From: an uncultured Bacteroidales bacterium
Lineage (GTDB): Bacteria; Bacteroidota; Bacteroidia; Bacteroidales; PUMT01
Direction of reading: 5' to 3'
DNA length: 64,000 bases
Assembly (NCBI GenBank): GCA_964421595.1
Contig: CAYQXY010000014.1
Coordinates: 10,536 to 74,535 of the forward strand
Shown: positions 1-64,000 of the stretch, one piece after another
How positions within the stretch are numbered: the stretch's first letter is position 1
Layout of the letters: the number at the start of each line of letters is the position of its first letter
Program-made: the position numbers and the translations under genes
The notes under the pieces: model-generated
Told to the model about the DNA's origin: nothing
Databases searched by the model: none
The model's input: only the letters and a program-made list of their open reading frames with translations

Positions 1-588
1 TATTGCAGAGCTTTTCCATCCCGTGGGCATTAAAGTTCCATAAGGAGCGAAACTTACAGTACTGTCACTAATATCCGGGTTTGGGTTTGTACTGTAACAA
101 AACCCCAAGGTATCAATTCTGGTGTTTCCATCATGAAGCAAAGACAGATCTAATTCTGCCCGGTTATAGGCGGCGTCTAAACGCCATAGTGCCTCGGCTG
201 TATTTGTTCTGACTTGAGGCAGGCCCAAAGTACTAAATTCCAACTGTTTTCCATATACAGTACCCCGGCTGTTTGTGGCATATGCCCGGAGGTAGTACCT
301 GGTGTTTGAACTTAACCCCTTAAGGGTGTCAATAATATTAATGTTGCCGGAAAAAGAAGAGAAATTATTGTCCAGGTTTGGAAAAGGCTCGTTGCTCCAG
401 CAAAAACCATGGGCTATAATATCAGCGTTTCCATCATAAATAACCTCACTGGTTGCAACGGCTATGCTATCGTACACATATATAATTTCAGCGGTTACCT
501 CAGGCAGGAAAATTCTTTCCTTCTGACAACTGACTCCAATAATCAACAATACAGTAATGGCAATCGTTATGTTTGTAAATACTTTCAC
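1..588 (-). CDS. Partial lipoprotein with tandem beta-sandwich-type repeat modules (C-terminus lies beyond the window start)
   Basis: Absent from the ORF track because it runs off the window. I translated the minus strand by hand from the GTG at 586-588. It reads VKVFTNITIAITVLLIIGVSCQKE (signal peptide plus lipobox Cys). Two repeat modules follow, with GFCWSNEP...RYYLRAYATNSRGTVYGKQLEF and GFCYSTNPNP motifs. The frame stays open to position 1. Confidence 0.6.
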   Translation of the reverse strand, partial: MKVFTNITIAITVLLIIGVSCQKERIFLPEVTAEIIYVYDSIAVATSEVIYDGNADIIAHGFCWSNEPFPNLDNNFSSFSGNINIIDTLKGLSSNTRYYLRAYATNSRGTVYGKQLEFSTLGLPQVRTNTAEALWRLDAAYNRAELDLSLLHDGNTRIDTLGFCYSTNPNPDISDSTVSFAPYGTLMPTGWKSSAI

Positions 589-782
589 TTATTCTTCCGG
601 ATTAATCTAAAGATCAAATTAGTTTAATTTCCTATAATTTCAATGAAAAATTGGAATTTTATATTCACTGATTGTTTATCCATCCGAATGCGCCACGGCA
701 TAAGGGAGATTCATTCAACAATTATACAATATTTGGTCTATTACCCGGAATTCAGTAATTTTAGCCTGGTTTTTACTTCCAA

Positions 783-1577
783 ATGAAAAAACTCAAGGAA
801 AAAATTGTCTGGATTACAGGGGCATCATCTGGTATAGGTGAAGAACTGGCCTATGCCTTTGCCAGGGAAGGAGCCTTTCTGGTACTTTCGGCCCGTAACA
901 GTGAGAAACTGGATCAGGTCAGAACAAGATGCCTGCAGGATACTTCAAAATGCTGGGTGCACCCGGCAGACCTTCTGGATATAAATCAGCTCGACAATCT
1001 GGTTGCATCAGTTTTAAAAGAAACCGGAAGAATTGATATATTAATTAATAATGCCGGGAGAAGTCAAAGGTCATTTGCAAAAGAGACACCCCTGGAGATT
1101 GACCGCACTATTATGGAGCTTAATTTCTTCAGCAAGGTAGCCCTGACAAAGCTTGTTTTGCCTCATATGCTTAAAAACAGGAGCGGGCACATTGTTGTAA
1201 TCAGCAGTATTTCGGGGAAATTCGGTTTCCCTATGCGCACTGCCTATTCAGCTTCCAAACATGCTGTTCAGGGTTTTTTTGAGTCTCTAAGGGCTGAACT
1301 TGTGAATGATAATATCGGTGTAACCATTGTTTCACCAGGCAGGGTAAAAACCATGATATCGTTGAATGCCATTACAAGCTCAGGCGGCACATATGACAAA
1401 ATGGATGCCGGACAGGCTGAAGGAATGCCGGCAGATGAATGCGCAACCCGCATAGTTAAAGCCATTAAAAATAAGAGAAAAGAAGTTTTAATAGGTCAAA
1501 AGGAGGTAGCACTGGTCTATATCAGGCGCTTTCTTCCGGCCCTGTATTATAAAATAGTTACAGGGATAAAAAATTAA
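783..1577 (+). CDS. Short-chain dehydrogenase/reductase (SDR) family oxidoreductase
   Basis: 264-aa ORF with the classical SDR motifs TGASSGIG (TGxxxGxG), NNAG and catalytic YSASK (YxxxK). Confidence 0.9.
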   Translation: MKKLKEKIVWITGASSGIGEELAYAFAREGAFLVLSARNSEKLDQVRTRCLQDTSKCWVHPADLLDINQLDNLVASVLKETGRIDILINNAGRSQRSFAKETPLEIDRTIMELNFFSKVALTKLVLPHMLKNRSGHIVVISSISGKFGFPMRTAYSASKHAVQGFFESLRAELVNDNIGVTIVSPGRVKTMISLNAITSSGGTYDKMDAGQAEGMPADECATRIVKAIKNKRKEVLIGQKEVALVYIRRFLPALYYKIVTGIKN

Positions 1578-1609
1578 ATTGTCAGGAGTTAAATAATCAT
1601 ATTCAAGAT

Positions 1610-2665
1610 ATGAAAAAAAATATCTGCGGAATTCAACAAGTCGGTATTGGCTTAAACGATGCAAGAGAAGCATGGAAATGGTATCGGGCCCATTTCGGGA
1701 TGGATATAAATGTTTTCGAAGATACTGCAACAGCAAAGCTCATGCTGCCCTATACCAACGGAAAAGAGGTTAACCGATATGCAGCACTGGCGTTTAACAT
1801 GGAAGGCGGCGGCGGAATTGAGATCTGGCAACATACCGGCATGATACCCAGACCACCGGTTTTTAATGTCCGGCTGGGCGACTGCGGGATCTTTATTTGC
1901 AAGATGAAATGCAGGGATGTCCAAACGGCGTTTAATGAACATAAAAGCAGGGGACTTAATATTATGGGGGCAATAAGCAAAGATCCCCAGGGTTCGCAAC
2001 ACTATTACCTGCGCGATACATACGATAATATATTCGAGATTATTGAAGACAAAAGCCATTATATGAAACAGAAATCACTCACCGGGGGAGTGGCCGGAAC
2101 AGTGATTGGAGTATCCGATATTGACAATTCCCAAAAGGTATATTCTGATATTCTTGAATATGACCAGATAGTATATGATAAATCAGGCCATTTTGAAGAC
2201 CTTGCTGAACTTCCTGGCGGCGATGAAAAATACAGACGCGTTTTACTTAAGCATAAACCCCGAACCGGGCCATTCAGCAAACTGCTTGGACCAACTCAAA
2301 TTGAATTGATCCAGCCACTTGAAAGAAAACCCGGGAAAACATACAAAGACCGGATATGGGGTGAACTCGGATATATTCACTTATGTTTTGATGTTGTAGG
2401 AATGCAGGCACTTGAGAAAGAATGTGAGAGTAAAGGTTTTCCATTTACCGTCAACAGTGCAAATAGTTTTGATATGGGGGTTGCCGCAGGTCATTTTTCT
2501 TACATTTCCGATCCGGACGGCACACCCATAGAATTTGTGGAAACTCATAAACTACCGATTATTAAGAAAATTGGCTGGTATATGAATTTAAAGGGCAGAG
2601 ACCCCAAGAAATCACTGCCTGACTGGATGGTTAAGACGCTTAGGTTTAGCCGGGTCAAGGATTGA
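1610..2665 (+). CDS. VOC (glyoxalase/bleomycin-resistance/dioxygenase) superfamily protein, two-module
   Basis: 351-aa ORF starting 33 nt after the SDR stop. The N-terminal GIQQVGIGLNDAREAWKWY block and a second C-terminal module (HLCFDV...DPDGTPIEFVE) look like paired VOC modules. The substrate is unknown. Confidence 0.7.
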   Translation: MKKNICGIQQVGIGLNDAREAWKWYRAHFGMDINVFEDTATAKLMLPYTNGKEVNRYAALAFNMEGGGGIEIWQHTGMIPRPPVFNVRLGDCGIFICKMKCRDVQTAFNEHKSRGLNIMGAISKDPQGSQHYYLRDTYDNIFEIIEDKSHYMKQKSLTGGVAGTVIGVSDIDNSQKVYSDILEYDQIVYDKSGHFEDLAELPGGDEKYRRVLLKHKPRTGPFSKLLGPTQIELIQPLERKPGKTYKDRIWGELGYIHLCFDVVGMQALEKECESKGFPFTVNSANSFDMGVAAGHFSYISDPDGTPIEFVETHKLPIIKKIGWYMNLKGRDPKKSLPDWMVKTLRFSRVKD

Positions 2666-4172
2666 ATTCCTTACGGGGAAGCATTTCATCCCTCATTGCA
2701 GTATGGTATACAATTATGGCTACTACAGTGGCTGCTTGTTTCATGTCATCAAGTTGCATCCGTTCAAATGTATCCATATTGGTATGATAACCACGCCCAT
2801 AATCCAGCCTGTCCTGGATAAACTGAAACCCGGGGAGTCCCGCCCTGTCAAAAGCAACATGGTCAGTGCTACCGGTACTTCTTAAAGTTACGGTTCCAGC
2901 TCCAAGATCCTTTAATGGCTCAAACCATGATTCAAAAATGGGCCGCAAAGCTTCATTATTCTGGAGGTAAACTCCCCTGATCTTACCTGATCCGTTATCA
3001 ACATTGTAATATGCGGAAAGTTTCTCATGACCTTTTTTTATACCTCCGTCGGCAGGGTCATGAAAATGTTCACGCACGTAACTTCTGGAGCCGAATAAAC
3101 CCTGTTCCTCACCGCCCCATAAGGCAATACGAATTGTTCGTCTGGGCTTGACATCCAGATCCTTCAGGATACGCATAACCTCCATCATGACAGCTACACC
3201 GGAAGCATTATCATTTCCACCTGTCCCAGCATGCCATGAATCAAGGTGTCCGCCTATTATGATAACCTCATCTTTAAGACGGCGGTCAGTTCCGGGAATC
3301 TCTGCAATAACATTATAGCCAAGCTGATCATTATATAAAAAGCGGTTACGTATATCAAGTTCCAGTTCAACTTCAATACCTGCCTCGAGTAGCCTTACAA
3401 TCCGGCCATAATGTTCAGTTGTCATATCAACAATTGCCATTCCCGGTTCGTTGCTGACATTATAATCACGGCCATGTGACCTGACTACACCAAATACTCC
3501 TGAGGGATTAAGTAAGGCGAGGACTCCCTCCTCTTCAAGAAAATTCATTATTTCCCGGCTTAATGGACGTTGTGGAGTATATTCGCTTGCCGGTCTCTGG
3601 GTTTGTCCTGAAGTACCAGCATCAGGATATTGAGCCAAATTCTCCAGATCTTCATCTTCCCATCGTGAAGCCATAGGGGTGAACGATAATCGGGGTTCAG
3701 AAGTAACCGGTGTTACTACTACTTTACCTTTGAGTTTGCCTCTGTATTTATCATAATCTGAGTCTTCCTGTATATTGACCAGTACCGGTCTGTTTACAAC
3801 CAGGCTGTCAGTTCCCTTTGTCCATGCCCGCGGCACTGCAATCAGATGCTGGTAATATGGCCTGGTCATTGCAATATAGAATTTCTCATTATCCCATCCT
3901 CGACCAAAATTTCCCCACGGCACAACCTGTACGTTGCTTAAACCCCATTCTTCCAACTGTTCACTGGTCCACGTATAAGCATTGCTTAATCCGGTACTGC
4001 CTGAAAGTCTCGGACCAATATAGTCAGTAAGATAAAAGGATATATCCCTGATTTGGGAATTATTGAGCCCTTCCTCCCTGATTTTGTTAACCATATCAAG
4101 ATTAACAGGTTCAGAAGCCAGTACAGTTCCTGACAACAGAAAAATGAATATAATTCTCTGAAATGAATGCAT
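2655..4172 (-). CDS. M28 family metallo-aminopeptidase (secreted, PA-domain type)
   Basis: 505 aa with a signal peptide (MHSFQRIIFIFLLSGTVLA). The metal-ligand blocks IIIGGHLDSWHAGTGGNDNASGVAVMMEVMRIL and WGGEEQGLFGS are present. Its 3' end overlaps the convergent VOC gene by 11 nt. Confidence 0.85.
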   Translation of the reverse strand: MHSFQRIIFIFLLSGTVLASEPVNLDMVNKIREEGLNNSQIRDISFYLTDYIGPRLSGSTGLSNAYTWTSEQLEEWGLSNVQVVPWGNFGRGWDNEKFYIAMTRPYYQHLIAVPRAWTKGTDSLVVNRPVLVNIQEDSDYDKYRGKLKGKVVVTPVTSEPRLSFTPMASRWEDEDLENLAQYPDAGTSGQTQRPASEYTPQRPLSREIMNFLEEEGVLALLNPSGVFGVVRSHGRDYNVSNEPGMAIVDMTTEHYGRIVRLLEAGIEVELELDIRNRFLYNDQLGYNVIAEIPGTDRRLKDEVIIIGGHLDSWHAGTGGNDNASGVAVMMEVMRILKDLDVKPRRTIRIALWGGEEQGLFGSRSYVREHFHDPADGGIKKGHEKLSAYYNVDNGSGKIRGVYLQNNEALRPIFESWFEPLKDLGAGTVTLRSTGSTDHVAFDRAGLPGFQFIQDRLDYGRGYHTNMDTFERMQLDDMKQAATVVAIIVYHTAMRDEMLPRKEFNP

Positions 4173-4438
4173 GATGGAATAATTTAAGATATAACTGTGC
4201 TTTAGTTTAATAGAAGCGCAAAATAATTAAAAAAATTTAATTTACCCGTAAGCAGATTATTGGCATCCGGAATTCCATGGATTACCAAAACCCTATTTAT
4301 CTGCAAGATGCGACATTTAAAGTAATACCAGAAAGGAATGATAATTTTTGTTAATTTTACAAATAAAGAAATTCTGGTTCAAAATAGGAAGAAACAATCT
4401 CTAAAGATCAGTAAATCCAAATACCTAAAATTCCAGTC

Positions 4439-5077
4439 ATGATATGTACAAGCATTGGCAATGTTGATTTTGAAACTGTTCTTGAAAAATCTAAAACAGA
4501 GGAACTTATTGAATTAAGACTTGATCTGATAGAACTGACCAAAGAGCAGATAAAAAGCATTTGCTCACAAAAAGCAAAAACAATTGTAACATGCCGTCCG
4601 GGAAAATTAAATGATGAAGAGAGGCTGGGTTTAATCAAACAGGCAATCCTGGCCGGTGCTTCACTGGTTGATACCGAGTGGGATGCCAGCGACGACTTTA
4701 TAGATGAACTGGTTCCCTTTGCCAGGGGCCATGATTGCAGGGTAATAGTCTCCTTTCATGATCCGGACAAAACCCCGGTAAAGAGAGAACTTGAGCAGAT
4801 CGTGAAAGAGTGCTCGATGAGCGGGGCCGATATTGTAAAGATAGTCTGCAAGGTTAACAGCAAAGAAGATAATGCACGTATACTCAGCCTGTATTCATTG
4901 GGTAAAAACATCATCGCACTCGGACTCGGAAGTCTTGGCAAAATAACCCGAATAGCAGCACCACTTATCGGAGCTGAGTTTACATATGCATCACTCGGGA
5001 AGGGCCTTGAAACAGCTGACGGACAAATGAGCAAGTCTTCAATGGAGCGTACCTATAAAGCTTTTGGACAAGCTTAG
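4439..5077 (+). CDS. aroD: Type I 3-dehydroquinate dehydratase
   Basis: 212 aa. Blocks ELRLD, VDTEW, VSFHD (catalytic His context) and ADIVKIVCK (Schiff-base Lys context) match type I dehydroquinase. It is somewhat shorter than enteric AroD. Confidence 0.75.
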   Translation: MICTSIGNVDFETVLEKSKTEELIELRLDLIELTKEQIKSICSQKAKTIVTCRPGKLNDEERLGLIKQAILAGASLVDTEWDASDDFIDELVPFARGHDCRVIVSFHDPDKTPVKRELEQIVKECSMSGADIVKIVCKVNSKEDNARILSLYSLGKNIIALGLGSLGKITRIAAPLIGAEFTYASLGKGLETADGQMSKSSMERTYKAFGQA

Positions 5078-5383
5078 GCGCCTGTTCCTTTTACCCGGCC
5101 TGAAATTTGTTTGAATTGGTAATCCATCGCTGGTAACCAATGAATCGGTCACAGGTTCTTTCTTTTGAAATTAACAATATTATATTTATTCGGATTAAAA
5201 AGTGAACTACCTTGATGTAGATGTGTTTATTCCATTGGAAAGATTAAATCACCAAACAGTCAGCCGGCAGATTAAATGAACTTTCTGTATATTTGCTCCC
5301 GGAGTCTGAACACAGGTTATAAAATGCTTTAAATCAGCAATAAAACCTTTATATTAACAGGTCTTTAATAATATCATATATTT

Positions 5384-6583
5384 ATGTCCGGAAAAACAGT
5401 ATTGCGTAAGGTTATTCCAGTTCTGTTTGTTTTTCTTATCATACTATACTCGTGTGAAAAGGAAAGAAATAACACCAATCCTGAACCTGAATATCTGGTT
5501 GAATCGGAATTATTGTATGAATATACTACTACAGAGATCCTCAACTTGCTCAGTTCCAATGCAGAGTTCCCTCAGGAAATAATCCAGATAGCCGAAAATC
5601 TTGTTCAGAATGGCATTTCGGCATACCGGGTAGTATACGAAACTGTTGACATCAACAACGATCCGATTCTCGCATCAGGTGCCGTTGTTGTACCGACAGG
5701 AAGTTCACCATATCCGGCAATAAGCTTCCAGCATGGAACTCTAAATTCGGATGAGGATGCCCCGTCATATTTTAGTTCAAATACATACCTGCCTGCAATG
5801 GTATATGCGTCTGCCGGATTCATAATCATTCTGCCCGATTACCTTGGATACGGTGTATCAAATCATATAGACCATCCATATGAACATGGCAAATCTCTTG
5901 CAACCGCTTCCCGCGATATGTTAAGAGCCTTCAAAGAATTCGATTTATTGGATGATGGATTTCAGGCAGGTGAAAAACTGTTCCTTACAGGTTATTCTGA
6001 AGGCGGATACGCTACAATGGCCTTGCTCAAGCTATTAGAAGAAGAACACAGTAATGAGTTCAAGGTAACTGCAGCAACAGCAGGTGCTGGTGCTTACAAT
6101 AAAACGGCATTTGCGAAACATATAATGGAATCTAATACCAGGCTAACTTACATTAATTCATTTTTATGGGTTCTTGATACATATAATAATATATATGGAT
6201 TAAACCGACCTTATAATCATTTTTTTAATGAACCTTATGCAGGAACAATTGAAGCCGGAGGAGTCTTTGCCAATACCCAGAGGAATCCTTCCATCCTGTT
6301 TACTGATGAGTTCAGGAGTGGGATACTTCAGGGCACCGACTCGCAATTTTTAAATGTACTTGCCGACAACGACAACTACGACTGGAAACCAGTTACCCCG
6401 CTTCGGCTTTACCACGGGACAGATGATGATTATGTTTTCTATTTTAATTCTGTTACTGCTTATGATGCAATGAAAGAGAGAGGTTCTTCCTCTGTTAGTT
6501 TTAGTTCCATCCAGGGCGGAAACCATAACACATCGTTATTCGATTACTTTACCGGAAGCTTACTGTTTTTTAGTGCCTTTTAA
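5384..6583 (+). CDS. Alpha/beta-hydrolase lipoprotein (secretory-lipase-like)
   Basis: 399 aa with a lipoprotein signal (VLFVFLIILYSC) and a nucleophile elbow GYSEGG (GxSxG). A late HGTDDD block is consistent with the acid residue of the catalytic triad. Confidence 0.7.
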   Translation: MSGKTVLRKVIPVLFVFLIILYSCEKERNNTNPEPEYLVESELLYEYTTTEILNLLSSNAEFPQEIIQIAENLVQNGISAYRVVYETVDINNDPILASGAVVVPTGSSPYPAISFQHGTLNSDEDAPSYFSSNTYLPAMVYASAGFIIILPDYLGYGVSNHIDHPYEHGKSLATASRDMLRAFKEFDLLDDGFQAGEKLFLTGYSEGGYATMALLKLLEEEHSNEFKVTAATAGAGAYNKTAFAKHIMESNTRLTYINSFLWVLDTYNNIYGLNRPYNHFFNEPYAGTIEAGGVFANTQRNPSILFTDEFRSGILQGTDSQFLNVLADNDNYDWKPVTPLRLYHGTDDDYVFYFNSVTAYDAMKERGSSSVSFSSIQGGNHNTSLFDYFTGSLLFFSAF

Positions 6584-6790
6584 TGCCACAAAAGTTATAT
6601 TGAACTGCTCACAGCATTTCCTCCCCTAACAGTATATAGCTTAATTATTTAGTATAATAAGTTCTGTATTGGCAATTTGTTTTTGATTAAAACAACAAAA
6701 ACTTTTTATCATTTATTGATTTGTTTTCCTGAATATTTATATTTTTAGGCAATTTTTATCGGATGTCATGACAATTAACAATTAAATTGC

Positions 6791-8062
6791 ATGTACTTAT
6801 CAAAATTGTTTGAAAATACGAACGACTCAGTTCGGAAAAAAAACGGGAATGCCAGAAAACTTCTTCTTAAAAAACAGATATTCAGCATTCTCTATCTTGA
6901 AGATCATAAGACTATAGCTGACCTGTGTATTCCTGTAAGTGTCAGCATACCAACTATGACCAGGATTATGCAGGAACTCATAGAGGATGGGTGGGTGCTT
7001 GAACTTGGCACCGGAGAATCCCGTGGCGGCAGGAAACCAGTGTTTTATGGCCTTAATCCCCGAATAAGATATATTCTGGGGATTGAGATGACTAAAAAAT
7101 ATACCCGTATCAATATCTTCGATCTCCAGAATAATGCTATCGGAGATAATCTGCAGCTGGATATAGAACTAAACAATGCTCCCGAAACCTTTGAGTTCCT
7201 CAAAAACCAGATTGACCTGTTTATTGCCCAAAATAATATAGACAAGGAAAAAATACTGGGAGCAGGGATAAGTATGCCCGGCTTAATTGATAAAAAAACC
7301 AATATCAATTACAGCTATCCAAACCTTGGAGAAAAACCACTCGGTGAATTATTCAGCGAGCTGCTTGAAATGCCATCATTTATTGAACATGATACCAAAG
7401 CAATGGCTTTGGGTGAATCATGGTTCGGACTGGCTAAAAACAAGTCAAACGTTCTCTGTCTGAATGTCGGATCGGGTGTAGGCCTTGGAATGATCTTAAA
7501 AGGTGATCTTTACCAGGGTGTTTCAGGTTTTTCAGGCGAATTCGGCCATATTCAAATGATACCTGACGGCGAATTGTGTGACTGTGGCAAAATTGGTTGC
7601 CTCGAAACAGTTGCGTCCGGCTCAGCTCTTGTTGCTAAAGCCAAACAAAAGATATCAGAAGGCACAAACTCAATCATAAAGAAACTTGTTAATGATAATA
7701 TTGAGTCAATTAAATTACCGGTAATTATCAAGGCGGCTCACCAGGGTGACCAGTTTGCAATTGAACTTATAGAGGAATCAGGCGGATTTCTTGCTCGTGG
7801 ACTGGCAGTTTTGATCCATCTTTTAAATCCTGAAACCATTATTATCGGTGGTGATCTTGCCCAGGCTGAAAACCTGCTTTCAGATCCTATTCAACAAAAA
7901 TTAAACAAGTATACATTAAGCAGAATACGCCAGGATGCCAGCATTTTTACCTCAGAACTTAAGGAGCAGGCTGGTCTGCTTGGCACTATCCCTGTAGTCA
8001 TGACCAATATCTTCTCACAGGAACCCAACATCTATAATTTACATAATTCAAATAAATCATGA
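6791..8062 (+). CDS. ROK family transcriptional regulator (NagC/Mlc-like)
   Basis: 423 aa. It has an N-terminal winged helix (TIADLCIPVSVSIPTMTRIMQELIEDGWV), a ROK glycine-rich block (LNVGSGVGLG) and the zinc motif HIQMIPDGELCDCGKIGCLE. Its stop overlaps the next gene's start (ATGA at 8059-8062). Confidence 0.85.
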   Translation: MYLSKLFENTNDSVRKKNGNARKLLLKKQIFSILYLEDHKTIADLCIPVSVSIPTMTRIMQELIEDGWVLELGTGESRGGRKPVFYGLNPRIRYILGIEMTKKYTRINIFDLQNNAIGDNLQLDIELNNAPETFEFLKNQIDLFIAQNNIDKEKILGAGISMPGLIDKKTNINYSYPNLGEKPLGELFSELLEMPSFIEHDTKAMALGESWFGLAKNKSNVLCLNVGSGVGLGMILKGDLYQGVSGFSGEFGHIQMIPDGELCDCGKIGCLETVASGSALVAKAKQKISEGTNSIIKKLVNDNIESIKLPVIIKAAHQGDQFAIELIEESGGFLARGLAVLIHLLNPETIIIGGDLAQAENLLSDPIQQKLNKYTLSRIRQDASIFTSELKEQAGLLGTIPVVMTNIFSQEPNIYNLHNSNKS

Positions 8063-9900
8063 TACTTCAACCGATTGACTGGACCATTCTGGTTATTTTC
8101 TTTATAATCCTGCTGTCGATAGGCTACATTGCATCAAGGCAAGCGGGTAACAGTACCACCAATTTTTTTCTATCAGGCCGCAATATGCCCTGGTGGCTGC
8201 TGGGAGTCTCGATGGTGGCAACAACTTTTTCAGCTGACACCCCGAACCTGGTTACCGATATGGTCCGTACCGGAGGCGTAGCAAGCAACTGGCTCTGGTG
8301 GGCATTTCTTTTAACAGGAATGCTTACTGTTTTTGTTTATGCCAAACTGTGGAACCGATCACAGGTAATGACAGATCTTGAATTCTATGAGTTGAGGTAT
8401 GCCGGGAAAATGGCAGCCTTTTTAAGAGGATTCAGGGCTATTTATCTTGGATTCTTTTTTAATGTCATGGTTATCGCAAGTGTTTCGCTTGCATTTATCA
8501 AAATAGCAGGTGTAATGCTCGGACTTCAGCCCGCTCCTGCCCTGATAATTGCTGCTGTAATTGTAGTGTTTTACAGTGGTCTCGGGGGACTGAAGTCAAT
8601 ATTGTGGACTGACCTTTTTCAGTTTAGCTTTGCTATGTTTGGAGCTGTTGTAGCTGCCTATTACGTCACAACTTCACCTGAGATAGGGGGCTTGTCTGCT
8701 CTTTTTTCTCATCCCAATGTTGTTGATAAACTAAGTTTTGTTCCAAGCATCTCCCAGCCCGAACTCTTTATGAGCATCTTTCTTATACCTCTTGCAGTCC
8801 AGTGGTGGGCAGCCTGGTATCCAGGAGCAGAGCCCGGAGGAGGCGGTTATGTTGCCCAGAGAATGCTGTCGGCTAAAAATGAAGACCATGCAGTCGGTGC
8901 CACACTGCTGTTCAACTTCTTTCATTATGCATTGCGTCCATGGCCATGGATCGTCGTTGGCCTGGCCTCACTGATAATTTTTCCGGATATCCAGTCAATG
9001 GTAGACCAGTTCCCTGATGTTTCAACTCAGTATATACAAAATGATTTTGCTTATCCTGCCATGCTCAGGGAATTCCTCCCGGCTGGATTACTGGGACTGG
9101 TAGTTGCCTCATTAATAGCTGCATATATGTCTACTACCGCCTCACAGCTTAACTGGGGATCTTCATACCTTGTGAATGATTTCTATGGCCGATTCTATAA
9201 CCCCGATGCTACAGAAAAGCAAAAAGTAAGATTCGGAAGATTAAGCACTGTAGTTTTAATGGTCTGCTCTGTATTACTGGCACTGGTATTGCAAAATGCC
9301 CTGCAGGCTTTCCAGTATCTTCTGATGATTGGTGCAGGTACCGGACTTATCTATATTCTTCGCTGGTTCTGGTGGAGGATTAATGCATATTCCGAGATGG
9401 CTGCCATGCTTGGTGCAGGTATTTTTTCACTTATGTTCATTATAATTGAAAATTTTGGTATGACAAGACCAGGCCCCGATACTGTAGAGGTTCTTGGAAT
9501 GACAACTTCAGTTATATACTGGAATATTATTAAATTTACCGGTGTAGTGTTCCTGACTTCAGCTTCATGGATAGTGGTTACCTTCATTACACGTCCGATA
9601 AATGAAGAAACTCTCCGTAATTTTTACCGCAAGATCAGGCCCGGAGGTCCGGGATGGAAAAAAGTTGTAGACAGGGCAAGAGCTGAGAATATTGAACTGG
9701 TAAAGGAAAAGGATCTGAGATGGGACGTTCCGACAGGTATACTTTGTATGATACTTGGATGTATTTCGATTTACAGTGTCTTGTTTACAATAGGAAATCT
9801 GCTATACGGCGATATCGGACAAGCGTTGATATTTATTGGCATAACTATTGTCTCTTCAATTCTGCTGTTAAGAGCATGGAACAAGCTTAAATCAAGGTAA
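8059..9900 (+). CDS. Sodium:solute symporter (SSS) family transporter
   Basis: 613 aa with many predicted TM helices. SSS-like blocks FFLSGRNMPWW, GLGGLKSILWTD and GGGYVAQRMLSAK are present. It appears translationally coupled to the ROK gene. Confidence 0.85.
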   Translation: MILQPIDWTILVIFFIILLSIGYIASRQAGNSTTNFFLSGRNMPWWLLGVSMVATTFSADTPNLVTDMVRTGGVASNWLWWAFLLTGMLTVFVYAKLWNRSQVMTDLEFYELRYAGKMAAFLRGFRAIYLGFFFNVMVIASVSLAFIKIAGVMLGLQPAPALIIAAVIVVFYSGLGGLKSILWTDLFQFSFAMFGAVVAAYYVTTSPEIGGLSALFSHPNVVDKLSFVPSISQPELFMSIFLIPLAVQWWAAWYPGAEPGGGGYVAQRMLSAKNEDHAVGATLLFNFFHYALRPWPWIVVGLASLIIFPDIQSMVDQFPDVSTQYIQNDFAYPAMLREFLPAGLLGLVVASLIAAYMSTTASQLNWGSSYLVNDFYGRFYNPDATEKQKVRFGRLSTVVLMVCSVLLALVLQNALQAFQYLLMIGAGTGLIYILRWFWWRINAYSEMAAMLGAGIFSLMFIIIENFGMTRPGPDTVEVLGMTTSVIYWNIIKFTGVVFLTSASWIVVTFITRPINEETLRNFYRKIRPGGPGWKKVVDRARAENIELVKEKDLRWDVPTGILCMILGCISIYSVLFTIGNLLYGDIGQALIFIGITIVSSILLLRAWNKLKSR

Positions 9901-10162
9901 GGAATCTTACAGGACGATCTTGTTATTATCCTTAAAGGCAATGTAATACATGCATGGTATTTTCTATAAAATCAATCAATAAATTGAATCTGCCAGTTGC
10001 CGTGTATAAAAGTTGAAATCAAGATAGTATGGGTGATCAATTCCTGGTAACCACAAATTCCTGTATACGTCTTACCTGAAAAGTCCGGAGGGTCATTCTG
10101 TGGTAACAACTGAACCTGGCTTGTATACTGCTATGTTAAATTAATAACTTAAAAATATTCGG

Positions 10163-11062
10163 ATGAAACCGACATTACTCATTATGGCAGCGGGCCTTGG
10201 AAGCCGCTACGGAAGTCTTAAACAAATAGAACCAATAGGTCCCGGAGGCGAGGCTATTATTGATTACTCAGTATATGATGCTATCAGGGCCGGCTTTGGG
10301 AAAGTTGTATTTGTAATTAAGAAGGAAATTGAAGCTGATTTTCAGGGGAGCCTTTTAAAACGCTTTGAAAACAGGATTGAAACCAGCTATGTTTTTCAGG
10401 AGCTCGATATGTTGCCTGAAGGTTTCTCTTTACCACCGGATCGCAAAAAGCCATGGGGAACAGCGCATGCTATATTGATTTCTGAGAGCGCAATTGACAC
10501 TCCTTTTGCAGCTATCAATGCTGATGATTTTTATGGATATGAATCATTCAGTGAACTTAATTCATTTCTCACCGGGAAAAACAAGGAAACCGACTATTGC
10601 ATGGTTGGATATAAACTTAAAAATACACTTTCAGAACACGGAACTGTATCAAGAGGACTCTGTGACATTGATGATAAAGGCTTTTTACGGACTGTCACTG
10701 AACTGACCAAAATAAAACAGGAAGGTGCCGGTATAGTCTATTATGAAAATGATGAGAAAATTAGTCTGCCGGAAGAATCAATTGTTTCAATGAACATGTG
10801 GGGCTTTAACGAAAGTGTTTTTCAAAAAATTAAAGAGCGGTTCTCTGCATTTCTGGAAGAATCTATAAATGACCCTAAAGCAGAGTTTTATATTCCTACA
10901 ATGGTTGATTTGCTTATAAAAAGCGGAGAGGCAAGAGTTAAGGTATTGAACAGTAATGCTACCTGGTTTGGAATAACATACAAAGAAGATAAGGAAGCTG
11001 TAAAACAAAGTGTCCTAAGCAAAATTGATTCAGGGGACTATCCCCGGAAATTATGGAAGTAG
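10163..11062 (+). CDS. Sugar-1-phosphate nucleotidyltransferase
   Basis: 299 aa. The N-terminal LIMAAGLGSRYGSLKQ signature (GxGxR...K) is typical of NDP-sugar pyrophosphorylases. The next gene starts 1 nt after its stop. Confidence 0.75.
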   Translation: MKPTLLIMAAGLGSRYGSLKQIEPIGPGGEAIIDYSVYDAIRAGFGKVVFVIKKEIEADFQGSLLKRFENRIETSYVFQELDMLPEGFSLPPDRKKPWGTAHAILISESAIDTPFAAINADDFYGYESFSELNSFLTGKNKETDYCMVGYKLKNTLSEHGTVSRGLCDIDDKGFLRTVTELTKIKQEGAGIVYYENDEKISLPEESIVSMNMWGFNESVFQKIKERFSAFLEESINDPKAEFYIPTMVDLLIKSGEARVKVLNSNATWFGITYKEDKEAVKQSVLSKIDSGDYPRKLWK

Positions 11063-11063
11063 C

Positions 11064-12155
11064 ATGACTATTCAGGATATTAAATCAGTTTTCAGCAAAT
11101 TCGAGGTTTCAGGAAGCTGGCTGGAAGGAGCACCAACAGGCTCGGGACATATACACGGTACATGGCTGATACAAACCACCGACAAAAATCATAAAGGCTA
11201 TATTCTTCAAAAGATAAACAACAAAGTGTTTCCGCCTGTTAAGGAGATGATGGATAATATCCATTTAGTTACCACTCATATCAAAGGAAAAAACAGGGAA
11301 GGCGGTATGCAGGTTCTGGAGATCATCAATACTGTCGGCGGTAAAAATCATCTCACCGATCATAACGGCAACTACTGGAGGTTATACCGGAGAATTTTTC
11401 CCGGCTTCAGTTACGACACTGTACCTAATGAAAATGTAGCATGTGAAGCCGGAAAGGCTTTCGGGCAATTTATAGCTGACCTCCGCGATCTTCCCGCCGG
11501 TTTAATTTTTCCTGTCATTCCCGGATTTCACTCGGTCGAAATGCGGTATGAAAATTTCAGGAAGGCAGTGAATTCTGATTTGAAAGGACGGGTTGAAGAG
11601 GTAAGAAACGAGATCTATTTTGCCAATTCCCAAATTGACAATATGCGACTAATTCCCCGTATGGAAAAAGAAGGAAAGCTTCCTGTTAGGATAACCCATA
11701 ACGATACAAAACTGAATAATGTTCTTTTCGATGAGAATGACAATGCCGTGTGTGTTATAGATCTTGATACTGTCATGCCCGGGCTTTCCCTGTATGATTT
11801 TGGCGATACTATACGTACCGCAGCAAATACAGGAGAAGAAGATGAAGCTGAACTTGAAAATATTCAGTTCAGTATGCCGGTATTCAAGGCATTTGCCGAT
11901 GGTTTTCTCGAAAGAACTATTTCGTTTCTGAGTCCGGAAGAAATCGAACTCCTTCCTCTTGCATCCCAGTATATGACATATATAATGGGAATAAGGTTCC
12001 TGACAGATTATATTGATGGTGATCTCTACTACTCAACGCATTACGAAAAGCAAAATCTCAGGCGTTGCAGGGCGCAATTCAGGCTTATGGAGTCTATGAT
12101 GGATAAATACAGGGAAAGCCAGGAAATAATTTCAGATTTAGCCAAAAAATATTAA
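11064..12155 (+). CDS. APH-fold anomeric sugar kinase (N-acetylhexosamine 1-kinase NahK / AmgK-like)
   Basis: I moved the start to the ATG at 11064 (MTIQDIK...), since the track start 11025 would overlap the upstream gene. The catalytic loop ITHNDTKLNNVLFD (HxDxxxxN) and metal-binding VIDLDTVMPG are present. Blocks LYDFGDTIRTAANT and IRFLTDYIDGDLYYSTHYEKQNL closely resemble Bifidobacterium NahK as I recall it. Confidence 0.7.
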   Translation: MTIQDIKSVFSKFEVSGSWLEGAPTGSGHIHGTWLIQTTDKNHKGYILQKINNKVFPPVKEMMDNIHLVTTHIKGKNREGGMQVLEIINTVGGKNHLTDHNGNYWRLYRRIFPGFSYDTVPNENVACEAGKAFGQFIADLRDLPAGLIFPVIPGFHSVEMRYENFRKAVNSDLKGRVEEVRNEIYFANSQIDNMRLIPRMEKEGKLPVRITHNDTKLNNVLFDENDNAVCVIDLDTVMPGLSLYDFGDTIRTAANTGEEDEAELENIQFSMPVFKAFADGFLERTISFLSPEEIELLPLASQYMTYIMGIRFLTDYIDGDLYYSTHYEKQNLRRCRAQFRLMESMMDKYRESQEIISDLAKKY

Positions 12156-12243
12156 AAATTCCCAATGAACAAATATTTTACATAAATCATTTATTACTAT
12201 TGCTTTTAAAAACCAGATATTTTGAATTTTATATTCTGACCAA

Positions 12244-12729
12244 ATGCAAAATTTTTCACATGATTCTTATAGCTTGCGGAGGCTTGTCCTTTTAGTTGCT
12301 CTTCGCGTTTCAATTGGCTGGCATTTCATGTATGAAGGAATTGCAAAACTTTTGCAGGAGAACTGGACGGCCTATTCTTTTTTAATTGATTCAAGGGGAA
12401 TTTTTTCCGGATTCTTCAGAAGCCTTGCAAACAACCCAACTGCCCTGGCCATTACCGATCAGATGAATATGTGGGGACTTACACTGATTGGTTTTGCATT
12501 GATCATGGGTATTTTCTCAAGATATGCAAAAATTGCAGGCATTATACTGCTTCTGTTCTATTATTTAGCCCAGCCGCCGCTTATGATGGCTGAATATTTG
12601 CTTCCCGGCGAAGGAAGTTATCTCTGGGTTAATAAAAACCTGATAGAATTGCTGGCGCTTGCTGTGCTATATGTCTTTCCCACCGGACACATCATTGGTA
12701 TTGACAGACTATTAAGAAATTTTAAGTAA
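12244..12729 (+). CDS. DoxX family membrane protein
   Basis: 161 aa with four hydrophobic helices. The N-terminal LVALRVSIGWHFMYEGIAKL block is typical of the DoxX/DoxD-like family. Confidence 0.65.
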   Translation: MQNFSHDSYSLRRLVLLVALRVSIGWHFMYEGIAKLLQENWTAYSFLIDSRGIFSGFFRSLANNPTALAITDQMNMWGLTLIGFALIMGIFSRYAKIAGIILLLFYYLAQPPLMMAEYLLPGEGSYLWVNKNLIELLALAVLYVFPTGHIIGIDRLLRNFK

Positions 12730-12838
12730 TAATTCATATTCAATTACAGTTTATTTATCGGAATATCAGACTTTCAGCATATAACAGACGATAAACCAAA
12801 TTCATTTTGTCTGTCTTGATATAAAAAACGGAGCTATA

Positions 12839-14425
12839 ATGGATAATAACCGAACTGATAATGATAAACCGGGAAAAATGAGTCCGCGACGCAGGGAAGT
12901 CCTGAAAAGCCTTTTGACCGTGCCTCTTGTTGGCGCTTTACTTTACGGAGCATTCCGTAAAAAAAGCCTCCAGCATTACAGGCAAAATCAATTATTAAGG
13001 GAACTGGGACTAGACTCTATTGAAGATCCTGTACCTTTTCAACCGGTTTCAGGCAACGGTGAAACGCTGAGGGTGGGGATTATCGGATTTGGAATCAGGG
13101 GTGAACAACTCCTGCGTTCAGCGGGTTTTGCTCACCCGGGTCTTATTGACAGCTGGGCACAGTCCGCATCATTAAACCAGGCAGATGATCGTCTTCAGTT
13201 TTACCGGGAACAGGAAGACCTCAATATAAGGATAACTGCTGTTAGCGATATATTCACGGTCAACACCCAACGGGCATTGGAAACTTCAGCTAACCTATAC
13301 CGTGCCGGTTCTGACGGACAAATGGATCAGCCTGCAAAGTATTACAAGCACTATCAGGAACTTCTGAATGCCGATGATGTTGATGCTGTTATAATAGCCA
13401 CCCCTGATCACTGGCATGCCAGAATGGCAATAGAAGCAGCTAATGCAGGCAAGCATATTTACCTTGAAAAACCCTTAAGTCTCACTGTTGCAGAAACTCA
13501 TGCTGTTGAACAGGCCGTTCGTGAGAATAATGTCATTTTTCAACTTGGCCATCAGAACAGGCAGATAGAAAGTCACCTGAAAGCAAAGGAACTTATTGAA
13601 AAGGACATCCTGGGAAAAATCACCAAAATTGAATGTTATACAAACAGGAATTCCCCGAATGGTGCCTGGGTATATGATATCCATCCGGAAGCCAGCGAAA
13701 AAACAATAGACTGGCAGTCCTTTCTGGGCCCGGCACCTGATCACCCTTTTTCACTGGAAAGATTTTTCCGCTGGCGGTGCTGGTGGGATTACAGCACCGG
13801 TTTAACCGGCGATCTGTTTACACATGAATATGACGCTATCAATCAGGTATTGGGGCTTGGCATTCCCGATTCAGCTGTCGCCTCGGGCGGGATATATTTC
13901 TTCAAGGATGGACGCACCGTACCCGATGTGCTTCAGGTCAGCTATGAATTCCCCGAAAGGGAACTGAGCCTTTTATACAGCGCCTCACTTGCAAGCAGCA
14001 AACAGAGAAGTAAAACATTCTTCGGACATGACGCAAGCATGGAGCTTGGAGGAAGTATGACTGTTTATCCCGACATGAGTTCTACACGCTATCGTGAAAA
14101 AATAGAGGCCGGTGTAATTCGCGCTAATACTCCAATGCTGACATATGTGCCCGGCCGGGAAGGAGTTGATGTCGTTACTTCGGCTACAGAACAGTATTTT
14201 GCAAGCAGGGGATTGCTCTATACCTACCGCGGTGGAAGAAGGGTTGACACAACTTTCCTTCATATCAGGGAATGGCTGGAGGCAATTCGTGGAAGCGGCG
14301 AAACCTCGTGTGATATTAAGGCAGGTGTTGAGGAGGCAATTTCTGCCCATATGGGTACACAGGCCTACAGGTTGCAGAAAAAAGTATTCTGGGATAAAGA
14401 TAAAAAGGAGATAGTTACTGCCTGA
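12839..14425 (+). CDS. TAT-exported Gfo/Idh/MocA family oxidoreductase
   Basis: 528 aa. It carries a twin-arginine leader (SPRRREVLKSLLTVPLVGA), the Rossmann start LRVGIIGFGIRG and an EKP motif (YLEKPLS). Confidence 0.85.
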   Translation: MDNNRTDNDKPGKMSPRRREVLKSLLTVPLVGALLYGAFRKKSLQHYRQNQLLRELGLDSIEDPVPFQPVSGNGETLRVGIIGFGIRGEQLLRSAGFAHPGLIDSWAQSASLNQADDRLQFYREQEDLNIRITAVSDIFTVNTQRALETSANLYRAGSDGQMDQPAKYYKHYQELLNADDVDAVIIATPDHWHARMAIEAANAGKHIYLEKPLSLTVAETHAVEQAVRENNVIFQLGHQNRQIESHLKAKELIEKDILGKITKIECYTNRNSPNGAWVYDIHPEASEKTIDWQSFLGPAPDHPFSLERFFRWRCWWDYSTGLTGDLFTHEYDAINQVLGLGIPDSAVASGGIYFFKDGRTVPDVLQVSYEFPERELSLLYSASLASSKQRSKTFFGHDASMELGGSMTVYPDMSSTRYREKIEAGVIRANTPMLTYVPGREGVDVVTSATEQYFASRGLLYTYRGGRRVDTTFLHIREWLEAIRGSGETSCDIKAGVEEAISAHMGTQAYRLQKKVFWDKDKKEIVTA

Positions 14426-14448
14426 GCACCTTAAAACTATCTCTTTGG

Positions 14449-14477
14449 CCGCCCTGTCAGTGATGGGGCGGTTTTTT
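14449..14477 (+). terminator. Rho-independent terminator after the oxidoreductase gene
   Basis: Stem CCGCCC (14449-14454) pairs with GGGCGG (14466-14471), followed by TTTTTT (14472-14477). It begins 24 nt after the stop codon. Confidence 0.65.
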
Positions 14478-14725
14478 AACAGCCAGACCGGTACGATTCC
14501 ATCCTGTACCCTTACAACCCTGCCAACAGATAGCAAATTCTAACCTAAAAAACCTAAATTTGTCAGGAGTGCAATTATCCATTCGCCCCGGCAGCAAAAT
14601 CTTTAATAATAGCACAAGCCGGTCGGATCACCTGTACTATTATTTTTAAGTTATCTGTGTCAGGTAAAAACTTATTAAATTGTTTTAAATAATAATTCTT
14701 TAAATATCTCTGAAAAATTTTACTG

Positions 14726-15997
14726 ATGAGTTTTATAACTAATTTTGACCTTGAAACTGCCAGGAAGCTGGATGAGAGTAATGTTCTTTCGAAGTTCAGA
14801 AACAGGTTCTATACTCCTGAAAATAAAATATATATGGATGGAAATTCTCTGGGACTCCTTTCCAAAGATTCGGAAGATTCATTGATGAGGGTACTTGATG
14901 AATGGAAAACACTTGGCATAGACGGATGGATGAATGGAAAAAGGCCATGGTTCAATTTTGGTGAAGAAATTGGTGATATGGCTGCCTCACTTGTCGGCGC
15001 AAATAGTGGCGAAGTTGTCTTTACCGGCACAACAACAATAAATATCCATAATTTAATCGGGAGCTTCTATAATCCTGATGGCAAACGAAATAAAATACTT
15101 GCCGACATCCTGAACTTCCCAAGTGACCTTTACGCGCTTAAGGGACAATTAATGTTACGGGGCCTGGATCCCGGAAAATACCTTGTTCTGGCCCAGCCTG
15201 ACCGGGATGGATTACTTGACGAAGATGAAATTATTGAACAGATGGAACCGGATGTATCGCTTGTTTTTCTTCCTTCTGTTCTTTATCGCAGCGGTCAGCT
15301 TCTTAATATTAAAAAACTTACGGCAGCGGCACATGCAAGAGAAATAATGATTGGTTTCGATTGCAGCCATTCAGTTGGTGCAATCCCGCATTCATTCAAT
15401 GAATGGGGAGTGGATTTTGCCCTGTGGTGCAGCTACAAATATCTTAATGGCGGACCGGGTGCTGCAGCATTCCTGTATGTCAACAAAAAACATTATCACC
15501 TAATGCCATCACTTCCCGGTTGGTTCGGAAATGACAAGGAGAAACAATTTGAGATGCTGCCTGATTTTATTCCGGCTATGGGTGCAGGCCGCTGGCAGAT
15601 ATCTTCTCCGGGTATACTTGGTTCTTCATCCGCTGAAGGGTCATTGAAAATAATACTTGAAGCAGGTATAAACAACATACGCAGAATTTCACTTCAGCTC
15701 ACAGAATTCCTTGCCGGTTCATTGAATGAAAAGATTGTCTCCAGATTTCCGCAATTCAGAATAATCACTCCAGCTTCCCATGAACGCCGCGGAGGTCATA
15801 TTGCAATTGAACATCCCGATGCAGCAAAAATCTTCAGCACCCTGTCATCCAAAGGAATTGTTGCAGATCTGAGGCCCCCGAACATCATCAGGCTTGCACC
15901 TGTTGCGCTTTATAATTCCTTTGAAGAGATACTCCGGGTGACAGATATACTTGGGGAAATAATGCAAAAAGAGAATAATTTTGCAACCGGTTTATGA
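14726..15997 (+). CDS. kynU: Kynureninase (PLP-dependent)
   Basis: 423 aa. The N-terminal FRNRFYTPENKIYMDGNSLGL block, the length and the class-V aminotransferase-like fold blocks (CSYKYLNGGPGA) are typical of KynU. Confidence 0.8.
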   Translation: MSFITNFDLETARKLDESNVLSKFRNRFYTPENKIYMDGNSLGLLSKDSEDSLMRVLDEWKTLGIDGWMNGKRPWFNFGEEIGDMAASLVGANSGEVVFTGTTTINIHNLIGSFYNPDGKRNKILADILNFPSDLYALKGQLMLRGLDPGKYLVLAQPDRDGLLDEDEIIEQMEPDVSLVFLPSVLYRSGQLLNIKKLTAAAHAREIMIGFDCSHSVGAIPHSFNEWGVDFALWCSYKYLNGGPGAAAFLYVNKKHYHLMPSLPGWFGNDKEKQFEMLPDFIPAMGAGRWQISSPGILGSSSAEGSLKIILEAGINNIRRISLQLTEFLAGSLNEKIVSRFPQFRIITPASHERRGGHIAIEHPDAAKIFSTLSSKGIVADLRPPNIIRLAPVALYNSFEEILRVTDILGEIMQKENNFATGL

Positions 15998-16087
15998 TTT
16001 CCGAAGTATTCCGTTTTACAGCCGTATGGCAACAATTAACTTACCACCGGTTTCAAAGTGAAACGGGCATTTCTCACGAAATTTTAA

Positions 16088-17731
16088 TTATTGCAATAAC
16101 TTCCACTCAGCCATTGACTCCTTGATCGTATCCATAAATCTATTGGCAATTGCTTTTTCCAGGACGATTTTATTCCCGATCTTTATCAGAAACCTGTCCC
16201 TTCTGCTATAATCAGATAAATTCATTATTATCTTACCCACCCGGTCTTTTATATCCCTTCTGTAAGCATCTATTTCTTTCGTTTTTCTTATTGGCCAGTC
16301 TTCATGATGTCTGAACCCGGGCATATAAATTTTTTCTCCCTCAGGATGGAAAATAGGTATTATCTGCCTCCTTCCATCCCTGGCTTTGAATAGTTGCGGA
16401 TTCACTCCATTATAACCATCTTTGAAAATTGGATTTATGCTATCTGCAGCAACGGTGAAATGTTCTCTGAGAAACCGTTCACAATTGCCTCTGCCCAGAA
16501 AAAAATCATGGATGCGGAATTCCTTATTTATAAACCCGCCAAATCCACCAAAAAAACCACAGGCAATAGCATGCTCCCCTTCAATGAAGGTTCCGTCTAC
16601 CTGTCTGCTTGGTCCGATTAAATAGAGGCTTTGATTATCTTTATCATAAATATCCTGTAATGCTTCCGGCTTCATTCGCATTTGTGAAATCATGGCGCTA
16701 AGTGTGCCGCCTATCACATCTGCCAACCCGTCTTTCTCTTCGAAGTTAACTGGTTTACTGGGAAAGGGGTCGACTATGAGCATGCTGCATTCAAAAGTAT
16801 CAGGGTCCTCATTCAGTTTAAAATCATCACCTCCTCCGGCCTTCTCCTTCAACAATCCGGAAAGTATATCTTTCACCTTAAAGAAAGGCTCATTATTTAT
16901 CATCCCGCCATCTACACATAATGTACTATCAGGATCAAGGGTAAGGGGAAAGTGGCTGGTGATATCCCTGTGCCATAAAAGGTCGTTCAGATAGTGCATT
17001 TTTCTTACCACATTCCGGCTTCTTAAGCCTATCGGGAATGCACCTGTGGCCATTGCTGCACTCCTTGCAACCTCAACATTGGAATCTCTGAAAAAATCAA
17101 GGGGGATCCAACCATCATTAGAATATTCTTCTTCGGTTTTATTCAGGATAAAAGCTGCGTAATCATTATGCCGTGAAAGATAGAAATCAGATTTGGCATG
17201 ACCACCTGCAAAATTAACATTGTAGGGAAATCCCTTGAGATTGGTAAGAGTCGTAAAGACCTTTAAATACTTGTCAAGATATGGACGGTCAATAAATTGT
17301 GATTTGTCAACTTCAATTGCGCGGTGGGATAGTTCATCTATAAAAAGGGAATTAAAAACAGAATAAACTTTGCCATTGATATCATTATTATTCAGAAGTA
17401 CCGGGAACATATCGGTGGTCGTCAGATCAACCCAGGAATGATAAAGTTTATTTTGTGGCTGTTCTGTGAATATATCATCCGTTAATGCTTTAACAGGTGT
17501 TATTGGATTATTGATGACAGATGCCATGACTGTAGCTGTCATCCCTCCTGCAGAAGCCCCACCAATAGCTGGTATGATCACCTTGTGGGAGGGTACATCC
17601 TCCTGGCCTCTTCTGCTTTCCCATTCTTCCAATGCTTCCAGCAGATAATCTATCACCCCGGCAGTATAAGCTCCGGCTGAAACAGCACCAGCAAGACATA
17701 GTCCCAGATACAACGTGTCATTCTTTTCCAT
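16088..17731 (-). CDS. Patatin-like phospholipase family protein (large, stand-alone)
   Basis: 547 aa. It has an oxyanion-hole-like block (GLCLAGAVSAGAYTAG), a nucleophile elbow GGASAGG (GxSxG) and the catalytic Asp in VDGGMINNEP. Confidence 0.85.
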   Translation of the reverse strand: MEKNDTLYLGLCLAGAVSAGAYTAGVIDYLLEALEEWESRRGQEDVPSHKVIIPAIGGASAGGMTATVMASVINNPITPVKALTDDIFTEQPQNKLYHSWVDLTTTDMFPVLLNNNDINGKVYSVFNSLFIDELSHRAIEVDKSQFIDRPYLDKYLKVFTTLTNLKGFPYNVNFAGGHAKSDFYLSRHNDYAAFILNKTEEEYSNDGWIPLDFFRDSNVEVARSAAMATGAFPIGLRSRNVVRKMHYLNDLLWHRDITSHFPLTLDPDSTLCVDGGMINNEPFFKVKDILSGLLKEKAGGGDDFKLNEDPDTFECSMLIVDPFPSKPVNFEEKDGLADVIGGTLSAMISQMRMKPEALQDIYDKDNQSLYLIGPSRQVDGTFIEGEHAIACGFFGGFGGFINKEFRIHDFFLGRGNCERFLREHFTVAADSINPIFKDGYNGVNPQLFKARDGRRQIIPIFHPEGEKIYMPGFRHHEDWPIRKTKEIDAYRRDIKDRVGKIIMNLSDYSRRDRFLIKIGNKIVLEKAIANRFMDTIKESMAEWKLLQ

Positions 17732-18128
17732 AACATTGATTTTTTTAGGTTATTCAGGATTCCTGATCAATTCTTACATGAATCTCCCATGAACAGGGCA
17801 CCGGGCTCACAAAAATAGAATTAACATGGGTAATGCATCCGTGGCAACTACGAGATCAGCAATTGCAACATACTTATATAAAGCATCATAGCAATACTGT
17901 TTTCAGATGGATAATGCTAATCTCATAAATGATGATATCGGGATTTTGCTTTTCATCGATTACATTTATAGTATAGAAAATAAACTCATTTAACTCATGA
18001 AAAGATGTAAAAGTTTTCAGTAGGGAACGAACCCGGACTATATTTACTTAGTCTTATTCTAAGGTAAGTTACGACGAAAAACAAATTGAATGAAACTATA
18101 TACAAATAAAACTTGTGAGAAATAGAAA

Positions 18129-18155
18129 CAGCCTGAATGCTGGGCAAACAGGCTG
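18129..18155 (-). terminator. Candidate intrinsic terminator downstream of the ThuA-like gene
   Basis: 7-bp stem, CAGCCTG (18129-18135) with CAGGCTG (18149-18155). On the minus strand it is followed by TTTCTATTTCT. The 13-nt loop is rather large. Confidence 0.4.
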
Positions 18156-18231
18156 CAATAACACTCCAAACAAGGATTTGTCTAAATTAGATAACTGTAA
18201 TCTCTATGGAATTATTTATAACAAATACCTT

Positions 18232-19053
18232 TTAACGGTATACCGGACTAACCCATTTTTCATGCGGATGATACTTACTCTCTGCTGCCCATCTGATGCC
18301 ACGCTTTTGGATTTCCAGTGCTTCGGGCACCTCAAAATCCTTAACGACATGACCCAGTGCTGAATAAAAGACCCTTCCTTTGCCGTAGTACTTTTTCCAG
18401 ACCTGCGGCATAACAGCCCCACCGATCCAGCCGGCATGCTCATCGGTAAATGTTGTGGTGGCCAGAACCTTGACATTCGGGTCTACATGCATATAATACT
18501 GCTCGGAATTCATCTCAAAATCCTTCAGTCCGCGAGTAACCATGTCTCTTTTGTCAGTAATGTTTACCTTATATTTTATTACACCACCAGGGTGGGAAAC
18601 CCATTGCCCCCCGGTCATAAACTGATATTCAGTATTATTCCTGAATGAATCACAAAGTCCTCCGTGCCATCCGGCAATGCCGCAGCCATTCTTGACAGCA
18701 TTAAGCAATCCCTTTTCCTGATCGCCGGTAATCTGCCCCATTGTATATACCTGCACAACAAGGTCGATTGATGACATAAGCTTTTCATCGAGATATGAAT
18801 CGAGATTATCGGACACTGTAACATCGGCTCCTTCCTCCTTCATCCAGGGTACAAAAAGATCTCTGCTCGGAACAGGCTCATGACCATCCCAGCCACCATA
18901 AACAAACAGCACCTTTTTTCCTTTCAGTGTTGGAGACGCATTCGTTTGAGGTTCAGGAGCAGCAAATACCGACCTTGCACCTATTAGTCCAATACCTCCC
19001 ACCAATGCCGTGGTTCTGATAAAGTTTCTTCGTGATGATGAATGATTTTCCAT
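18232..19053 (-). CDS. TAT-exported ThuA-like (trehalose-utilisation family) protein
   Basis: 273 aa with a twin-arginine leader (SSRRNFIRTTALVGGIGLIGARSVFA). The ThuA-like class-I glutamine-amidotransferase-like fold blocks (KVLFVYGGWDGHEP, GWHGG) are present. It starts 60 nt downstream of rhaA. Confidence 0.75.
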   Translation of the reverse strand: MENHSSSRRNFIRTTALVGGIGLIGARSVFAAPEPQTNASPTLKGKKVLFVYGGWDGHEPVPSRDLFVPWMKEEGADVTVSDNLDSYLDEKLMSSIDLVVQVYTMGQITGDQEKGLLNAVKNGCGIAGWHGGLCDSFRNNTEYQFMTGGQWVSHPGGVIKYKVNITDKRDMVTRGLKDFEMNSEQYYMHVDPNVKVLATTTFTDEHAGWIGGAVMPQVWKKYYGKGRVFYSALGHVVKDFEVPEALEIQKRGIRWAAESKYHPHEKWVSPVYR

Positions 19054-19113
19054 GATTAATTATAATAGTTTATATTTTTATAAAAATAGCAATTCATGAA
19101 TTATAACCAGCAA

Positions 19114-20385
19114 TTATTTTCTTTTTGAGAGAACTTTTTTCTCATAATTACTAATTTCAAGCAGATAATCTTCTGCAACCGGCACATTGCTTACCATACA
19201 ATAATAGTCATATACTGCACCAAATGGTTTGGCCTTCAATATCTCCAAAAGAGCAAGTCTTTCAAAATTCCTTCCCCCTGTCTCGTATTTCCGTAACAGA
19301 TCTGCGGGCTCCAGAAGGGCATACAGGAATGCGAGCTGAACTGCGCGTACACCGATAACATATGCTCCTACCCTGTTAATGCTGGCATCGAAAAAGTCCA
19401 GTCCAATGTTCACTCTGTCAAGTGCATTGCAGCGAATTACTTCCTGTGCAATAAGTTGTATTTCATCATTGAATATGACCACATGGTCGCTGTCCCATCT
19501 TACTCCCCTGGTCAGGTGAAGTAAAATCCGGTCAATAAACTGCAGGGTGGCAGAAATCTTGTCACCTACCTGCTCTGTTGGATGGAAATGTCCGTTATCA
19601 AGACAAATCATTTTATCATTTCGGGTTGCATATGCAAGGTAGAATTCATGTGAACCGACTACCATTGACTCAGACCCAATACCAAAAAGTTTACATTCAA
19701 GAGAATCCTGAATGTGTTCCTGCGGATAACTGACACTGTATATCTCATCGAGCGAATCTTTCAGAAGTGCCCTGTGTTCATAACGATTGACAGGTGTGTC
19801 TTTTGAGCCGTCAGGAATCCAGATATTGTGAACACAGGGTGTTCCCAGCTGCTTACCCATTTCTGCAGCAATCTTCCTGGTGCGTTTGACATGTTCAATC
19901 CAGAATTTACGATGTTTTTCATTCCTGCTGGATAGAGAAAAGCCATCATCGGCAAACGGATGTGAAAAACAGGTCGGATTAAAATCCAGACCGGTACGAT
20001 GTCTTTTTGCCCAATCGATCCACCTCTGAAAATGTATTGTTTCTATTTTATCCCTGTCCACTTTCCTGCCTCCAAAATCACCATATATTGCATGAAGGTT
20101 TAGTCTCTGTTTACCTGGCAGCAATCCAATGACCTTGTCAATGTCCTGCATTACCTCATCAATTGTACCGGCCTTTCCGGGATAATTGCCTGTTGCCTGA
20201 ATCCCGCCTCCGCCAAGCGATGAATCTGCCGTTTCAAATCCGCCAACATCGTCGGTTTGCCAGCAATGCAGGGATATTGGCAGGTCATTCAGCTTCTTTA
20301 ATGCTACTTCAGTGTCAACCCCAAGCAGATGATACTGCTGCTTTGCCAGTTCATATGCTCTTGTAATTTCCAAATAGTTTTCCAT
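19114..20385 (-). CDS. rhaA: L-rhamnose isomerase
   Basis: 423 aa and collinear with E. coli RhaA as I recall it. Shared blocks are SLHCWQTDDVGGFE, GGGIQATGNYPGKA, LNLHAIY, GLDFNPTCFSHP, DNGHFHPTE, RWDSDHVV and GLDFFDASINR. Confidence 0.92.
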   Translation of the reverse strand: MENYLEITRAYELAKQQYHLLGVDTEVALKKLNDLPISLHCWQTDDVGGFETADSSLGGGGIQATGNYPGKAGTIDEVMQDIDKVIGLLPGKQRLNLHAIYGDFGGRKVDRDKIETIHFQRWIDWAKRHRTGLDFNPTCFSHPFADDGFSLSSRNEKHRKFWIEHVKRTRKIAAEMGKQLGTPCVHNIWIPDGSKDTPVNRYEHRALLKDSLDEIYSVSYPQEHIQDSLECKLFGIGSESMVVGSHEFYLAYATRNDKMICLDNGHFHPTEQVGDKISATLQFIDRILLHLTRGVRWDSDHVVIFNDEIQLIAQEVIRCNALDRVNIGLDFFDASINRVGAYVIGVRAVQLAFLYALLEPADLLRKYETGGRNFERLALLEILKAKPFGAVYDYYCMVSNVPVAEDYLLEISNYEKKVLSKRK

Positions 20386-20754
20386 AGGAGATATTTACAT
20401 CAATCTTAATATATTTATAACCGGTAATGATTTTCTGAAAGATTACCCCGTTATTTCAACAAATATAACACCTATCACTATAAAATGCGGCAAATTCCCG
20501 GAATTTATGTTCTCATACCCCACTGACATTTACCTCTTACTGTGGCAAGTTAATAAATAATGTCACGGCTGCACTGAAAAAATATTAATAAATCATTTCA
20601 ATAACTGTTAATGGATAATCATCCTGATCTTATTAAACCTTTCATCAATGATGAATTACAAAAAAACTTACATCAATAGTATCATTAATGCTAATTATTG
20701 TATTTTTAGAAGCCATTCTAAAAAAATTTACGCTTAAACCCAATACCATTAAAA

Positions 20755-22143
20755 ATGAAGGCTTCTTCCATAACAAGCAAACTTGACAAACTTTACGAAT
20801 TTGACCGTGAGCCTGTTACCAAAAACAGACTTCAGGGAATCGGCAATTTCCTGGGATTGTATGCAGGTGAACACGTAGCGGGCACCGAGTTTGTGATTGG
20901 TATTTTGTTCGTTGCCCATGGCGTTTCTGCCGCCGACCTGTTTATCGGGGGCTTTATCGGAAACCTGCTTGCCGTGCTGAGCTGGGCATTAATAACATCC
21001 CCCATAGCTGTTAAAGAGAGACTGTCTCTTTACTGGCAACTGAGGAAGATTTGCGGACCGGTACTTGTATTTATATATAATATTGTAAATGCGCTTATGT
21101 TTTGTTTTCTGGCCGGCGCGATGGTGGCTGTATCTGCTACTGCAGTGGGTATACCTTTCAATATTGCAATGCCATCGCTGGGTGACCTTTATCCCAGCAG
21201 TATCGGGTGGGTAGTTACTGTAATATGTGTGGGCGGGGTAATTACAGCTATTGCAATAATGGGTTTCGAGTCCCTGGCCAGATTTGCAAAAACCGCTGCT
21301 CCCTGGATGTTCCTGATATTTGTGGCAGCAGCTGTCAACACTTTTCCAAAGCTTGGAATTGAACCCGGATTGGGAAACTTCTGGCAGGTGGCCAATGATA
21401 CCATATGGACCGGAGTTGCAAGGGAAGGACAATCTCAGTTTACAATCTGGCACATAATATTCTTCACCTGGCTGGCTAATGCAGCTATGCATCTGGGCAT
21501 GTCAGACCTGTCAATATTCAGATACGCAAAAAAATGGTATTATGGTTTTGCTTCTGCTGTCGGGATGTTCATGGGGCATTATATTGCGTGGATTGCCTCG
21601 GGAGTTATCTATGCCGCGGCGACAAGTGATGCACCGGGCCCGGTTGCCTATCAGGCAATTGGCATTGCGGGGGCTATCTGCGTGGTAATTGCAGGATGGA
21701 CCACCGCAAATCCAACCCTCTACAGGGCAGGCCTGGCCCTGCAGGTTGCATCTCCAAACTGGCAAAGATGGAAGGTGACACTTATTGCGGGATTAATTAC
21801 TACCATCGCAGCAATGTTCCCGGCCCTTGTTATGAGGTTGCTGGACTTTGTAGCGCTATACGGGCTGGTTTTAATACCGATGGGTGGAATAATATTTGCA
21901 GATTTTTACCTGTTCAGGAAAATAGGACTGGAGAGCTATTTTGCAGAGAAACATAAGTTACTCTTTAATACTGCTGCCGGAATTACCTGGTTTCTGCTGC
22001 TTGCCCTTGCTCTGATAGCCAACAGGGTATTCGGGATAGAACTTTTCTTTCTGCCCGTACCGACATGGATTGCATCTATCGGACTGTATATTGTGTTTTC
22101 AATTGTTTATCAGAAACATGTAGGTAGCAGAATGGCAGTTTAA
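20755..22143 (+). CDS. Polytopic membrane transporter, NCS1/purine-cytosine-permease-like (family assignment weak)
   Basis: 462 aa with about 12 hydrophobic helices. It is divergent from rhaA. It does not resemble the roughly 340-aa RhaT (DMT) or MFS sugar carriers by eye. Confidence 0.55.
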   Translation: MKASSITSKLDKLYEFDREPVTKNRLQGIGNFLGLYAGEHVAGTEFVIGILFVAHGVSAADLFIGGFIGNLLAVLSWALITSPIAVKERLSLYWQLRKICGPVLVFIYNIVNALMFCFLAGAMVAVSATAVGIPFNIAMPSLGDLYPSSIGWVVTVICVGGVITAIAIMGFESLARFAKTAAPWMFLIFVAAAVNTFPKLGIEPGLGNFWQVANDTIWTGVAREGQSQFTIWHIIFFTWLANAAMHLGMSDLSIFRYAKKWYYGFASAVGMFMGHYIAWIASGVIYAAATSDAPGPVAYQAIGIAGAICVVIAGWTTANPTLYRAGLALQVASPNWQRWKVTLIAGLITTIAAMFPALVMRLLDFVALYGLVLIPMGGIIFADFYLFRKIGLESYFAEKHKLLFNTAAGITWFLLLALALIANRVFGIELFFLPVPTWIASIGLYIVFSIVYQKHVGSRMAV

Positions 22144-22178
22144 TTAAGCAGAGTTGATTAATTTAATAACAAAAAGAT

Positions 22179-22394
22179 ATGCAATCAGGAATTAGAAATT
22201 ACAAAACGATCCTTATTATAATCGCAATATCAGGCCTGTTGCTGACAATTGTCCCCTCGTTCCTGAACTGGCAGGGGATCATTCAACCTGCACTGGTTAA
22301 TAATCTCATGCTGGCAGGCACAATATTGTGGTTTGTACCTGCGGTTTTTCTCTTTGGCATTAAGTCAGATGTAAATGTAGACAGTGACGACTGA
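22179..22394 (+). CDS. Small two-helix membrane protein (possible transporter accessory subunit)
   Basis: 71 aa, starting 36 nt after the transporter stop. It has two hydrophobic helices (ILIIIAISGLLLTIVPSF and LMLAGTILWFVPAVFLFGI) and an acidic tail. Confidence 0.4.
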   Translation: MQSGIRNYKTILIIIAISGLLLTIVPSFLNWQGIIQPALVNNLMLAGTILWFVPAVFLFGIKSDVNVDSDD

Positions 22395-22413
22395 CTCTAT
22401 AACATGCCACTTT

Positions 22414-22728
22414 TCAGTCCATATGAAAAACCCGTTCCAGTGCAATGGAGACCGGTGAGAAATCATTATTTGTCTCCATAATATCTGACATATGCTTCCA
22501 CCATGTTTGAACGATCTTCTCTTTGCCAAGGTCCTGTGATGATTTTTCGGCTGATTGTCGCTGGACTGCGAACAGGGTATCGGTATCGTGGTCCAGAAAG
22601 ATAGTGTAATCTGCAATACCACTGTCCTTTAGGAGTGATACCAATTCAGGCCATATTTCATTGTGTCTCCTGATATACTCATCCCGGCAGCCTTTTTTAA
22701 GTTTCATCTTAAAAGCGATCTTCTCCAT
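22414..22728 (-). CDS. rhaM: L-rhamnose mutarotase
   Basis: 104 aa. IAFKMKLKKGCRDEYIRRHNEIWPEL...YTIFLDHDTDTLFAV matches the RhaM/YiiL pattern (YxRRHNxIWPEL). Confidence 0.9.
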   Translation of the reverse strand: MEKIAFKMKLKKGCRDEYIRRHNEIWPELVSLLKDSGIADYTIFLDHDTDTLFAVQRQSAEKSSQDLGKEKIVQTWWKHMSDIMETNNDFSPVSIALERVFHMD

Positions 22729-22890
22729 TCTGGTTAGATTTAATTACATCGGCAAAACTTAAAGCTATTAACCTAAATATAAGCGCTTAAGACTTAACGG
22801 CAGAGTAGTTCCCACGGATGAATCACCTTAAAGAACCTGCTACCGGACAATCCTGTCATCTGCACTTAGAATTAAATACTGTTTTTTTGA

Positions 22891-24153
22891 TCAGACAGGC
22901 CTTGCATGTTCAAGAAGAAACTTTTCTGCCTCAGATGACCATATGAACTCATTTGCAGCCAGCATCCGGTGCAGCTCTTTGAAACACGGGTCGATCCTGC
23001 CAAGCTTTTCAAAATCTTCAATGGCAGTGAGCGGCAAAGAAATATTTGTATAGATCAGCTTCTTCCCACCGGGTATTTCAGGCAGCCGTTTGGTAGTATC
23101 TATCACCGCATCGAGTCCCCCGATATGGGTAATCATGGCCGCAGGATTTATCTTACCGGCGGCCATCAACTCCAGGGCCTCTTTCATGTCATCGGTATTG
23201 CCACCGCTTGTACCAACTATATGGGTAAAAGCGTAATGTACATTATAGAAATTCATCTCAGCGCTGAATGCGGGGTCAGATGGTCCGGCGAAAAAGTTAA
23301 GACAGCCGTCAAATCCAAGGATTTTGTCTCCTGTTTCAATAACAGGCCTGACAGGGGCGAAAACAAACACATCGTCATAGCCCATGTCACCGGTAAAGGA
23401 CCGGAGCTTAGCTACAGGATCAGTTACTCCGGATGTATTTAAATATATAAGCTCGACATTGTTTTTTGCCGCTTCCTCAACTGTATGGATCTTTGCAGCC
23501 CGCTCAAGCCGCTCATCATCAATATCAGTTACAACCAGCAGCCGTGGCCTGATATCACGGTGAATTGCATAATCGACAGCCCCGAGGCCCATTGGCCCTG
23601 CCCCGGCAAGAATTGCCATCGTTCCGCCCTCCTTTATGCCCATCTCGTGATGGTAAACACCATTTTTAGTATGGTATGAGGCATTAAATGCCCCAATTAC
23701 ACAAGACATTGGTTCTGACAGGGAAGCGTGGAAAAAACTCTCTCCGTGGTAGGGCAAAAGACAGCCCGTCTCCATAACTTCCTGCGGAATAATCACATGA
23801 GTGGCATCACCACCGATAAACCTGAATGAATAACCTGGTGCATCAAGGCTCCCCTTGTAGTTCATTGCTGGCTGGATTGAAAATTTATCACCTGGCTTGA
23901 ACTGATCTGCCCATTTCTTTCCTACCTCAATGATTATACCACTAAACTCATGTCCTATTATTGTCGGATTTATATGAACATCGTCAGGAACCCTTTTGTG
24001 ATCGGCTCCCTGCTCCACTGCCTTGAATGATGACATGCAAATACTGTCTGAAATCACCTGTGCCAGTATCTCATCATCCTTCATAAGGGGAAGCTCAAAT
24101 TCCTCAAGTCTCAGGTCATTCTTTCCGTATAATCGTACTGCCTTGGTTTTCAT
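22891..24153 (-). CDS. Zinc-dependent medium-chain dehydrogenase, L-sorbose-1-phosphate-reductase-like
   Basis: 420 aa. The N-terminal MKTKAVRLYGKNDLRLEEFELP, a GHEFSG zinc-ligand block and the Rossmann LAGAGPMGLG are present. Length and N-terminus resemble proteins annotated SorE-like, from memory. Confidence 0.7.
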   Translation of the reverse strand: MKTKAVRLYGKNDLRLEEFELPLMKDDEILAQVISDSICMSSFKAVEQGADHKRVPDDVHINPTIIGHEFSGIIIEVGKKWADQFKPGDKFSIQPAMNYKGSLDAPGYSFRFIGGDATHVIIPQEVMETGCLLPYHGESFFHASLSEPMSCVIGAFNASYHTKNGVYHHEMGIKEGGTMAILAGAGPMGLGAVDYAIHRDIRPRLLVVTDIDDERLERAAKIHTVEEAAKNNVELIYLNTSGVTDPVAKLRSFTGDMGYDDVFVFAPVRPVIETGDKILGFDGCLNFFAGPSDPAFSAEMNFYNVHYAFTHIVGTSGGNTDDMKEALELMAAGKINPAAMITHIGGLDAVIDTTKRLPEIPGGKKLIYTNISLPLTAIEDFEKLGRIDPCFKELHRMLAANEFIWSSEAEKFLLEHARPV

Positions 24154-24324
24154 AAGATTAATTTTAAAAAAATTTTAACCAGGAATAGCGCTGGCTAAGA
24201 ATACGTGATTAGTTAAGCCTGCAGCAACATGCCGGGCTTTTACCGGGATCAACGCTACAAGCCCCATGCTGCAAAAATATAGTTCAGGCTAAACCCCGCC
24301 GGTGGTACTAAAAGCCGCCAGAAA

Positions 24325-26298
24325 TTAATGCAGCATACTCTGGCCGCCTGTCACAGGCACGGCCTGACCGGTTTCATACCTCTGGTCAATAATATAATAC
24401 ATCGCCTTCATTATATCCTCTACCCTGCAACCCCTGCCCGCGGGAACCTGCGATTCATAAAACCGCTTTACATCATCAACAGTTTCTGCTCCCGGCACCT
24501 TTCCTGCCCGCAGATATTGAACAAACAGCCCGTTCTCCGGGTCAGACCATAAAGGCCCTTCGAAGAAATTTCCCGGGCAGATGGAATTGACCTTTATATT
24601 ATAAGGAATGAGCTCGAGCGCAAAAGATTGTGTAAGCCCTATTCCCCCAAATTTACCACCGGCATATGCAAAATTCCTGTTGCTGCCTTTGAGTCCGGAT
24701 TTGGAATTTATCTGAACAATATCGGTAAAATGCTCACTATTATATTTATTCTGCAGTTTCAAAACGGCAGAAGCATATTTTGCACAGTGGAAATAACCTG
24801 AATAATTAACCCGTGTTACTCTTTCAAAAACATCTTCTGTCATCTCCTCAAGAGAGCCTGCATAAAGAATGCCGGCATTGGAAACCATAAGATCGAGTCC
24901 CCCGAAATTCCTGACTGTATCTGACACAAGCGACCTGACAGACTCAGGATCGGCCGTATTGCACCTTATGAACACTGCCCGGTTCTTCCCACCCCTTTGA
25001 TTCATTTGATCAACCAGGTCCTTCGCGGCATTTTCGTTGATATCGGCAATTACCACATTTGCTCCCTCATCATATAAAGAAGAGGCAATACCTGCACCGA
25101 AACCCATGGCTCCTCCCGTAACAATTGCTATTTTACCGTTAACAATGCTATGCCTTTTCTCTCCCTTAGCTACCTGTCTTCTGTAATTTTCAACCTCCCA
25201 TGAATCAATGAAAGCAATCTGCCGGTCATTCATAAACCTTGGTCCCCCGAAACTCTCCGAAAACAGGCTGATCTTCATAAGATCTTCAAAAACATCCAGC
25301 GAGGTGCTGGCCGATTGCCAGTTGTCACCTGCAGCCAGGAGTCCGTAATCCTTAATCATTATAATATGTGGGAAGTAGCCGTTATCATTAACAAACGCAG
25401 GTAACTTTTCCTGAAAAGCGGCAATTACATCTTCTGGCGAATCTGCCTGATCGATGTATAGATAGGCCGACTTGCAGTAAACAATTATATCTGGTGTAAA
25501 TGGAGCCGCTACCCTGGAAAAGGACTCCTTGTCCTTGCAAAAATGAGCAATAAGGCTGTTGTTTCGCAGACTAAGAGTTTTAAGGCTGTCGCCGGGTGAG
25601 AGTAACATTCTGAGTGCAGGAAGCAGATTTGTTACATCAGGAACAGGTAATTCCGAAATTTCAGGAACCTCTTGCAGCCGGGCTTTGATTTTCTTGAAAA
25701 TATCAGCATAAATTGACCTTATCTCCCCGGTGGTGTTGGCGGATACAAATACGCCATGATTTTCGAGAAATATTATCTGCGGATCATTGCCATTCTCACT
25801 CCTGTAATTTTTAATCTCTTCGTGCACTTTGCAAAAAAGTATATAGCCAGGGTCAGTATAGGGTATATAAAGCGCATCACTGAACAGTTCTCCGGTAATC
25901 CTCTGTGAATCAAGGCCGCATAACAGTGCATTTACAAGTGTAGGATGCAGGTGAATAACAAAGCTGTAATCAATTATATCATGCAGGTTGGTTTCGACCG
26001 AAGGCCTGAGCTTAGTAGCAGGATCAACACAGCTTGCATACAGGTCAGCCTTAACCTGTTCTTCCCTGGTATCAGGATCGCTGCTGTATTTCTTCCCCGG
26101 CATTTCACTCAGTCTGGAACGGTCCATTACTACAAACCCGTCCTGATCGATGGTTGCCAGGCCGGTACCACTGGCCTTGATCCACAACCTCTTTTCATCC
26201 TTAAATGAGGTATTACCCCCGCCCGCAATAACATAGTCGTTGTCAGCACCATAAAATCTCGAAATATCAATAAGGTCCTGTATTTGTTTATCAATCAT
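24325..26298 (-). CDS. Bifunctional class-II aldolase/adducin-domain plus SDR fusion (RhaEW-like rhamnulose-1-P aldolase/lactaldehyde dehydrogenase)
   Basis: 657 aa. The N-terminal roughly 390 aa are aldolase-like (GGGNTSFK, HLHPT). The C-terminal SDR part has IAIVTGGAMGFGAGIA and catalytic YAGGK. Confidence 0.85.
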   Translation of the reverse strand: MIDKQIQDLIDISRFYGADNDYVIAGGGNTSFKDEKRLWIKASGTGLATIDQDGFVVMDRSRLSEMPGKKYSSDPDTREEQVKADLYASCVDPATKLRPSVETNLHDIIDYSFVIHLHPTLVNALLCGLDSQRITGELFSDALYIPYTDPGYILFCKVHEEIKNYRSENGNDPQIIFLENHGVFVSANTTGEIRSIYADIFKKIKARLQEVPEISELPVPDVTNLLPALRMLLSPGDSLKTLSLRNNSLIAHFCKDKESFSRVAAPFTPDIIVYCKSAYLYIDQADSPEDVIAAFQEKLPAFVNDNGYFPHIIMIKDYGLLAAGDNWQSASTSLDVFEDLMKISLFSESFGGPRFMNDRQIAFIDSWEVENYRRQVAKGEKRHSIVNGKIAIVTGGAMGFGAGIASSLYDEGANVVIADINENAAKDLVDQMNQRGGKNRAVFIRCNTADPESVRSLVSDTVRNFGGLDLMVSNAGILYAGSLEEMTEDVFERVTRVNYSGYFHCAKYASAVLKLQNKYNSEHFTDIVQINSKSGLKGSNRNFAYAGGKFGGIGLTQSFALELIPYNIKVNSICPGNFFEGPLWSDPENGLFVQYLRAGKVPGAETVDDVKRFYESQVPAGRGCRVEDIMKAMYYIIDQRYETGQAVPVTGGQSMLH

Positions 26299-26310
26299 CT
26301 GAAAAAATAT

Positions 26311-27543
26311 TTATCCATTTAAAAACCTGTCAATAACAGCCTTGCCAAGTGTAATAAACTCACTGTTTTTTTCTTTAAATTCCCTTTCGGGGAATGAAAC
26401 GTATCCCTGTTCGCCCTTCGCACGCAAATACTGATGGGCGGCAACAATACACGCCCCTTCGTACCCGACAATCCGAAGTTCTTCATCAAGAGGAACCCCG
26501 CCCCTGGCAGAAACCTTCAGGGGATCGAGCGAAGGTGTGTTATGCTCGGTTCCGAACATAACAATAAATCCTTTTTCCCTGAAAAAAGTTACAAACGATT
26601 TAAGGATATTTAGGTCATTTCTTCCCGGTATAAGCTCAATACATGAAACATCCCACGATCTGAGACTTTTATACAGAGCCTCAGCATCAGACTCAAACTC
26701 AGTTTTCCAGCCCCTGGTGTCATCCAGTAAAACCGGGTAACAGGGGATGCCACCACCATCGCGGATTATTGAGATGATCTCACCCAGATCAAGAAAAGCC
26801 GCCGGGTCTTCCTCTACAAATGCAGCTCCGCCAGCCTTTAGCATCCTGCCCCTTATATCGTTTTCAACTGCTGCCGGACTGGTAACATCTGCAGAGGATT
26901 CCTTACCACCGTATAAAGTTTTAAGAAACTCCTTCCTTTCTTCGTCCGAACTGCACTTCACCTCCATCATCAATCTGACGGCACGGGCGATGTGTCTTTC
27001 CCTTACCATCCCTTTTGTAAACCTCTTCTTAATTTCATCAAAATCAAGATGCAAACTTCCATCTGCAGATTTCAGCTGTTGATTTAATTTTTCAGTCATC
27101 TGCCTGACCTGCCTGTGGCTTTCTGTGGTGATTCCGATTATCTTCTCAATTGACAACGGAGAAAAACTGACAGGAAAATCAAGGCCCTTCCCGCTGAAAT
27201 ATATGCGCCCCGGATTATTTGGATCGTTGACCCTTATTCCGTCCTGTTGCTCATTTTTCAGCAAGCCCATAAACTCGATGTTGAAAAGGGGAAAAACCTT
27301 ATATTTTATGCCAAACCGGGAAAAATCTTCATAACCAAGTGTAGTATTAAAATCGTTTATACCAAGTATTCTTACCTGCTCCCGCGAAGCAAGAATGAAT
27401 GCCTGCTGAGTGTCATCAAAGGCACTGAAGGAATATGGCGTATGAATATGTCCATTCACATCGGGAACCCTGGAAGCTTCTTTTTCTTTATAGCTGGCTA
27501 TCAAAATATCCCTGTCGGGAAATCCGTCCAAAAAATTAATCAT
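26311..27543 (-). CDS. Uncharacterised PHP-like metal-dependent hydrolase-fold protein
   Basis: 410 aa. It has an N-terminal NGHIHTPYSFSAFDD block (an HxH...S motif as in PHP domains) and a C-terminal FGTEHNTP block. It ends 12 nt before the RhaEW-like start. I do not recognise a characterised orthologue. Confidence 0.45.
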   Translation of the reverse strand: MINFLDGFPDRDILIASYKEKEASRVPDVNGHIHTPYSFSAFDDTQQAFILASREQVRILGINDFNTTLGYEDFSRFGIKYKVFPLFNIEFMGLLKNEQQDGIRVNDPNNPGRIYFSGKGLDFPVSFSPLSIEKIIGITTESHRQVRQMTEKLNQQLKSADGSLHLDFDEIKKRFTKGMVRERHIARAVRLMMEVKCSSDEERKEFLKTLYGGKESSADVTSPAAVENDIRGRMLKAGGAAFVEEDPAAFLDLGEIISIIRDGGGIPCYPVLLDDTRGWKTEFESDAEALYKSLRSWDVSCIELIPGRNDLNILKSFVTFFREKGFIVMFGTEHNTPSLDPLKVSARGGVPLDEELRIVGYEGACIVAAHQYLRAKGEQGYVSFPEREFKEKNSEFITLGKAVIDRFLNG

Positions 27544-27745
27544 TACTACTTGTATTTATTTTAATCTTCTTCCTTAATGATATAAATATGTCATCTATAG
27601 CTTGCCACAGGTTCAGGAATCTGTATTGGACCTGCAGCAGTCTTTTAAGTCTTATTTAATACCTGAAAAAGGCCCTCAGGTATTGAGCAGTGTCATTGTA
27701 TGCAAGAACTTTCAAATCAAGTTATGCTGGATGCTCAGATAAATT

Positions 27746-28738
27746 TCAGCCCCCCTTTTCCAGTTCAGAAAGTTCAAGGTGTATGAATTTCAGATCCTCT
27801 TCAGTAAGTGAAAAACTCAATGCACCGGCATTGTCAGCAACCTGTTCAGGATCCCTTGCTCCTGCAAGCGCACATGTAATGCCAGGTTGCTGGATGGTCC
27901 ATCTCAGAACCAATTGTGAAAGAGTAGCTCCTTTAGATTCAGCAAGAGGTTTTAGTTTATCAAGAAATTTATTTACCCGTTTTATATTCTCCCTTGTAAA
28001 CCAGTATAACCCGGCCCGTGCATCTCCATCCTTAAACTTATGATCTGGACTGAATTTCCCGGTTAGCAGTCCCCGCTGCAAAGGACTATATGCAATTATG
28101 CCCACTTCATTTTCAATACAGTAAGGCACCTCTTCCTTTTCAATGTCCCGGGCCAGCATGCTGTACGGAACCTGGTTTGAGGCAACAACCGTCACATTTC
28201 CGGCAGCTTCCATCAATGGCACATCATAATTTGAAACACCGCCGGCAAGAATCTTGCCCTGCTCAATTAGCTTGTTAAGTGCTTCCATTGTTTCCTCTAC
28301 AGGAGTTGTGGGGTCGGGCCAGTGCAGCTGAAAAAGATCGAGATGATCGGTGCCGAGTCGTCGCAGACAGTTTTCACACTCTTCGATAACCGAATCGGCT
28401 GATGCATACGAATAGAGATCAATATCACCTCCCTGGTTATCTTTGGTGGCCATAAAATACTTTCCTCTTGTTTTATCCCATCTGAGCCCGAATTTGGTAA
28501 GCAATTGCACCTTATCCCTCATTCCTTTGATGGCCTCACCGGTAATCTCCTCGCTGAGGCCGAATCCATATGCCGGAGCAGTGTCAATTGAAGTGATTCC
28601 CAGCTCAATAGATTTTCTAATAGCCCTGATCGCACTGTTCCGGTCGGCTCCGCCCCACATCCAGCCACCAATAGCCCAGGCTCCGAATGCAACCGGGGTA
28701 ACATTTACATTACTTTTTCCTAATTTTCTTAGTTCCAT
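27746..28738 (-). CDS. Aldo/keto reductase
   Basis: 330 aa. LGKSNVNVTPVAFGAWAIGGWMWGG, IDTAPAYG and LDLFQLHWPD are typical AKR blocks. Confidence 0.9.
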   Translation of the reverse strand: MELRKLGKSNVNVTPVAFGAWAIGGWMWGGADRNSAIRAIRKSIELGITSIDTAPAYGFGLSEEITGEAIKGMRDKVQLLTKFGLRWDKTRGKYFMATKDNQGGDIDLYSYASADSVIEECENCLRRLGTDHLDLFQLHWPDPTTPVEETMEALNKLIEQGKILAGGVSNYDVPLMEAAGNVTVVASNQVPYSMLARDIEKEEVPYCIENEVGIIAYSPLQRGLLTGKFSPDHKFKDGDARAGLYWFTRENIKRVNKFLDKLKPLAESKGATLSQLVLRWTIQQPGITCALAGARDPEQVADNAGALSFSLTEEDLKFIHLELSELEKGG

Positions 28739-28908
28739 AGCAAATTATTTTTTGATTCTTTGAATGAAATCATGCAGTATCTACAAAAATAACAGAAATC
28801 CTGTCACGGGTTACTATATTATTGAACTAAATTAAAGTACAGTTACTCTGTAAACTGCTGAAGGTTCATTCAAATCAGGGCTGAGTTGTAATTTAAAACA
28901 ATACAGGT

Positions 28909-28938
28909 GATTCCGGAAATACTTCCAGTTTTCCGGAA
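28909..28938 (-). terminator. Strong hairpin (10-bp perfect stem) between the E1 gene and the AKR gene; possible operon terminator or attenuator
   Basis: ATTCCGGAAA (28909-28918) pairs with TTTCCGGAAT (28929-28938) around a 10-nt loop. On the minus strand it is followed by CACCTGTATTGTTTTAAATT, which is U-rich but not a clean U-tract. Confidence 0.35.
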
Positions 28939-29088
28939 TCCCGGTTTCCCGTCTGTCAAAGTGCAAGACTGTTAAACCCTCTTTGTACACAACAGTTATC
29001 CCTCTTATTGCACCTGTAAATCCCTCCTGGCGCATGCCTGTCTGAACCTGTTGACACTTGCCTGTTAATCATTCCTGGCGCAATACTT

Positions 29089-31557
29089 TTAAACCCCCTC
29101 CCGGCTCCTTTTTAATATAGTTTCATCGCTGAAATCCTCAGACACCTTGTGTCCGTCCAAAGGAAGTATGCGTTGATGAATGGCATCTATTATCCAGTCA
29201 ACCTGAGGGAAGAAATAATTTTCGAGCTCATGAGCAGGCACTATCCAGTTCCTTGATCCAACAACCACAGGAGGAGCATCGAGGTGATCAAAAGCAAGGT
29301 CGGTTATTTTCTGCGCCATGTCATTAAGGAACGATCCCCTTGAACTTGCATCTCCGGTAATAAGTATCCTGTTCGTTTTTTTGACTGAATTTATTACAAG
29401 CTCATAATTGAACGGTACCAGGCTCCTTGCATCTATTATCTCGGCCGATAATCCATATTTGTCTTCCAGTATTTTAGCAGCATCAATCGCCCTGTACAAT
29501 GTGGCTCCAACGGTAAGAATTGTAATATCACTACCCTTTCGTTTAATATCAGGCTCACCCAGAGGAATTTCATAATAGCCTTCAGGTACACCCCCATCAT
29601 GGAAATGCTCACCAATATCATAAATTCGCTGGCTTTCGAAATAAATTACAGGATCAGTACCCTGCAGGGCTGAATTCATCAGTCCCTTTGCATCATAAGG
29701 TGTTGCCGGAAAGACAACCTTCAGTCCGGGAATATGTGCCACCAGTGAAGTCCAGTCCTGTGAATGCTGGGCACCATATTTTGAACCTACAGAAACCCTT
29801 ATCACAACAGGCATCTTAATGATATTTCCACTCATAGCCTGCCACTTGGGCAACTGGTTGAATACCTCATCACCCGAGCGGCCAAGGAAATCACAATACA
29901 TTATCTCTGCAATCACCCTTCCACCAGCCATGCCATAACCAATTGCAGTTCCTACTATAGCACCTTCAGAGATCGGCGAATTGAACAGCCTGTTATATGG
30001 AAGCGCCTCTGTGAGTCCGCGATAAACAGCAAAAGCCCCGCCCCAGTCACGGTTTTCCTCACCATATGCAACCAGTGTGGGATCTTTATAGAATCTGTCT
30101 ATAACTGCTTCAAAGATGCCGTCCCTTAGCTGGTATTGTTTGAGTTTGGAAAAAGGTTTTCCATCCTTATCCAGGGCAAATCGCTCTTTTTTCATTATTT
30201 GCTGGACCCGTGGATTCTCCTCCATCGGAATAAGTGTCTCTACCTCCCTGTCTTCCATTTTATCGACCGATCCTTCCGAGAATATCATCCGGCCTATTAA
30301 TTCAGGATCAGCCTTTAAGTTCATAAGCGGAGAGACTTTTTCATCAATAGACAGTTTCATTGCCTTAACTACCAGTCCCTGAGTTTTCTCCTGTATTTTC
30401 GCAATGACATCTTCACTCACCACACCTTTAGCAAGCAGGCCTTTTCCAAATCCTTTGACAGAATCGCACATCATCCAGGCTTCAAGTTCCTCCTTAGACC
30501 TGTATGAAGATGCATCTGATGGAGAATGTCCCGAATAGCGGTAAGTCAGCGTATCAAGCAATACCGGCCCCTTCTTGTCTTCCAGTATTTTTTTCTTCCT
30601 CCTGAAGGCATCGATAACAGCAAGGGGATTATAACCATCTACCCTTTCGGCATGCATCATTTCGGGATTAACACCTGCACCGACCCTTGCAAGAATATCA
30701 TATCCCATGGTTTCGCCCTGGGTCTGCCCTCCCATGCCGTACTGGTTATTCATAAAGTTGAAAATAACCGGTAATCCCCCGTTATATGCACCCTCCCACA
30801 AAGTCCTGAACTGATCCATTGCAGCAAATGTAATGCCTTCCCAGACGGGTCCGCATCCCATAGATGCATCGCCAATATTTGCCACAACTATTCCGGGCTT
30901 ATGATTAACCCTTTTATAGAGTGCAGCCCCTACGGAAATATCGCCCGAACCACCAACAATTGCATTGTTGGGATAAACACCGAACGGAGTGAAAAATGCA
31001 TGCATTGAACCTCCAAGGCCCTTATTGAAGCCGGTTTCTCTGGCAAATATCTCAGCCAGGGTACCATAGAGCAGAAAATCAACAGCCAGGTCCTTGACTG
31101 ATCCGTCAAACCCTTTTTCAACTACCCTGAGAGCAGAACCATCAAAATGAGATTTCATAATCTTCATCAGCTGGTCATCATCCAGCTGATGAATTGCTGA
31201 AAGTCCCTTTGCCAGGATCTCACCGTGACTCCTGTGGGAACCAAATATATAATCATCCACCGTAAGGTTATAAGCCATTCCAACAGCAGCTGCTTCCTGT
31301 CCGATTGAAAGATGTGCGGGTCCGGGATGATTGTAGCTTATCCCTTTGTATTCATTTTTTGTCTTTATCTCATGAAGCATACTTTCAAACTCCCTGATAA
31401 TATACATATCACGGTAAATCCTGATAAGATCCTCGTCTGAAAAGACTTTCCTCTCCTCATCGAGGGACTTGTTGTAGGCGTTTACAGGTATTGTGCCGAA
31501 TTTGATTTTATTGGCTTTCCTGACTTCTTTTGGATCAATAAACTGATTTTTTGGCAT
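29089..31557 (-). CDS. Fused E1 alpha-beta component of a 2-oxoacid (acetoin/branched-chain type) dehydrogenase complex, TPP-dependent
   Basis: 822 aa. The N-terminal half carries the E1-alpha TPP motif ([14 protein letters not shown]...[11 protein letters not shown]). The C-terminal half has E1-beta Pyr and C-terminal domains ([37 protein letters not shown]). Confidence 0.88.
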
Positions 31558-31691
31558 AATGAATTGGTCTTATACTCTGTTTGTTTAATCTAACTCTGTT
31601 AATTGCTGCTGCAAACATCAGACGGCATATGCCATAATTTTCCCCGTAAAGGGTTATGACAATAAACCGTTGCGGAAATGCAGGCATTCAT

Positions 31692-33059
31692 TTATTTATA
31701 AATGTTTATATTTTCAATTTCCTTTTTAATCTCACCAAGGAATAGCGATGCAGGAGCACCGTCTACCGCCCTGTGATCGTATGTAAGAGAAAGGCCGATT
31801 ACCGGAATAAACCCGATCACTCCATCTCCCATGTCAGCAGGCCTGTATGTAATATTATTAACTCCAAGGATACCTGTTTGCGGCAGGTTCAGAACAGGAG
31901 TGAACAGCTCCACTCCATATGCTCCCAGATTGGAAATGGTAAAACCCGCAGATTCACTGTTTAACAGCTCCGGATCAATATTTCCTTTTTTACAACTCTC
32001 AGCCAGCTCTTTCAGTTTCCGTGATAGTCCCCCGGCATTCAATTCATCCGCATCCCTCAGGGCCGGCACCATCAGTCCCCGTTCAGTATCTACAGCAATA
32101 CCGAGGTGCACTTTATTAAATACCCTCAATTCATTCCCAAGAAAATGGGCATTCATCGAAGGATGCTTTTTGAGAGCCTTTATTACCGCCAGGCATACCA
32201 TGTCATTTATACTTATATCTATATGGCCGGCTTTCCCCTTTTCAGCTTTGATCTCTTTTCTCCAGGCCAGCAACTTACGGGCATCTGCACTCATGTGGTG
32301 TGTAAGCTGGGCAGAGTTTTGCAGTGACTGGTGCATTTTTGCGGCAATGATGCGGCGCATATTTGATAACTTCACCAGGTTAAAATCGTTTCCCTGACCC
32401 GAAAGGCGGCTACCTGAAACAGAACTTTTGTATGTCACCTCCTCTTCAGTCCTGACTTTATCCGGAGCTGGCGCAGATTTAACTCCGGCATCAATCTTTG
32501 CTGCCGCTTTCTTAATATCACGTTCAATTATTCTTCCTTTTGGCCCTGTTCCATTTAATGCAGACAGGGGTATATTCAGTTCACGGGCCATCTTGCGGGC
32601 AAGTGGAGAAACACGTAATTTTTCTCCTGAACCGGTAACTACTTTATATTCCGGAGGAGAATCCTCCGATGAAGACTCTTCGATTTCTGTTCCGGTCTCA
32701 ATACCGGTTTCTGTTCCCTTGCGGACTGATCCGGATGCTGAATGCTCTTCAGGAGAGTCAGAGGGTTCATTGCCGGAAACTGCACTTTTGTCAACGGGAA
32801 CAATTGAAGCATAATTATCACCCGGATTCCCGATAACTGCAACAGTTTCGAGAACGGGAACTTCATCACCTTCTGCAAAGAAAACATCAAGCAGGATACC
32901 ATCCTCATTTGCCTCCTGATCAAATGCAGCTTTGTCTGTTTCATATGAAAAAAGGATGTCTCCTTTATTCACCTTGTCTCCTTTTGATTTATACCACCCT
33001 GTAATGAAACAGGTTTCTACGCTTTGACCCTGTCTGGGCATAATAACGGGAACAGCCAT
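31692..33059 (-). CDS. Dihydrolipoamide acyltransferase (E2)
   Basis: 455 aa. It has a lipoyl domain (ETDKAAFDQEA), a flexible S/E/P linker, a subunit-binding domain (VSPLARKMARELNIPLSALNGTGPKGRI) and the catalytic DHRAVDGA block. Confidence 0.9.
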   Translation of the reverse strand: MAVPVIMPRQGQSVETCFITGWYKSKGDKVNKGDILFSYETDKAAFDQEANEDGILLDVFFAEGDEVPVLETVAVIGNPGDNYASIVPVDKSAVSGNEPSDSPEEHSASGSVRKGTETGIETGTEIEESSSEDSPPEYKVVTGSGEKLRVSPLARKMARELNIPLSALNGTGPKGRIIERDIKKAAAKIDAGVKSAPAPDKVRTEEEVTYKSSVSGSRLSGQGNDFNLVKLSNMRRIIAAKMHQSLQNSAQLTHHMSADARKLLAWRKEIKAEKGKAGHIDISINDMVCLAVIKALKKHPSMNAHFLGNELRVFNKVHLGIAVDTERGLMVPALRDADELNAGGLSRKLKELAESCKKGNIDPELLNSESAGFTISNLGAYGVELFTPVLNLPQTGILGVNNITYRPADMGDGVIGFIPVIGLSLTYDHRAVDGAPASLFLGEIKKEIENINIYK

Positions 33060-33071
33060 AATATTATATTT

Positions 33072-33089
33072 AACTTGTATACATATGTT
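33072..33089. promoter_or_regulatory. Candidate GntR/HutC operator, site A (imperfect)
   Basis: AACTTGTATACATATGTT. It shares the left half-site AACTTGTA with site B and contains the 8-bp palindrome TGTATACA. It lies in the predicted 5' leader of the E2 gene. Confidence 0.4.
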
Positions 33090-33139
33090 ATTGATTCAGA
33101 TTTTCAGTATATTAAAAACTTCCTATATTACTGATCATA

Positions 33140-33147
33140 CAAATATA
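33140..33147 (-). promoter_or_regulatory. Candidate Bacteroidota -7 promoter box for the E2/E1 operon
   Basis: The minus strand reads TATATTTG, matching the TAnnTTTG consensus. It sits between operator sites A and B, about 80 nt upstream of the E2 ATG. Confidence 0.35.
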
Positions 33148-33155
33148 TCTATTTC

Positions 33156-33173
33156 AACTTGTAATTACAAGTT
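33156..33173. promoter_or_regulatory. Candidate GntR/HutC operator, site B (18-bp perfect palindrome)
   Basis: AACTTGTAATTACAAGTT is a perfect 9+9 inverted repeat with a GT...AC core, as seen in GntR-family operators. It sits in the divergent region between E2 (33059) and the GntR gene (33219). Confidence 0.55.
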
Positions 33174-33218
33174 AATTTACATATATTTACAATTCATTCT
33201 ATAACATGGTCATTTAAA

Positions 33219-33929
33219 GTGGATAAAAATCTTCCTCAACATCGGCGACTCTATGAAATGTTACGACGGCATATTCATGATGGAGTGTATAACGAAGGTG
33301 ATCTTTTACCATCTGAAAATGACCTGTGCAGTGTTTACCACCTGACCAGACCAACGGTGCGGCAGGCACTCTCGGCCCTTGTACAGGACGGGTATATAGA
33401 AAAGCAACAGGGAAAAGGAAGCATAGTAAGGAAAATGCCCCAGGGAATAGGTATTTTATCAGTTTCAGGCACAACAACTGCTTTAAAAAACAAAAATCTC
33501 AAAACAGAAATTATCGACAGGCCAAAAATCATTTCATGGCCTGAGAAATTCTTTTTTGGATTATCTGAACTTGAAATTGAATCGGGGTGCATATATATGA
33601 CAAGACTAAGACTACTTGATGACAATCCGATATTCTATGATATCAGTTATATTCCCGCCATTAACCTTCCAAGGTTTACATCAAGGAACTTTACAAACCG
33701 ATCCTTATTTGATATAATGCGTGAGTCATTCCAGGTAGAGATAAAAGGCGGCGAGCAGCGCATAAAAGCTATTGAAGCAGACCTTCAGAAAGGCGATTTC
33801 CTGAATGTCACGCCTGGCCATCCTATCCTCCATATGGAAAGAAAAATGACTACCAACCGACAGGAACTCAATATATACTCTTCAATATATTGCAATACGA
33901 CAGAACATTCAATTTACGGAACCTTCTGA
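33219..33929 (+). CDS. GntR family transcriptional regulator, HutC/UTRA subfamily
   Basis: 236 aa with a GTG start. The wHTH is LPSENDLCSVYHLTRPTVRQALSALVQDGYIEKQQGKGSIV. The C-terminal domain of about 150 aa is UTRA-like. Confidence 0.88.
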   Translation: MDKNLPQHRRLYEMLRRHIHDGVYNEGDLLPSENDLCSVYHLTRPTVRQALSALVQDGYIEKQQGKGSIVRKMPQGIGILSVSGTTTALKNKNLKTEIIDRPKIISWPEKFFFGLSELEIESGCIYMTRLRLLDDNPIFYDISYIPAINLPRFTSRNFTNRSLFDIMRESFQVEIKGGEQRIKAIEADLQKGDFLNVTPGHPILHMERKMTTNRQELNIYSSIYCNTTEHSIYGTF

Positions 33930-34102
33930 ATCCTTCCGCTTTTTATCTGAAAAATCACTATTTCAGTTTGCAAAATGAATTTGAACTGACGATATGATAA
34001 ATTCCTTTTTCACAAAACCCGGGAAAATATACAAATTCTTTCGTCAGCACCTGAACACTTAAGTATTGCGGAACAGAAAAACATAATAAAAGATATTAAC
34101 CA

Positions 34103-36244
34103 CTAAAAATCCCGGGTCAGATTTTCCCACCTTACATTCCATTTCCCATTGTCAGGGAAGCCTGGGTTTTTCTCTTCATAACCTTCCCATCCGGCACACA
34201 TCAGGGCTATGGCCTTCAAAAAGCCGCCATTGCCGGGCATGTAAATACGCAGTCTCTGATCCTGGTAGTTGTGCCCGTTCAAGAGGTAGGTATTCTTTTG
34301 AACGTCTTTGAGCAGGCTTTCAATAGCTATTTCGGGTTCCAGCAAACGGGTGGCGCACATTGCCACCATGGGATAATCCCACCCCCAGGTTACCGGCCAG
34401 TCCCATCTCTCCATTATGATCCTGAGAGTGTTTCTCATTGTTTCATTGTCAATTTTTTCCCACCCGGGAAGCATGCCAAGGCTACCTAATACCATAGGGT
34501 GATCACGCATATTGGAAGGGTCTGTATATGAATCTGATGCGTTGCCTGTCCCCATATACAAACCGTCAACAGCAAATGGTCCGGGCAGCTTTGAGCGTAC
34601 ATCCTCCCATTTGGGAACAGTTTCCTGTCCCATGCGCTCCTTCCATTGAAGCGCAGTCGTCAATCCCCAATACCAGTAGGCAAGTTCGAAGGGAGGATTG
34701 ACAGTTGTTTCCCGGTTCCAGTGTTCCTGTGCGGGAATAAGCGGAGGCATCAGGTTATATACATCATTCTCCGGATCGTATACAGGAAAGTCGGCCATAA
34801 ATTCTGCCGTCGCGAATACAAGGTCGGCATACTCATTCAGCACTTCAACCGATCTATCGGAGCGGTACAGCTGTTCTACAAGATATATGAAATGTGGCTG
34901 CTGCCATATTAGGTATGTACCCACCGATGACGGACTGTCCTGTCCGTCCGGACCAACCATTTTAGGCCATCGGACACCTTCATACCCCTGAAGTCTTGCT
35001 GTCTCCAGGGCCTGTGGATATATATCACGGTAATATTGTAATTGACCTGCCATATAACGGGTTCGTTGCCAGTTATAAAAATGCGCACTGTGCCACCATA
35101 TCATCTCAAGATGGAATTTACCAAACCAGCTGTTGAAGGTCAGTCCTGTTTCCTGTGGCGGAAGGTTTCCGGAACCCTGAATTTTAGTAAGATACTGTGA
35201 GAGAACTGTTCTGCGCTCAAGTTCCTCAGCACGGGGATCAGTGCAGTCAGAAAAATCAACGGCGCCTCCGGATTTCCAGAAACTTTCCCAGTGAATCTCA
35301 TTATTATGCATTGTTTCTTCAAAATCAGGGAGAGCTTCATCATTATGACTGGCCGAGAAAAGGCAGCTGAACTCAAGTATTCCGGTATCGGTGGATGGCT
35401 TTATGTGAAAACGATGCCTGTCTGCCTCTGATATCCGGGCACCCTGGCTCCATTCCAGGCTGGCAAAATAGCTGTCGTTATCAATTTCACGGGATATCAG
35501 TGCGCTTCTGCTGCCTGTGTTCACAAGTGTGGATTTATGTTTACCGGGCTGATCCAGATCGTAACCCGGATGGGTATGTACTGCCCGGCCATAGGAAAAC
35601 AGCAGTTCGACCGACAGGCGTCCCAGGTCTATGAGCGGTGAACTGATTCGGGCTGCTATCATATCCTTTTCCTGATGAACAAAGACAAGTACCGAGACCG
35701 GCACTCCTTCCACCATGAATTCACTGGAGATTTCTCCCCTCCATAAATCCAGTCTGTGACGGGGTTGTTGAATGTCGTCTATAATAACCTCTTCACCATT
35801 CTCCTTGCAGATCAGCAACCGGATCAACCCCAGATGCAATCTATGCGGATTCTCACGGAAATAGTTTACAGCCTCCGCCGCACGCGCTGAAGTTCTCAAC
35901 TGATCCCTGTACGGTACCTGGCGCCCTTCTACTTCATAATGATTCCAGGTCTCCTGTATTTCATAGTTTCCGGTATTGGGAAGGGTATGCCAGCCCCAGT
36001 TGGACTGTGTTCCAAGAGAAACACCATTTTCATATTCCCTGAAAAAGGTTTGCAGTCCGGTAAAATCGGTTGTAAAGGCAAAATTGCCGTTCCCTGCAGA
36101 AAGAGAGGCAAGAGTATCAAATTTCTCCACTACAATATTGTGGCGGTTCACAAGCGCATGCCGGTCAATCTTGTCCATTTGATTTTCAGCACAGGAAAAT
36201 AACATAATTATCGACAGGCAAATTCCAGGTATTGTCAAATTCAT
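34103..36244 (-). CDS. Lipoprotein, putative glycoside hydrolase with GH65/GH95-like architecture (family not assignable by eye)
   Basis: 713 aa with a lipobox (SIIMLFSC). An N-terminal beta-sandwich-like region (LDLWRGEISSEFMVEGVPVSVLVFVHQ) is followed by a Trp/His-rich helical region (FHLEMIWWHSAHFYNW, LIWQQPHFIY), suggesting an (alpha/alpha)6 barrel. Confidence 0.4.
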   Translation of the reverse strand: MNLTIPGICLSIIMLFSCAENQMDKIDRHALVNRHNIVVEKFDTLASLSAGNGNFAFTTDFTGLQTFFREYENGVSLGTQSNWGWHTLPNTGNYEIQETWNHYEVEGRQVPYRDQLRTSARAAEAVNYFRENPHRLHLGLIRLLICKENGEEVIIDDIQQPRHRLDLWRGEISSEFMVEGVPVSVLVFVHQEKDMIAARISSPLIDLGRLSVELLFSYGRAVHTHPGYDLDQPGKHKSTLVNTGSRSALISREIDNDSYFASLEWSQGARISEADRHRFHIKPSTDTGILEFSCLFSASHNDEALPDFEETMHNNEIHWESFWKSGGAVDFSDCTDPRAEELERRTVLSQYLTKIQGSGNLPPQETGLTFNSWFGKFHLEMIWWHSAHFYNWQRTRYMAGQLQYYRDIYPQALETARLQGYEGVRWPKMVGPDGQDSPSSVGTYLIWQQPHFIYLVEQLYRSDRSVEVLNEYADLVFATAEFMADFPVYDPENDVYNLMPPLIPAQEHWNRETTVNPPFELAYWYWGLTTALQWKERMGQETVPKWEDVRSKLPGPFAVDGLYMGTGNASDSYTDPSNMRDHPMVLGSLGMLPGWEKIDNETMRNTLRIIMERWDWPVTWGWDYPMVAMCATRLLEPEIAIESLLKDVQKNTYLLNGHNYQDQRLRIYMPGNGGFLKAIALMCAGWEGYEEKNPGFPDNGKWNVRWENLTRDF

Positions 36245-36463
36245 AATTTTAATTTTGGTTTAATGCTCCCGGGGTTTCCATTTTTGCAGGTGTCTGCTAT
36301 CGCTATCAGGTATGTACAGGTCATGACCGGATATTACCACAGTCTTCCTTACAAACCTAACCTTAAGATCTATAAAAATCAATATAAGGTATAAATAATT
36401 GATGTATAAAATGACTTATATATGCTACCATATTATTTAAATCTTTACCTGTTATCTGAAATT

Positions 36464-36493
36464 AAAAACCTGCCACGGACAAGTCCGGGCAGG
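36464..36493 (-). terminator. Rho-independent terminator of the hydrogenase operon
   Basis: The minus strand reads CCTGCCCGGACTTGTCCGTGGCAGG, a GC-rich interrupted stem, followed by TTTTTAATTT. It starts 27 nt after the hydC stop. Confidence 0.75.
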
Positions 36494-36519
36494 CTCTGGA
36501 GTTAATTGAAAGGCAAAGG

Positions 36520-37008
36520 TTACTTATCTTCGTATTCCTTTAAGATCTTCTTTACACCATCAGGGGCAACACGGCCATAGGTCTTGTCGCCAACCAGCAC
36601 CACGGGAGCCAGTCCGCACGCACCCACACAGCGCAGTCCGGCTATTGAGAACTTGCCGTCAGCAGTTGTCTCGCCGACAGGCACCTTCAGCAGACGCTTA
36701 ACCTCATCAAGCACCTTTTCGGCACCACGCACATAACACGCTGTTCCTGTGCATACCGAAATCGGGAACCTCCCGCGGGGAACCATTGTGAAAAACGAGT
36801 AGAAAGTCACTACACCGTATACTTTTGCTACAGAAACATTAAGTTCCCTGGCAACTACTTCCTGAACTTCAGCCGGCAGGTATCCAAAAATGCTTTGGGC
36901 CTTATGAAGCACATTTATAAGTTCACCTGCCTCGTTATTGAAAGATTTGCAAACTTCCTTCAATTGCCGAAGGTCATTTTCTTTGAGTCTTATTTTAATT
37001 GCTGACAT
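36520..37008 (-). CDS. hydC: [FeFe]-hydrogenase NuoE-like [2Fe-2S] subunit (HydC/HndA)
   Basis: 162 aa. It has the thioredoxin-like 2Fe-2S cysteine pattern (SVCTGTAC...LRCVGACGLAP) and a NuoE-type N-terminus (LINVLHKAQSIFGYLP). Confidence 0.88.
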   Translation of the reverse strand: MSAIKIRLKENDLRQLKEVCKSFNNEAGELINVLHKAQSIFGYLPAEVQEVVARELNVSVAKVYGVVTFYSFFTMVPRGRFPISVCTGTACYVRGAEKVLDEVKRLLKVPVGETTADGKFSIAGLRCVGACGLAPVVLVGDKTYGRVAPDGVKKILKEYEDK

Positions 37009-37044
37009 TTATTCCTGTCCTCCTTTTTTTTAATTGAATTAGTT

Positions 37045-38835
37045 TTATTCTGCCTCCTTCACGTCCGGTTCAATACAAATTACACTTCCTCGGCGGAAAT
37101 ATTTTGTATGAAGAAGATGATGAGCCTTTTCCCCTAGTGGCTGACCAAGGAACTCCTCGTAGAGCTTTATGATTGAAGGATTTTCGTGTGATTTCCTCAC
37201 CGGCTTGTCTTTATCCTCCTGGTAAATCGCTCTCTGCCTGGCTTTAAGTATTTCCGAATTGCCATGATGCAGCGGCTGTCCGCCTCCGCCAATGCAACCT
37301 CCGGGACAAGCCATTATCTCTATGGCATGAAATTCACTTTTTCCTGAACGGATGTCATCAAGAAGTTTTCTCGCATTACCCAGTCCGTGAGCAATACCAA
37401 TCCGCAACGGAAACCCGTCAAAGTCAATTGTAGCCTCGCGTATCCCCTCCATTCCTCTGAGTTGTTCGAAATCAACTTTATCAAGCGTCTTTTTGGTGTG
37501 AAGCTCATAGGCGCTCCTAACGGCCGCTTCAATAACACCTCCGGTGGTACCAAAGATCACTGCTGCACCGGTTGATTCACCCATTGGCATGTCAAAATCC
37601 TGGTCGGGCAGTTTATTGAAATCAATATTAGCCCTTTTAATAAGGTTTGCAAGCTCTCTGGTCGACAAAGAGAAGTCAACATCGGGGTTACCGTTTGTAG
37701 CAAACTCCTCACGGGTACATTCATATTTCTTTGCAACACAAGGCATAATCGAAACTACAACCATATCTTTACGGTCGGTTTTGATCTTCTCGGCAAAGTA
37801 TGTTTTTGCAATTGCTCCGAACATCTGTTGCGGAGATCTTGCAGTTGAAGGAATGTCAAGCATATCCGGAAAGTGATGCTCGAAAAAGCTCACCCACCCC
37901 GGGCAACATGATGTAAGAATAGGCAACTTTGCTGATTTGTCGCCTGCCAGAAACTTACCGAGTCTTGAGAGTATTTCTGCACCCTCTTCCATTATTGTCA
38001 GGTCGGCGGCAAAATCGGTATCAAAAACATAATCAAACTCAAGTTCACGCAAAGCTGCAACCATCTTGCCTGTAACCAGCGTACCCGCCTCCATGCCAAA
38101 CTCCTCGCCGAGTGCCGCCCTTACTGCGGGTGCTGTCTGAACTACGACAGTCTTTGTCGGGTCAGCCAGTGCACGAAGAACCTGGTTGGTGTGATCCACC
38201 TCTGTCAAGGCAGCGGTAGGGCAAACAGCAACACACTGTCCGCAATAGGTACACTCACTATGATCAAGATTTCTTTCAAAAGCCGGAGCGACTACCGCCT
38301 CAAATCCACGGTTAATACCCGAAAGCACACCCACAGTCTGCACATCGTTGCACATTTTCTCACAACGGCGGCACATAATACACTTATCCATGTCCCTTAT
38401 TATCGAAGGAGATGTATCGGGTTTATAAGTTGATTTTTCTCCCTCATAGGGAATTTCCCTGATTCCAAATTTGATGGCCATGCTTTGAAGGTCACATGTT
38501 CCCGATTTGGGACAGGTAAGACATTCAAAAGGATGGTCGGAAAGCATCAGTTCCATTACAGTACGGCGGGCATTCAGCACCCTTATACTATGTGTCTTAA
38601 CCTCCATCCCGTCATGGCAGTCAGTTGCACAGGAAGGAGCAAGATTTCGGCGGCCTTCAACTTCGACAACACAAATACGGCAACCTCCGGGCTTATGTTC
38701 TATGCCCATATCGCCAAGATGCATGTAACAAAGAGTAGGTATTTCAACGCTGATCATTTTCGCAGCCTCAAGGATAGTTGTTCCCTGTTCTACCTCAATC
38801 AGCTTATTATCTATTTTGACTTTAAGTTTTTCCAT
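37045..38835 (-). CDS. hydA: [FeFe]-hydrogenase catalytic subunit (M3 type)
   Basis: 596 aa. The N-terminus carries a 2Fe-2S domain, a His-ligated 4Fe-4S cluster and two 4Fe-4S clusters. The H-cluster motifs TSCCPGW, MPCVAKKYE and EIMACPGGCIGGGGQP are all canonical. Confidence 0.95.
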   Translation of the reverse strand: MEKLKVKIDNKLIEVEQGTTILEAAKMISVEIPTLCYMHLGDMGIEHKPGGCRICVVEVEGRRNLAPSCATDCHDGMEVKTHSIRVLNARRTVMELMLSDHPFECLTCPKSGTCDLQSMAIKFGIREIPYEGEKSTYKPDTSPSIIRDMDKCIMCRRCEKMCNDVQTVGVLSGINRGFEAVVAPAFERNLDHSECTYCGQCVAVCPTAALTEVDHTNQVLRALADPTKTVVVQTAPAVRAALGEEFGMEAGTLVTGKMVAALRELEFDYVFDTDFAADLTIMEEGAEILSRLGKFLAGDKSAKLPILTSCCPGWVSFFEHHFPDMLDIPSTARSPQQMFGAIAKTYFAEKIKTDRKDMVVVSIMPCVAKKYECTREEFATNGNPDVDFSLSTRELANLIKRANIDFNKLPDQDFDMPMGESTGAAVIFGTTGGVIEAAVRSAYELHTKKTLDKVDFEQLRGMEGIREATIDFDGFPLRIGIAHGLGNARKLLDDIRSGKSEFHAIEIMACPGGCIGGGGQPLHHGNSEILKARQRAIYQEDKDKPVRKSHENPSIIKLYEEFLGQPLGEKAHHLLHTKYFRRGSVICIEPDVKEAE

Positions 38836-38851
38836 TATTGTCCTTGAATTA

Positions 38852-40645
38852 TTATGCTATTCTGATAGCGTTAAACTTACACTTGTCGAAGCAGGCTCCG
38901 CACTTGATACACAAGCTCTGATCTATCAGATGGATCTCCTTCCGCTCACCCGAAATACAGTTGACCGGGCAATTACGTGCACAAGCAGTACAACCGACAC
39001 AGTTTTCCGGTATTACTTCATATGTAATAAGCTCCTTGCACTGACCTGCCGGGCATTTATGATCTTCAATATGGGCTATATACTCGGCCATGAAATTATC
39101 CATGGTAGAAAGAACCGGATTTGGAGATGTCTGACCGAGTCCGCAAAGGGAAGTATCCTTTATTACTTCACTCAGGTTCCTGAGTTTATCAAGATCGGCA
39201 TGAGTGCCGTTACCTTTGCTTATCTTGTCGAGCAATTCATAAAGCCTCTTGTTTCCTATACGGCAGGGTGTACATTTTCCGCATGATTCTTCAACCGTAA
39301 AGTCAAGGTAAAATTTCGCAACGGAAACCATACAATCATCTTCATCCATAACAATCATACCGCCCGAACCCATCATCGATCCGCTGGCGAGGAGGTTATC
39401 AAAATCAATTGGTGTGTCAAGATGTTTCTCAGTCAGACATCCACCCGAAGGTCCTCCGGTCTGTACAGCCTTGAATTTTTTTCCGTCTTTTATTCCTCCC
39501 CCAATCTCGAAAATAACTTCACGAAGGGTGGTTCCCATAGGTACTTCAATAAGTCCCACGTTATTGATCTTCCCCGCAAGTGCAAATACCTTTGTACCTT
39601 TCGATTTTTCGGTACCGATAGAGGCAAACCATTTTGCTCCCTTATTGAAAATAACCGGTATGTTTGCAAAAGTCTCAACATTATTAACGTTGGTTGGTTT
39701 GCCAAGGTAACCCGATTGTGCCGGGAATGGCGGCTTGAATGTAGGCTCGCCCCTGTGTCCCTCCATTGAATGGATCAGGGCAGTTTCCTCACCGCAAACA
39801 AATGCACCGGCACCATATCTGATCTCTATATCAAAATTAAAACCTGTGCCCAGTATATCTTTGCCGAGCAAGCCATATTCACGAGCCTGGTTCAATGCGA
39901 TTTTCAATCGTTCTATAGCAAGGGGATATTCAGCCCTTATGTAAACGAGTCCGTGATCAGCCCCGATACAATAACCATTTATTGCCATTGCCTCAATAAC
40001 CGAATGAGGATCACCTTCGAGGATTGACCTGTCCATGAATGCCCCCGGGTCGCCCTCATCAGCATTACAAACCACATATTTCTGATCTGATTCTACCTTG
40101 CGTGCGATTCCCCACTTTACGCCTGTTGGAAAACCACCGCCTCCGCGCCCTCTAAGGCCTGAGTCAATCATCTCCTGAGTTGCGGTTTCAGGCGTCATTT
40201 CAGTCAGCACCTTTCCCAGCGCGGCATAGCCATCTGCAGCAAGATACTCATCAATATTCTCAGGATTAATAAATCCGCAGTTCCGCAATGCAATCCGGAT
40301 CTGTTTTTTATAGAATCCCATATGCTTTGAGTCACTTACAGTCTCCTTTTTAACTGGATCCTTGTAAAGAAGACGCTTAACCTGACGCCCTTTAACAGCA
40401 TGTTCCTCTATTATTTCGGCTGCATCGACAGGTTTTACCTCGGTATAAAATGTGTTGTCGGGAATCACCTTTACTATCGGCCCTTTTTCACAGAAACCAA
40501 AACAGCCTGTTGCGATTACCTGTACATCACCTGACAGAGCTTTAACGTCAACCTCCTGTTTAAGATTCTCAAGAAGCAGGTTACTCTCTGAAGCATGACA
40601 GCCGGTACCACCGCATACAAGGATGTGCATTTTGTATTTAGACAT
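38852..40645 (-). CDS. hydB: [FeFe]-hydrogenase NuoF-like flavin/NAD(P)H-binding subunit (HydB/HndC)
   Basis: 597 aa. It has an N-terminal thioredoxin-like 2Fe-2S domain (ILVCGGTGCHAS), the NuoF core (GLRGRGGGGFPTG, CNADEGDPGAF, ESCGKCTPCR) and two C-terminal 4Fe-4S ferredoxin motifs. Confidence 0.93.
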   Translation of the reverse strand: MSKYKMHILVCGGTGCHASESNLLLENLKQEVDVKALSGDVQVIATGCFGFCEKGPIVKVIPDNTFYTEVKPVDAAEIIEEHAVKGRQVKRLLYKDPVKKETVSDSKHMGFYKKQIRIALRNCGFINPENIDEYLAADGYAALGKVLTEMTPETATQEMIDSGLRGRGGGGFPTGVKWGIARKVESDQKYVVCNADEGDPGAFMDRSILEGDPHSVIEAMAINGYCIGADHGLVYIRAEYPLAIERLKIALNQAREYGLLGKDILGTGFNFDIEIRYGAGAFVCGEETALIHSMEGHRGEPTFKPPFPAQSGYLGKPTNVNNVETFANIPVIFNKGAKWFASIGTEKSKGTKVFALAGKINNVGLIEVPMGTTLREVIFEIGGGIKDGKKFKAVQTGGPSGGCLTEKHLDTPIDFDNLLASGSMMGSGGMIVMDEDDCMVSVAKFYLDFTVEESCGKCTPCRIGNKRLYELLDKISKGNGTHADLDKLRNLSEVIKDTSLCGLGQTSPNPVLSTMDNFMAEYIAHIEDHKCPAGQCKELITYEVIPENCVGCTACARNCPVNCISGERKEIHLIDQSLCIKCGACFDKCKFNAIRIA

Positions 40646-40671
40646 TTTTAAATTCCTCCTGAATAGTTATT

Positions 40672-41064
40672 TTAATCAATAGTTTCATAATTCACCGGAA
40701 TGATGCCGTCAACCAGCTCACCCAGCTTAATATATTTTTCAATTATCTCGTCTGCTTTCTTCAGATCGACATAGCCGTAAACAACCGGGTCCTGACCGGG
40801 AAGTTTTACTTCAATTGTCGGTTCTGCATAACAATATCCCATGCATCCGGTCTGGGTAACCACAGCTTCAATATTGCGTTTTTCCAGGTTACCAACCATA
40901 AACTCCATTACTTCCTTTGCTCCTGATGCAATTCCACAGGTGGCCATGGCAACCTTTACCTGAACCAATCCCTCGGGATGTTCACTTTTCTCTCTTAAAG
41001 AAATATTAGACCGCAGTTGATCCTGCATTTTCTTCAGGTCTGCCAGTGATTTAACTTTTGTCAT
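40672..41064 (-). CDS. Small thioredoxin-like [2Fe-2S] ferredoxin subunit (HndB-like)
   Basis: 130 aa with the cysteine pattern MATCGIASGA...TGCMGYCYAEP. It is the first gene of the structural block. Confidence 0.78.
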   Translation of the reverse strand: MTKVKSLADLKKMQDQLRSNISLREKSEHPEGLVQVKVAMATCGIASGAKEVMEFMVGNLEKRNIEAVVTQTGCMGYCYAEPTIEVKLPGQDPVVYGYVDLKKADEIIEKYIKLGELVDGIIPVNYETID

Positions 41065-41109
41065 TTTGAAGTATTTTGTATGTTAAAAATATTTTTCTTT
41101 CCGGGGACA

Positions 41110-41117
41110 CAAATGTA
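41110..41117 (-). promoter_or_regulatory. Candidate internal -7 promoter box for the structural hydrogenase genes
   Basis: The minus strand reads TACATTTG (TAnnTTTG). It lies in the 93-nt gap between the GHKL ATPase gene and the HndB-like gene, about 45 nt upstream of the ATG at 41064. Confidence 0.35.
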
Positions 41118-41157
41118 TTTCAATTTAAATATATATAATATGATTTTTATTACTGTT

Positions 41158-41706
41158 TCACAGAGTATCTGAAAGATCAGCCAAATTCTCCTTTATCATC
41201 TCCTTCATATACCTTATAACTGCAGGCTCACTAAGTGGAACTTCCTCGAGAACTTCTTTAACTTCCCTTGTATCAAATACATATGATGATTTACCGATAT
41301 TGTGACGATATTTAAAATCCAGTCCCGGATTAGCACCTGCAAGCATGCTTATTACACCTGCAATATCACCTGTTGGCGGGCAATCCATATGAGAACGACA
41401 AAATTTAGCAGTCAGCCGGGTGCCGGTTCCCGGTTCAGAAATTATCTCCAGACTACCGCCTGCCTGTTCAGCATTGTGCTTAAACAGAGGTATACCCATT
41501 CCAACCTTCCTTGTGGTCCTGCTTGTATAATACGGGTCAGAAACCCTTTCCACCACCTCCCTTGTCATTCCCCTTCCATTATCTTCTATTGCTATAATCA
41601 GTTCATCTTTCTCGGGTGATTCCATGATTTCAATATCAATACAAGATGCCCCGGCAGAAATAGAATTCTGTGCAATATCAAGAATATGAAGCGCAATTTC
41701 TTTCAT
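41158..41706 (-). CDS. GHKL (histidine-kinase-like) ATPase domain protein, stand-alone
   Basis: 182 aa with an N box (HILDIAQNSISAGA), G1 (EDNGRGM) and G2 (VGMGIPL...EPGTGTR). There is no HisKA/DHp or sensor domain. Its start overlaps the PHP stop by 4 nt. Confidence 0.75.
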   Translation of the reverse strand: MKEIALHILDIAQNSISAGASCIDIEIMESPEKDELIIAIEDNGRGMTREVVERVSDPYYTSRTTRKVGMGIPLFKHNAEQAGGSLEIISEPGTGTRLTAKFCRSHMDCPPTGDIAGVISMLAGANPGLDFKYRHNIGKSSYVFDTREVKEVLEEVPLSEPAVIRYMKEMIKENLADLSDTL

Positions 41707-42443
41707 GGGAAAATCACTTTTCTTCCTCCTTCATTGGCAAGAGCCATCCTGATTTCGGAAAAGCTTATTTCCTGTAATTGGAATACCGAAGGGGCAATTC
41801 CAATATCTTCAGGAAAATGAGCGTCAGAACTATGTAAAAATGTATAATCTTTAAGATATTGATTTGAACCGAGAAACTCCTCCTTGCTTATATGACGTGA
41901 TAATTCAAGTGCGTCTGCCTTGAGACCGGACGGAACAAATCCAAGCTGGCTGATCAGGCTGTTGCGTGTCCGGTTTATATGTGCAGGGATAAACAATCCC
42001 CCGAGCATATGAACCATTTGCTCTATCTCTTCTACACTCTGATCTATTGCATTAAACAATAAATTCTCCTCTTCATGCAGTATTATTTCATTTTCATCGA
42101 CTACCACCTGATGTCCGAAGCGCTGAGTATCATTGGGGAAAGGGATAATCTTTTCATCCAGATATTTCTGGAAATCAGTCAACTGATCATTATTCTCAAA
42201 GAATGCGAGGCAATGTGCTTCCTCCCTGCTGGTTACCTCGGCGCCTGTTAGTACGAATATCTTTTCTTCAATTCCAATCTTGCGCATCAGTGGGCCATGC
42301 TTTGTAGAATTATGGTCGCTTATCCCTATTATATCCAGTTTCATTTCCAGGGCACGTTTGATGATGTTGCGCGGACTCATCTCCAGGTCACCGCAGGGTG
42401 ACAGGACTGAATGAATGTGTAAATCTGCCCTGAACTCTTTCAT
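41703..42443 (-). CDS. PHP-domain metal-dependent phosphoesterase
   Basis: 246 aa with DLHIHSVLSPCGD, GISDHNS, PAHINR and HSSDAH, which are the classical PHP His/Asp ligand blocks. Confidence 0.85.
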   Translation of the reverse strand: MKEFRADLHIHSVLSPCGDLEMSPRNIIKRALEMKLDIIGISDHNSTKHGPLMRKIGIEEKIFVLTGAEVTSREEAHCLAFFENNDQLTDFQKYLDEKIIPFPNDTQRFGHQVVVDENEIILHEEENLLFNAIDQSVEEIEQMVHMLGGLFIPAHINRTRNSLISQLGFVPSGLKADALELSRHISKEEFLGSNQYLKDYTFLHSSDAHFPEDIGIAPSVFQLQEISFSEIRMALANEGGRKVIFP

Positions 42444-42448
42444 AGTTT

Positions 42449-42781
42449 TTATTTAATAAGGGCATGCAGTTTCCCTGCAAGCTCAAATGTCTGTAAAGTG
42501 CTGCCAAGAACCGGAATGTTTTCCTTGTTGCTCTGTGCTGCCATATCAGGATCAGGCTTAAGACCCTTGACCAGTATGACGGCTGCAAGATCCTTCAGCG
42601 ATGATATCGCCATAACGTTTTTATGGGTCTGCAGAGTAATCCATACCATACCGTTATCAGCATTACCCATGACATCGCTTAACAGATCAGATACATATCC
42701 TCCGTCAACCTCATTATCAAGTCCCTTGTCGCCCGAAAACACCGTTAATTCAAGCTTTTTAACCAAATCGGCTACTTTCAT
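42449..42781 (-). CDS. Small DRTGG-like domain protein (copy 2)
   Basis: I moved the start to the ATG at 42781 (MKVADLVKKL...), because the track start 42829 would overlap the upstream gene. It is about 110 aa. It is a paralogue of the 44642..44986 product (shared DLLSDVM/DLMSDVL and VxITxxxxxxxxxxA blocks). The DRTGG assignment comes from my memory of similar Firmicute hydrogenase loci. Confidence 0.6.
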   Translation of the reverse strand: MKVADLVKKLELTVFSGDKGLDNEVDGGYVSDLLSDVMGNADNGMVWITLQTHKNVMAISSLKDLAAVILVKGLKPDPDMAAQSNKENIPVLGSTLQTFELAGKLHALIK

Positions 42782-42822
42782 GATGTAAATTATTAAAAAT
42801 TTATAACTGAATAATTGAAATA

Positions 42823-44190
42823 TCAACAATTTTTATCAAGCTTATCACTTCCCCATATCCCTTTCATTATGCTGAAGGACTCTTCGGCCGATAATATACC
42901 TTTCTTCTCAAAGATCCTCTGTACAAATACACACTGGTTGACCTTTGCATAACCCTGAACAATATCTTCGGCAAATGACTGACAATTAGGTGAACCGCAT
43001 GCGCCACAATCGACGTCAGGAAGACACTTCCCGATTTCCTCAACCCTTTTCATTTTCTTCAGGGCCTCTGACATATCCTCATCGAGTTTAAGCATTGAAC
43101 GTGGCTGTACCGGCTGCAAGGCGATCTTTAGCTTTAGCCTGCTTTTCTTGTGGAAAATGTCTGTGCTGCCACCTGGTATCTTTCTTTCACTCTCCGGCCC
43201 TGCCTTGGCTGCACGATTTTTTAACCGTTCAACAGTAAAGAAGCGGTTGGCAGTGGTCAGAACTCCCCCCGCACAGCTTTCATCACATGCCCGAAGCTCA
43301 AGGAAATCGATATCCTTCATTTCCTCATTTTCGAGCTGTTCAAGGAAATTTATTACATTGTGGATCTCATCAACCGCCATACTCCTTCCCTTCGCATGCG
43401 CCGATTCACCATTTGTAAGGCTCCAGAGTATCGACTTGTCTGACAACTCCCTTAATTCCGGCACGATACAAGAATCTCCTTTTCCCTGCTTTATTTTTGT
43501 ATAAGCTTTGTTAAAGATGAAATTCATATTTATGACACCGGTAATGGGAGAATCTTTTTCACCTACCGGACTTTTTACTGCAGCTATTTTTGCAGCACAG
43601 GGGGTTATGTAGAAAATTCCGATATCATTTTTATCATGACCGTCTTCAATCAGTTGCTTCCTGAAATACAGTGCCGATACATCAAGTGGTGGTTTAAGAT
43701 GGATAAGGTTGTCTACAAGAGCAGGGAATTTTACCTGAATCAGCCGGACTATCGCAGGACAAAAAGCTGATATCAAAGGCTTTGTTCCCCTGTGTTTCTC
43801 CATGTACTCCATCATTGCCTCATGCAGGATCTCTACCCCCTGCTCAACTTCATATACATGAGTAAAACCAAGTTCCATGAGTTCACTGTGGATCTGCCTG
43901 GTAGTAATGTTATCAGGAAATTGCCCGGTCAGAACAGCCGGAACCAGTGCCAATCTTATCTTGTACTCAAATATCCTGTTAAAGTCATCCTGTTCGACAA
44001 TGATTGCACTTACCGGACATACCCTGTAGCAGAATCCACAATCTACACACCGGTTATCAATCAGAATGGCTTTGCCATCCTTCACACGTATAGCCTCCGT
44101 CGGGCATATATGCATACAGTGAGTGCAGCCTATGCAGACATCTTTACGAATCTTGAGTGCATGATGAAAATCTGGATTCTTCACGCCCAT
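42823..44190 (-). CDS. HydA-like putative sensory [FeFe]-hydrogenase (HydS-like, no PAS/output domain)
   Basis: 455 aa. The N-terminus has two 4Fe-4S motifs (CIGCTHCMHICP, CVDCGFCYRVCP). The H-domain keeps its cluster cysteines but in altered motifs: SAFCPAIV, ITPCAAKIAA and ELRACDESCAGG. The C-terminus has the CGACGSPNC Fe-S motif. Confidence 0.8.
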   Translation of the reverse strand: MGVKNPDFHHALKIRKDVCIGCTHCMHICPTEAIRVKDGKAILIDNRCVDCGFCYRVCPVSAIIVEQDDFNRIFEYKIRLALVPAVLTGQFPDNITTRQIHSELMELGFTHVYEVEQGVEILHEAMMEYMEKHRGTKPLISAFCPAIVRLIQVKFPALVDNLIHLKPPLDVSALYFRKQLIEDGHDKNDIGIFYITPCAAKIAAVKSPVGEKDSPITGVINMNFIFNKAYTKIKQGKGDSCIVPELRELSDKSILWSLTNGESAHAKGRSMAVDEIHNVINFLEQLENEEMKDIDFLELRACDESCAGGVLTTANRFFTVERLKNRAAKAGPESERKIPGGSTDIFHKKSRLKLKIALQPVQPRSMLKLDEDMSEALKKMKRVEEIGKCLPDVDCGACGSPNCQSFAEDIVQGYAKVNQCVFVQRIFEKKGILSAEESFSIMKGIWGSDKLDKNC

Positions 44191-44609
44191 TTCCCTCCGG
44201 TTATATTAGTAATCATTTCTACTCTTGTTCCCTTACCCACCTCACTACTTATATTAAGATGATCAACATTTTTCTTAATATTAGGAAGCCCCATCCCAGC
44301 TCCGAAACCCATTTCCCTGACTTCCTGCGATGCTGTTGAGAAACCCTCCACCATAGCCTGATCTATATCGGGAATGCCCGGTCCTGAGTCTTCAAGTACC
44401 AGAACGATTCTCTCTTCATCAATCTCGACCTTCATTACCCCGCTATAGGCGTGGGCTACAATATTGACTTCAGCTTCATAAAGAGCAACAACCACCCTCT
44501 TGACAATTTGCAGATCGACATTCAGCTGCTTCAGTTTTTTTTTCACTTCACTTGAAGCATATCCAGCTTTTGAAAAATTCCCCCCTTCTATTTCATACTC
44601 AAATTGCAT
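44181..44609 (-). CDS. RsbW/SpoIIAB-like GHKL serine-kinase/anti-sigma-type protein
   Basis: 142 aa with EAEVNIVAHA (N box), EDSGPGI (G1) and GFGAGMGLPNI...GKGTRVE (G2). Its 3' end overlaps the HydS-like start by 10 nt. Confidence 0.72.
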   Translation of the reverse strand: MQFEYEIEGGNFSKAGYASSEVKKKLKQLNVDLQIVKRVVVALYEAEVNIVAHAYSGVMKVEIDEERIVLVLEDSGPGIPDIDQAMVEGFSTASQEVREMGFGAGMGLPNIKKNVDHLNISSEVGKGTRVEMITNITGGKWA

Positions 44610-44641
44610 AATAAGGCAGTTAAATTAATAACTCTCCGGCT

Positions 44642-44986
44642 CTAATAAACCGGTTTCAGGCCTGACTGAAAAAGCAACCCGCTGGTGCGGAACATCGAGT
44701 ATCTGCATTCGATAAGATCTATACCACTTTCCAGAGCAAGTTCAGCCATTTCAGGAGTGACCTTTTTGTTCCTTGCAAATATAATACAGTTTATATCAGC
44801 CATCTCTGCTGTCCTTATTGTTTGCAAGGTAGCAAGTCCTGTTATTAAAACCACATTATCATTTTTAAGTGTAAGCACATCACTCATCAGATCAGATGAG
44901 AAAGCCATATCAAACGATTTATCGTCGCTGTTTCCATTGGAAATTATCCTACCGTCAATTGTCTTTGCTATTTCTTGCAGCTTCAT
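44642..44986 (-). CDS. Small DRTGG-like domain protein (copy 1), first gene of the operon
   Basis: 114 aa and a paralogue of the 42449..42781 product. Confidence 0.6.
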   Translation of the reverse strand: MKLQEIAKTIDGRIISNGNSDDKSFDMAFSSDLMSDVLTLKNDNVVLITGLATLQTIRTAEMADINCIIFARNKKVTPEMAELALESGIDLIECRYSMFRTSGLLFQSGLKPVY

Positions 44987-45011
44987 AATCAGGCTTGTTT
45001 ATTACTTTCTT

Positions 45012-45029
45012 CTGTTATTAAATTAACAG
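45012..45029. promoter_or_regulatory. Rex-like inverted repeat, box 1
   Basis: CTGTTAT-TAAA-TTAACAG matches 11 of the 14 defined positions of TTGTTAA-N4-TTAACAA. It overlaps the predicted transcription start just downstream of the -7 box. Confidence 0.45.
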
Positions 45030-45031
45030 TA

Positions 45032-45039
45032 CAAAAATA
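45032..45039 (-). promoter_or_regulatory. Candidate -7 promoter box of the hydrogenase regulatory/structural operon
   Basis: The minus strand reads TATTTTTG (TAnnTTTG). A TTG lies about 20 nt upstream (ACTTGCAT). The box is 46 nt upstream of the first ATG (44986). Confidence 0.45.
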
Positions 45040-45067
45040 ATCACTCTAATTCTGATATGCAAGTTTT

Positions 45068-45085
45068 TTGTTAATTAATTAACAC
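45068..45085. promoter_or_regulatory. Rex-like inverted repeat, box 2
   Basis: TTGTTAA-TTAA-TTAACAC matches 13 of the 14 defined positions of the clostridial-type Rex consensus TTGTTAA-N4-TTAACAA. Confidence 0.55.
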
Positions 45086-45103
45086 TGTTAATCAATTAAC
45101 AGT
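45086..45103. promoter_or_regulatory. Rex-like inverted repeat, box 3 (directly abuts box 2)
   Basis: CTGTTAA-TCAA-TTAACAG is a perfect 7+7 palindrome and matches 12 of 14 consensus positions. Confidence 0.5.
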
Positions 45104-45452
45104 TAATTTATACAGATTCTAATTTACAGAAAGATACGGACACCGGGAGTCAACAGATTTTTACCACCAGACAATTTCCACATCTAAATTTGTGATGCCT
45201 CCGGTGCTGTTAAGCAGCGAATGTATAATGTGCAATAATACAAGAACAGGTCTGACCAAAATGCGTTCCGTGCGAAGCCCCTTCAGGACGTTTTACTATG
45301 CCGCTTCGATAAGGGTTAAAAGACAGTAAATGCTAACCGCCTTGATTATGTATTTCATAATCACACTATTAATATGGACAAGCAACAGTCTCAGCTGTGC
45401 ATTATCTGTAAGCCAGCCTGCCAATATAAATAAAAGGCAGGTGAACAAACTG

Positions 45453-46403
45453 TCAGAAAACCCTCCTGACTATTTCAACAATATTATCGGGCCGGCTCAT
45501 TGTATAATAATGTATGGCCGGCACACCGGCTTTTTTAAGTTCGGCCGACTGGCTAATGGCCCAATCAATGCCCGCCTGGTAAACTTCTCCATCGGTTCTG
45601 CATGATCTGATAATCCTGAAAAGATCATCTGGAATAGTAACGCCAAAAACTTTCGGAAGTATTTCAAGGTGTTTTTTCAACGCAATTGGTTTCAATCCCG
45701 GTACAACAGGCACAGAAATTCCGATATCCCTGCAACGGGCCACAAATTCGTGAAATACCCGATTGTCAAAAAACATTTGGGTGACTATATATTCGGCTCC
45801 TGCATCAATTTTTTCTTTAAGATACAGCAAGTCACTCTCAAAGTCAGGAGCTTCGTAATGCTTTTCCGGATAACCTGCCACTCCCACTGAAAAGCTGGTA
45901 TGGGCCGGATCGCTATAGTAAGATTCAAGATATACTCCACGGTTCATATCCTTTATCTGCCTTACAAGATCAACGGCATATGAATGTCCATCCTCATATG
46001 GCTTGAAAGCTCCGGTTTCCTTATCGCCGTCACCCCTTAACACGAGCAAATTATGAATGCCAAGAAAATCAAGATCAATAAGGGCTTCTTCAGTGTCACG
46101 TTTGGAGAAACCTCCGCAAATAATATGCGGCACCACATCAATTCCATATTTATGATGGATTGCAGCCGCCAGGCCTACAGTACCGGGTCTTTTCCGGAGG
46201 ACCGTCTTTTTAATACTGCCATCGGCAAGTTTCGAAAAAACTGTTTCTTCCCTGTGATAGGTAATATTAATACAGGTAGGATTGAACTCTTTCAACTGAT
46301 CTATAGTATGGTATACACTTTCTATACTACTGCCCCTTAATGGGGGAAGCAGTTCAAAGGATATTTTGGTTATACCATCATTAAAATTATCAATAACCTT
46401 CAT
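45453..46403 (-). CDS. metF: 5,10-methylenetetrahydrofolate reductase
   Basis: 316 aa. ISFELLPPLRG, INITYH, FNPTC and the C-terminal HYYTM-type block are typical of MetF. Confidence 0.9.
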   Translation of the reverse strand: MKVIDNFNDGITKISFELLPPLRGSSIESVYHTIDQLKEFNPTCINITYHREETVFSKLADGSIKKTVLRKRPGTVGLAAAIHHKYGIDVVPHIICGGFSKRDTEEALIDLDFLGIHNLLVLRGDGDKETGAFKPYEDGHSYAVDLVRQIKDMNRGVYLESYYSDPAHTSFSVGVAGYPEKHYEAPDFESDLLYLKEKIDAGAEYIVTQMFFDNRVFHEFVARCRDIGISVPVVPGLKPIALKKHLEILPKVFGVTIPDDLFRIIRSCRTDGEVYQAGIDWAISQSAELKKAGVPAIHYYTMSRPDNIVEIVRRVF

Positions 46404-46590
46404 TCGTTAATAAATATATATTTTTAAAGCTCAGTAATCTTGTTTTATCAATTCAGCCACTGAATACTGACTGAGTATTTATATTTTATGGCGCTCCGGA
46501 CTGACAACAAAAATAGTTCTTTTGTCCGGCAATAAAGTGCCGGCCTTATACGAAAGATGATTAAAATGCTAAATTAACATCAAAATTATA

Positions 46591-46598
46591 AAACCATA
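46591..46598 (-). promoter_or_regulatory. Candidate -7 promoter box for metF
   Basis: The minus strand reads TAATTTTG (TAnnTTTG). This implies a metF leader of about 180 nt. Confidence 0.35.
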
Positions 46599-46708
46599 CG
46601 TGAAGGATGAAATATAACTTCTCCGGACCTGCCAAAATCCTTTTATGTCATTCAGATCCAGCTATCAGGAATCCGACAAGGTTCATGACAAGTATCCGGA
46701 TATTTACC

Positions 46709-46744
46709 AAAAAAACCGGGGCAGCAGTAAAACTGCTAACCCGG
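46709..46744 (-). terminator. Rho-independent terminator after metY
   Basis: The minus strand reads GCCGGGTTAGCAGTTTTACTGCTGCCCCGG followed by TTTTTTT. It starts about 35 nt after the metY stop. Confidence 0.7.
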
Positions 46745-46778
46745 CTTCAATCTTTTAATTCATGTCTTACCTGCGTCC

Positions 46779-49522
<2,744 letters not shown>

Positions 49523-49624
49523 GATTAATCATTATTTAAAAGAAGTTTGTATTAGATTTAGTATATACCCCCACGACCGGTTACCTTGACCGGAATGAAG
49601 AAGCCTCACATATAGGAGGGATTA

Positions 49625-49768
49625 TCAATGCATGCTGCGCATGCCGCGCATCAACATGTGCATGGGTATAAGCAAAGGAAAGGCAGGAATGAAAACGAAT
49701 GCGGGAAAGACCGGAGCTGGCTGACCGGATTCCTGGTTTTTAAAGTTCAATCTGTTATTATTCTTCAT
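49625..49768 (-). CDS. 47-codon Met-codon-rich mini-ORF in the leader (candidate leader peptide; may be non-coding)
   Basis: My manual translation is MKNNNRLNFKNQESGQPAPVFPAFVFIPAFPLLIPMHMLMRGMRSMH*. It is too short for the ORF track. The ATG lies 19 nt after the riboswitch P1 3' arm. Five of the last 12 sense codons are ATG. Confidence 0.3.
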   Translation of the reverse strand: MKNNNRLNFKNQESGQPAPVFPAFVFIPAFPLLIPMHMLMRGMRSMH

Positions 49769-49786
49769 GTGTAAACCGGTTTTGAG

Positions 49787-49882
49787 TTTATAATCCCCTT
49801 GGGGCAGGTTTTAGCACCTTTTCTCTGGTAAGAGGGTTGCTAGAGCTTCATTGAGCCTGTTCTCTCTGCTCTTCTTTATAAA
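49787..49882 (-). promoter_or_regulatory. SAM-I (S-box) riboswitch aptamer
   Basis: The minus strand reads UUUAUAA-AGAAGAGCAGAGAGAACAGGCUCAAUGAAGCUCUAGCAACCCUCUUACCAGAGAAAAGGUGCUAAAACCUGCCCCAAGGGGA-UUAUAAA. P1 is UUUAUAA/UUAUAAA, P2 is GAGC/GCUC, P3 is CUCU/AGAG and P4 is CCCC/GGGG. The conserved strings AUGAAGC..GCAACC and AGGUGCUAA are in the expected order. Confidence 0.8.
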
Positions 49883-49921
49883 TCAAACCCTTTTGTGGAC
49901 GGGTATTGAATTTTACTATTG

Positions 49922-49929
49922 CAAAAATA
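49922..49929 (-). promoter_or_regulatory. Candidate -7 promoter box driving the riboswitch/aspartokinase/metY transcript
   Basis: The minus strand reads TATTTTTG (TAnnTTTG), about 40 nt upstream of the aptamer P1. Confidence 0.45.
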
Positions 49930-50252
49930 ACTGTTTTTGTTAAAGAAAAAAGCTTTTAATTGAATTAATCTTATTTAATATTGCCTGGAATACCCTCATC
50001 CAATTAAATACGGTTATCTCCGTAATTCAATTCTTGATTTACCGATTATAAACAAATTACCTGAATTAGTGTTCAAATGCCGGGCCATATTAAATATTTT
50101 TTTCTGACTTTTAATGAATTTGTCATCTAAGCCTGTGGTCAGCTAACCAATAAGGGAAAATCTGGCAATTAAGGAAACCAGGCCATGTAAAGGCAGTTCT
50201 TATAAATGGTGCCAGTTACTTTTCTGAAATAATAATCAATTCATAGTAACAG

Positions 50253-51440
50253 CTAAGGGGTAAAAGTAGTTACTGCCTCATGTTCCGGGAATCCCTTAAG
50301 AATGCTTCCACCCGATAAATATACGGAACCTGCTGTATCCCGAAGGTTATAGTTCAGGGTCATCGACTCGGCATATGCACCACATGAATGGATCTGAAGA
50401 AAATCGCCCCGGGTTGTTTCCGGAAGTTCAATATCCTTTGCAAAAACATCAGAAGACTCACAAACCGGACCTACTACATCATATTTCTCAGTTGGACCTG
50501 AACTGCTTATACTTGTAATTTTGTGCTTTGCCTGGTAAAGGGAAGGCCTCATAAGCTCTGTCATACCAGCATCGGCAATTATAAATTTCTTTCCAATACC
50601 CTGTTTTGTATAAAGTACCTTTGTTACAATTCTGCCACTCTGCCCCACCAGGCTTCTGCCAAGCTCAAAATGGATGCTGGTTTCTTCCGGAACATTGAGG
50701 TTTTCAGAAAAAACAGTAAAGAAAGAATTAAAGTCAGGAATCGGATTTCCCTCAGGATTAGTGTAATCAATGCCGAATCCACCACCAAGGTTCAGAATAT
50801 GTCCACCGTAACCTTTAATATTAAACTCTTCCCATATATGGTTTACCCTTGCACAAAGTCTCCTGAATGGCTCAAGTGTAGTAATTTGCGAACCAATATG
50901 AAAATGCAGTCCCATAAACTCAATATTAGGCGACTTGTCGCATATATCGAGTGCGGTCCTGAGATGTGGCAGACTAATGCCAAACTTGTTCTCATCCATG
51001 CCGGTTGCAATATAATGGTGTGTCGCGGCATCTACAGACGGATTCACCCTGAGTGCAATTCGGGCTACTCTACCGGTGAGCCTGGCAAGATCAGAGATAA
51101 CCTCCACCTCTTCAACAGATTCGCAATTAATACAGAATATCTCCTCTTCAAGAGCAAGGACTATATCAGCATCAGATTTGCCTACACCGGCAAAGACTAT
51201 CCCCTTGGCCGGGAACCCTGATTCAAGAGCTTTTCGAATCTCATTGCCACTCACACAATCGACTCCAAAGCCGTAATCTCTGATTCTTGAAGAAATAACG
51301 GAATTATGGTTTGCTTTAATTGCATAGTGAATGGTATAATTATGCATTGCAGCAGCCTGTGATGCACTGGAAAGCGTGTCATCCAGCAAATCAAGGTCGT
51401 AAAGATAAAAAGGTGTTTTTATACCTGTGAAATCAACCAT
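50253..51440 (-). CDS. lysA: Diaminopimelate decarboxylase
   Basis: 395 aa. It has YAIKAN (PLP Lys), GFGVDCVSGNE, NLGGGFGI, CESSD and HSCGAY, the fold-type III decarboxylase blocks. Confidence 0.92.
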   Translation of the reverse strand: MVDFTGIKTPFYLYDLDLLDDTLSSASQAAAMHNYTIHYAIKANHNSVISSRIRDYGFGVDCVSGNEIRKALESGFPAKGIVFAGVGKSDADIVLALEEEIFCINCESVEEVEVISDLARLTGRVARIALRVNPSVDAATHHYIATGMDENKFGISLPHLRTALDICDKSPNIEFMGLHFHIGSQITTLEPFRRLCARVNHIWEEFNIKGYGGHILNLGGGFGIDYTNPEGNPIPDFNSFFTVFSENLNVPEETSIHFELGRSLVGQSGRIVTKVLYTKQGIGKKFIIADAGMTELMRPSLYQAKHKITSISSSGPTEKYDVVGPVCESSDVFAKDIELPETTRGDFLQIHSCGAYAESMTLNYNLRDTAGSVYLSGGSILKGFPEHEAVTTFTP

Positions 51441-52768
51441 GGATCATTGATTTTTGTCTGATTACTGAACAGAAAATTATTTAATGAGCGAAGAACCTCT
51501 ATCCTCTGCTCTTCAGGAACAACAATACTGATATTATTCCTGCTTCCTCCGAATGAGATCATTTTAACATTGAAATGCCTCAATGAATCAAGTATTCTCA
51601 CCGCCCGGTCCTGATGCTGCTCCAGTATATCACCAACAACGCAGACTATAGCCTGACCGGCTTCAGCCGATACTGCTCCCAGGCTCCCAAGTTCATTTTC
51701 AATCTCTGCAAGATGACGTGGATTGTCAATTGTTACGGATACTGATATTTCAGATGTTGTTATAACATCAATGGGCGTCTTATATTTTTCAAAGATGGCG
51801 AATATCCTGCTCAAAAAACCATATGCATTTAACATCCTGTCTGACCTGATCCTGATGACAGTTATACCCTCCTTCGCCGCAACAGCTGTAATACCTTTTT
51901 TCTCAATATCAGAACGGATTGTAGTACCGGCTGCAACAGGATCAAGCGTATTTTTAAGCTTGATTGTAATATTATTATTACTGGCAGGCCAGACACATGA
52001 AGGATGTAATATCTTTGCCCCGAAATATGCCAACTCTGCTGCTTCATCAAATGACATTTCCCTGATGGGGAAAGTATTATCAACAATTCTGGGGTCGTTA
52101 TTCCTTACACCGTCAATATCGGTCCATATTTCTATAGAATCAGCCATCAGAGCAGCTCCTGCCAGTGTGGCAGTGTAGTCGCTCCCGCCTCTTTTCAGGT
52201 TGCTGGTATTCCCGGCCTGATCGAGGCAAATATACCCCTGGGTCAGAAACCTGCCAACCGGAGCTTCTCCAATAATCCCCTGTAATCTTTGAGTTATATC
52301 GCTTATTGACGGCTCATCATCAGAACCGGTACTCATGAAGTCGAGGGCATTTAGCCATGTGATGGCAATTTCCTGAGAATTCATATAAAGCGCAAACAAT
52401 TCAGATGTAATTATCTCACCCTGAGCCAGCAACCAGTTCTCTTCATGAATACTGTAATCACGCCTGATCCGGCTTTGAATTATATTAAAGCGATCATGAA
52501 TTGAACTTTGCGCAATTGCGAGCGATTCGGCATCATCAAAAAGGCTGATGCTTGTCTGCATAAAATGATCCCTTAGTTTCTCAAGCAGCATCACTGCCCT
52601 GTCATCTCCACATTTCCATGAATCAGACGCATCTACAAGAGTATTTGTCACACCGCTCATGGCGGAAACTACAACAAAACAATTGCTGTTTTTTTCTATT
52701 AACCGGGCAACCTGTCTTATTCTCTCTGCATTACCAAGAGAAGTCCCCCCAAATTTCATTACAATCAT
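51419..52768 (-). CDS. lysC: Aspartate kinase (Lys-operon copy)
   Basis: I chose the start at ATG 52768 (MIVMKFGGTSLG). The track's 52789 is a GTG. The blocks KRGGSDYTATLAGAAL, SFDEAAELAYFGAKILHP and two ACT-like repeats are present. The 3' end overlaps lysA by 22 nt. Confidence 0.9.
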   Translation of the reverse strand: MIVMKFGGTSLGNAERIRQVARLIEKNSNCFVVVSAMSGVTNTLVDASDSWKCGDDRAVMLLEKLRDHFMQTSISLFDDAESLAIAQSSIHDRFNIIQSRIRRDYSIHEENWLLAQGEIITSELFALYMNSQEIAITWLNALDFMSTGSDDEPSISDITQRLQGIIGEAPVGRFLTQGYICLDQAGNTSNLKRGGSDYTATLAGAALMADSIEIWTDIDGVRNNDPRIVDNTFPIREMSFDEAAELAYFGAKILHPSCVWPASNNNITIKLKNTLDPVAAGTTIRSDIEKKGITAVAAKEGITVIRIRSDRMLNAYGFLSRIFAIFEKYKTPIDVITTSEISVSVTIDNPRHLAEIENELGSLGAVSAEAGQAIVCVVGDILEQHQDRAVRILDSLRHFNVKMISFGGSRNNISIVVPEEQRIEVLRSLNNFLFSNQTKINDPWLISQV

Positions 52769-52971
52769 AAACTGATAATTTTTAAACACAAAGTAAGCAA
52801 AGCTGGCTGGAACAATAAAACTTTTAACACCATTTCAACATTTTTATAACTTTATGTTTATTTTTTAACAAAGTGGGCTATATACCTGCTAATAGCACTT
52901 TAACAATATGACATGTAATATGATAGTTGTGATTTTGTTGATATTAACCGGACACAAATACAGGAAAATAA

Positions 52972-54237
52972 CTAATCATTTATTTCGGCAATCAATTCAT
53001 TGCCAACAAACTCAAATTCATTTCCATTAACGGGAGCTGAGAGATATACTGCATCTCCGGTCTCAAGGCCCTTTTCAATTATGATAAAGTTGTCATTTGA
53101 AGCCCCGGTTACAACAATTTGTTTTGTCCGGTCATATTTATATACATATGGTATACCCTCTTCTTCATGAACTGCGGCAAAGGGAACAAAGTGAACATCA
53201 CTGTATGAACCAGCTACAATAACATTGCTTGTTGTCATCGCAGGACGCAGCAGGCCATCAACCTGATCTACCAGGATAAGAACCTCAAAGACTTTCGCAT
53301 CTGTGTTTGGCATCTCCTGTCCAACATTGGATACTTCAATAACTGAACCGGTGTAACTCCTGTCATGAAAAGCGTCCATTCCAATTCGCACCGGCTGACC
53401 AACACGAACCCTGGTTACATCAATTTCACTGACGTATGCCCTTGATACCAGAGTGGAAAGGTCAGGCATCACAGCAACTGTGAGATCTCTGGAATGAATT
53501 GTCGATCCTACTTTTCTTTTTTCGCCATTCCATTCGCGATGATAAATAATCATGCCCGATTCAGGGGCATTAATGACAAATTTATCAAGTAAATCACTCA
53601 TGGCCTGGAATTGTCGCTGAGTTCTTTGCAGTTCGAGACTTGCTTCGATCAATACTTCATCTGCCTCCTTTTGAAGCAGTACGTAATTTTCCCTGGCCTG
53701 TTCCAGTGCAAGCTCTGCTCTCTGGATATTAATTTCAGCCTGCCGGATGGTTGCAGGGGGTTCATAAGCAGATTGCTCTAAAATCAACCTGCTTTCTTCA
53801 ACTTCATGCTCAAGATTTATCAGTTCGTCACGCAATGAACGCATGGAGATGGTAGTATCAAGCTGTGCAGCATTATAATTGGACTCTTCACTAAGCATAT
53901 TATCTTCAAGGTCCCTTAATGAAAGTTCAGCCTCCGTCCTGTCGAGAGTGGCTATCCAGTCGCCAGCTTCAACTATAGTTCCTTCAGCAACCATATCAAG
54001 AATAGGCACATTTCGAAGCCGTATGTTACGGCTTTGTAATTCCAGCGGACCTTGTATCATAATTGAGTTTTCAGCTTCGAGCTCACCGGTAACTGTCACA
54101 AGTATTTCGAATTGTCCCTTTTGTACTTCATATGAAGGCTGATCAATAGCAGCCTTGCCGGGAATTATCAGAATCACCAGTATAATTACAAGAATGGCTG
54201 CGAAACCTGCCGAAATGTATTTTATGTATTGTTTCAT
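52972..54237 (-). CDS. Efflux-pump periplasmic adaptor (HlyD/MacA-type membrane fusion protein)
   Basis: 421 aa with an N-terminal membrane anchor, a long E/L/Q-rich coiled-coil hairpin and beta-barrel-type C-terminal domains (GQPVRIGMDAF...YTGSV). Confidence 0.78.
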   Translation of the reverse strand: MKQYIKYISAGFAAILVIILVILIIPGKAAIDQPSYEVQKGQFEILVTVTGELEAENSIMIQGPLELQSRNIRLRNVPILDMVAEGTIVEAGDWIATLDRTEAELSLRDLEDNMLSEESNYNAAQLDTTISMRSLRDELINLEHEVEESRLILEQSAYEPPATIRQAEINIQRAELALEQARENYVLLQKEADEVLIEASLELQRTQRQFQAMSDLLDKFVINAPESGMIIYHREWNGEKRKVGSTIHSRDLTVAVMPDLSTLVSRAYVSEIDVTRVRVGQPVRIGMDAFHDRSYTGSVIEVSNVGQEMPNTDAKVFEVLILVDQVDGLLRPAMTTSNVIVAGSYSDVHFVPFAAVHEEEGIPYVYKYDRTKQIVVTGASNDNFIIIEKGLETGDAVYLSAPVNGNEFEFVGNELIAEIND

Positions 54238-54674
54238 CTTTATCAGAAAATTAATTAAATAAAAAAAGTAATTATGGTTGGCAGCAAATTCATCATCAAT
54301 ATTTCAATGCCGGTGGTTCAAATATGCTCATGCATTTTTTGATTACCACGCACCTTATTTTACTAAAAACTGAGATTCTTTTTCTGAATTTTAAGGATAT
54401 AATGGTGAAAATATTAATTATCTACATATTAATATACTTATACACACTAACGATTTAAAGGGGCTTTTGTTGCCAGGAGAAGCGCGTATTATATTTTGTT
54501 AACAGTGTGAACCACCTGCTGTACTTGTGCCTTCTGGCAATGGATTAGGGAAAGTTCATTGACAAGATTGAATAAAACTGCATTGGGACAGGTTTCCTGT
54601 AAGTTCATAACAGGTCTCCTACATGGTAAAAATTAACAGGAATGTGACGGCAGGAACCGATAAAAATTCCGGAA

Positions 54675-55922
54675 TCATTGAAGTCTCTGCGCTCTTATGT
54701 TTTTATAAAGCTCCCAGTCAAAACTTTCTAGAAATTGATAGGCTTTAGTGGCCCCCAGAACGAATAGTCCGACCTGCTTTTCCCGCGACATTTTGAAATC
54801 AAGCCAGTTATACTTATCGTCAGCATTAATATAACAAATAAGGTTATTGTAGTCAGGATTTTTGCGAATAAAATCGTAATCATGTAATTGCCTCATAGTA
54901 CCTACCATGGCACCGATCATCCCTCCTATCTGATCTGTGTTACTGTAATTTCCACGCCATGTACTGAGCCTTACTCCAAAAGTAGGCTTTCTGGGAACTC
55001 TGTTTATAATGTGAAATGCATTAATAGGAAAATTTGAAAGCAAACCACCATCGACAAAACGCACCAAATCAGGAATTTTACCATAGTATCCGGTATGTCT
55101 TCGCCATGAAGTCTCATGCTTAAGGAGAAAGGGGTCCTCTATTTTTCCAGCATTTGGTATATCCTTTATTTCCAGGGGACAAAAGAAAAATGGAATCGAC
55201 ATTGAGGCTCTTACAAATTTAGCCGGGGAAACACTTCCGGGATCATGCCAGTAGAGGCCTGCCATTTCAGGAAAAACAATCTTGCTCTTGGTAGTGATGT
55301 CGGCAGCAATAATCTGAATTTCCGGCAAACGCGATATTTCTTTATAACTATCAGAACGGTCAAAGAGTGTGGGAACCTGTTCCCTGAATCTTGTCAGGTC
55401 ATTTAAAGTATTTATATTACGTCCTGAAAGTGTTTCTGTTAACCATTGCTCAAAAGAATTTCCCGGATTAAATCCAAGACATTTTTTCAGTGTCCTCCAT
55501 ATTAAAAAGGAGTTAATAATTATATAAAACTTCAGGAATGGGTGGTTGCTGATGTATCGGTGAAACAGCTTATTAATCCGTGAATTCCCGTCAACAAAAT
55601 CAGAAAGGTCCTTCCTGCTTAATATATCCAGTATTATTTCAGAAACCGGCTCTCCGATCCTTCCGGTTCCTGCCATCATAATCGTATTTATTGCTCCGGC
55701 AGAGGTACCTGCCAGACTGAAAAACCTTATCCCTGCTTTCTCCAGAATATAGGTATATCCACACAGGGCAATACCCAGCATTCCTCCTCCCTCCTGTACA
55801 AGATCAACATATTGGTTACCGGCCTGGTCAACTATGTCAGTATATTGCTTTTTATCAATCCCTTTTTCTTTAATACCGTTAACTAATTTCAGGATTTCCG
55901 GATTTGTAATAAACTTATCCAT
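54675..55922 (-). CDS. Patatin-like phospholipase family protein
   Basis: I moved the start to ATG 55922 (MDKFITNPE...), because the track start 56015 would overlap the upstream small ORF. The blocks LVQEGGGMLGIA (oxyanion), AGTSAGA (GxSxG) and VDGGLLSNFP (catalytic Asp) are present. Confidence 0.85.
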   Translation of the reverse strand: MDKFITNPEILKLVNGIKEKGIDKKQYTDIVDQAGNQYVDLVQEGGGMLGIALCGYTYILEKAGIRFFSLAGTSAGAINTIMMAGTGRIGEPVSEIILDILSRKDLSDFVDGNSRINKLFHRYISNHPFLKFYIIINSFLIWRTLKKCLGFNPGNSFEQWLTETLSGRNINTLNDLTRFREQVPTLFDRSDSYKEISRLPEIQIIAADITTKSKIVFPEMAGLYWHDPGSVSPAKFVRASMSIPFFFCPLEIKDIPNAGKIEDPFLLKHETSWRRHTGYYGKIPDLVRFVDGGLLSNFPINAFHIINRVPRKPTFGVRLSTWRGNYSNTDQIGGMIGAMVGTMRQLHDYDFIRKNPDYNNLICYINADDKYNWLDFKMSREKQVGLFVLGATKAYQFLESFDWELYKNIRAQRLQ

Positions 55923-55966
55923 CCATAAACTATTAATGTAATTTGAATCAGTCAGGCTAAACAATC

Positions 55967-56149
55967 CTACATTCCGAGATATTTCATAAGGTGATATACC
56001 AGAAATGCAGGCCATACCAATGCTTTAACAAACCCAATTATTCCCGTTAAAAAGCTGGTAGCCTGACCAATAAAAAAAACTGCAGCACCTATGAAACCCA
56101 GTCCATACACTGCACCGGCAGGGCCGCTGCCATGATAATCTCTTGCCAT
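55967..56149 (-). CDS. Small two-helix membrane protein
   Basis: 60 aa: MARDYHGSGPAGAVYGLGFIGAAVFFIGQATSFLTGIIGFVKALVWPAFLVYHLMKYLGM. It has two clear hydrophobic helices and lies immediately upstream of the patatin gene. Confidence 0.4.
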   Translation of the reverse strand: MARDYHGSGPAGAVYGLGFIGAAVFFIGQATSFLTGIIGFVKALVWPAFLVYHLMKYLGM

Positions 56150-56218
56150 AATGTTTTCTTTTTTAGAATTTTGTAAACGAGATTTAAGAATGAAATATAA
56201 TATTACAATAATTAACAG

Positions 56219-56245
56219 AAAAAAACTATAGCCGGTAACCCGGCA
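56219..56245 (-). terminator. Candidate terminator after the GH-like lipoprotein gene
   Basis: The minus strand reads GCCGG-GTTA-CCGGC, followed 5 nt later by TTTTTTT. The stem is short (5 bp). Confidence 0.35.
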
Positions 56246-56330
56246 GACATCTTATAATAATTTCAAGCAATTACTTCGTATTTAATATGTGTCCGCTTTC
56301 GGCAACTATCCACATCGTCATCCCGGTTGA

Positions 56331-58268
56331 CTATTCATTCCAGAGATCAGGAATTGCCCCATGTCCGCGCGCCCGAACAGGTTCCTGAAAGGTAGGATCC
56401 AATGAGCCCGAATGGATTTCAAAAAGTCTTTTTGCAGTTTCCGACATAGCCTCAACCTGGTATTTGTATGGCCTGTCAGTAACATCAATAAGTCCGCAAT
56501 TATAGTTCTCGCCATCATAGCTGCGGCCTGTAAGATCCTGATCGGCCCACTGGAAATAAGCAGTACCAATAAGTCCGGGATGAGCATAAGCTTTTTCAGT
56601 GTAGTACCTGTAAGCAACGCCCCTCTCCATCTGGGAATTGACCTGCCATAAGGCTTGCGCCATGCCCCTGTCGACAGTTCCAAAATGATACTCTCCGATA
56701 ATCATTGGCAGGCCTGTTCCTTCCATCAGCCTGTCCATCATCTCTTGTGGCGGGTAGAGATCGTAGCAGTTAAAACTGAAAACATCAAAATTATCTTTGC
56801 ATATATCAAGAATCTCCTTGCCAGGTACATGGCCAAAACGCATTCCCAGATTCAGATGTCCCGGACTGTGCCGTTTAAGTGAAGAGTTCACTGTTTCAAG
56901 GAAGATCCGAAAGGTGTTGTAAATAAAATACTCTCTTCTTTCCGGCGTATCGCCATCAGCAAGGAATTGAACCAGTTCCTTTTTAACGGGTTTATCATCA
57001 TCCTCAGCAAGTATCATATCACAAAGCCTCTGTTCATGGCCCAGCCATGCTGGTTCATTGGCAATAAAGTAGCCTATCAGCCACGGATTGTCACTGTTAG
57101 GTTCAACAAACCTTCTGATCGATTCATCTATCACTTCGGCATAATCAGGTGCATACACATCAGAAAGTCCCATTAATCCACCCTCCAGCCTGAGATCCCT
57201 CAGCTGAAGCAGAAAAGCCTTCCGGTTTAGATTCATCACTTCTGAACTTGACCAGTTTGCGATGGTGTTTAAACCCCATCTTTCCATACGGTTGAAAATA
57301 TTGTCGATAGATTTTTCACGATAATCCTCACCATATCTTCTGTACAGGTTCCATGTCCCGAATGAAGCAACATCAGGCCTTTCAGGGTTAAAGCCTTTGC
57401 CTTCCGGCGGAAGTTCCCTGTACAGGTTTTCCCGCTTATCAATTCTGACGGCCTGGCCACCACCGCCGGGACTAACACAATCAACTCCTACAGACAGGAA
57501 GAGATAACCTTCAGGATCGACAAACCACCAGCGCCCGTCAATTAATTCAGTCCGGAAAAATCCGGTACCCTCATCAATTCGTGCATTCAGAAATCCACCA
57601 AACTCAGAGTAATTGTAATCATCCGGAACCTGGTTATCTTCGGCCTCCCATTCTTCTTTAAGCTGCTCCAGTGAATAGACCTTATCTTCCCAGTCACCGA
57701 GATTCCATTGTCCAAATTCATCAACAACAGGTTCTTCACCCAGGTACAGATCGCCAGGATCTTCTTTTGACAAGGATACAGAACGTATTTTAATTTTGGG
57801 ATCACCAACAGGAACTCTCATCCGGAAACCAATGGAATCTATGCCCCTGAGTGGTCCGCGCTGTCCTCCAAGGTTGATCCATCCAGTATGCCTTGGCTGG
57901 TTATAGGTTCCCGCAAGATCATGCCATGCCCCGGGTAACTCCCTGAAAAATCGTAAAGGTATAGCAAGTCTGTTCCATCCGTTTGGTGTATAACTCATTA
58001 CGCGCAACTCATTGTAACCTGTTTCTGTAGTAAATCCTACATGGAAACGCTGCGGAGTAGTGACCATAAACTCAATAATCACATATTCAAAATCATCCCA
58101 GTCAGCCGGCAATCCCGGAGATATATCATTCAGGGCAAATTTCCTGCCTGAAACTTCATGATTACTGTCGAACTTAACCTCGACATAATCACTGTTACAT
58201 GAATAAATACCGGCTATCATGAACAAAACCAGAACCAGCCCTGGTAATTTGGAAATTGTCTTAATCAT
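56331..58268 (-). CDS. Lipoprotein, putative clan GH-A (TIM-barrel) glycoside hydrolase with an N-terminal CBM-like domain
   Basis: 645 aa with a lipobox (MIAGIYSC). It has the candidate acid/base block IGYFIANEPAW (NEP) and the candidate nucleophile block PMIIGEYHFG. I could not assign the family by eye. Confidence 0.5.
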   Translation of the reverse strand: MIKTISKLPGLVLVLFMIAGIYSCNSDYVEVKFDSNHEVSGRKFALNDISPGLPADWDDFEYVIIEFMVTTPQRFHVGFTTETGYNELRVMSYTPNGWNRLAIPLRFFRELPGAWHDLAGTYNQPRHTGWINLGGQRGPLRGIDSIGFRMRVPVGDPKIKIRSVSLSKEDPGDLYLGEEPVVDEFGQWNLGDWEDKVYSLEQLKEEWEAEDNQVPDDYNYSEFGGFLNARIDEGTGFFRTELIDGRWWFVDPEGYLFLSVGVDCVSPGGGGQAVRIDKRENLYRELPPEGKGFNPERPDVASFGTWNLYRRYGEDYREKSIDNIFNRMERWGLNTIANWSSSEVMNLNRKAFLLQLRDLRLEGGLMGLSDVYAPDYAEVIDESIRRFVEPNSDNPWLIGYFIANEPAWLGHEQRLCDMILAEDDDKPVKKELVQFLADGDTPERREYFIYNTFRIFLETVNSSLKRHSPGHLNLGMRFGHVPGKEILDICKDNFDVFSFNCYDLYPPQEMMDRLMEGTGLPMIIGEYHFGTVDRGMAQALWQVNSQMERGVAYRYYTEKAYAHPGLIGTAYFQWADQDLTGRSYDGENYNCGLIDVTDRPYKYQVEAMSETAKRLFEIHSGSLDPTFQEPVRARGHGAIPDLWNE

Positions 58269-58481
58269 TTTATTACTTGTTAATTATATCAATGGTTCGT
58301 TAAACTTTAACATAGAAATCTGAATTCAGTGTCAAAATAATCTGGTAAAGTCTTTGACAGTATGCAACTTAATAAATTAACTACAATCTGGTGGTATATC
58401 ATACCGAAGTATGTTTTTCATACTATAAGTTGCTTATAAGAAAATCTACTTCACTGAACGACACTGTTACAGGAAAAGGGG

Positions 58482-58781
58482 TCAGGGTATTGCGGGGATC
58501 CCCTCAACTATTATCATCCGGGTCTTTGCTGCCCTCTGTCTGATAAGTCTTGCCTCAGTGTATTCAGGCGAACTCCACCACTCTTTTGCCCTTTCAACAG
58601 ATGGAAATTCCAGTATTACAAGCCTTCCGGGTTCCTGGTCTCCTTCTAAAGTCACAATCTCTCCGCCACGTGCGAGGAATTTTCCGCCATAGGCGGCTAC
58701 GGTAGCTGGAGTAAGCTTTTTGTAACCCTCATATTCAACAGGATCAGTAATATCGACTTCTACTATAATAAATGCAGCCAT
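58482..58781 (-). CDS. DUF1330 domain protein
   Basis: 99 aa. AAFIIVEVDITDPVEYEGYKKL...GGKFLARGG...LVILEFPSVERAKEWWSSPEY matches the DUF1330 pattern I know. Confidence 0.78.
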   Translation of the reverse strand: MAAFIIVEVDITDPVEYEGYKKLTPATVAAYGGKFLARGGEIVTLEGDQEPGRLVILEFPSVERAKEWWSSPEYTEARLIRQRAAKTRMIIVEGIPAIP

Positions 58782-58945
58782 AATTCGTTTTTTTGTTAAA
58801 AGTACATAAACTCTTCAAGGATCAAAATTATCAGGTAATATTCATATTATATTACTGGTTGATTATACGAGTACAGCAGGAATTATCCCTGTTGTATTCC
58901 TTGGAAATTATACTAATTAAATCAAGACAACTGTAAACTTTGCAA

Positions 58946-59731
58946 ATGAGTAATCCAGCCATAAGACTACTAAGCATTTTACTTATAATGTTCTCTTTAG
59001 GAAATACGTCGGCAGAAGATGCGTATGATATGAAGGAAATTATTGAGGAAATCAATAAAGACGACAGAACAGATTTTTACTCCTGGTTCTACGAAGGATT
59101 AAAATGTGATGTAGAAAAACCTTCTCCTGAAGCATTAAAAAGGGCTCTTACCGGCTTTTTTAATCTTAAAAGCAATAATTCAGTCAAAACAAATTTGCTT
59201 ACTATAATTGATTTCTCTCTTTCATCCAATATGGAAAGAATGTGGATTGTCGATATGAATAATAAACAGGTAATTCACAGCTCTCTTGTAGCTCACGGAC
59301 GTAACAGCGGTCAGGAATTTGCAGAAAAGTTTTCAAATATTTCCGGTTCATATCAAAGCAGCCTGGGATTTTACATTACAGATGCTGTATATCAGGGCAA
59401 ACATGGTATGTCACTTCGGTTGGATGGTGCAGAGCCCGGAATAAATGACAATGCCAGACAAAGGGCAGTCGTCATGCACAGCGCCGATTATGTAAGTAAT
59501 GACTTTATCAGGAAGAACGGACGCCTGGGAAGGAGCTATGGTTGCCCCTCGATACCCCTGGAAAATCATGAGGAAATTATTACATTATTGTCAGGCGGAT
59601 CTTGTCTCTATATCCATTTTCCTTGTGTAAACTATGAGGCAAATTCAGTATTGCTTCAAGACGATTCTGCCCTTCCGGGGATTCAGCTTTTTTTAAGCGA
59701 TCCGCTACTAACTTTTAGTTTTCCAAACTAA
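58946..59731 (+). CDS. YkuD_2-type murein L,D-transpeptidase catalytic-domain family protein
   Basis: I chose the start at ATG 58946. The track's 58940 is TTG. It has a signal peptide (LLSILLIMFSLGNTSA) and the blocks VAHGRNSG, SSLGFYIT, MHSADYV and GRSYGCPSI (catalytic Cys). Confidence 0.72.
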   Translation: MSNPAIRLLSILLIMFSLGNTSAEDAYDMKEIIEEINKDDRTDFYSWFYEGLKCDVEKPSPEALKRALTGFFNLKSNNSVKTNLLTIIDFSLSSNMERMWIVDMNNKQVIHSSLVAHGRNSGQEFAEKFSNISGSYQSSLGFYITDAVYQGKHGMSLRLDGAEPGINDNARQRAVVMHSADYVSNDFIRKNGRLGRSYGCPSIPLENHEEIITLLSGGSCLYIHFPCVNYEANSVLLQDDSALPGIQLFLSDPLLTFSFPN

Positions 59732-61424
59732 AATCTCCCTGACTTCTTTCCCCGTTAAGGGCATTAAGTAACTTCTCATCAAGATCATAGATATCCTCCC
59801 TGAAGTAGACAACACCATCATCATCTGCACGGGCCGTGAGATAAATCACATGTACATCAATAGGATCTTCTAATGCTACTTCATGTTCATCCTCTTCGCC
59901 AAAAGTATCATAAACCTTGTCCATATCCCAGTCAGGGATATCCTGCAAAAAATAATCCAGTAAGTCGAACGGTTGACCTATCCTTATACAACCAGAGCTT
60001 AGGTTACGGCCTTCTTCATCGAAAAGTATTTCATGGGGAGAGTCATGTATGTAGATATGATATGGATTGGGAAACATAAATTTAACCCGTCCCATCTCAG
60101 TCTCCGGCCCAGGCTCTTGCACCACCTGGTATGGTATCTCAGGGTCCTCATCGTTTTCAACCCTTTCCGCTGCTCCATCCCAGTCGACGCTGTCAGGATC
60201 AACTTTTTCTTGCTCATCGTCAAGTAACACAATATCCCTTTCATCAAGATAGGCTGTATCGTTGGCGGCCCCCGGAACTATGTCCCCGGCAAATATACCA
60301 GGCGGTATATACCACCGGGGATTGACCACTAAGTAGGTCATTGTCTCGCTTAAAACAGGTGTAGGCCTGTCTGAACGGCCAACGATAACATCAGAAACTA
60401 GAACCGGCTTGTTATCATCAAAAACGGTAAGCTCATAAGCGGTTATGTCAACTTCTATATACCGGTCGCCGAAATCTTCAGTCAGCCATCTCCATCGTTC
60501 AAGATTAGCCCTGATAACTTCGATCCTTTCTTCAACCGGGATATTCATTATTTCAAGTGTACTCCCCCCAACTATTCCATCAACAATAATTCCGTTCCTT
60601 TCCTGAAAGAGAACAACATGCTCGTGCAGGGTTTCATCAAAATAATTTTCTCTTCCTTCTTCAAAATGAATTTCTCCCTGGGTAACTCCCAGCCTCCTCC
60701 TTACAGCAGAAACGCCCGGGTGCTCCGTCTCTTTCGACAGAGACGGTATATCTCCGGGAATTTCCCAGCCGCCACCTTCTTTTATCTGCCGGAATTCAAC
60801 CAGTGCATTCTGCAGATTGACATATTCACGGTGCCCTGGTGCAAGACCCTCAAGGCTTTCTTTTACTTTTTTACCGGTTAAAGCCACCCTAAGAATCTCT
60901 AAAGGATCAGTTTCCATCTTTCTTCGCTGGCCTGCCCACTGAAAATCTTCATCCTCTAATATTTCCGGATCTGCCTTCCCAATGGAAAGATGTACTGCTA
61001 ACGTAACATAAGCATCGGTCAACAGACTATCTAGCATTTCCGTTGTTGTTACATCAAGCACTATGCGGCCTTCCCGTTCCAAAAGATCTTTTATTTCCTG
61101 AAAATTATAATCTTCAGGATCAAGTCCGTGCTCTATAGAATTCTCAATAAACGAAAGCAGCTCATCAATGTTATCCTTATCTTCCCATCTTAGTCTGCCG
61201 GGTCCACCTGAGTCGTCCTGATAGGTTGCCTTTTCCGGATCAGCAACTCTTTCATGTCCGGGTAACAGGGTATCAGGAATGGAATACGCGTAATTCCTGT
61301 TATTGTATGCTAAATATTGATCGGCAGTATTTTGATTTTCAGAATTTCCGTTTGAATTGAATGCAAATAAAGTTAATATCGGAAATAATAAAGTATATAT
61401 ACGAATGTATGTTATATGTGGCAT
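59715..61424 (-). CDS. YcbB-like L,D-transpeptidase (PG-binding plus YkuD domains)
   Basis: 569 aa with a signal peptide. The YkuD active site reads HIYIHDSPHEILFDEEGRNLSSGCIRI (H...SxGCIR). The 3' end overlaps the convergent YkuD_2 gene by 17 nt. Confidence 0.85.
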   Translation of the reverse strand: MPHITYIRIYTLLFPILTLFAFNSNGNSENQNTADQYLAYNNRNYAYSIPDTLLPGHERVADPEKATYQDDSGGPGRLRWEDKDNIDELLSFIENSIEHGLDPEDYNFQEIKDLLEREGRIVLDVTTTEMLDSLLTDAYVTLAVHLSIGKADPEILEDEDFQWAGQRRKMETDPLEILRVALTGKKVKESLEGLAPGHREYVNLQNALVEFRQIKEGGGWEIPGDIPSLSKETEHPGVSAVRRRLGVTQGEIHFEEGRENYFDETLHEHVVLFQERNGIIVDGIVGGSTLEIMNIPVEERIEVIRANLERWRWLTEDFGDRYIEVDITAYELTVFDDNKPVLVSDVIVGRSDRPTPVLSETMTYLVVNPRWYIPPGIFAGDIVPGAANDTAYLDERDIVLLDDEQEKVDPDSVDWDGAAERVENDEDPEIPYQVVQEPGPETEMGRVKFMFPNPYHIYIHDSPHEILFDEEGRNLSSGCIRIGQPFDLLDYFLQDIPDWDMDKVYDTFGEEDEHEVALEDPIDVHVIYLTARADDDGVVYFREDIYDLDEKLLNALNGERSQGDFSLEN

Positions 61425-61759
61425 TGATCATCTTTTTATTGTTTTTGCAAAAATGCATACAAAGTTAGTAATCAATATATTAAAAAAAGGTAACAGACTA
61501 CAAAAATTATTTTCAAATTAGAATGGTGTTTCGGGAAATGTTCAGAAAACATATTTCATATATTTCAAATCCATTTTATCGCATTGTTATTTCGTTAAAC
61601 GCTTAACAAAGGATATTAATCGCTGGTTCAGCGGCATAGCATTGAAAATAATTTTAAGTTAATTGATCCCTGGAAAGCAAAAAATAAAATTTAGTTTCTA
61701 TGTTAGGTCTATAATTCAATGACAAATCCTTACCTATTGACCATTCACAGCGCACCACT

Positions 61760-61788
61760 AAAAAAGCCATCAGGAAATCCTGATGGCT
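61760..61788 (-). terminator. Rho-independent terminator after the oxidoreductase gene
   Basis: The minus strand reads AGCCATCAGG-ATTT-CCTGATGGCT, a 10-bp perfect stem, followed by TTTTTT. It starts about 25 nt after the stop. Confidence 0.8.
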
Positions 61789-61812
61789 CTCAAATATTAT
61801 AAGACCATTAAT

Positions 61813-63117
61813 TTACAGAGAATAACCGGGCCTGTACTGCCTGTGATAGAACTTCTCAGCTTCAGGATCATTTACAAAATACTGAGCTGCCGGATCCCAT
61901 TTCACAGGTCTTCCCAGCTCATTGGCAATATTACCCAGAATACATGTGGTACCTGTCCTGTGGCCTATTTCAACCGGAACGACAGGATCTGTGCGGTCTC
62001 TCATTGAGGTAATAAAGTTTTCGAGATGAGGAACACCTGTCTCATAGGGAACACCTTCATCTGCCTTCTGCTCATCACTTGGCCTCAGTGAATCATCTGA
62101 TGCATTATAATAACCTCTGGCAACTTCAACCCATCCGTTTTCACCCCAGAATTTAATTCCCCTGGAATTTTTATCATCATATGGCTGGTTGGTTACAGGA
62201 ACACCATTTGCATACATGTAAGTCAGATATTCCGCTCCGTTATGTCCCGGGGGAATGATCTCTACAGGCCCGCCATCGTCAGTACCCAGTCCCCACTGAG
62301 CAATATCGAAATTATGAGCACCCCAGTCAGTTATAAATCCGCCGCCTGTTTCCTTGAAATACCGCCATTCTGCCCAGCCTCTTTCATTCTGAACAGGGTC
62401 AAGTGAGATAGCAGGAGCAAGTCTCTCATTATAATGAACATAAGGATTGGGCCCAAGCCACATTTCCCAGTCCAGGTCACCAGGTAAGGCCATCTCCGGA
62501 AGATCATAAGGACTGGGGAAATCACCAACATAGGCATAAATTTTTTCTAGTTTGCCCAGTTTTCCCTCACGTGCCAGTCTGGCTGCATGGTAGAAATTAA
62601 AATCAGATCTCTGCTGGCTGCCAACTGCCAGTATCCGGTTATTATTCCTCACAGCATTTACCACTTCAATTCCCTCTTTAATTGTCCATGTAAGCGGTTT
62701 TTCCAGATATACATCTTTTCCGGCATTGCAGGCATCAATTGCATTCAAGGCATGCCAGTGGTCTGGTGTTGCTATAACAACTGCATCAATATCCTGTCTG
62801 TCAAGAAGTTCCTTGTAATTCTTGTAAGTCGTTACATCAACATCAATGTCATTGTCGGAATAGTGCTTGTTAAGTCTTTGTTCAAAACGTGTGCACTTAA
62901 TGCCGTATACATCAGCACCCGCTACAATCTGAACACCGGGAATAGTAAGAAAACCATTCATCAGTCCCATAGCCTGCTGGCCCAGTCCGATAAATCCAAG
63001 CCTGATAGTGTCATTGGCTGAAGCAGTGGCGCAACTTTTAATCAGCGGCAGGACAGAAAGTCCGACTGCTCCGATAATAGAGGTCTGAAGAAATCCTCTC
63101 CTTGAAATAATTTTCAT
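61813..63117 (-). CDS. TAT-exported Gfo/Idh/MocA family oxidoreductase
   Basis: 434 aa with a twin-arginine leader (SRRGFLQTSIIGAVGLSVLP), the Rossmann block IRLGFIGLGQQA and the EKP block YLEKPLT. Confidence 0.88.
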   Translation of the reverse strand: MKIISRRGFLQTSIIGAVGLSVLPLIKSCATASANDTIRLGFIGLGQQAMGLMNGFLTIPGVQIVAGADVYGIKCTRFEQRLNKHYSDNDIDVDVTTYKNYKELLDRQDIDAVVIATPDHWHALNAIDACNAGKDVYLEKPLTWTIKEGIEVVNAVRNNNRILAVGSQQRSDFNFYHAARLAREGKLGKLEKIYAYVGDFPSPYDLPEMALPGDLDWEMWLGPNPYVHYNERLAPAISLDPVQNERGWAEWRYFKETGGGFITDWGAHNFDIAQWGLGTDDGGPVEIIPPGHNGAEYLTYMYANGVPVTNQPYDDKNSRGIKFWGENGWVEVARGYYNASDDSLRPSDEQKADEGVPYETGVPHLENFITSMRDRTDPVVPVEIGHRTGTTCILGNIANELGRPVKWDPAAQYFVNDPEAEKFYHRQYRPGYSL

Positions 63118-63184
63118 AGTTAATTAGGTTTTTTGCATTATTTTGGTTTCGGTCTTTGAATTATTTTACAAGTATACAAAATTT

Positions 63185-64000
63185 TTAGTATCCCCAGTTC
63201 TGTTTTAGTTTAGGATTCCTGTCAATTACTGCCTGAGGCACCGGATTAAAGTATTGCTTTTGATGAAAAACATGGGGGTGATGAGTTAATGGAGTTACGG
63301 TATATACCCAGTCGCCGCTGTTATCTTCAGGTATAGAATTTCTGATCACCATGGAATGCAGTGGCTTATTCATAACTTCCATCGCTATTTTCCACCTCCA
63401 TATATCATAAAGCCTTTTACCTTCATAGTGCAATTCAACCCGGCGTTCCCGTCGTATTTCATGACGCATCTCTTCCTGGCTCAATCCTTCAGGCAATGGA
63501 GGTAAATTGGTGCTTTCACGTGCCCTGATATAATTGATCATCTCATATACAGTTGCATCAGGCCCTGCACTTTCATTACGGGCTTCAGCATAATTAAGAA
63601 GCACCTCACCGTAACGGTAGTATACATGATTCTGGCCACTTAGTCCTCCTCCACGGGGATTAAAATAATCAAGTCTTTTCTTCAAATAGTATCCCGTATT
63701 TCCGACATCATCGCCACCAAAGTCAATTTCATTTCTTGAAGGATTTACCCGGTCTATACGGGTATAAATAGTATCGGGTCCGTCCATCCAGGCCATATAG
63801 TATGGTGCACCGTCATAAACAATAAAGTTGTAGAATCTCTGCTCACGGTCCACATAAGGATTTTGCGGGTCATAACCCGATTCCGGATGATCTATACTTA
63901 ACCCGTTAGCCATCTGATACTCATCAACTATCTCCTGTGTGGGACAATAATTTCCCCATGTGTAATAGGTGTTATGAATCCAGACAGGTCCGCCAAACTG
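63185..64000 (-). CDS. susD: RagB/SusD family nutrient-binding outer-membrane lipoprotein (C-terminal part; N-terminus beyond the window end)
   Basis: The frame stays open upstream of the listed Met to position 64000 (…NYCPTQEIVDEYQMANG…). The blocks YRYGEVLLNYAEA and RRERRVELHYEGKRLYDIWRW, plus the terminal WGY, are SusD hallmarks. Confidence 0.9.
   Translation of the reverse strand, partial: QFGGPVWIHNTYYTWGNYCPTQEIVDEYQMANGLSIDHPESGYDPQNPYVDREQRFYNFIVYDGAPYYMAWMDGPDTIYTRIDRVNPSRNEIDFGGDDVGNTGYYLKKRLDYFNPRGGGLSGQNHVYYRYGEVLLNYAEARNESAGPDATVYEMINYIRARESTNLPPLPEGLSQEEMRHEIRRERRVELHYEGKRLYDIWRWKIAMEVMNKPLHSMVIRNSIPEDNSGDWVYTVTPLTHHPHVFHQKQYFNPVPQAVIDRNPKLKQNWGY

Follow-up and report, generated by a model that had tools for sequence, protein, structure and literature searches.

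A rhamnose gene region lacking a local FGGY kinase and its neighbouring aldolase/SDR operon in an uncultured Bacteroidales bacterium

How could L-rhamnose be degraded from a gene region that encodes an isomerase, a mutarotase and an aldolase fusion but no recognisable rhamnulokinase? The question is raised by a 64-kb window, the whole stretch of DNA analysed here, from an uncultured member of the Bacteroidales whose MAG (98.9% complete, 88 contigs) was derived from a stromatolite metagenome. The initial annotation had described a single rhamnose-like cluster, and the genes it listed (RhaA, RhaM, the fusion, the Zn-dehydrogenase, the aldo/keto reductase, the PHP-like protein, the carrier and its 71-aa companion) are all found at the coordinates it gave. 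As a description, "rhamnose-like" holds for one part of the region; the adjoining operon is separately regulated and separately conserved.

A rhamnose entry unit beside a GntR-controlled operon

The region combines two units. The first, unit 1, comprises the genes for L-rhamnose entry: RhaA, RhaM and an NCS1-like carrier with its 71-aa partner. Unit 2, an operon under GntR control, encodes an E2, a fused E1 alpha-beta, an aldo/keto reductase (AKR), a PHP phosphoesterase, an aldolase/SDR fusion and a SorE-like dehydrogenase.

18232..19053, minus strand: ThuA-like protein directly downstream of rhaA (Pfam ThuA, 158 bits)
19114..20385, minus strand: L-rhamnose isomerase RhaA (Pfam RhaA, 601 bits; NF002203, 638 bits against a cut-off of 572)
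20386..20754, intergenic: divergent rhaA/carrier promoter region with the palindrome TTCATCAATGATGAA at 20641-20655
20755..22143, plus strand: LeuT-fold, NCS1-like carrier (fold match CodB)
22179..22394, plus strand: conserved 71-aa two-helix carrier partner, directly downstream of the carrier
22414..22728, minus strand: L-rhamnose mutarotase RhaM (TIGR02625, 113.6 against a cut-off of 99.6)
22891..24153, minus strand: SorE-like 420-aa NAD-type polyol/ketose(-phosphate) dehydrogenase (ADH_N + ADH_zinc_N)
24325..26298, minus strand: class II aldolase, linker and SDR fusion (Aldolase_II + adh_short)
26311..27543, minus strand: PHP-superfamily (TrpH/RNase AM-like) metal phosphoesterase with a long helical insert, assigned from an AlphaFold model and Foldseek
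27746..28738, minus strand: YdjG-like AKR (Aldo_ket_red, 233 bits; NF049922, 247 against a cut-off of 550)
29089..31557, minus strand: fused E1 alpha-beta thiamine-diphosphate component of the pyruvate dehydrogenase (PDH)/acetoin-dehydrogenase type (E1_dh + Transket_pyr + Transketolase_C)
31692..33059, minus strand: lipoyl E2 acyltransferase (Biotin_lipoyl + E3_binding + 2-oxoacid_dh; TIGR01349, 279 against 445)
33072..33194, intergenic: operator-like sites in the GntR/E2 spacer, with the perfect palindrome ACTTGTAATTACAAGT at 33157-33172 and two degenerate copies
33219..33929, plus strand: GntR/HutC-type regulator (GntR + UTRA), divergent from E2

The carrier is a candidate L-rhamnose importer. 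Pfam and PDB sequence searches gave no match for it, its family members (75-88% identical) bear the database name "purine-cytosine permease-like", and the top Foldseek match of its low-confidence model (pLDDT 55) is the NCS1 carrier CodB (7qoa, E 5e-7). In relatives the carrier gene adjoins rhaA, GH78 or the operon, and homologues of the 71-aa partner (38-90% identical) lie directly 3' of it in every case. The ThuA-like gene is found again beside rhaA, the carrier or the operon within the same genus. The operon of the closest relatives has genes for RhaM, RhaA and GH106 and GH78 rhamnosidases on its flanks. The final gene on the operon strand is rhaM, 162 nt downstream of the Zn-dehydrogenase gene, an adjacency that recurs in one other locus (L092).

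The two units differ in their regulatory sites. No copy of the ACTTGTAATTACAAGT-type operator occurs near rhaA, the carrier, the AKR gene or the kinase gene described below, so co-regulation of the rhaA/carrier promoter and the kinase locus with the operon is not supported. The rhaA/carrier promoter region contains no GntR-type site, and a different regulator is therefore expected there; its palindrome TTCATCAATGATGAA recurs nowhere else in the genome as an exact copy.

The kinase and the 410-aa protein

No FGGY kinase is encoded in the 64-kb window, as had been noted, and a genome-wide search finds four FGGY_N matches, on contigs C6, C42, C17 and C19. One of these genes is RhaB-like, with TIGR02627 as its best-scoring model:

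G000:C17:39923-41404, convergent with fucI-fucP: RhaB-clade FGGY kinase (TIGR02627, 459 bits, and tree)

Our tree places this kinase within the RhaB clade (98/98 support); its subclade consists of sequences from operon-bearing genomes only. Its orthologues abut rhaA in genomes of other families (G023, G065, G072, G114, G123 and G147), as well as in the canonical loci of G020, G025, G036, G038 and G039, and lie at most a few kb from the operon in three unrelated genomes (L016, G114, G115). These findings support the first of the possibilities raised at the outset, that the "missing" rhamnose kinase has its gene at another place in the genome. As the sole RhaB-clade FGGY kinase, with no second FGGY' kinase in the genome, it would phosphorylate L-rhamnulose and probably L-fuculose as well. 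RhaA, RhaM, FucI, FucP and this kinase are all ordinary and are shared with the canonical rhaBADM and fucPIKA-fucO pathways of E. coli and Bacteroides. Unlike those pathways, the genome lacks RhaD, FucA, FucO and RhaT, its carrier is NCS1-like, and its kinase is unlinked from rhaA and sits beside fucI.

The second possibility, phosphorylation by an unrecognised local protein, would fall to the sole orphan enzyme here, the 410-aa protein. Its gene adjoins the aldolase gene, a slot that kinases often take, and a Pfam search returned no match. However, every structural match of its confident AlphaFold model (pLDDT 91) is to a PHP phosphoesterase or a polymerase PHP domain, 9etk, 2yb1 and 3e0f each with a Foldseek probability of 1.0, and kinase folds are absent. 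The protein begins with an HxH motif, and its His/Glu/Asp residues, invariant across 28 homologues, form a set typical of metal hydrolases. With a bona fide RhaB-clade kinase already present at another locus, we give the kinase reading hardly any credence; the model predicts a PHP phosphoesterase fold rather than a kinase. Compared with the TrpH-type phosphoesterases RNase AM (9etk), the Cv1693 pAp phosphatase (2yb1) and BAD_1165 (3e0f), the fold (target TM-score 0.68-0.72) and the HxH-type metal motif are alike, but identity is 13-14%, the protein is ~120 residues longer and has a long helical insert, and its gene has no nucleotide context and is always adjacent to an aldolase/SDR gene, here ending 12 nt ahead of the fusion start. 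More than 5,000 homologues exist, every one named hypothetical.

The fusion and the conservation of the operon

The fusion had been called clearly RhaEW-type. RhaEW (YuxG of B. subtilis, Caur_2283 of C. aurantiacus) is a bifunctional L-rhamnulose-1-phosphate aldolase/L-lactaldehyde dehydrogenase (PMC3870299). The label fits the domain architecture: the fusion has the same aldolase-linker-SDR layout, keeps catalytic motifs in both halves (GGNTS, PSVET, HLHP and ENHG for zinc, general base and phosphate in the aldolase; TGGAMGFG and YAGGK in the SDR) and adjoins rhamnose genes in this genus. It does not extend to the equivalog: on TIGR02632 (cut-off 568 bits) the fusion reaches 237 bits, and a genuine RhaEW from the same order reaches 947. 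Over an end-to-end alignment these two proteins share 24% identity, and they differ in the general base (Glu in PSVET, Asp in PSIDT) and in context: the genuine enzyme is set in rhaB-rhaA-rhaEW-lutABC, whereas the fixed neighbours of the fusion are the PHP protein, the SorE-like enzyme and E1/E2. The SDR half, unlike that of RhaEW, is closer to sorbitol-6-phosphate dehydrogenase (NF009050, 224 bits against 129 for a true RhaW; PDB 5o3z, 150 bits). Judged by sequence, the fusion represents a distinct subfamily.

Its aldolase half is likely a rhamnulose-1-phosphate/fuculose-1-phosphate aldolase. AraD and the fusion account for both Aldolase_II genes of the genome, which encodes no RhaD, FucA, true RhaEW, tandem aldolase, FucO or LutABC; this argues for a deoxyketose-1-phosphate aldolase. 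A stand-alone aldolase half, 45% identical to that of the fusion, fills the RhaD slot in a rhaT-rhaA-X-FGGY operon. Some operon-bearing genomes also hold a complete rhaA-FGGY'-tandem-aldolase set, so the fusion is not the sole aldolase everywhere.

Across 81 operon loci from other species, all outside this genus, the order PHP > fusion > Zn-dehydrogenase is fixed wherever the contig is long enough; E1 and E2 usually adjoin this triad, with GntR and E2-E1(alpha-beta) usually preceding it. The aldolase domain is conserved in 77 of these loci and the AKR gene in 32, and a GntR regulator occupies the matching position in 26-27. The SorE-like dehydrogenase, present in 64, is the most conserved member (70-90% identity); its close homologues carry the JGI name "L-sorbose 1-phosphate reductase", and its best PDB match is the ketose reductase 1e3j. 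The fused E1 is 74-85% identical across families and adjoins the PHP gene in most loci. In Prolixibacteraceae the triad adjoins ribosomal-protein genes. PHP, fusion, SorE-like enzyme and E1/E2 travel together; rhaA or rhaM lies within 10 kb in 0/81.

At the level of genomes the link is strong. In an even one-per-family draw of 151 Bacteroidales genomes, by tests made without phylogeny correction, the operon associates with rhaA (18/22 carriers against 21/129 non-carriers, p 3e-9), fucI (16/22 against 19/129, p 8e-8) and the RhaB-clade kinase (16/22 against 26/129, p 2e-6). Conversely, among carriers of rhaA or fucI, fucO occurs in 0/20 with the operon and 10/30 without it (p 0.003). The operon is found in roughly one Bacteroidales family in seven, and in 14 of the 16 sampled genomes that encode a RhaA with 60% or more identity to that of the window. 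The extra enzymes are part of a widespread Bacteroidales operon, one that tracks rhamnose and fucose genes, never occurs with the usual lactaldehyde reductase fucO in our sample, and appears not to have been described previously.

Routes from the deoxyketose phosphate

Inferring what the aldolase, SDR, SorE-like enzyme, PHP protein, AKR and E1/E2 act on, we favor, with a little more confidence than doubt, a model in which the fusion aldolase cleaves the deoxyketose-1-phosphate and the rest of the operon replaces the lactaldehyde enzymes. RhaM would mutarotate the imported L-rhamnose and RhaA would isomerise it; L-rhamnulose would be phosphorylated by the C17 kinase; and the aldolase half would split the 6-deoxyketose-1-phosphate into DHAP and L-lactaldehyde. 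The remaining enzymes would stand in for FucO or RhaW plus LutABC, the end product probably being acetyl-CoA formed by E1/E2 with an E3 encoded elsewhere (one E3-like gene lies on contig C2). Like acetoin dehydrogenase (AcoABC) and PDH, the complex has E1 alpha and beta domains, and its lipoyl E2 includes an E3-binding and a catalytic domain. Here, however, E1 alpha-beta is fused into one 822-aa chain, the operon has no E3, all equivalog models, PDH E1 models included, score under their cut-offs, and the genes lie within a sugar-phosphate operon of a fermentative anaerobe. Several points count against the model we favor: rhaA and rhaM are not near the operon in other species, some operon-bearing genomes have a further aldolase set, the operator motif is absent from the rhaA/carrier promoter and the kinase locus, a sorbitol-6-phosphate-dehydrogenase-like SDR and a SorE-like Zn enzyme suggest polyol-phosphate substrates rather than lactaldehyde, and it is hard to see what a phosphoesterase would do on a lactaldehyde route.

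The third possibility raised initially, a variant route that includes the reduction of a sugar phosphate, gains some plausibility from a conserved operon that is tied to rhaA/fucI and excludes fucO. L-Sorbose-1-phosphate is converted via glucitol-6-phosphate to fructose-6-phosphate by SorE (L-sorbose-1-phosphate reductase) and SorD/SrlD (glucitol-6-phosphate dehydrogenase) activities, and a SorE-like enzyme and an SrlD-scoring SDR half, counterparts of these two steps, are encoded side by side here, albeit with scores under equivalog cut-offs, no PTS or sorbose genes, an SDR fused to an aldolase and a context of 6-deoxyhexose genes. By this analogy the carbonyl could be shifted and lactaldehyde bypassed: the SorE-like enzyme would reduce C2 of the 6-deoxyketose-1-phosphate, the SrlD-like SDR would oxidise the methyl-adjacent C5, and the acetoin-dehydrogenase-like E1/E2 would cleave the resulting 1-deoxy-2-ketohexose-6-phosphate to acetyl-CoA and a tetrose-4-phosphate. 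The aldolase domain would then serve for C4 epimerisation or in a side branch, and tetrose phosphate or by-products would be the substrates of PHP and AKR. Chemically, the natural ketol for a 6-deoxy sugar to offer an acetoin-type complex is a 1-deoxyketose phosphate; E1/E2 are core operon members yet fall under PDH cut-offs; and a route releasing neither lactaldehyde nor lactate fits both the exclusion of fucO and a genome without LutABC. We nevertheless consider this route rather unlikely. The aldolase domain is intact and retained, with a stand-alone paralogue in a classical rhamnose operon, and stereochemical reasoning indicates that renumbered L-rhamnulose-1-phosphate or L-fuculose-1-phosphate would yield threose- or L-erythrose-type tetrose phosphates, not D-erythrose-4-phosphate. 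To our knowledge no such enzyme has been characterised.

The distance from rhaA and rhaM in other species and the differing regulatory sites also fit an operon that has nothing to do with rhamnose and degrades another ketose, hexitol or polyol phosphate of the sorbose type. Its position beside rhaA/rhaM in this genus would then be an accident of rearrangement, and rhamnose catabolism in the MAG incomplete or finished by unassembled genes, as an assembly in 88 contigs could allow. Common neighbours of the operon point the same way, including PfkB fructokinase-, sorbitol-dehydrogenase- and mannitol-1-phosphate-dehydrogenase-like genes, HAD phosphatases and at times a transaldolase. We judge this improbable, given that without the fusion the genome would have no aldolase for either deoxy-sugar pathway, that the operon associates strongly with rhaA, fucI and the RhaB-clade kinase, whose gene lies beside it in three unrelated genomes, and that its neighbours include a fucosidase (L007) and rhamnosidases (L090, L092).

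A conserved operon beside the rhamnose entry genes

The genome that carries the window is a 4.85-Mb assembly of 88 contigs, 98.9% complete, and the open reading frames named in the initial annotation are all present in it. They comprise an entry unit (RhaA, RhaM and a carrier with a 71-aa partner) and a run of genes that we refer to as the module.

Genes of the entry unit and of the module in the window
19114-20385, minus strand: RhaA, full-length (NF002203 638 against a cut-off of 572; Pfam RhaA 601 bits)
22414-22728, minus strand: RhaM, full-length (TIGR02625 113.6 against a curated cut-off of 99.6)
22891-24153, minus strand: Zn-type medium-chain dehydrogenase, 420 aa
24325-26298, minus strand: fusion of a class II aldolase domain to a short-chain dehydrogenase (SDR), 657 aa
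26311-27543, minus strand: PHP-like protein, 410 aa, no match in Pfam or NCBIfam
27746-28738, minus strand: YdjG-like aldo/keto reductase (AKR)
29089-31557, minus strand, upstream of the AKR, PHP and fusion genes: fused E1 alpha-beta
31692-33059, same strand as the fused E1: lipoyl E2
33219-33929, divergent from E2: GntR/UTRA regulator

The initial annotation read the dehydrogenase, the AKR and the PHP-like protein as non-canonical extras of a single rhamnose-like cluster. These enzymes are a separate conserved operon. A locus search with a single PHP sequence returned nothing and an alignment-based profile was needed; scanned against one genome per species, it revealed at least 577 loci encoding the PHP protein, of which 80 were fetched, together with two from look-ups. 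Comparison of the window's proteins with 81 PHP loci by tblastn recovered the fusion in 77, the 420-aa dehydrogenase in 64, E1 in 45, E2 in 33, the AKR in 32 and the GntR regulator in 27, counts that are lower bounds, many of the contigs being short. The same searches found rhaA, rhaM and the window's ThuA-like gene in none of the 81 loci, with no rhaA or rhaM within 10 kb. In the gene maps the order of the triad, PHP then fusion then Zn-dehydrogenase, is constant. Upstream there usually lie GFO and GntR genes on the opposite strand, followed by E2, E1, HAD-IIA, a class II aldolase, HAD-IA and sometimes the AKR gene, and downstream a PfkB kinase and a sorbitol-dehydrogenase-like gene; the recurrent minimal core is the GntR gene with E2-E1-PHP-fusion-Zn-dehydrogenase. 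Widespread and uncharacterised, the operon represents a genuine variant of deoxyhexose catabolism.

The sole physical link between the entry unit and the module is the adjacency of RhaM and the Zn-dehydrogenase, whose genes lie on the same strand with RhaM 162 nt behind, an arrangement kept in L092, a related locus.

Two departures from the usual surroundings were seen. At seven Prolixibacteraceae loci the triad directly follows rplM-rpsI-rpsB-tsf and is itself followed by an inositol-monophosphatase-like gene, housekeeping-type surroundings that are odd for a catabolic module, and in about ten species E1 is separated from the HAD/aldolase genes by the three genes of an RND efflux system, which encode an outer-membrane protein, a membrane fusion protein and a pump.

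The phosphorylation step

To account for the lack of an FGGY-family kinase in the 64-kb window, the initial annotation proposed, besides a variant route, that the kinase is encoded elsewhere or that an unrecognised protein of the cluster supplies the phosphorylation. The lack itself is borne out, as a search of the whole genome for FGGY_N found four genes, none of them on the window's contig. NCBIfam models identify three of them as GlpK, XylB and AraB; the fourth is rhamnulokinase-like and is encoded on another contig, C17:

C17:39923-41404: RhaB-like FGGY kinase, convergent with fucI and an MFS-type fucP

Its best model by far is TIGR02627 (459 bits, below the equivalog cut-off of 528), and it scores only 128 on the fuculokinase model. 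A maximum-likelihood tree places it inside the RhaB clade (98/98 support), in a subclade (90/99) whose members all come from module-bearing genomes; its sister (100/100) is the kinase of locus L016, which adjoins the GntR gene of that module. Kinases of the same subclade lie a few kb from the module in L016 and in two genomes, G114 and G115, and orthologues of the C17 kinase adjoin rhaA in at least 11 genomes from other families of the order. Within the genus the kinase is always single-copy and, where the contig is shared, has fucI 1-3 kb away, with rhaA on another contig. Because of its clade and its rhaA-adjacent orthologues, we regard phosphorylation as covered by an unlinked RhaB orthologue, in agreement with the first proposal, and the apparent lack of a kinase is in itself nothing unusual. 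Since no other FGGY gene accompanies fucI, L-fuculose is probably also a substrate of this enzyme.

The second proposal is not supported by the fold of the 410-aa protein. This protein has more than 5,000 homologues, mostly from Bacteroidales, and every named one is a "hypothetical protein"; a PDB sequence search gave nothing useful and PF02811 does not match the window's protein itself, with weak precomputed matches in several homologues. Its AlphaFold model (pLDDT 91.3, pTM 0.90) has the (beta/alpha)7-barrel of the PHP fold, and Foldseek matches it at probability 1.0 to TrpH-type RNase AM (9etk), the pAp phosphatase Cv1693 (2yb1) and BAD_1165 (3e0f), followed by the PHP domains of DNA polymerase III. 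Residues H32, H34, E90, H184, D274, E303, H334 and H370 are invariant in an alignment of 28 homologues. The modelled fold indicates that the protein is a relative of PHP phosphoesterases and not a kinase.

Other kinases were also considered. A fructosamine-kinase-like (FN3K-like, PF03881) gene trails the carrier pair in Prolixibacteraceae and has no homologue in this genome, and a divergent FGGY kinase (451 aa) and a tandem class II aldolase, found with rhaA in other module-bearing genomes, are both absent from it. Of the 81 loci, 38 have a PfkB kinase next to the module; the homologue here is unlinked, on contig C4, and is a possible alternative kinase, although nothing specific supports it. 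The only kinase-like genes of the window itself are unlinked to the rhamnose cluster: overlapping NTP_transferase and APH-family phosphotransferase genes (10163-12155), similar to the AmgK/MurU anomeric sugar kinase/uridylyltransferase pair, and just upstream of them a ROK protein (6791-8062) and an SSF symporter (8059-9900).

The aldolase-SDR fusion and a proposed lower pathway

The fusion was initially described as RhaEW-type. The architecture agrees, with Aldolase_II (residues 8-191) and adh_short (389-577) on one chain as in RhaEW, but the assignment to RhaEW does not hold, since the protein scores 237.5 bits on TIGR02632 against an equivalog cut-off of 567.75. A true RhaEW exists in the same order, in genome G020 (TIGR02632 947 bits, within rhaB-rhaA-rhaEW-lutABC), to which the fusion is alignable end to end at 24% identity. 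The SDR half matches sorbitol-6-phosphate dehydrogenase best (NF009050 224 bits; PDB 5o3z 150 bits), whereas true RhaEW scores only 129 bits on NF009050. In a reference study of rhamnose pathways, RhaEW orthologues were always within rha loci (PMC3870299). This is not true of the fusion subfamily, with 0 of 81 loci having rhaA or rhaM within 10 kb and rha-gene adjacency confined to the genus of the present genome. We suggest that aldolase/SDR fusions below the TIGR02632 cut-off should not be called RhaEW and that annotators should allow for an unlinked rhaA being served by RhaB-clade kinases.

The fusion retains the catalytic motifs of both halves: the phosphate-binding motif GGNTS, PSVET with its Ser-x-Glu general base and the zinc histidines HLHP and ENHG in the aldolase half, and TGGAMGFG and YAGGK in the SDR half. 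AraD (NF006047 341 against 257) and the fusion are the only class II aldolase-family genes in the genome, and in another genome, G113, a separate aldolase-plus-linker gene, 45% identical to fusion residues 2-378 and 22% to true RhaEW, occupies the RhaD position of a rhaT-rhaA-X-FGGY operon. Elimination of other aldolases and this operon context make the fusion the strongest candidate for L-rhamnulose-1-phosphate aldolase in this genome, and it probably also handles L-fuculose-1-phosphate.

Several observations tie the module to rhamnose and fucose. In the closest relatives the neighbours of the module are either GH106 rhamnosidases (L090 and L091; PHP 93% identical) or RhaM, RhaA, the carrier pair and a GH78 rhamnosidase (L092; 84%), and in L007 the module's GntR gene adjoins an alpha-L-fucosidase. 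We sampled 151 genomes of the order, at least 90% complete and spread evenly over about 143 genera, and found the module in 22. Genomes with the module more often encode the sugar isomerases and the kinase than the 129 without (Fisher tests, which ignore phylogeny): rhaA 18/22 versus 21/129 (p 3e-9), fucI 16/22 versus 19/129 (p 8e-8), either of the two 20/22 versus 30/129 (p 2e-9) and a RhaB-like kinase 16/22 versus 26/129 (p 2e-6). Module-bearing genomes account for every one of the eight kinases in this sample with 47% or more identity to the C17 gene, and for 14 of the 16 RhaA proteins that share 60% or more with that of the window. Conversely, among rhaA/fucI carriers, lactaldehyde reductase (TIGR02638 above cut-off) occurs in 0 of 20 with the module versus 10 of 30 without (p 0.003, again ignoring phylogeny). 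A search of the present genome found no RhaD, FucA, true RhaEW, FucO, LutABC or RhaT, and its single good Fe-ADH is YqhD-like.

On balance we lean, with modest confidence, towards a framework in which the rhamnose entry genes and a RhaB-clade kinase acting in trans feed an operon that serves as the lower pathway. The fusion would cleave deoxyketose-1-phosphates, and the operon would replace FucO or RhaW-LutABC. The module's other enzymes bear on how this might proceed. E1 alpha, E1 beta and lipoyl E2 domains are all present, as in the pyruvate and acetoin dehydrogenase complexes, but fall short at the equivalog level (E1 beta 234 against 321, E1 alpha 194 against 394, E2 279 against 445, acetoin E2 73 against 307), and the genome has one E3-like gene, on contig C2. 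Members of the Zn-dehydrogenase family are 70-90% identical and carry the JGI name "L-sorbose 1-phosphate reductase"; they are putative SorE relatives by this source annotation and by general membership of the polyol dehydrogenase family.

Either of two chemistries would be compatible with these enzymes. If the chemistry resembles that of RhaEW, the aldolase would act first, the SDR would oxidise or the AKR reduce lactaldehyde, and E1/E2/E3 would finally form acetyl-CoA from pyruvate; this leaves no role for the SorE-like enzyme and the PHP protein. A carbonyl shift would employ the former. The operon would then encode an undescribed lower pathway by which anaerobic Bacteroidales use L-rhamnose and L-fucose: the SorE-like and SrlD-like enzymes would turn the 6-deoxyketose-1-phosphate end for end, reducing C2 and then oxidising C5, and a lipoamide-dependent, acetoin-dehydrogenase-like complex would split the resulting 1-deoxy-2-ketohexose-6-phosphate to give acetyl-CoA and a tetrose phosphate. 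We think this route unlikely; it accounts neither for the intactness of the aldolase domain nor for the stereochemistry of the tetrose. Were the shift to occur, all six carbons would be conserved rather than 1,2-propanediol excreted.

The framework of a trans-acting kinase and an operon-encoded lower pathway has broader implications. Pectin, algal polysaccharides and mucus are rich in rhamnose and fucose, and the fate of these sugars in anaerobes (propanediol, propionate or lactate) shapes cross-feeding. In about one in seven Bacteroidales families the operon is found instead of the textbook lactaldehyde reductase, and if it yields acetyl-CoA from the C3 or deoxy part, a common route is being missed by pathway models and automated reconstructions, which now return a "missing aldolase", "missing kinase" or "missing FucO". 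A full-text literature search of incomplete coverage, which does not prove novelty, found no description of this combination of genes.

Other rhamnose loci of the order are also of note. L095 (G020:C10, 1228-10673) shows the textbook arrangement for Bacteroidales, rhaB-rhaA-rhaEW-lutA-lutB-lutC, with the tandem aldolase gene after it; here true RhaEW, in contrast to the fusion, travels with lactate utilisation genes. A second, apparently undescribed operon type occurs at L120 (G113:C26, 6973-11976) and four further loci (L118, L124, L125, L133), either as rhaT-rhaA, a 370-aa aldolase half of the fusion family and a divergent FGGY kinase (451-454 aa, only about 65 bits on FGGY_N), or as rhaA, this kinase, a 434-aa tandem double class II aldolase and GH78.

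Carrier, regulation and surroundings

Neither the 462-aa carrier nor its 71-aa neighbour is matched by a Pfam or NCBIfam model, and a PDB sequence search with the carrier gave nothing useful. Family members are 75-88% identical, bear the database name "purine-cytosine permease-like" and in every case adjoin the small partner. A low-confidence model of the carrier (pLDDT 55), whose matches are only indicative, resembles CodB, a member of the NCS1 (nucleobase-cation-symport-1) family, most closely, then other LeuT-fold carriers. At three Prolixibacteraceae loci (for example in Tangfeifania diversioriginum) the carrier and a partner of about 60 aa precede an FN3K-like (PF03881/APH) gene, in one case with a GH78 rhamnosidase between them. 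This neighbour hints at a carrier substrate other than, or besides, free rhamnose.

A search for an operator common to the module, the rhaA/carrier promoter and the C17 kinase found none, nor is there a GntR-type site near the C17 kinase. The perfect palindrome ACTTGTAATTACAAGT and two degenerate versions of it are confined to the GntR/E2 spacer; the palindrome of the rhaA/carrier spacer is a different one and has no second copy in the genome. A scan for sigma-70 promoters and terminators was uninformative (43 found against 37 expected), its model not covering Bacteroidota promoters, and a search for expression data found the sequence only in metagenomic DNA runs, the best being a stromatolite sample. 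Outside the window, at position 34203 of contig C34, lies a second perfect palindrome of the GntR/E2 type, ACTTGTACGTACAAGT. A GntR paralogue (34% identical) lies about 1.5 kb away, and a mannitol-1-phosphate-dehydrogenase-like gene, which is a module member in other genomes, about 5 kb away; this locus may be a split-off part of the module's regulon.

Two neighbours in the window deserve mention. Throughout the genus, the ThuA-like gene (18232-19053) is found in the company of rhaA, the carrier or the module, as at L090, L103, L106 and L111. Directly beyond the GntR gene, 34103-40645 encodes a 713-aa protein without a Pfam match and then a HydABC-type [FeFe]-hydrogenase set, which could be relevant to how NADH is disposed of, should the operon work oxidatively.

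Follow-up and report, generated by a model that had tools for sequence, protein, structure and literature searches.

A putative sensory [FeFe]-hydrogenase and its conserved gene neighbourhood in a predicted Rex-controlled hydrogenase operon of Bacteroidales

Results

There are six tightly packed ORFs on the minus strand of the window (the whole 64-kb stretch of DNA analysed here), spanning 44986..41158 and running into hydD-hydB-hydA-hydC. An earlier note on this DNA had described six small genes upstream of hydrogenase genes; we recover all six at the same coordinates and with the same spacings: a 32-nt gap, a 10-nt overlap, a 41-nt gap, a 5-nt gap and a 4-nt overlap. In order of transcription they encode DRTGG1 (44642..44986; 114 aa), a stand-alone DRTGG-like protein; GHKL_A (44181..44609; 142 aa), a SpoIIAB/RsbW-like ATP-binding protein; HydS (42823..44190; 455 aa from its ATG), a putative sensory [FeFe]-hydrogenase of group D (M2e); DRTGG2 (42449..42781; 110 aa from its ATG, with the longest ORF beginning at TTG 42829), a DRTGG / Hpr_kinase_N-like protein; a PHP-family metal-dependent phosphoesterase (41703..42443; 246 aa), whose stop overlaps the next start by 4 nt; and GHKL_B (41158..41706; 182 aa), a Bergerat ATP-binding domain with a C-terminal domain. 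The HydS representative in the protein collection has 453 rather than 455 residues, and with a start at the GTG two codons downstream (44184) HydS would abut GHKL_A without overlap.

The structural genes, also on the minus strand, encode a HydD-like small thioredoxin-fold protein with three partly conserved cysteines (40672..41064; 130 aa; Pfam 2Fe-2S_thioredx 22.7 bits, under the cut-off), the NuoF-like flavin and Fe-S subunit HydB (38852..40645; 597 aa), the catalytic group A [FeFe]-hydrogenase HydA of the NADH-dependent / bifurcating type (37045..38835; 596 aa) and the NuoE-like [2Fe-2S] subunit HydC (36520..37008; 162 aa; 2Fe-2S_thioredx 168 bits). HydA passes NCBIfam NF040763 with 904 bits against a cut-off of 765 and carries Pfam Fe_hyd_lg_C (322.7 bits) and Fe_hyd_SSU. 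Pfam also reproduces every domain call made earlier for the six upstream proteins (DRTGG, GHKL, Fe_hyd_lg_C, PF04060 and PHP), with DRTGG just sub-threshold, and finds no DNA-binding, receiver, HisKA/DHp or PAS domain in any of them, in line with the earlier description.

Upstream of DRTGG1 lie three Rex-type operators of the form TGTTA-N6-TAACA (45086-45101, 45069-45084 and 45013-45028), beginning 115, 98 and 42 nt before its ATG. The 64-kb window, for which 0.04 matches would be expected, contains no others; all three fall within 45013..45101. The same palindrome precedes the DRTGG1 orthologue in 42 of 81 loci, compared with 1.7 in shuffles. Related loci (1.45 Mb) contain 91 exact sites, 59 of them upstream of DRTGG1 and most of the others upstream of hydC, hydD or rex; an exact site precedes hydD in six related loci. 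The rex gene itself is directly upstream of the module in ten Bacteroidales loci and close upstream in Koleobacter; an eleventh Bacteroidales locus carries it some 7 kb off, on the other strand. The palindrome agrees with the Rex motifs published for Thermoanaerobacter and Thermoanaerobacterium. Given these predicted operators just upstream, transcription is probably under NADH/NAD+ control.

The earlier description does not mention these operators. Between the Rex boxes there is also a candidate Bacteroidetes-type -7 promoter element, TATTTTTG (45032..45039, minus strand), which fits TAnnTTTG, the -7 consensus of Bacteroides promoters. This pattern is not enriched across the window, so the position of the element is only suggestive. 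A weak candidate for an internal -7 element, TACATTTG (41110..41117, minus strand), is located in the 93-nt gap before hydD.

HydS comprises two N-terminal [4Fe-4S] motifs, an H-domain and a C-terminal four-cysteine cluster domain (Pfam: two Fer4, Fe_hyd_lg_C and PF04060 FeS), with an Fe_hyd_lg_C score of 81.7 bits versus 322.7 for the operon's own HydA. The H-domain cysteines are C144, C198, C302 and C306. All cluster cysteines are kept, and F143 replaces the proton-relay cysteine. Across 48 diverse family representatives all eight N-terminal, four H-cluster and four C-terminal cysteines are invariant; the C299 position, Phe in the window's HydS, is never Cys in the family and is Phe in 72 of 85 loci. 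HydS is about 36% identical to TamHydS and 39% to a Caldicoprobacter orthologue; against a group C-type protein the figure is 25%, and against the operon's HydA 23%. Judged by its sequence, this 455-aa HydA paralogue belongs to group D (M2e), the putative sensory [FeFe]-hydrogenases, and is of the TamHydS type; this bears out the sensor-type assignment proposed earlier over that of a conventional catalytic group A enzyme.

TamHydS, which binds an H-cluster and has a low turnover, behaves as a CO-tolerant enzyme of the sensor type; its secondary structure changes under H2, and it both evolves and oxidises H2 in vitro. The literature describes its sensory role as putative; H2 does not reduce its C-terminal cluster. 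Group D, its place upstream of bifurcating-type hydrogenases and its occurrence in Bacteroidota have already been published, and a 2026 paper leaves its interaction partners still to be identified. The earlier note knew of no mechanistic description of the module, and we found none in the literature. The five neighbour genes are the best candidates yet for signalling partners of HydS.

DRTGG1 and DRTGG2 are paralogues (hhalign probability 99.6%) whose Pfam DRTGG matches (E 3.8e-5 and 2e-5, respectively) fall just under the gathering cut-off. DRTGG2 passes Hpr_kinase_N, and DRTGG1 matches the DRTGG insert of CBS-pyrophosphatases. The conserved motif is S31-D-L-M-S35-D-V-L in DRTGG1; DRTGG2 has Y29-x-S-D-L-L-S35-D-V-M and W47-x-T-x-Q-x-H53. 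By conservation analysis the eponymous DR/TGG residues are missing from these domains, and the conserved serine of the motif may be structural.

Both GHKL proteins have conserved ATP-binding boxes. GHKL_A scores 46 bits for HATPase_c_2 (cut-off 27.4), also matches HATPase_c and has intact N, G1 and G2 boxes; its best solved relative is the anti-sigma F factor SpoIIAB (E 2e-7), while its TIGR01925 score of 66 bits is under that family's cut-off of 135. The Koleobacter GHKL_A is a fusion with CBS domains. In GHKL_B (Pfam HATPase_c) the Bergerat domain is followed by a conserved C-terminal domain (about 75 aa), and there is no DHp domain. The CA domains of histidine kinases align with no more than the first ~100 residues of its AlphaFold2 (AF2) model (pLDDT 90), whereas the full-length model matches PMS2, MutL, MLH1 and Topo VI-B (TM 0.5-0.59), an overall fold as close to MutL-type ATPases as to kinases. 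In its domain type and its place in the operon GHKL_B corresponds to the 'HydE' already known from Acetobacterium woodii hydCEDBA operons, for which 'assembly or signalling' was suggested.

The PHP protein (Pfam PHP 29.4 bits, cut-off 26.4) has the conserved His/Asp/Glu metal-ligand motifs, its conserved residues including H9, H11, D43, H44, E69, H77, H155, D207 and H209. Its nearest relatives are not protein phosphatases of the CpsB/YwqE type but nucleases and nucleotidases, namely Endonuclease Q, TrlF, Ppl, RNase RNM and the 3',5'-nucleoside bisphosphate (pAp) phosphatase.

The order DRTGG1–GHKL_A–HydS–DRTGG2–PHP–GHKL_B–HydD–HydB–HydA–HydC is kept in most of about 80 Bacteroidales species loci, with median intergenic distances of -4 to 12 nt among the six genes. 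Counted over species-representative loci with enough flanking sequence, DRTGG1 is in the same order in 80 of 81, GHKL_A in 82 of 82, DRTGG2 in 71 of 82, PHP in 68 of 77, GHKL_B in 65 of 75 and HydD, after GHKL_B, in 57 of 72. The arrangement, and with it the co-occurrence of the accessory genes with HydS and hydABC, recurs far beyond chance. It is also present in the Clostridia Caldicoprobacter and Koleobacter, in line with the Firmicutes arrangement mentioned in the earlier note.

For all its near-invariant order, the six-gene "module" of the earlier note is divisible and in fact consists of three parts: a DRTGG1–GHKL_A–HydS core, a DRTGG2–PHP–GHKL_B block and the HydE-like GHKL_B. The core is found alone in eight genomes, with no hydrogenase genes in the sequence read (up to 10 kb each side) and no output domain or regulator among the subset of neighbours scanned. 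The block is either there or missing as a whole across loci. Acetivibrio saccincola has the first five genes without GHKL_B, and no hydrogenase genes in the 10 kb read downstream. About 30 loci carry upstream hydCBA sets that lack GHKL_B and HydD.

Natural gene fusions (HydS::DRTGG, DRTGG::HydS and possibly GHKL::HydS) argue for a physical complex. HydS::DRTGG2 fusions, with DRTGG2 at the HydS C-terminus, form at least four 50%-identity clusters in other lineages, one of them found on two independent contigs; an AF2 model of one HydS::DRTGG fusion has high confidence along its whole length (pLDDT 92, pTM 0.83). DRTGG::HydS fusions form two clusters, one in a rearranged locus without GHKL_A. 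The first GHKL, too, is possibly or even probably fused to the sensor in other lineages: one GHKL::HydS fusion was found, in a single cluster, and it could reflect a frameshift artefact where two genes overlap.

Discussion

We favour, with moderate confidence, a reading in which the locus is a ten-gene Rex-controlled hydrogenase operon whose front half encodes an H2-sensing regulatory complex. HydS, DRTGG1, DRTGG2 and GHKL_A would assemble into a single complex; when H2 binds, or is slowly turned over, at the H-cluster, HydS would change in redox state or conformation and so alter the ATP-dependent activity of the GHKL partner(s). More speculatively, the DRTGG proteins may fill the role that STAS proteins play for RsbW/SpoIIAB, as phospho-acceptors (S31/S35 being candidate residues) or switching partners, the PHP enzyme might reset the state, and the target of the output might be the adjacent HydABC(D) enzyme or a regulator whose gene lies elsewhere, rather than DNA directly. 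Rex would set transcription of the operon according to NADH/NAD+. If so, the operon would respond to both sides of its own reaction, to NADH as a substrate and to H2 as the product.

The earlier note had proposed a partner switch or phospho-switch rather than a two-component system. The second half of this claim stands. The first is only an analogy: the 64 kb encode neither a STAS protein nor a sigma factor nor a PP2C phosphatase, the PHP protein resembles nucleases and nucleotidases, and full-length GHKL_B is as much like MutL-type ATPases as like kinases. The module encodes no output domain or regulator.

A less probable explanation, which we think unlikely, is that the accessory proteins serve HydABC(D) in its assembly, stabilisation or activity gating and are not a signalling pathway, the GHKL proteins serving as ATP-driven clamps and the HydS-like protein as a scaffold or electron-transfer/redox-poising subunit. 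Hydrogenase operons do contain GHKL_B and HydD, but the hydCBA sets upstream in some 30 loci do without either; the structural genes are co-transcribed with the module, yet the three-gene core also occurs with no hydrogenase genes in the flanks read. While the MutL, PMS2, MLH1 and Topo VI-B matches of full-length GHKL_B and the lack of any output or DNA-binding domain would suit such factors, many HydABC enzymes have been made and purified without these accessory genes, HydE, HydF and HydG are the known maturases, and TamHydS acts as a sensor-type enzyme.

Somewhat more doubtful is signalling by small-molecule nucleotides instead of protein phosphorylation. Here the DRTGG domains (alongside CBS domains in some lineages) would be receptors for adenine nucleotides or a related ligand, the substrate hydrolysed by the PHP enzyme would be a nucleotide phosphoester, and the GHKL proteins would be ATP/ADP-dependent switches, integrating the H2 signal with energy charge. 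The regulatory region of CBS-pyrophosphatases binds AMP, ADP and Ap4A, and both the DRTGG1 match to their insert and the GHKL_A–CBS fusion of Koleobacter point this way; however, ligand binding is putative in domains that lack the DR/TGG residues, and the module has no nucleotide cyclase or synthetase. The nuclease and nucleotidase matches of the PHP protein agree with this reading, although all are far under their family cut-offs.

That HydS is a second metabolic hydrogenase with unrelated, coincidentally adjacent regulators is very improbable: it keeps every cysteine for the H-cluster and two F-clusters, and TamHydS is active in both directions in vitro, but TamHydS turnover is low, the proton-relay cysteine is missing family-wide, identity to the catalytic HydA is low, and synteny is invariant and accompanied by fusions with neighbour genes.

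Finally, the Bacteroidota context had been taken to suggest that the module moves together with the hydrogenase. That context is not out of the ordinary: many Bacteroidales carry the module, at 50-81% identity, its G+C content is that of its surroundings, and the published group D set already lists Bacteroidota. Nothing in these data points to a recent transfer.

Layout of the six genes and the hydrogenase operon

An earlier note on this DNA had described six small genes running directly into a set of structural hydrogenase genes. ORF calls on the window recover all six where the note had placed them, on the minus strand and with the spacings it gave, and Pfam searches reproduce its domain call for each protein. 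In transcription order these are DRTGG1 (44986..44642, minus strand; 114 aa), where the DRTGG match falls just under the Pfam gathering cut-off; GHKL_A (44609..44181, minus strand; 142 aa; HATPase_c_2 and HATPase_c); HydS (44190..42823, minus strand; 455 aa), a paralogue of the catalytic subunit HydA with two Fer4 matches, a weak Fe_hyd_lg_C match and a C-terminal PF04060 FeS domain; DRTGG2 (42781..42449, minus strand; 110 aa), also just under the DRTGG gathering cut-off but passing that of Hpr_kinase_N; PHP (42443..41703, minus strand; 246 aa; Pfam PHP); and GHKL_B (41706..41158, minus strand; 182 aa; HATPase_c). The representative of HydS in the protein collection is 453 aa long, as against 455 aa from the window ORF; with a start at the GTG two codons downstream, HydS would directly adjoin GHKL_A, and the 10-nt overlap between the two would disappear. 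As the note had stated, none of the six proteins has a Pfam match to a DNA-binding, receiver or HisKA/DHp domain, and the AF2 model of GHKL_B contains no helical-hairpin DHp; its view that the module is not a two-component system therefore holds. Nor does Pfam find a PAS domain in any of the six.

Downstream lie a gene for a 130-aa HydD-like protein and then the genes for HydB (Complex1_51K, NADH_4Fe-4S and Fer4 domains), HydA and HydC (168 bits on 2Fe-2S_thioredx). HydA passes the NCBIfam model NF040763, "NADH-dependent [FeFe] hydrogenase, group A6", with 904 bits against a cut-off of 765, and HydA encoded together with a NuoF-like HydB and a NuoE-like HydC is the HydABC (group A3/A6) gene set. 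By sequence, the operon enzyme is a HydABC NADH-dependent / bifurcating-type [FeFe]-hydrogenase, putative as to bifurcation; look-alikes of HydABC that do not bifurcate electrons are on record (PMC7311640). The 64-kb window contains no hydE, hydF or hydG maturase gene. By a SusD gene in it and by its closest homologues, the window belongs to Bacteroidales/Marinilabiliales. A 713-aa ORF directly downstream of hydC (34103-36244, minus strand) has no Pfam match and appears unrelated to the module: among the fetched loci a homologue turned up once, on the contig of the window itself. For three further ORFs, at 20755-22143 (plus strand; 462 aa), 26311-27543 (minus strand; 410 aa) and 56331-58268 (minus strand; 645 aa), Pfam gives no hit at E <= 1e-5; they sit among sugar/rhamnose, 2-oxoacid dehydrogenase and cell-wall genes.

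HydS is a group D putative sensory hydrogenase

A search of 1.84 billion representative proteins returned 337 clusters of HydS relatives at E <= 1e-30, and the family alignment comprises 48 diverse full-length members. The Fer4 matches at HydS residues 13-63 cover two [4Fe-4S] motifs with eight cysteines (C19, C22, C25, C29, C48, C51, C54 and C58), all invariant or nearly so in the 48 representatives. Four cysteines of the H-domain, C144, C198, C302 and C306, are invariant both in these representatives and in 85 locus sequences, and C395, C398, C403 and C420, in the PF04060 match at residues 390-422, are invariant in the 48 representatives. Alignment pairs C144 and C198 with the TSCCP and MPC motifs of the operon HydA (its "LTSCCPGW" faces "ISAFCPAI" in HydS, and its "MPCVAK" faces "TPCAAK"), the sites of the H-cluster ligands C300 and C355 in CpI; as BLAST left the region of C302 and C306 unaligned, these two were assigned to C499 and C503 of the reference hydrogenase CpI by motif inspection.

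The alignment to HydA thus indicates that HydS has kept the cluster-ligating cysteines and that the proton-relay cysteine, CpI C299, is replaced by phenylalanine (F143). Across the family this position holds F, A, S, T or Y and never Cys, with Phe in 72 of 85 related loci. The flanking methionines are not kept either: T196 stands at M353 and R300 at M497. On Fe_hyd_lg_C, HydS scores 81.7 bits and HydA 322.7. HydS is 39% identical to its Caldicoprobacter orthologue and about 36% to TamHydS, the group D enzyme of Thermoanaerobacter mathranii, whose coding sequence (PMC13104023, supplement) was OCR-damaged but translated colinearly. Identity drops to 25% for a group C-type HydS-PAS protein and to 23% for the operon HydA. 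Group D has no solved structure; whether sequence or fold is compared, the best PDB matches are ordinary [FeFe]-hydrogenases, 19-23% identical.

Group D (M2e) enzymes are recognised by the absence of PAS, an additional cluster at the C-terminus and the loss of the proton pathway (PMC8163306, PMC13104023). By its cysteine pattern, the loss of C299, the lack of PAS and its identities, which are higher to characterised group D than to group A or group C, HydS belongs to the putative sensory [FeFe]-hydrogenases of group D (M2e), and the sensor role that the earlier note gave to the HydA paralogue is in keeping with this. Of the group D enzymes, TamHydS alone is known to bind an H-cluster and to turn H2 over slowly and in a CO-tolerant manner (PMC8163306, PMC13104023); under H2 its secondary structure reportedly changes and its C-terminal cluster stays oxidised. 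A Bacteroidota host is not new for group D, since the published list of 70 such enzymes already includes Parabacteroides, Odoribacter, Marinilabilia, Alkaliflexus, Anaerophaga and Proteiniphilum.

Gene order is conserved and the set divides into parts

Scanning one genome per GTDB species with a profile from a 14-sequence alignment gave at least 588 loci with a HydS relative. We used the best 80 of these, nearly all from Bacteroidales, together with five additional loci that were looked up and that carry the breadth beyond this order; six-frame ORFs neighbouring each HydS relative were searched with the window's proteins. In the best 80 loci the order DRTGG1–GHKL_A–HydS–DRTGG2–PHP–GHKL_B–HydD–HydB–HydA–HydC is almost invariant, and median gaps inside the six-gene set are -4 to 12 nt. 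Among loci with enough flank, GHKL_A is present in 82/82, DRTGG1 in 80/81, DRTGG2 in 71/82, PHP in 68/77, GHKL_B in 65/75 and HydD in 57/72. The note's six-gene unit stands as far as order goes, but by presence and absence it splits. The full gene set occurs in 49 of 68 loci, DRTGG1–GHKL_A–HydS stand alone among unrelated neighbours in eight of the 68, and in nearly all of them DRTGG2, PHP and GHKL_B come and go as one block. Beside the stand-alone three-gene cores we found no output regulator; the neighbours scanned are unrelated (peptidases, UvrA and a glycosyltransferase, for instance).

The likeness to Firmicutes that the note mentions is borne out by Clostridia loci with the same families. 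Caldicoprobacter has DRTGG–GHKL–HydS–DRTGG–PHP–HydC–GHKL–HydD–HydB–HydA, and Koleobacter has its genes in this order too; there GHKL is fused to CBS, and rex lies upstream. Acetivibrio saccincola carries the five-gene sensor set and no hydrogenase gene in the 10 kb read downstream. The note had also suggested that the module moves together with the hydrogenase; recent transfer gains no support, as G+C is uniform and orthologues at 50-81% identity are numerous in Bacteroidales.

Natural fusions join HydS to DRTGG domains

Extra domains are found on several family representatives whose length exceeds about 450 aa. Pfam detects a C-terminal DRTGG domain on HydS in four clusters and an N-terminal one in two; in a fifth cluster, P0219, a DRTGG2-like tail is seen by eye in the alignment and Pfam detects no DRTGG there. 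The fused C-terminal domain bears the DRTGG2 signature Y-x-SD[ML]LS-x-V … W-x-T-x-Q-T-H-x-N, and AF2 models a HydS::DRTGG fusion with confidence over its whole length (pLDDT 92, pTM 0.83). One HydS::DRTGG2 fusion was found on two independent contigs with the usual gene order around it. On a 3.5-kb metagenome contig (L087) the order is PHP–GHKL_B–DRTGG::HydS–HydD, the last being a small 2Fe-2S-like protein, and there is no GHKL_A gene. An N-terminal HATPase_c_2 domain is fused to HydS in one cluster; this single GHKL::HydS case could be a frameshift artefact. Of all the evidence in the analysis, the fusions argue most strongly that HydS and the DRTGG proteins may work together in a single complex.

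The accessory proteins

DRTGG1 and DRTGG2 are paralogous (hhalign probability 99.6%, E 7e-25) and have in common an invariant S-D-L-[LM]-S-D-V-[LM] motif; the residues that name the DRTGG family are absent from both. A search of DRTGG1 against solved structures gave nothing useful.

The N, G1 and G2 ATP-binding boxes of GHKL_A are conserved, and the protein scores 46 bits on HATPase_c_2 (cut-off 27.4) and finds SpoIIAB as its best PDB match; on the SpoIIAB equivalog model TIGR01925 it reaches 66 bits, below the cut-off of 135. In GHKL_B the ATP-binding domain is closest by sequence to histidine-kinase CA domains and is followed by a second, C-terminal domain, which is conserved and about 75 aa long. 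Its AF2 model (pLDDT 90, with low confidence at residues 62-68 in the ATP-lid region) best fits, at full length, the N-terminal ATPase fragments of PMS2, MutL, MLH1 and Topo VI-B (TM 0.5-0.59), and kinase CA domains cover only its first ~100 residues. Since the whole-protein fold of this model matches MutL-type ATPase fragments, GHKL_B could be an ATPase switch rather than a kinase.

In PHP, the metal-ligand residues H9, H11, D43, H44, E69, H77, H155, D207 and H209 are at least 95% conserved among 73 sequences. It matches best to Endonuclease Q (PDB, E 1e-5), the PHP domains of TrlF and Ppl, RNase RNM and pAp phosphatase. The metal ligands would also suit a protein phosphatase of the CpsB/YwqE type, but family and PDB searches returned no match to these phosphatases, and the sequence affinity is instead with nucleases and nucleotide phosphatases.

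Candidate Rex operators precede the first gene

The earlier note's account of regulation omitted three Rex-type boxes upstream of the first gene. The palindrome TGTTA-N6-TAACA occurs at 45013-45028, 45069-45084 and 45086-45101, in the 466-nt region upstream of DRTGG1, and these three copies are the sole matches in 64 kb, where 0.04 are expected. Rex operators published for Thermoanaerobacter ethanolicus (ATTGTTANNNNNNTAACAAT) and for T. saccharolyticum have this same motif, and Rex represses the hyd operons of Caldicellulosiruptor. In 42 of 81 loci (shuffles: mean 1.7, maximum 5) the DRTGG1 orthologue is preceded by the same palindrome at no more than about 330 nt, and in related loci the boxes are often paired, 17 or 23 bp apart. 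Exact sites number 91 in 1.45 Mb of related loci: 59 precede DRTGG1, 16 precede an upstream hydC, six precede hydD, and GHKL_B and rex have three each in front of them.

The 64-kb window contains no rex gene. In ten Bacteroidales loci (L008-L013, L015, L021, L023, L028) rex is directly upstream of the module and ends about 200-300 nt before DRTGG1; in an eleventh (L045) it is on the opposite strand about 7 kb off. Koleobacter also has rex close upstream of the module (L084:6372-7019). Judged by their sequence, the three palindromes are candidate Rex operators of the operon. Candidate Bacteroidetes-type -7 elements (TAnnTTTG), not enriched overall, occur between the Rex boxes and before hydD, and scans of the window for sigma-70 promoters and terminators gave background level only.

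Relation to known systems

TamHydS (PMC8163306, PMC13104023) shares with HydS the two [4Fe-4S] motifs, the H-domain, the C-terminal four-cysteine cluster, the lack of PAS and the lost proton-relay cysteine, and is likewise encoded upstream of a bifurcating-type group A hydrogenase, beside a 'histidine kinase-like ATPase'. The window protein differs in having F where TamHydS has A at C299, T196 for S at M353 and R300 for L at M497. Its host is a member of the Bacteroidales (Bacteroidota being already in the published group D list), and no AraC regulator adjoins the module. A keyword search of the two TamHydS papers (PMC8163306, PMC13104023) found no mention of DRTGG or PHP genes or of the fusions.

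The group C proteins (Ruminococcus albus HydS, Thermoanaerobacterium hfsABCD, Thermotoga TmHydS) resemble HydS in the missing proton-relay cysteine and the C-terminal cluster, and are proposed to relay an H2 signal to a neighbouring Ser/Thr kinase and phosphatases. Their partners are an RsbW-like kinase and a PP2C phosphatase. In contrast to HydS, they have a fused PAS domain; the window's HydS is 25% identical to the group C-type protein compared. If the analogy holds, PHP takes the place of the phosphatase and the DRTGG proteins are extra.

The earlier note had proposed partner-switching logic. GHKL_A, a small stand-alone HATPase_c_2 protein with conserved ATP boxes, has SpoIIAB as its best solved relative and stays below the TIGR01925 cut-off; the remainder of an RsbW–RsbV or SpoIIAB–SpoIIAA system is missing, as Pfam finds no STAS antagonist, sigma factor or PP2C phosphatase among the window ORFs of at least 150 aa, nor do any appear among the neighbour ORFs scanned in related loci. 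By analogy, then, the module resembles partner switching in its logic only, not in membership. The [NiFe] regulatory hydrogenase system HoxBC–HoxJ–HoxA of Ralstonia/Cupriavidus offers a further parallel, a slow sensor-type hydrogenase and a kinase that control hydrogenase genes, but its proteins are unrelated: HoxJ is a full PAS-histidine kinase with the response regulator HoxA, whereas the window's module has no DHp, receiver or DNA-binding output.

The hydCEDBA operon of Acetobacterium woodii also has a GHKL gene followed by hydD-hydB-hydA; there HydE is the GHKL ATP-binding protein and HydD a small extra subunit (PMC3315566, PMC7242416). By domain type and operon position, GHKL_B is the putative counterpart of this "HydE". 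The two operons differ in that hydC is last in the window and first in A. woodii, and in that a five-gene sensor cluster precedes the window's GHKL gene. The order GHKL–hydD–hydB–hydA is found in Caldicoprobacter and Koleobacter as well, with hydC first. In Clostridia and Thermoanaerobacterales, Rex represses [FeFe]-hydrogenase genes through TTGTTA-N6-TAACAA upstream of hyd and hfs operons (PMC5886521, PMC6391272); here, the candidate operators are in Bacteroidales, and in many loci are tandem, 17 or 23 bp apart.

Published before are the group D hydrogenases with their putative role as sensors and their location upstream of bifurcating enzymes, the kinase-like ATPase beside them, hyd operons that contain HydE and HydD, and, for Firmicutes, Rex control of hyd operons. 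In the literature searched, we found no description of the module, of DRTGG or PHP together with a hydrogenase, or of the accessory set (two DRTGG paralogues and PHP), the two-block structure, the fusions and the Bacteroidales Rex boxes; outside that search is the study of Poudel et al. 2016, which reportedly analysed hydA flanking genes.

A possible mechanism

Going beyond the identity and linkage of the parts, HydS, the DRTGG proteins and GHKL_A would form one complex, the ATP-dependent state of which would follow H2 at the H-cluster. More speculatively, the DRTGG proteins might be phospho-acceptors or switching partners and PHP the eraser, and the output might be directed at HydABC(D) or at a regulator whose gene lies elsewhere. 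It is a tentative proposal, and one that we rate as rather improbable in its full form, that two DRTGG and two GHKL proteins with PHP make up an undescribed signalling chassis, in which DRTGG replaces STAS, a PHP eraser replaces PP2C and an H-cluster protein is the input, and in which the output is post-translational control of the bifurcating hydrogenase or modulation of the Rex regulon, with no dedicated DNA-binding protein.

Three other explanations bear on the same parts. The accessory proteins might serve in assembly or gating of the hydrogenase, which we also consider doubtful: the HydE-like position of GHKL_B is compatible with such a role, and the three-gene cores next to unrelated genes sit less easily with it. 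Less probable again is a mechanism that works via nucleotide ligands, to which the affinity of PHP with nucleases and nucleotide phosphatases could be related. That HydS has a plain catalytic role, as its invariant cluster ligands might allow, is very improbable given the lost C299 and the group D pattern.

In the signalling proposal, Rex would set transcription of the operon. Given its Rex boxes and an H2 sensor, the operon could read both NADH/NAD+ and H2, which stand on opposite sides of the bifurcating HydABC reaction (NADH + reduced ferredoxin + protons <-> H2; PMC9304861). In Thermoanaerobacterium, hfs deletions, that of the group C sensor gene hfsB among them, alter expression of the Rex-regulon genes adhE and rex; by analogy, sensor modules may feed into the Rex regulon.

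H2 is the product that thermodynamically limits the metabolism of fermenting anaerobes, and its sensing is the wider question here. Groups C and D are rated only "putative" sensors, and the latest TamHydS study (April 2026) describes the interaction partners of group D as unknown and finding them as the critical missing step. Synteny and natural fusions nominate DRTGG1, DRTGG2 and GHKL_A first, then PHP and GHKL_B. With the module present in genetically tractable Bacteroidota, the sensor hypothesis is directly testable there; as the module is common in Bacteroidales of guts, digesters and sediments, its logic would be relevant to H2 flux in these settings.

Further arrangements in related loci

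In about 30 Bacteroidales loci (e.g. L006, L007, L010, L022:6045-9035, L030:5324-8808) a second hydC-hydB-hydA set lies immediately upstream of the module, so that two hydrogenases flank the sensor genes; the window has no such set. GHKL_B and HydD are missing from the upstream set, which often has a Rex box of its own in front; its HydB is shorter, at about 386-388 aa, in both loci that were examined. Two MAGs labelled Sediminispirochaeta (L064, L079) carry the three-gene core at 51-52% identity, the Bacteroidales level, without the downstream block, which could reflect lateral transfer or a mis-binned contig.

In Koleobacter methoxysyntrophicus, the GHKL_A orthologue is fused to CBS domains (L084:7093-9984), a possible sign that some lineages have a CBS (adenine-nucleotide) input; upstream of it are a 116-aa ORF and a 62-aa CBS fragment, with a DDE transposase interrupting. 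Directly after hydA in the same locus (L084:18010-20619), an 869-aa protein fuses a HydS-like H-domain and FeS domain to PAS and a sigma54-activator AAA+ domain, apparently a one-protein H2-sensing transcription activator of the group C type beside the group D module.

Follow-up and report, generated by a model that had tools for sequence, protein, structure and literature searches.

A candidate two-input leader in Bacteroidales: a SAM-I riboswitch followed by a conserved open reading frame with a run of methionine codons

Known methionine leaders and leader-ORF attenuators

Methionine regulons are ascribed to MetJ, to the S-box, to T-boxes or to SAM-II and SAM-III riboswitches, and to our knowledge methionine is the one common amino-acid pathway without textbook ribosome-mediated leader-peptide control. 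In S-box leaders, such as those of Bacillus subtilis yitJ and metI or the terminator-type leaders of Bacteroidia, an RF00162 aptamer precedes methionine-pathway genes, while in the classical attenuators (trpL, hisL, thrL, leuL and pheL, as well as Bacteroid-trp, RF01692) a short ORF with a run of end-product codons near its stop precedes a biosynthetic operon. The leader described here, located upstream of an aspartokinase-metY operon, resembles both. It differs from the S-box leaders in that no terminator follows the aptamer, a 47-codon ORF begins at 16 nt and the gene only at 263 nt. Compared to the classical attenuators, the leader ORF is about three times longer and placed behind a riboswitch, its peptide is conserved well past the regulatory codons, and no terminator with a competing antiterminator can be defined.

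In Xanthomonas campestris, uncharged initiator tRNA-Met is a second ligand of the SAM-I riboswitch, so that SAM and the condition of the methionine/tRNA pool are integrated by a single met-operon leader (PMC7270179). The leader studied here would be alike in this respect; there, however, the expression platform binds the tRNA directly, whereas here a translating ribosome at the AUGs would read the second input. Attenuators that depend on an upstream ORF (uORF) and on Rho comprise tnaC, speFL, mgtL/mgtA, corL and Bordetella cruR, the last of which has its rut site within the uORF; several uORF-dependent attenuators carry conserved arrest peptides, and mgtA joins a riboswitch-like leader to a uORF that senses codons (PMC12360218). 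As we propose for our locus, ribosome occupancy near the stop codon of a leader ORF decides downstream transcription in these systems; at our locus, however, SAM and methionine together would form the signal, and Shine-Dalgarno pairing plays no part in initiation in this phylum. The arrest peptides TnaC, SpeFL and SecM are conserved over their tunnel-filling part with critical residues near the C-terminus, a pattern that our peptide shares, stalling being hypothetical here. In Mycobacterium tuberculosis, B12 riboswitches control translated uORFs that modulate downstream genes, one of them the methionine synthesis gene metE (PMC11260477). This system likewise joins a riboswitch to a uORF, but uses a different aptamer class, has no end-product codon run and is coupled by occlusion and termination-reinitiation. 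Since some 100 nt separate the ORF stop from the following start codon at our locus, direct coupling is unlikely here.

Neither the combination of a SAM riboswitch with a Met-codon leader ORF nor a methionine version of the leader-peptide attenuator was found in the literature searched. The novelty that the original prediction had claimed for joint sensing of SAM and Met-tRNA has to be qualified by the X. campestris riboswitch, which works by a different mechanism.

Architecture of the aspartokinase-metY leader

The window, by which we mean the whole analysed stretch of 64,000 nucleotides, derives from an uncultured metagenome-assembled genome from saline or soda sediments. The features of the locus, listed by ascending coordinate, are as follows.

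46779-48158, minus strand: metY, O-acetylhomoserine sulfhydrylase (TIGR01326, 698 bits)
48104-49522, minus strand: aspartokinase, first enzyme gene of the regulated operon (TIGR00657, 335 bits)
49523-49567, minus strand: A/U-rich, unstructured 45 nt before the aspartokinase start
49568-49601, minus strand: hairpin H3ext, with the apical part CCGGUCAAGGUAACCGG at 49577-49593 (folding, covariation)
49604-49619, minus strand: hairpin H2 just past the stop codon, CCUCC...GGAGG type (folding)
49625-49768, minus strand: unannotated 47-codon leader ORF, stop codon TGA at 49625-49627
49628-49663, minus strand: Met-rich tail M-H-M-L-M-R-G-M-R-S-M-H (alignment)
49630-49644, minus strand: hairpin H1, GCAUGC-GCA-GCAUGC, containing the last two AUGs (alignment)
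49769-49784, minus strand: 16-nt spacer from P1 to the start codon of the leader ORF, with a conserved AAAACC
49785-49884, minus strand: SAM-I (S-box) aptamer (RF00162 covariance model)
49887-49904, minus strand: small 5' hairpin ACCC-N10-GGGU just before P1 (pairing in the alignment)
49922-49929, minus strand: Bacteroidetes-type -7 promoter box TAnnTTTG, TATTTTTG (sequence reading)

The aptamer, originally predicted at 49787-49882, is genuine: RF00162 matches it at full length (model positions 1-108) as a four-helix aptamer with 74.2 bits and E = 1.5e-15 against a gathering score of 44.4, and it is the sole SAM-I of the genome. It lies in the 5' leader of a methionine-pathway operon; homologous leaders stand before aspartokinase, metH, metY or metA, and our comparison set consisted of 15 such leaders from this and the neighbouring genus. 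The promoter box that had been read upstream of the aptamer is present and retained in the aligned relatives. The CCC...GGG pairing of the 5' hairpin is found in most aligned leaders and missing from an aptamer-less relative (G014); its possible role is either to make the 5' end more stable or to compete against an extended P1. The original prediction had further described a 47-codon ORF starting 19 nt past P1, which exists with the product MKNNNRLNFKNQESGQPAPVFPAFVFIPAFPLLIPMHMLMRGMRSMH, the distance being 16 nt when the Rfam end of the aptamer, slightly different from the one used before, is taken. Its distance of about 265 nt between aptamer and aspartokinase proved to be 263 nt (start codon ATG at 49522), and a terminator scan of the minus strand between the two found no hairpin with a U-tract, just as had been proposed. 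The operon itself ends after metY, where sequence reading places a canonical terminator, GCCGGG...CCCGG-TTTTTTT, at about 46709-46744.

Among 77 Bacteroidia SAM-I leaders surveyed, the aptamer of 43 is followed by a classic terminator at a distance of at most 55 nt. Fourteen of the leaders without a terminator have a closed ATG ORF starting 5-20 nt past the aptamer. The last 12 codons of these 14 ORFs hold 3.43 Met and Cys codons, compared to 0.59 in 264 control ORFs from the same loci (p = 1.5e-7). The tails, whose RNA sequences are unrelated, are rich in Met or Cys, some consisting of a pure Cys run (CCWCCCCC, for example), and the ORFs of other lineages share this tail only, their body being different. 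As these leaders indicate, the leader-ORF pattern is general in Bacteroidia. The spacing between P1 and ORF is nearly constant across 14 leaders of the comparison set, and in other lineages the ORF starts 8-16 nt past the aptamer. In one genome the start codon of metH itself lies at +12 nt, hence SAM-I should be able to act on a start codon at such a spacing.

Folding of the 15 leaders yielded three local hairpins. In H1, five stem pairs are invariant in all 15 leaders and a sixth differs in a single leader; the loop is variable and takes 3-nt insertions. The relative G010 has an insertion that lengthens the H1 stem, its stop codon falls in the loop, and the 3' arm is kept though it is untranslated after this earlier stop. 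Two pairings had been put forward for this region, of which AUGC/GCAU survives as part of the invariant H1, whereas UGCGC/GCGCA is broken in 6 of the 15 leaders and was discarded as an alternative hairpin. Most relatives form a local hairpin at the H2 site with differing stem sequence (mean dG -5.5 versus -2.9 kcal/mol in shuffles); in the window, H2 is weak (dG -3.7, p = 0.26). Most of the 15 leaders are predicted to form H3ext, in which a pyrimidine-rich 5' strand extends the apical part by pairing with a G-rich 3' strand, and their basal sequences differ. The apical stem of H3ext covaries, with CG changed to UA in five sequences, and the motif occurs once in the window. A U-rich stretch follows H3ext in 8/15 leaders, this genome not being among them. 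The part from the stop codon to H3ext folds better than shuffles in each of the 15 leaders (mean z -1.5) and is the only consistently structured part; global folds of the 265-nt (z +1.06) and 401-nt (z +0.21) leaders do not surpass those of shuffles.

Several conventional switches were considered. H2 does not qualify as a canonical terminator since it is weak in this genome, nor does H3ext, which has no U-tract here. No mutually exclusive or conserved alternative antiterminator/terminator pair was found among the 15 leaders, in which H1, H2 and H3ext can form together. The 3' end of the aptamer can pair over a long range with TGATAATCCC in this genome, a pairing that is not conserved. A long-range antiterminator in which GGGGAUUAUAA, at the 3' end of the aptamer, pairs with the stop-codon element UGAUAAUCCC has 9-11 pairs in G000, G011 and G001 and is absent in G013, G006 and G002; it was dismissed as a general mechanism, and the retention of UGAUAAUCCC in the aptamer-less G014 also counts against it. 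A rho gene is encoded elsewhere in the genome (Rho match of 634.6 bits). The ORF body is C-rich and G-poor with a C/G ratio of about 2 (97th percentile of the window), yet a rut site inside the ORF is at most putative, as this skew is present in the genus and missing from the analogous ORFs of other lineages.

Coding selection and the Met run

The original prediction would have been refuted by an ORF or Met run that is not conserved in related leaders, and this refutation failed. Alignment of the orthologous leaders found start, frame and length (43-48 codons) kept in 15/15, together with the tail pattern H-M-x-M-x-x-M-x-x-M, and no other frame is open in all of them. The codon-position entropy of the ORF is 0.77/0.55/1.40, with Leu codons switching between TTR and CTN, and three-base periodicity is confined to this frame. 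Over the 23 codons that directly precede the Met run (-23 to -1), pN/pS amounts to 0.35, which is similar to the 0.27 of aspartokinase codons 2-60 and contrasts with 1.13 and 1.76 in the two alternative frames. On the opposite strand, a 48-aa ORF at 49628-49774 is not conserved and carries stop codons in relatives. Judged by this comparison, the leader ORF is a real coding frame with amino-acid selection on its C-terminal part. The sequencing runs that contain the leader are metagenomic DNA, and one metatranscriptome holds only the aptamers of relatives.

These measures bear directly on a non-coding explanation raised early on, according to which the palindromes serve as RNA structure or as a repressor site in the DNA and the ORF is accidental. 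Part of it has substance: CATG is self-complementary, the GCATGC repeat with its 9-bp spacing resembles a tandem operator, and the last two AUGs do lie in the invariant palindromic hairpin whose 3' arm G010 keeps. An accidental ORF, however, is contradicted by the coding-selection tests and by a frame, start and stop kept in all 15 leaders. The GCATGC spacing moreover shifts by 3 bp in G010 and G014, which a hairpin loop tolerates but a protein operator usually does not, and a permissive Rfam search of the leader returned only noise and no family beyond the aptamer. We regard this explanation as highly improbable.

AUG accounts for five of the last 12 sense codons, as had been noted from the start. 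With ATG making up about 1.6 % of triplets at the composition of the window, simple arithmetic puts at least five in 12 by chance in the order of 1e-6. The first Met of the tail is K or R in relatives and the remaining four are invariant, giving four invariant AUGs within the last 11 codons (this genome has five). Codon-position entropy drops to 0.26/0.22/0.37 in the tail, whose nucleotides are almost invariant even at synonymous sites, indicating an RNA-level constraint on top of coding. As the last two AUGs are contained in the invariant H1, RNA and codon constraints overlap and are inseparable there. In the metH leaders of the sister genus, R-M-R-G-M is kept through synonymous changes (CGT, GGA) while the GCAUGC palindrome is destroyed, which argues for a constraint on codons or peptide beyond RNA alone.

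The Met run could nevertheless be a by-product of the GCAUGC hairpin, with the ORF acting as a ribosome shield or coupling device that keeps Rho off or stabilises the RNA and senses no methionine. Riboswitch-controlled uORFs that act through translation are known (PMC11260477; mgtL and corL in PMC12360218), and the invariant H1 stem with its variable loop, the 3' arm of H1 preserved past the stop codon in G010 and the radical changes (R, H, L, P) between the last Mets would all fit such a device. The first two invariant Mets (H-M-x-M), however, lie outside H1, the sister-genus leaders retain M-R-G-M without the palindrome, and Met/Cys codons are enriched across lineages on unrelated RNA, CCWCCCCC included. 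A leader of this kind would also have no signal in the aptamer-less G014, where it is conserved all the same. An ORF that merely shields the RNA is hence, in our view, unlikely to be the full account.

Selection is not uniform along the peptide. The N-terminus is nearly neutral (pN/pS 0.85 at codons 2-11), and conservation climbs toward the C-terminus across some 35 residues, with the invariant residues clustered within the last 24 positions. Many non-Met residues are invariant or nearly so, namely F24, L33, P35, H37, P17, P28 and P31. Around 35 residues roughly correspond to the length of the ribosomal exit tunnel. Each genome has one copy of the ORF, each time in the leader of a Met gene. 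The peptide has no Pfam match and practically no protein relatives, a single two-member cluster being found among 5.8 billion proteins. An HMM search of 401 genomes of the order gave strong matches in this genus only, and pattern scans of genome and metagenome collections returned the same approximately 15 species plus three near-identical contigs. Other pattern matches, for example in Flavivirga and Croceivirga, lie inside coding DNA and were discounted as chance.

Selection as strong as on the neighbouring enzyme, a conserved length, many fixed or nearly fixed non-Met positions and survival without an aptamer in G014 would equally suit a small protein of some 47 aa that acts in trans, is encoded as the first gene of the operon and is co-regulated with methionine synthesis, its Met-rich tail serving the protein instead of a cis sensor. 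We consider such a protein improbable given its single copy always in a Met-gene leader, the absence of family matches, the nearly neutral first ten codons ahead of a conserved part of about tunnel length, the frozen synonymous sites of the Met run, which indicate an RNA constraint, and the ORFs of other lineages, which share the tail and not the body.

A candidate two-input control region

Our preferred reading, which in our estimation stands about evenly between right and wrong, is that of a two-input control region in which a SAM-I aptamer is combined with a translated 47-codon ORF that would add an input from Met-tRNA and the ribosome. As far as comparing sequences allows, support exists for the underlying description, in which a SAM riboswitch and a translated leader ORF with regulatory Met codons are stacked. 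The relative G014, whose genome is 98 % complete and contains no SAM-I anywhere, retains promoter, ORF, H1, H2, H3ext and aspartokinase, with the promoter box about 25-30 nt before the ORF, which suggests that the ORF module can work independently of the aptamer. The ribosome-mediated attenuator of the original prediction is upheld in part: the conserved frame, the coding selection, G014 and the Met/Cys-rich tails speak for it, whereas no terminator and antiterminator toggled by the ribosome were identified.

Bacteroidetes ribosomes initiate without Shine-Dalgarno pairing and need an A/U-rich, single-stranded landing region. As the start codon lies 16 nt past P1, a P1 stabilised by SAM would remove this region, and SAM would thus gate translation of the ORF by lowering initiation, a step suggested by the spacing. 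The ORF would then be translated in a sequence-dependent manner, the peptide, especially its last 35 or so residues, appearing by comparison to be under selection. Finally, it would be the ribosomes on the ORF that determine if the transcript extends into aspartokinase-metY. With Met-tRNA in short supply, they may stall in the four to five AUGs just before the stop codon, melt H1, cover H2 and keep the leader occupied, and this occupancy would favour read-through against Rho or the weak, terminator-like H3ext. If the ORF is untranslated at high SAM, or if ribosomes leave quickly with ample methionine, the naked leader would be terminated or decay. The operon would accordingly be on only at low SAM, and most strongly when Met-tRNA is low as well.

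Conservation of the peptide extends well past its Met codons and exceeds what a classical attenuator needs. A further idea is that the C-terminal 35 or so residues (…PAFxFIPxFPLLIPKHMxMRxMxSM) constitute a ribosome arrest peptide that senses methionine supply in series with the SAM riboswitch, for which TnaC, SpeFL and the MTO1 peptide of plant CGS1 would be putative counterparts. Met-tRNA, or free methionine or SAM in the exit tunnel, would then affect elongation or termination at the Met run, and the Met/SAM pair would be divided between RNA and ribosome, each sensing one of the two. We deem this more specific proposal distinctly unlikely.

The ORF also adds an unannotated, strongly conserved micro-gene family that is relevant to genome annotation and to studies of ribosome stalling. 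Should the two-input reading be true, Bacteroidales would gauge SAM and, through Met-tRNA at the ribosome, methionine on the same transcript. Where a phylum does not initiate by Shine-Dalgarno pairing, its SAM-I riboswitches could then target a leader ORF instead of a terminator, and this ORF would represent a module able to work alone, as in G014.

Organization of the aspartokinase-metY leader

The SAM-I aptamer of the leader is a full-length match to the Rfam model RF00162 (74.2 bits; threshold, 44.4) and the sole SAM-I element of this 4.85-Mb genome, a MAG of an uncultured Bacteroidales bacterium from saline or soda sediments. The original prediction, which described this aptamer together with a -7 box, a Met-rich mini-ORF and the lack of a terminator, was right in all material points.

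Features of the leader and its operon in the window
49922-49929, minus strand: Bacteroidetes -7 box TATTTTTG, 5' of the aptamer
49785-49884, minus strand: SAM-I aptamer
49625-49768, minus strand: leader ORF of 47 codons, ATG 16 nt past the aptamer, C-terminal end ...MHMLMRGMRSMH
48104-49522, minus strand: monofunctional aspartokinase, 3' of the leader
46779-48158, minus strand: O-acetylhomoserine sulfhydrylase metY, 3' of the aptamer and in the same operon as aspartokinase

Aptamer and aspartokinase ATG lie 263 nt apart, and a consensus terminator scan detected no hairpin with a U-tract between aptamer and gene. As the operon itself closes with a textbook terminator (about 46709-46744), canonical terminators are in use in this organism. 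The next gene after metY, metF, has a separate leader (46404-46598, minus strand), where a promoter-like box and about 180 nt of leader follow the strong metY terminator; it holds a hairpin of the GGCCGGCAC-UUUAUU-GCCGGAC type and matches no Rfam family at gathering scores. Directly upstream of the aspartokinase leader (50253-52789, minus strand), a second aspartokinase of the lysine-sensitive type (NF006570, 382 bits) overlaps lysA, so that the genome holds one aspartokinase each for the Lys and Met branches. A small conserved hairpin (CCC...GGG; 49887-49904, minus strand) abuts helix P1 of the aptamer on its 5' side. A GGGUUU beginning with the GGG of that hairpin may extend P1 by pairing with a conserved AAAACC located between P1 and the leader AUG, covariation being thin there.

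Coding evidence for the leader ORF and its distribution

SAM-I leaders were gathered from 60 relatives, and 17 of the same family were aligned. Start position, frame and Met run of the ORF, on whose conservation the attenuator reading depended, proved to be conserved: all 13 SAM-I leaders of the genus and one of a sister genus carry the ORF at the same position and in the same frame, with 43-48 codons and the common tail H-M-(L/F)-M-(R/Q)-x-M-x-(S/G)-M. The peptide consensus reads MKxxxxxxxxYxPGQPxAxxPAFIxIPxFPLLIPKHMLMRxMRSMH. The 23 codons preceding the Met run have nucleotide entropies of 0.77, 0.55 and 1.40 at their first, second and third positions, and their leucine codons alternate between the TTR and CTN families. 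By the Nei-Gojobori method, the ORF frame has a pN/pS of 0.35, compared with 1.13 and 1.76 for the two alternative frames (0.27 for the first 59 codons of the adjoining aspartokinase), and only the ORF frame is free of stops in 15/15 sequences. These data indicate that the leader ORF is under protein-level purifying selection, strongest in the C-terminal ~35 residues, with codons 2-11 being close to neutral (pN/pS 0.85). An antisense ORF of 48 aa (49628-49774, plus strand) was dismissed as a gene because stop codons interrupt the relatives' copies. The leader peptide has no Pfam match, and its look-alikes in a collection of 5.8 billion proteins amount to one two-member cluster, so the ORF has in effect never been annotated. 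The peptide family is restricted to about 15 species.

One relative of the same genus (G014, 98 % complete) lacks SAM-I in its entire genome, the whole aptamer being lost from its leader (L033, G014:C4, about 1396-1700, minus strand). This leader retains the same promoter box, the ORF MKSLKTEIRVYTPGRPSAALPAFLFVPSFPLLIPKHMLMCGMRRSMH about 25-30 nt downstream of the box, the same downstream hairpins and aspartokinase. Its persistence without the aptamer argues that the ORF-containing leader is maintained by selection independently of the aptamer, as a functional module by itself rather than as expression-platform filler.

A wider survey took in 77 SAM-I leaders, 60 further ones sampled from 300 genomes of the class and 17 from the order and family. 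A classic terminator lies at most 55 nt past the aptamer in 43 of the 77, and in 14 that have no terminator a closed ATG ORF of 15-70 codons starts 5-20 nt past the aptamer. The last 12 codons of these 14 ORFs, which are partly kin and represent about ten independent lineages, contain on average 3.43 Met and Cys versus 0.59 in 264 control ORFs taken from these loci (Mann-Whitney p = 1.5e-7); at least three are present in 10/14 versus 2.3 % of controls. Such tails include MKIKTVSKNLILSRSLFPAIIIFVCCFFMDMRGMRM before metY and, in the sister genus, ...RMRGMMYGF and ...MCSMMMHH before metH. In the leaders L059, L065, L027 and L073, located before metY or metA, ORFs at the position of the Met-run ORFs terminate in runs of Cys codons, with the tails …TPCCWCCCCCN (a pure Cys run, before metY), …WCSSYCCC and …CKLCCMQCPF; these ORFs are possibly Cys-sensing counterparts of the Met-run ORFs. 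An RNA-derived contig in a salt-lake metatranscriptome (X24), with its loose end at window position 49774, continues from a relative's aptamer into …ATC ATG AAG AAA TTT ATG TTT GGT TTT ATG, another ORF at this spot, Met-rich from its start and present in RNA.

Codons and RNA structure in the Met run and past the stop codon

At the Met run the nucleotides themselves are near-invariant (entropy 0.26/0.22/0.37), more so than coding alone would need. The caveat that AUGs could arise as a by-product of palindromes holds for the last two, which form the cores of both arms of GCAUGC-NNN-GCAUGC (H1, 49630-49644). Five of its stem pairs are the same in all 15 leaders, with CGC, CAC, CUC, CUA, CCC or CCU as the loop and 3-nt insertions tolerated. 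In one relative (G010) an insertion lengthens the stem and places the stop codon in the loop, and the 3' arm is retained although untranslated. Invariant stem, variable loop and this retained arm mark H1 as an RNA-level feature. The first two Mets (CAU-AUG-UUK-AUG) are invariant and located outside H1. Moreover, sister-genus metH leaders retain R-M-R-G-M while synonymous CGU and GGA changes destroy the palindrome, and the Cys-run tails of other lineages have unrelated RNA sequences, so codon or peptide identity is under selection as well. The proposed UGCGC/GCGCA hairpin is broken in 6/15 leaders.

When each of the 15 leaders was folded, two consecutive hairpins, H2 (49604-49619) and H3ext (49568-49601), were found in most. 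H2 starts 0-10 nt past the stop codon and differs in stem sequence in almost every species, with a mean dG of -5.5 vs -2.9 kcal/mol in shuffles; that of this genome is weak (-3.7, p = 0.26). H3ext has a conserved apex, CCGGYCAAGGYURCCGG, which covaries from CG to UA in five sequences, and a base of variable sequence that pairs a pyrimidine-rich with a G-rich strand. Folding from the stop codon to H3ext beats dinucleotide shuffles in 15/15 (mean z -1.5). A U-rich stretch follows H3ext in 8/15 leaders, e.g. UUUUUAUG (relative G001) and UUUGUUAU (G014), and is missing after H3ext in this window. No Rfam family matches the leader. Pairing of the aptamer 3' end with UGAUAAUCCC at the stop codon was rejected as a general switch, being confined to few close species, and the UGAUAAUCCC element persists in the aptamer-less G014. 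H1, H2 and H3ext are able to coexist, and no conserved alternative pairing of the classical-attenuator kind was found among the 15 leaders. The reading as a ribosome-mediated attenuator is supported in part.

Proposed mechanism and known systems

Bacteroidetes initiation needs unstructured A/U-rich leaders and not a Shine-Dalgarno site. Building on what comparison establishes at the sequence level, namely the aptamer, translated-type selection on the ORF, conservation of its Met tail, an ORF module that is autonomous, H1 and the apex of H3, we propose that a SAM-stabilised P1 would hinder initiation at the AUG 16 nt away. A leader of the class in which metH starts 12 nt past the aptamer without a terminator (L008, G053:C27) is probably a SAM-I switch acting on translation, in a phylum that initiates without Shine-Dalgarno pairing, so SAM-I of this class would be able to act on a start codon at such spacing. 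If Met-tRNA is short, ribosomes would be slowed or stalled on the AUG codons of the run and melt H1, their footprint extending to the stop-proximal H2, and their occupancy may shield the transcript from premature termination. Along the peptide, conservation rises from neutrality at the N-terminus to constraint over the final ~35 residues, a stretch roughly as long as the exit tunnel. Regulatory arrest peptides display this pattern, which suggests that the nascent chain itself may tune stalling. The genome encodes Rho (634.6 bits), and the body of the ORF is rich in C and poor in G (C/G about 2, at the 97th percentile for the window), which would fit the uORF-dependent Rho attenuation of tnaC, speFL, mgtL, corL and cruR (PMC12360218). 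As analogous ORFs of other lineages lack this skew, a Rho step is held loosely.

Literature searches found neither a SAM riboswitch combined with a leader peptide in Bacteroidetes nor a methionine-codon attenuator. The published systems nearest to this leader comprise classical leader-peptide attenuators, the Bacteroid-trp motif (listed in PMC2864571), M. tuberculosis B12 riboswitches coupled to uORFs (PMC11260477), the S. meliloti SAM-II metA leader acting on translation at a distance (PMC9373788) and a SAM-I riboswitch of Xanthomonas to which uncharged initiator tRNA binds as well (PMC7270179). The latter already provides sensing of SAM plus tRNA-Met, albeit by a different route, and the leader described here is a variation on regulatory kinds already known.
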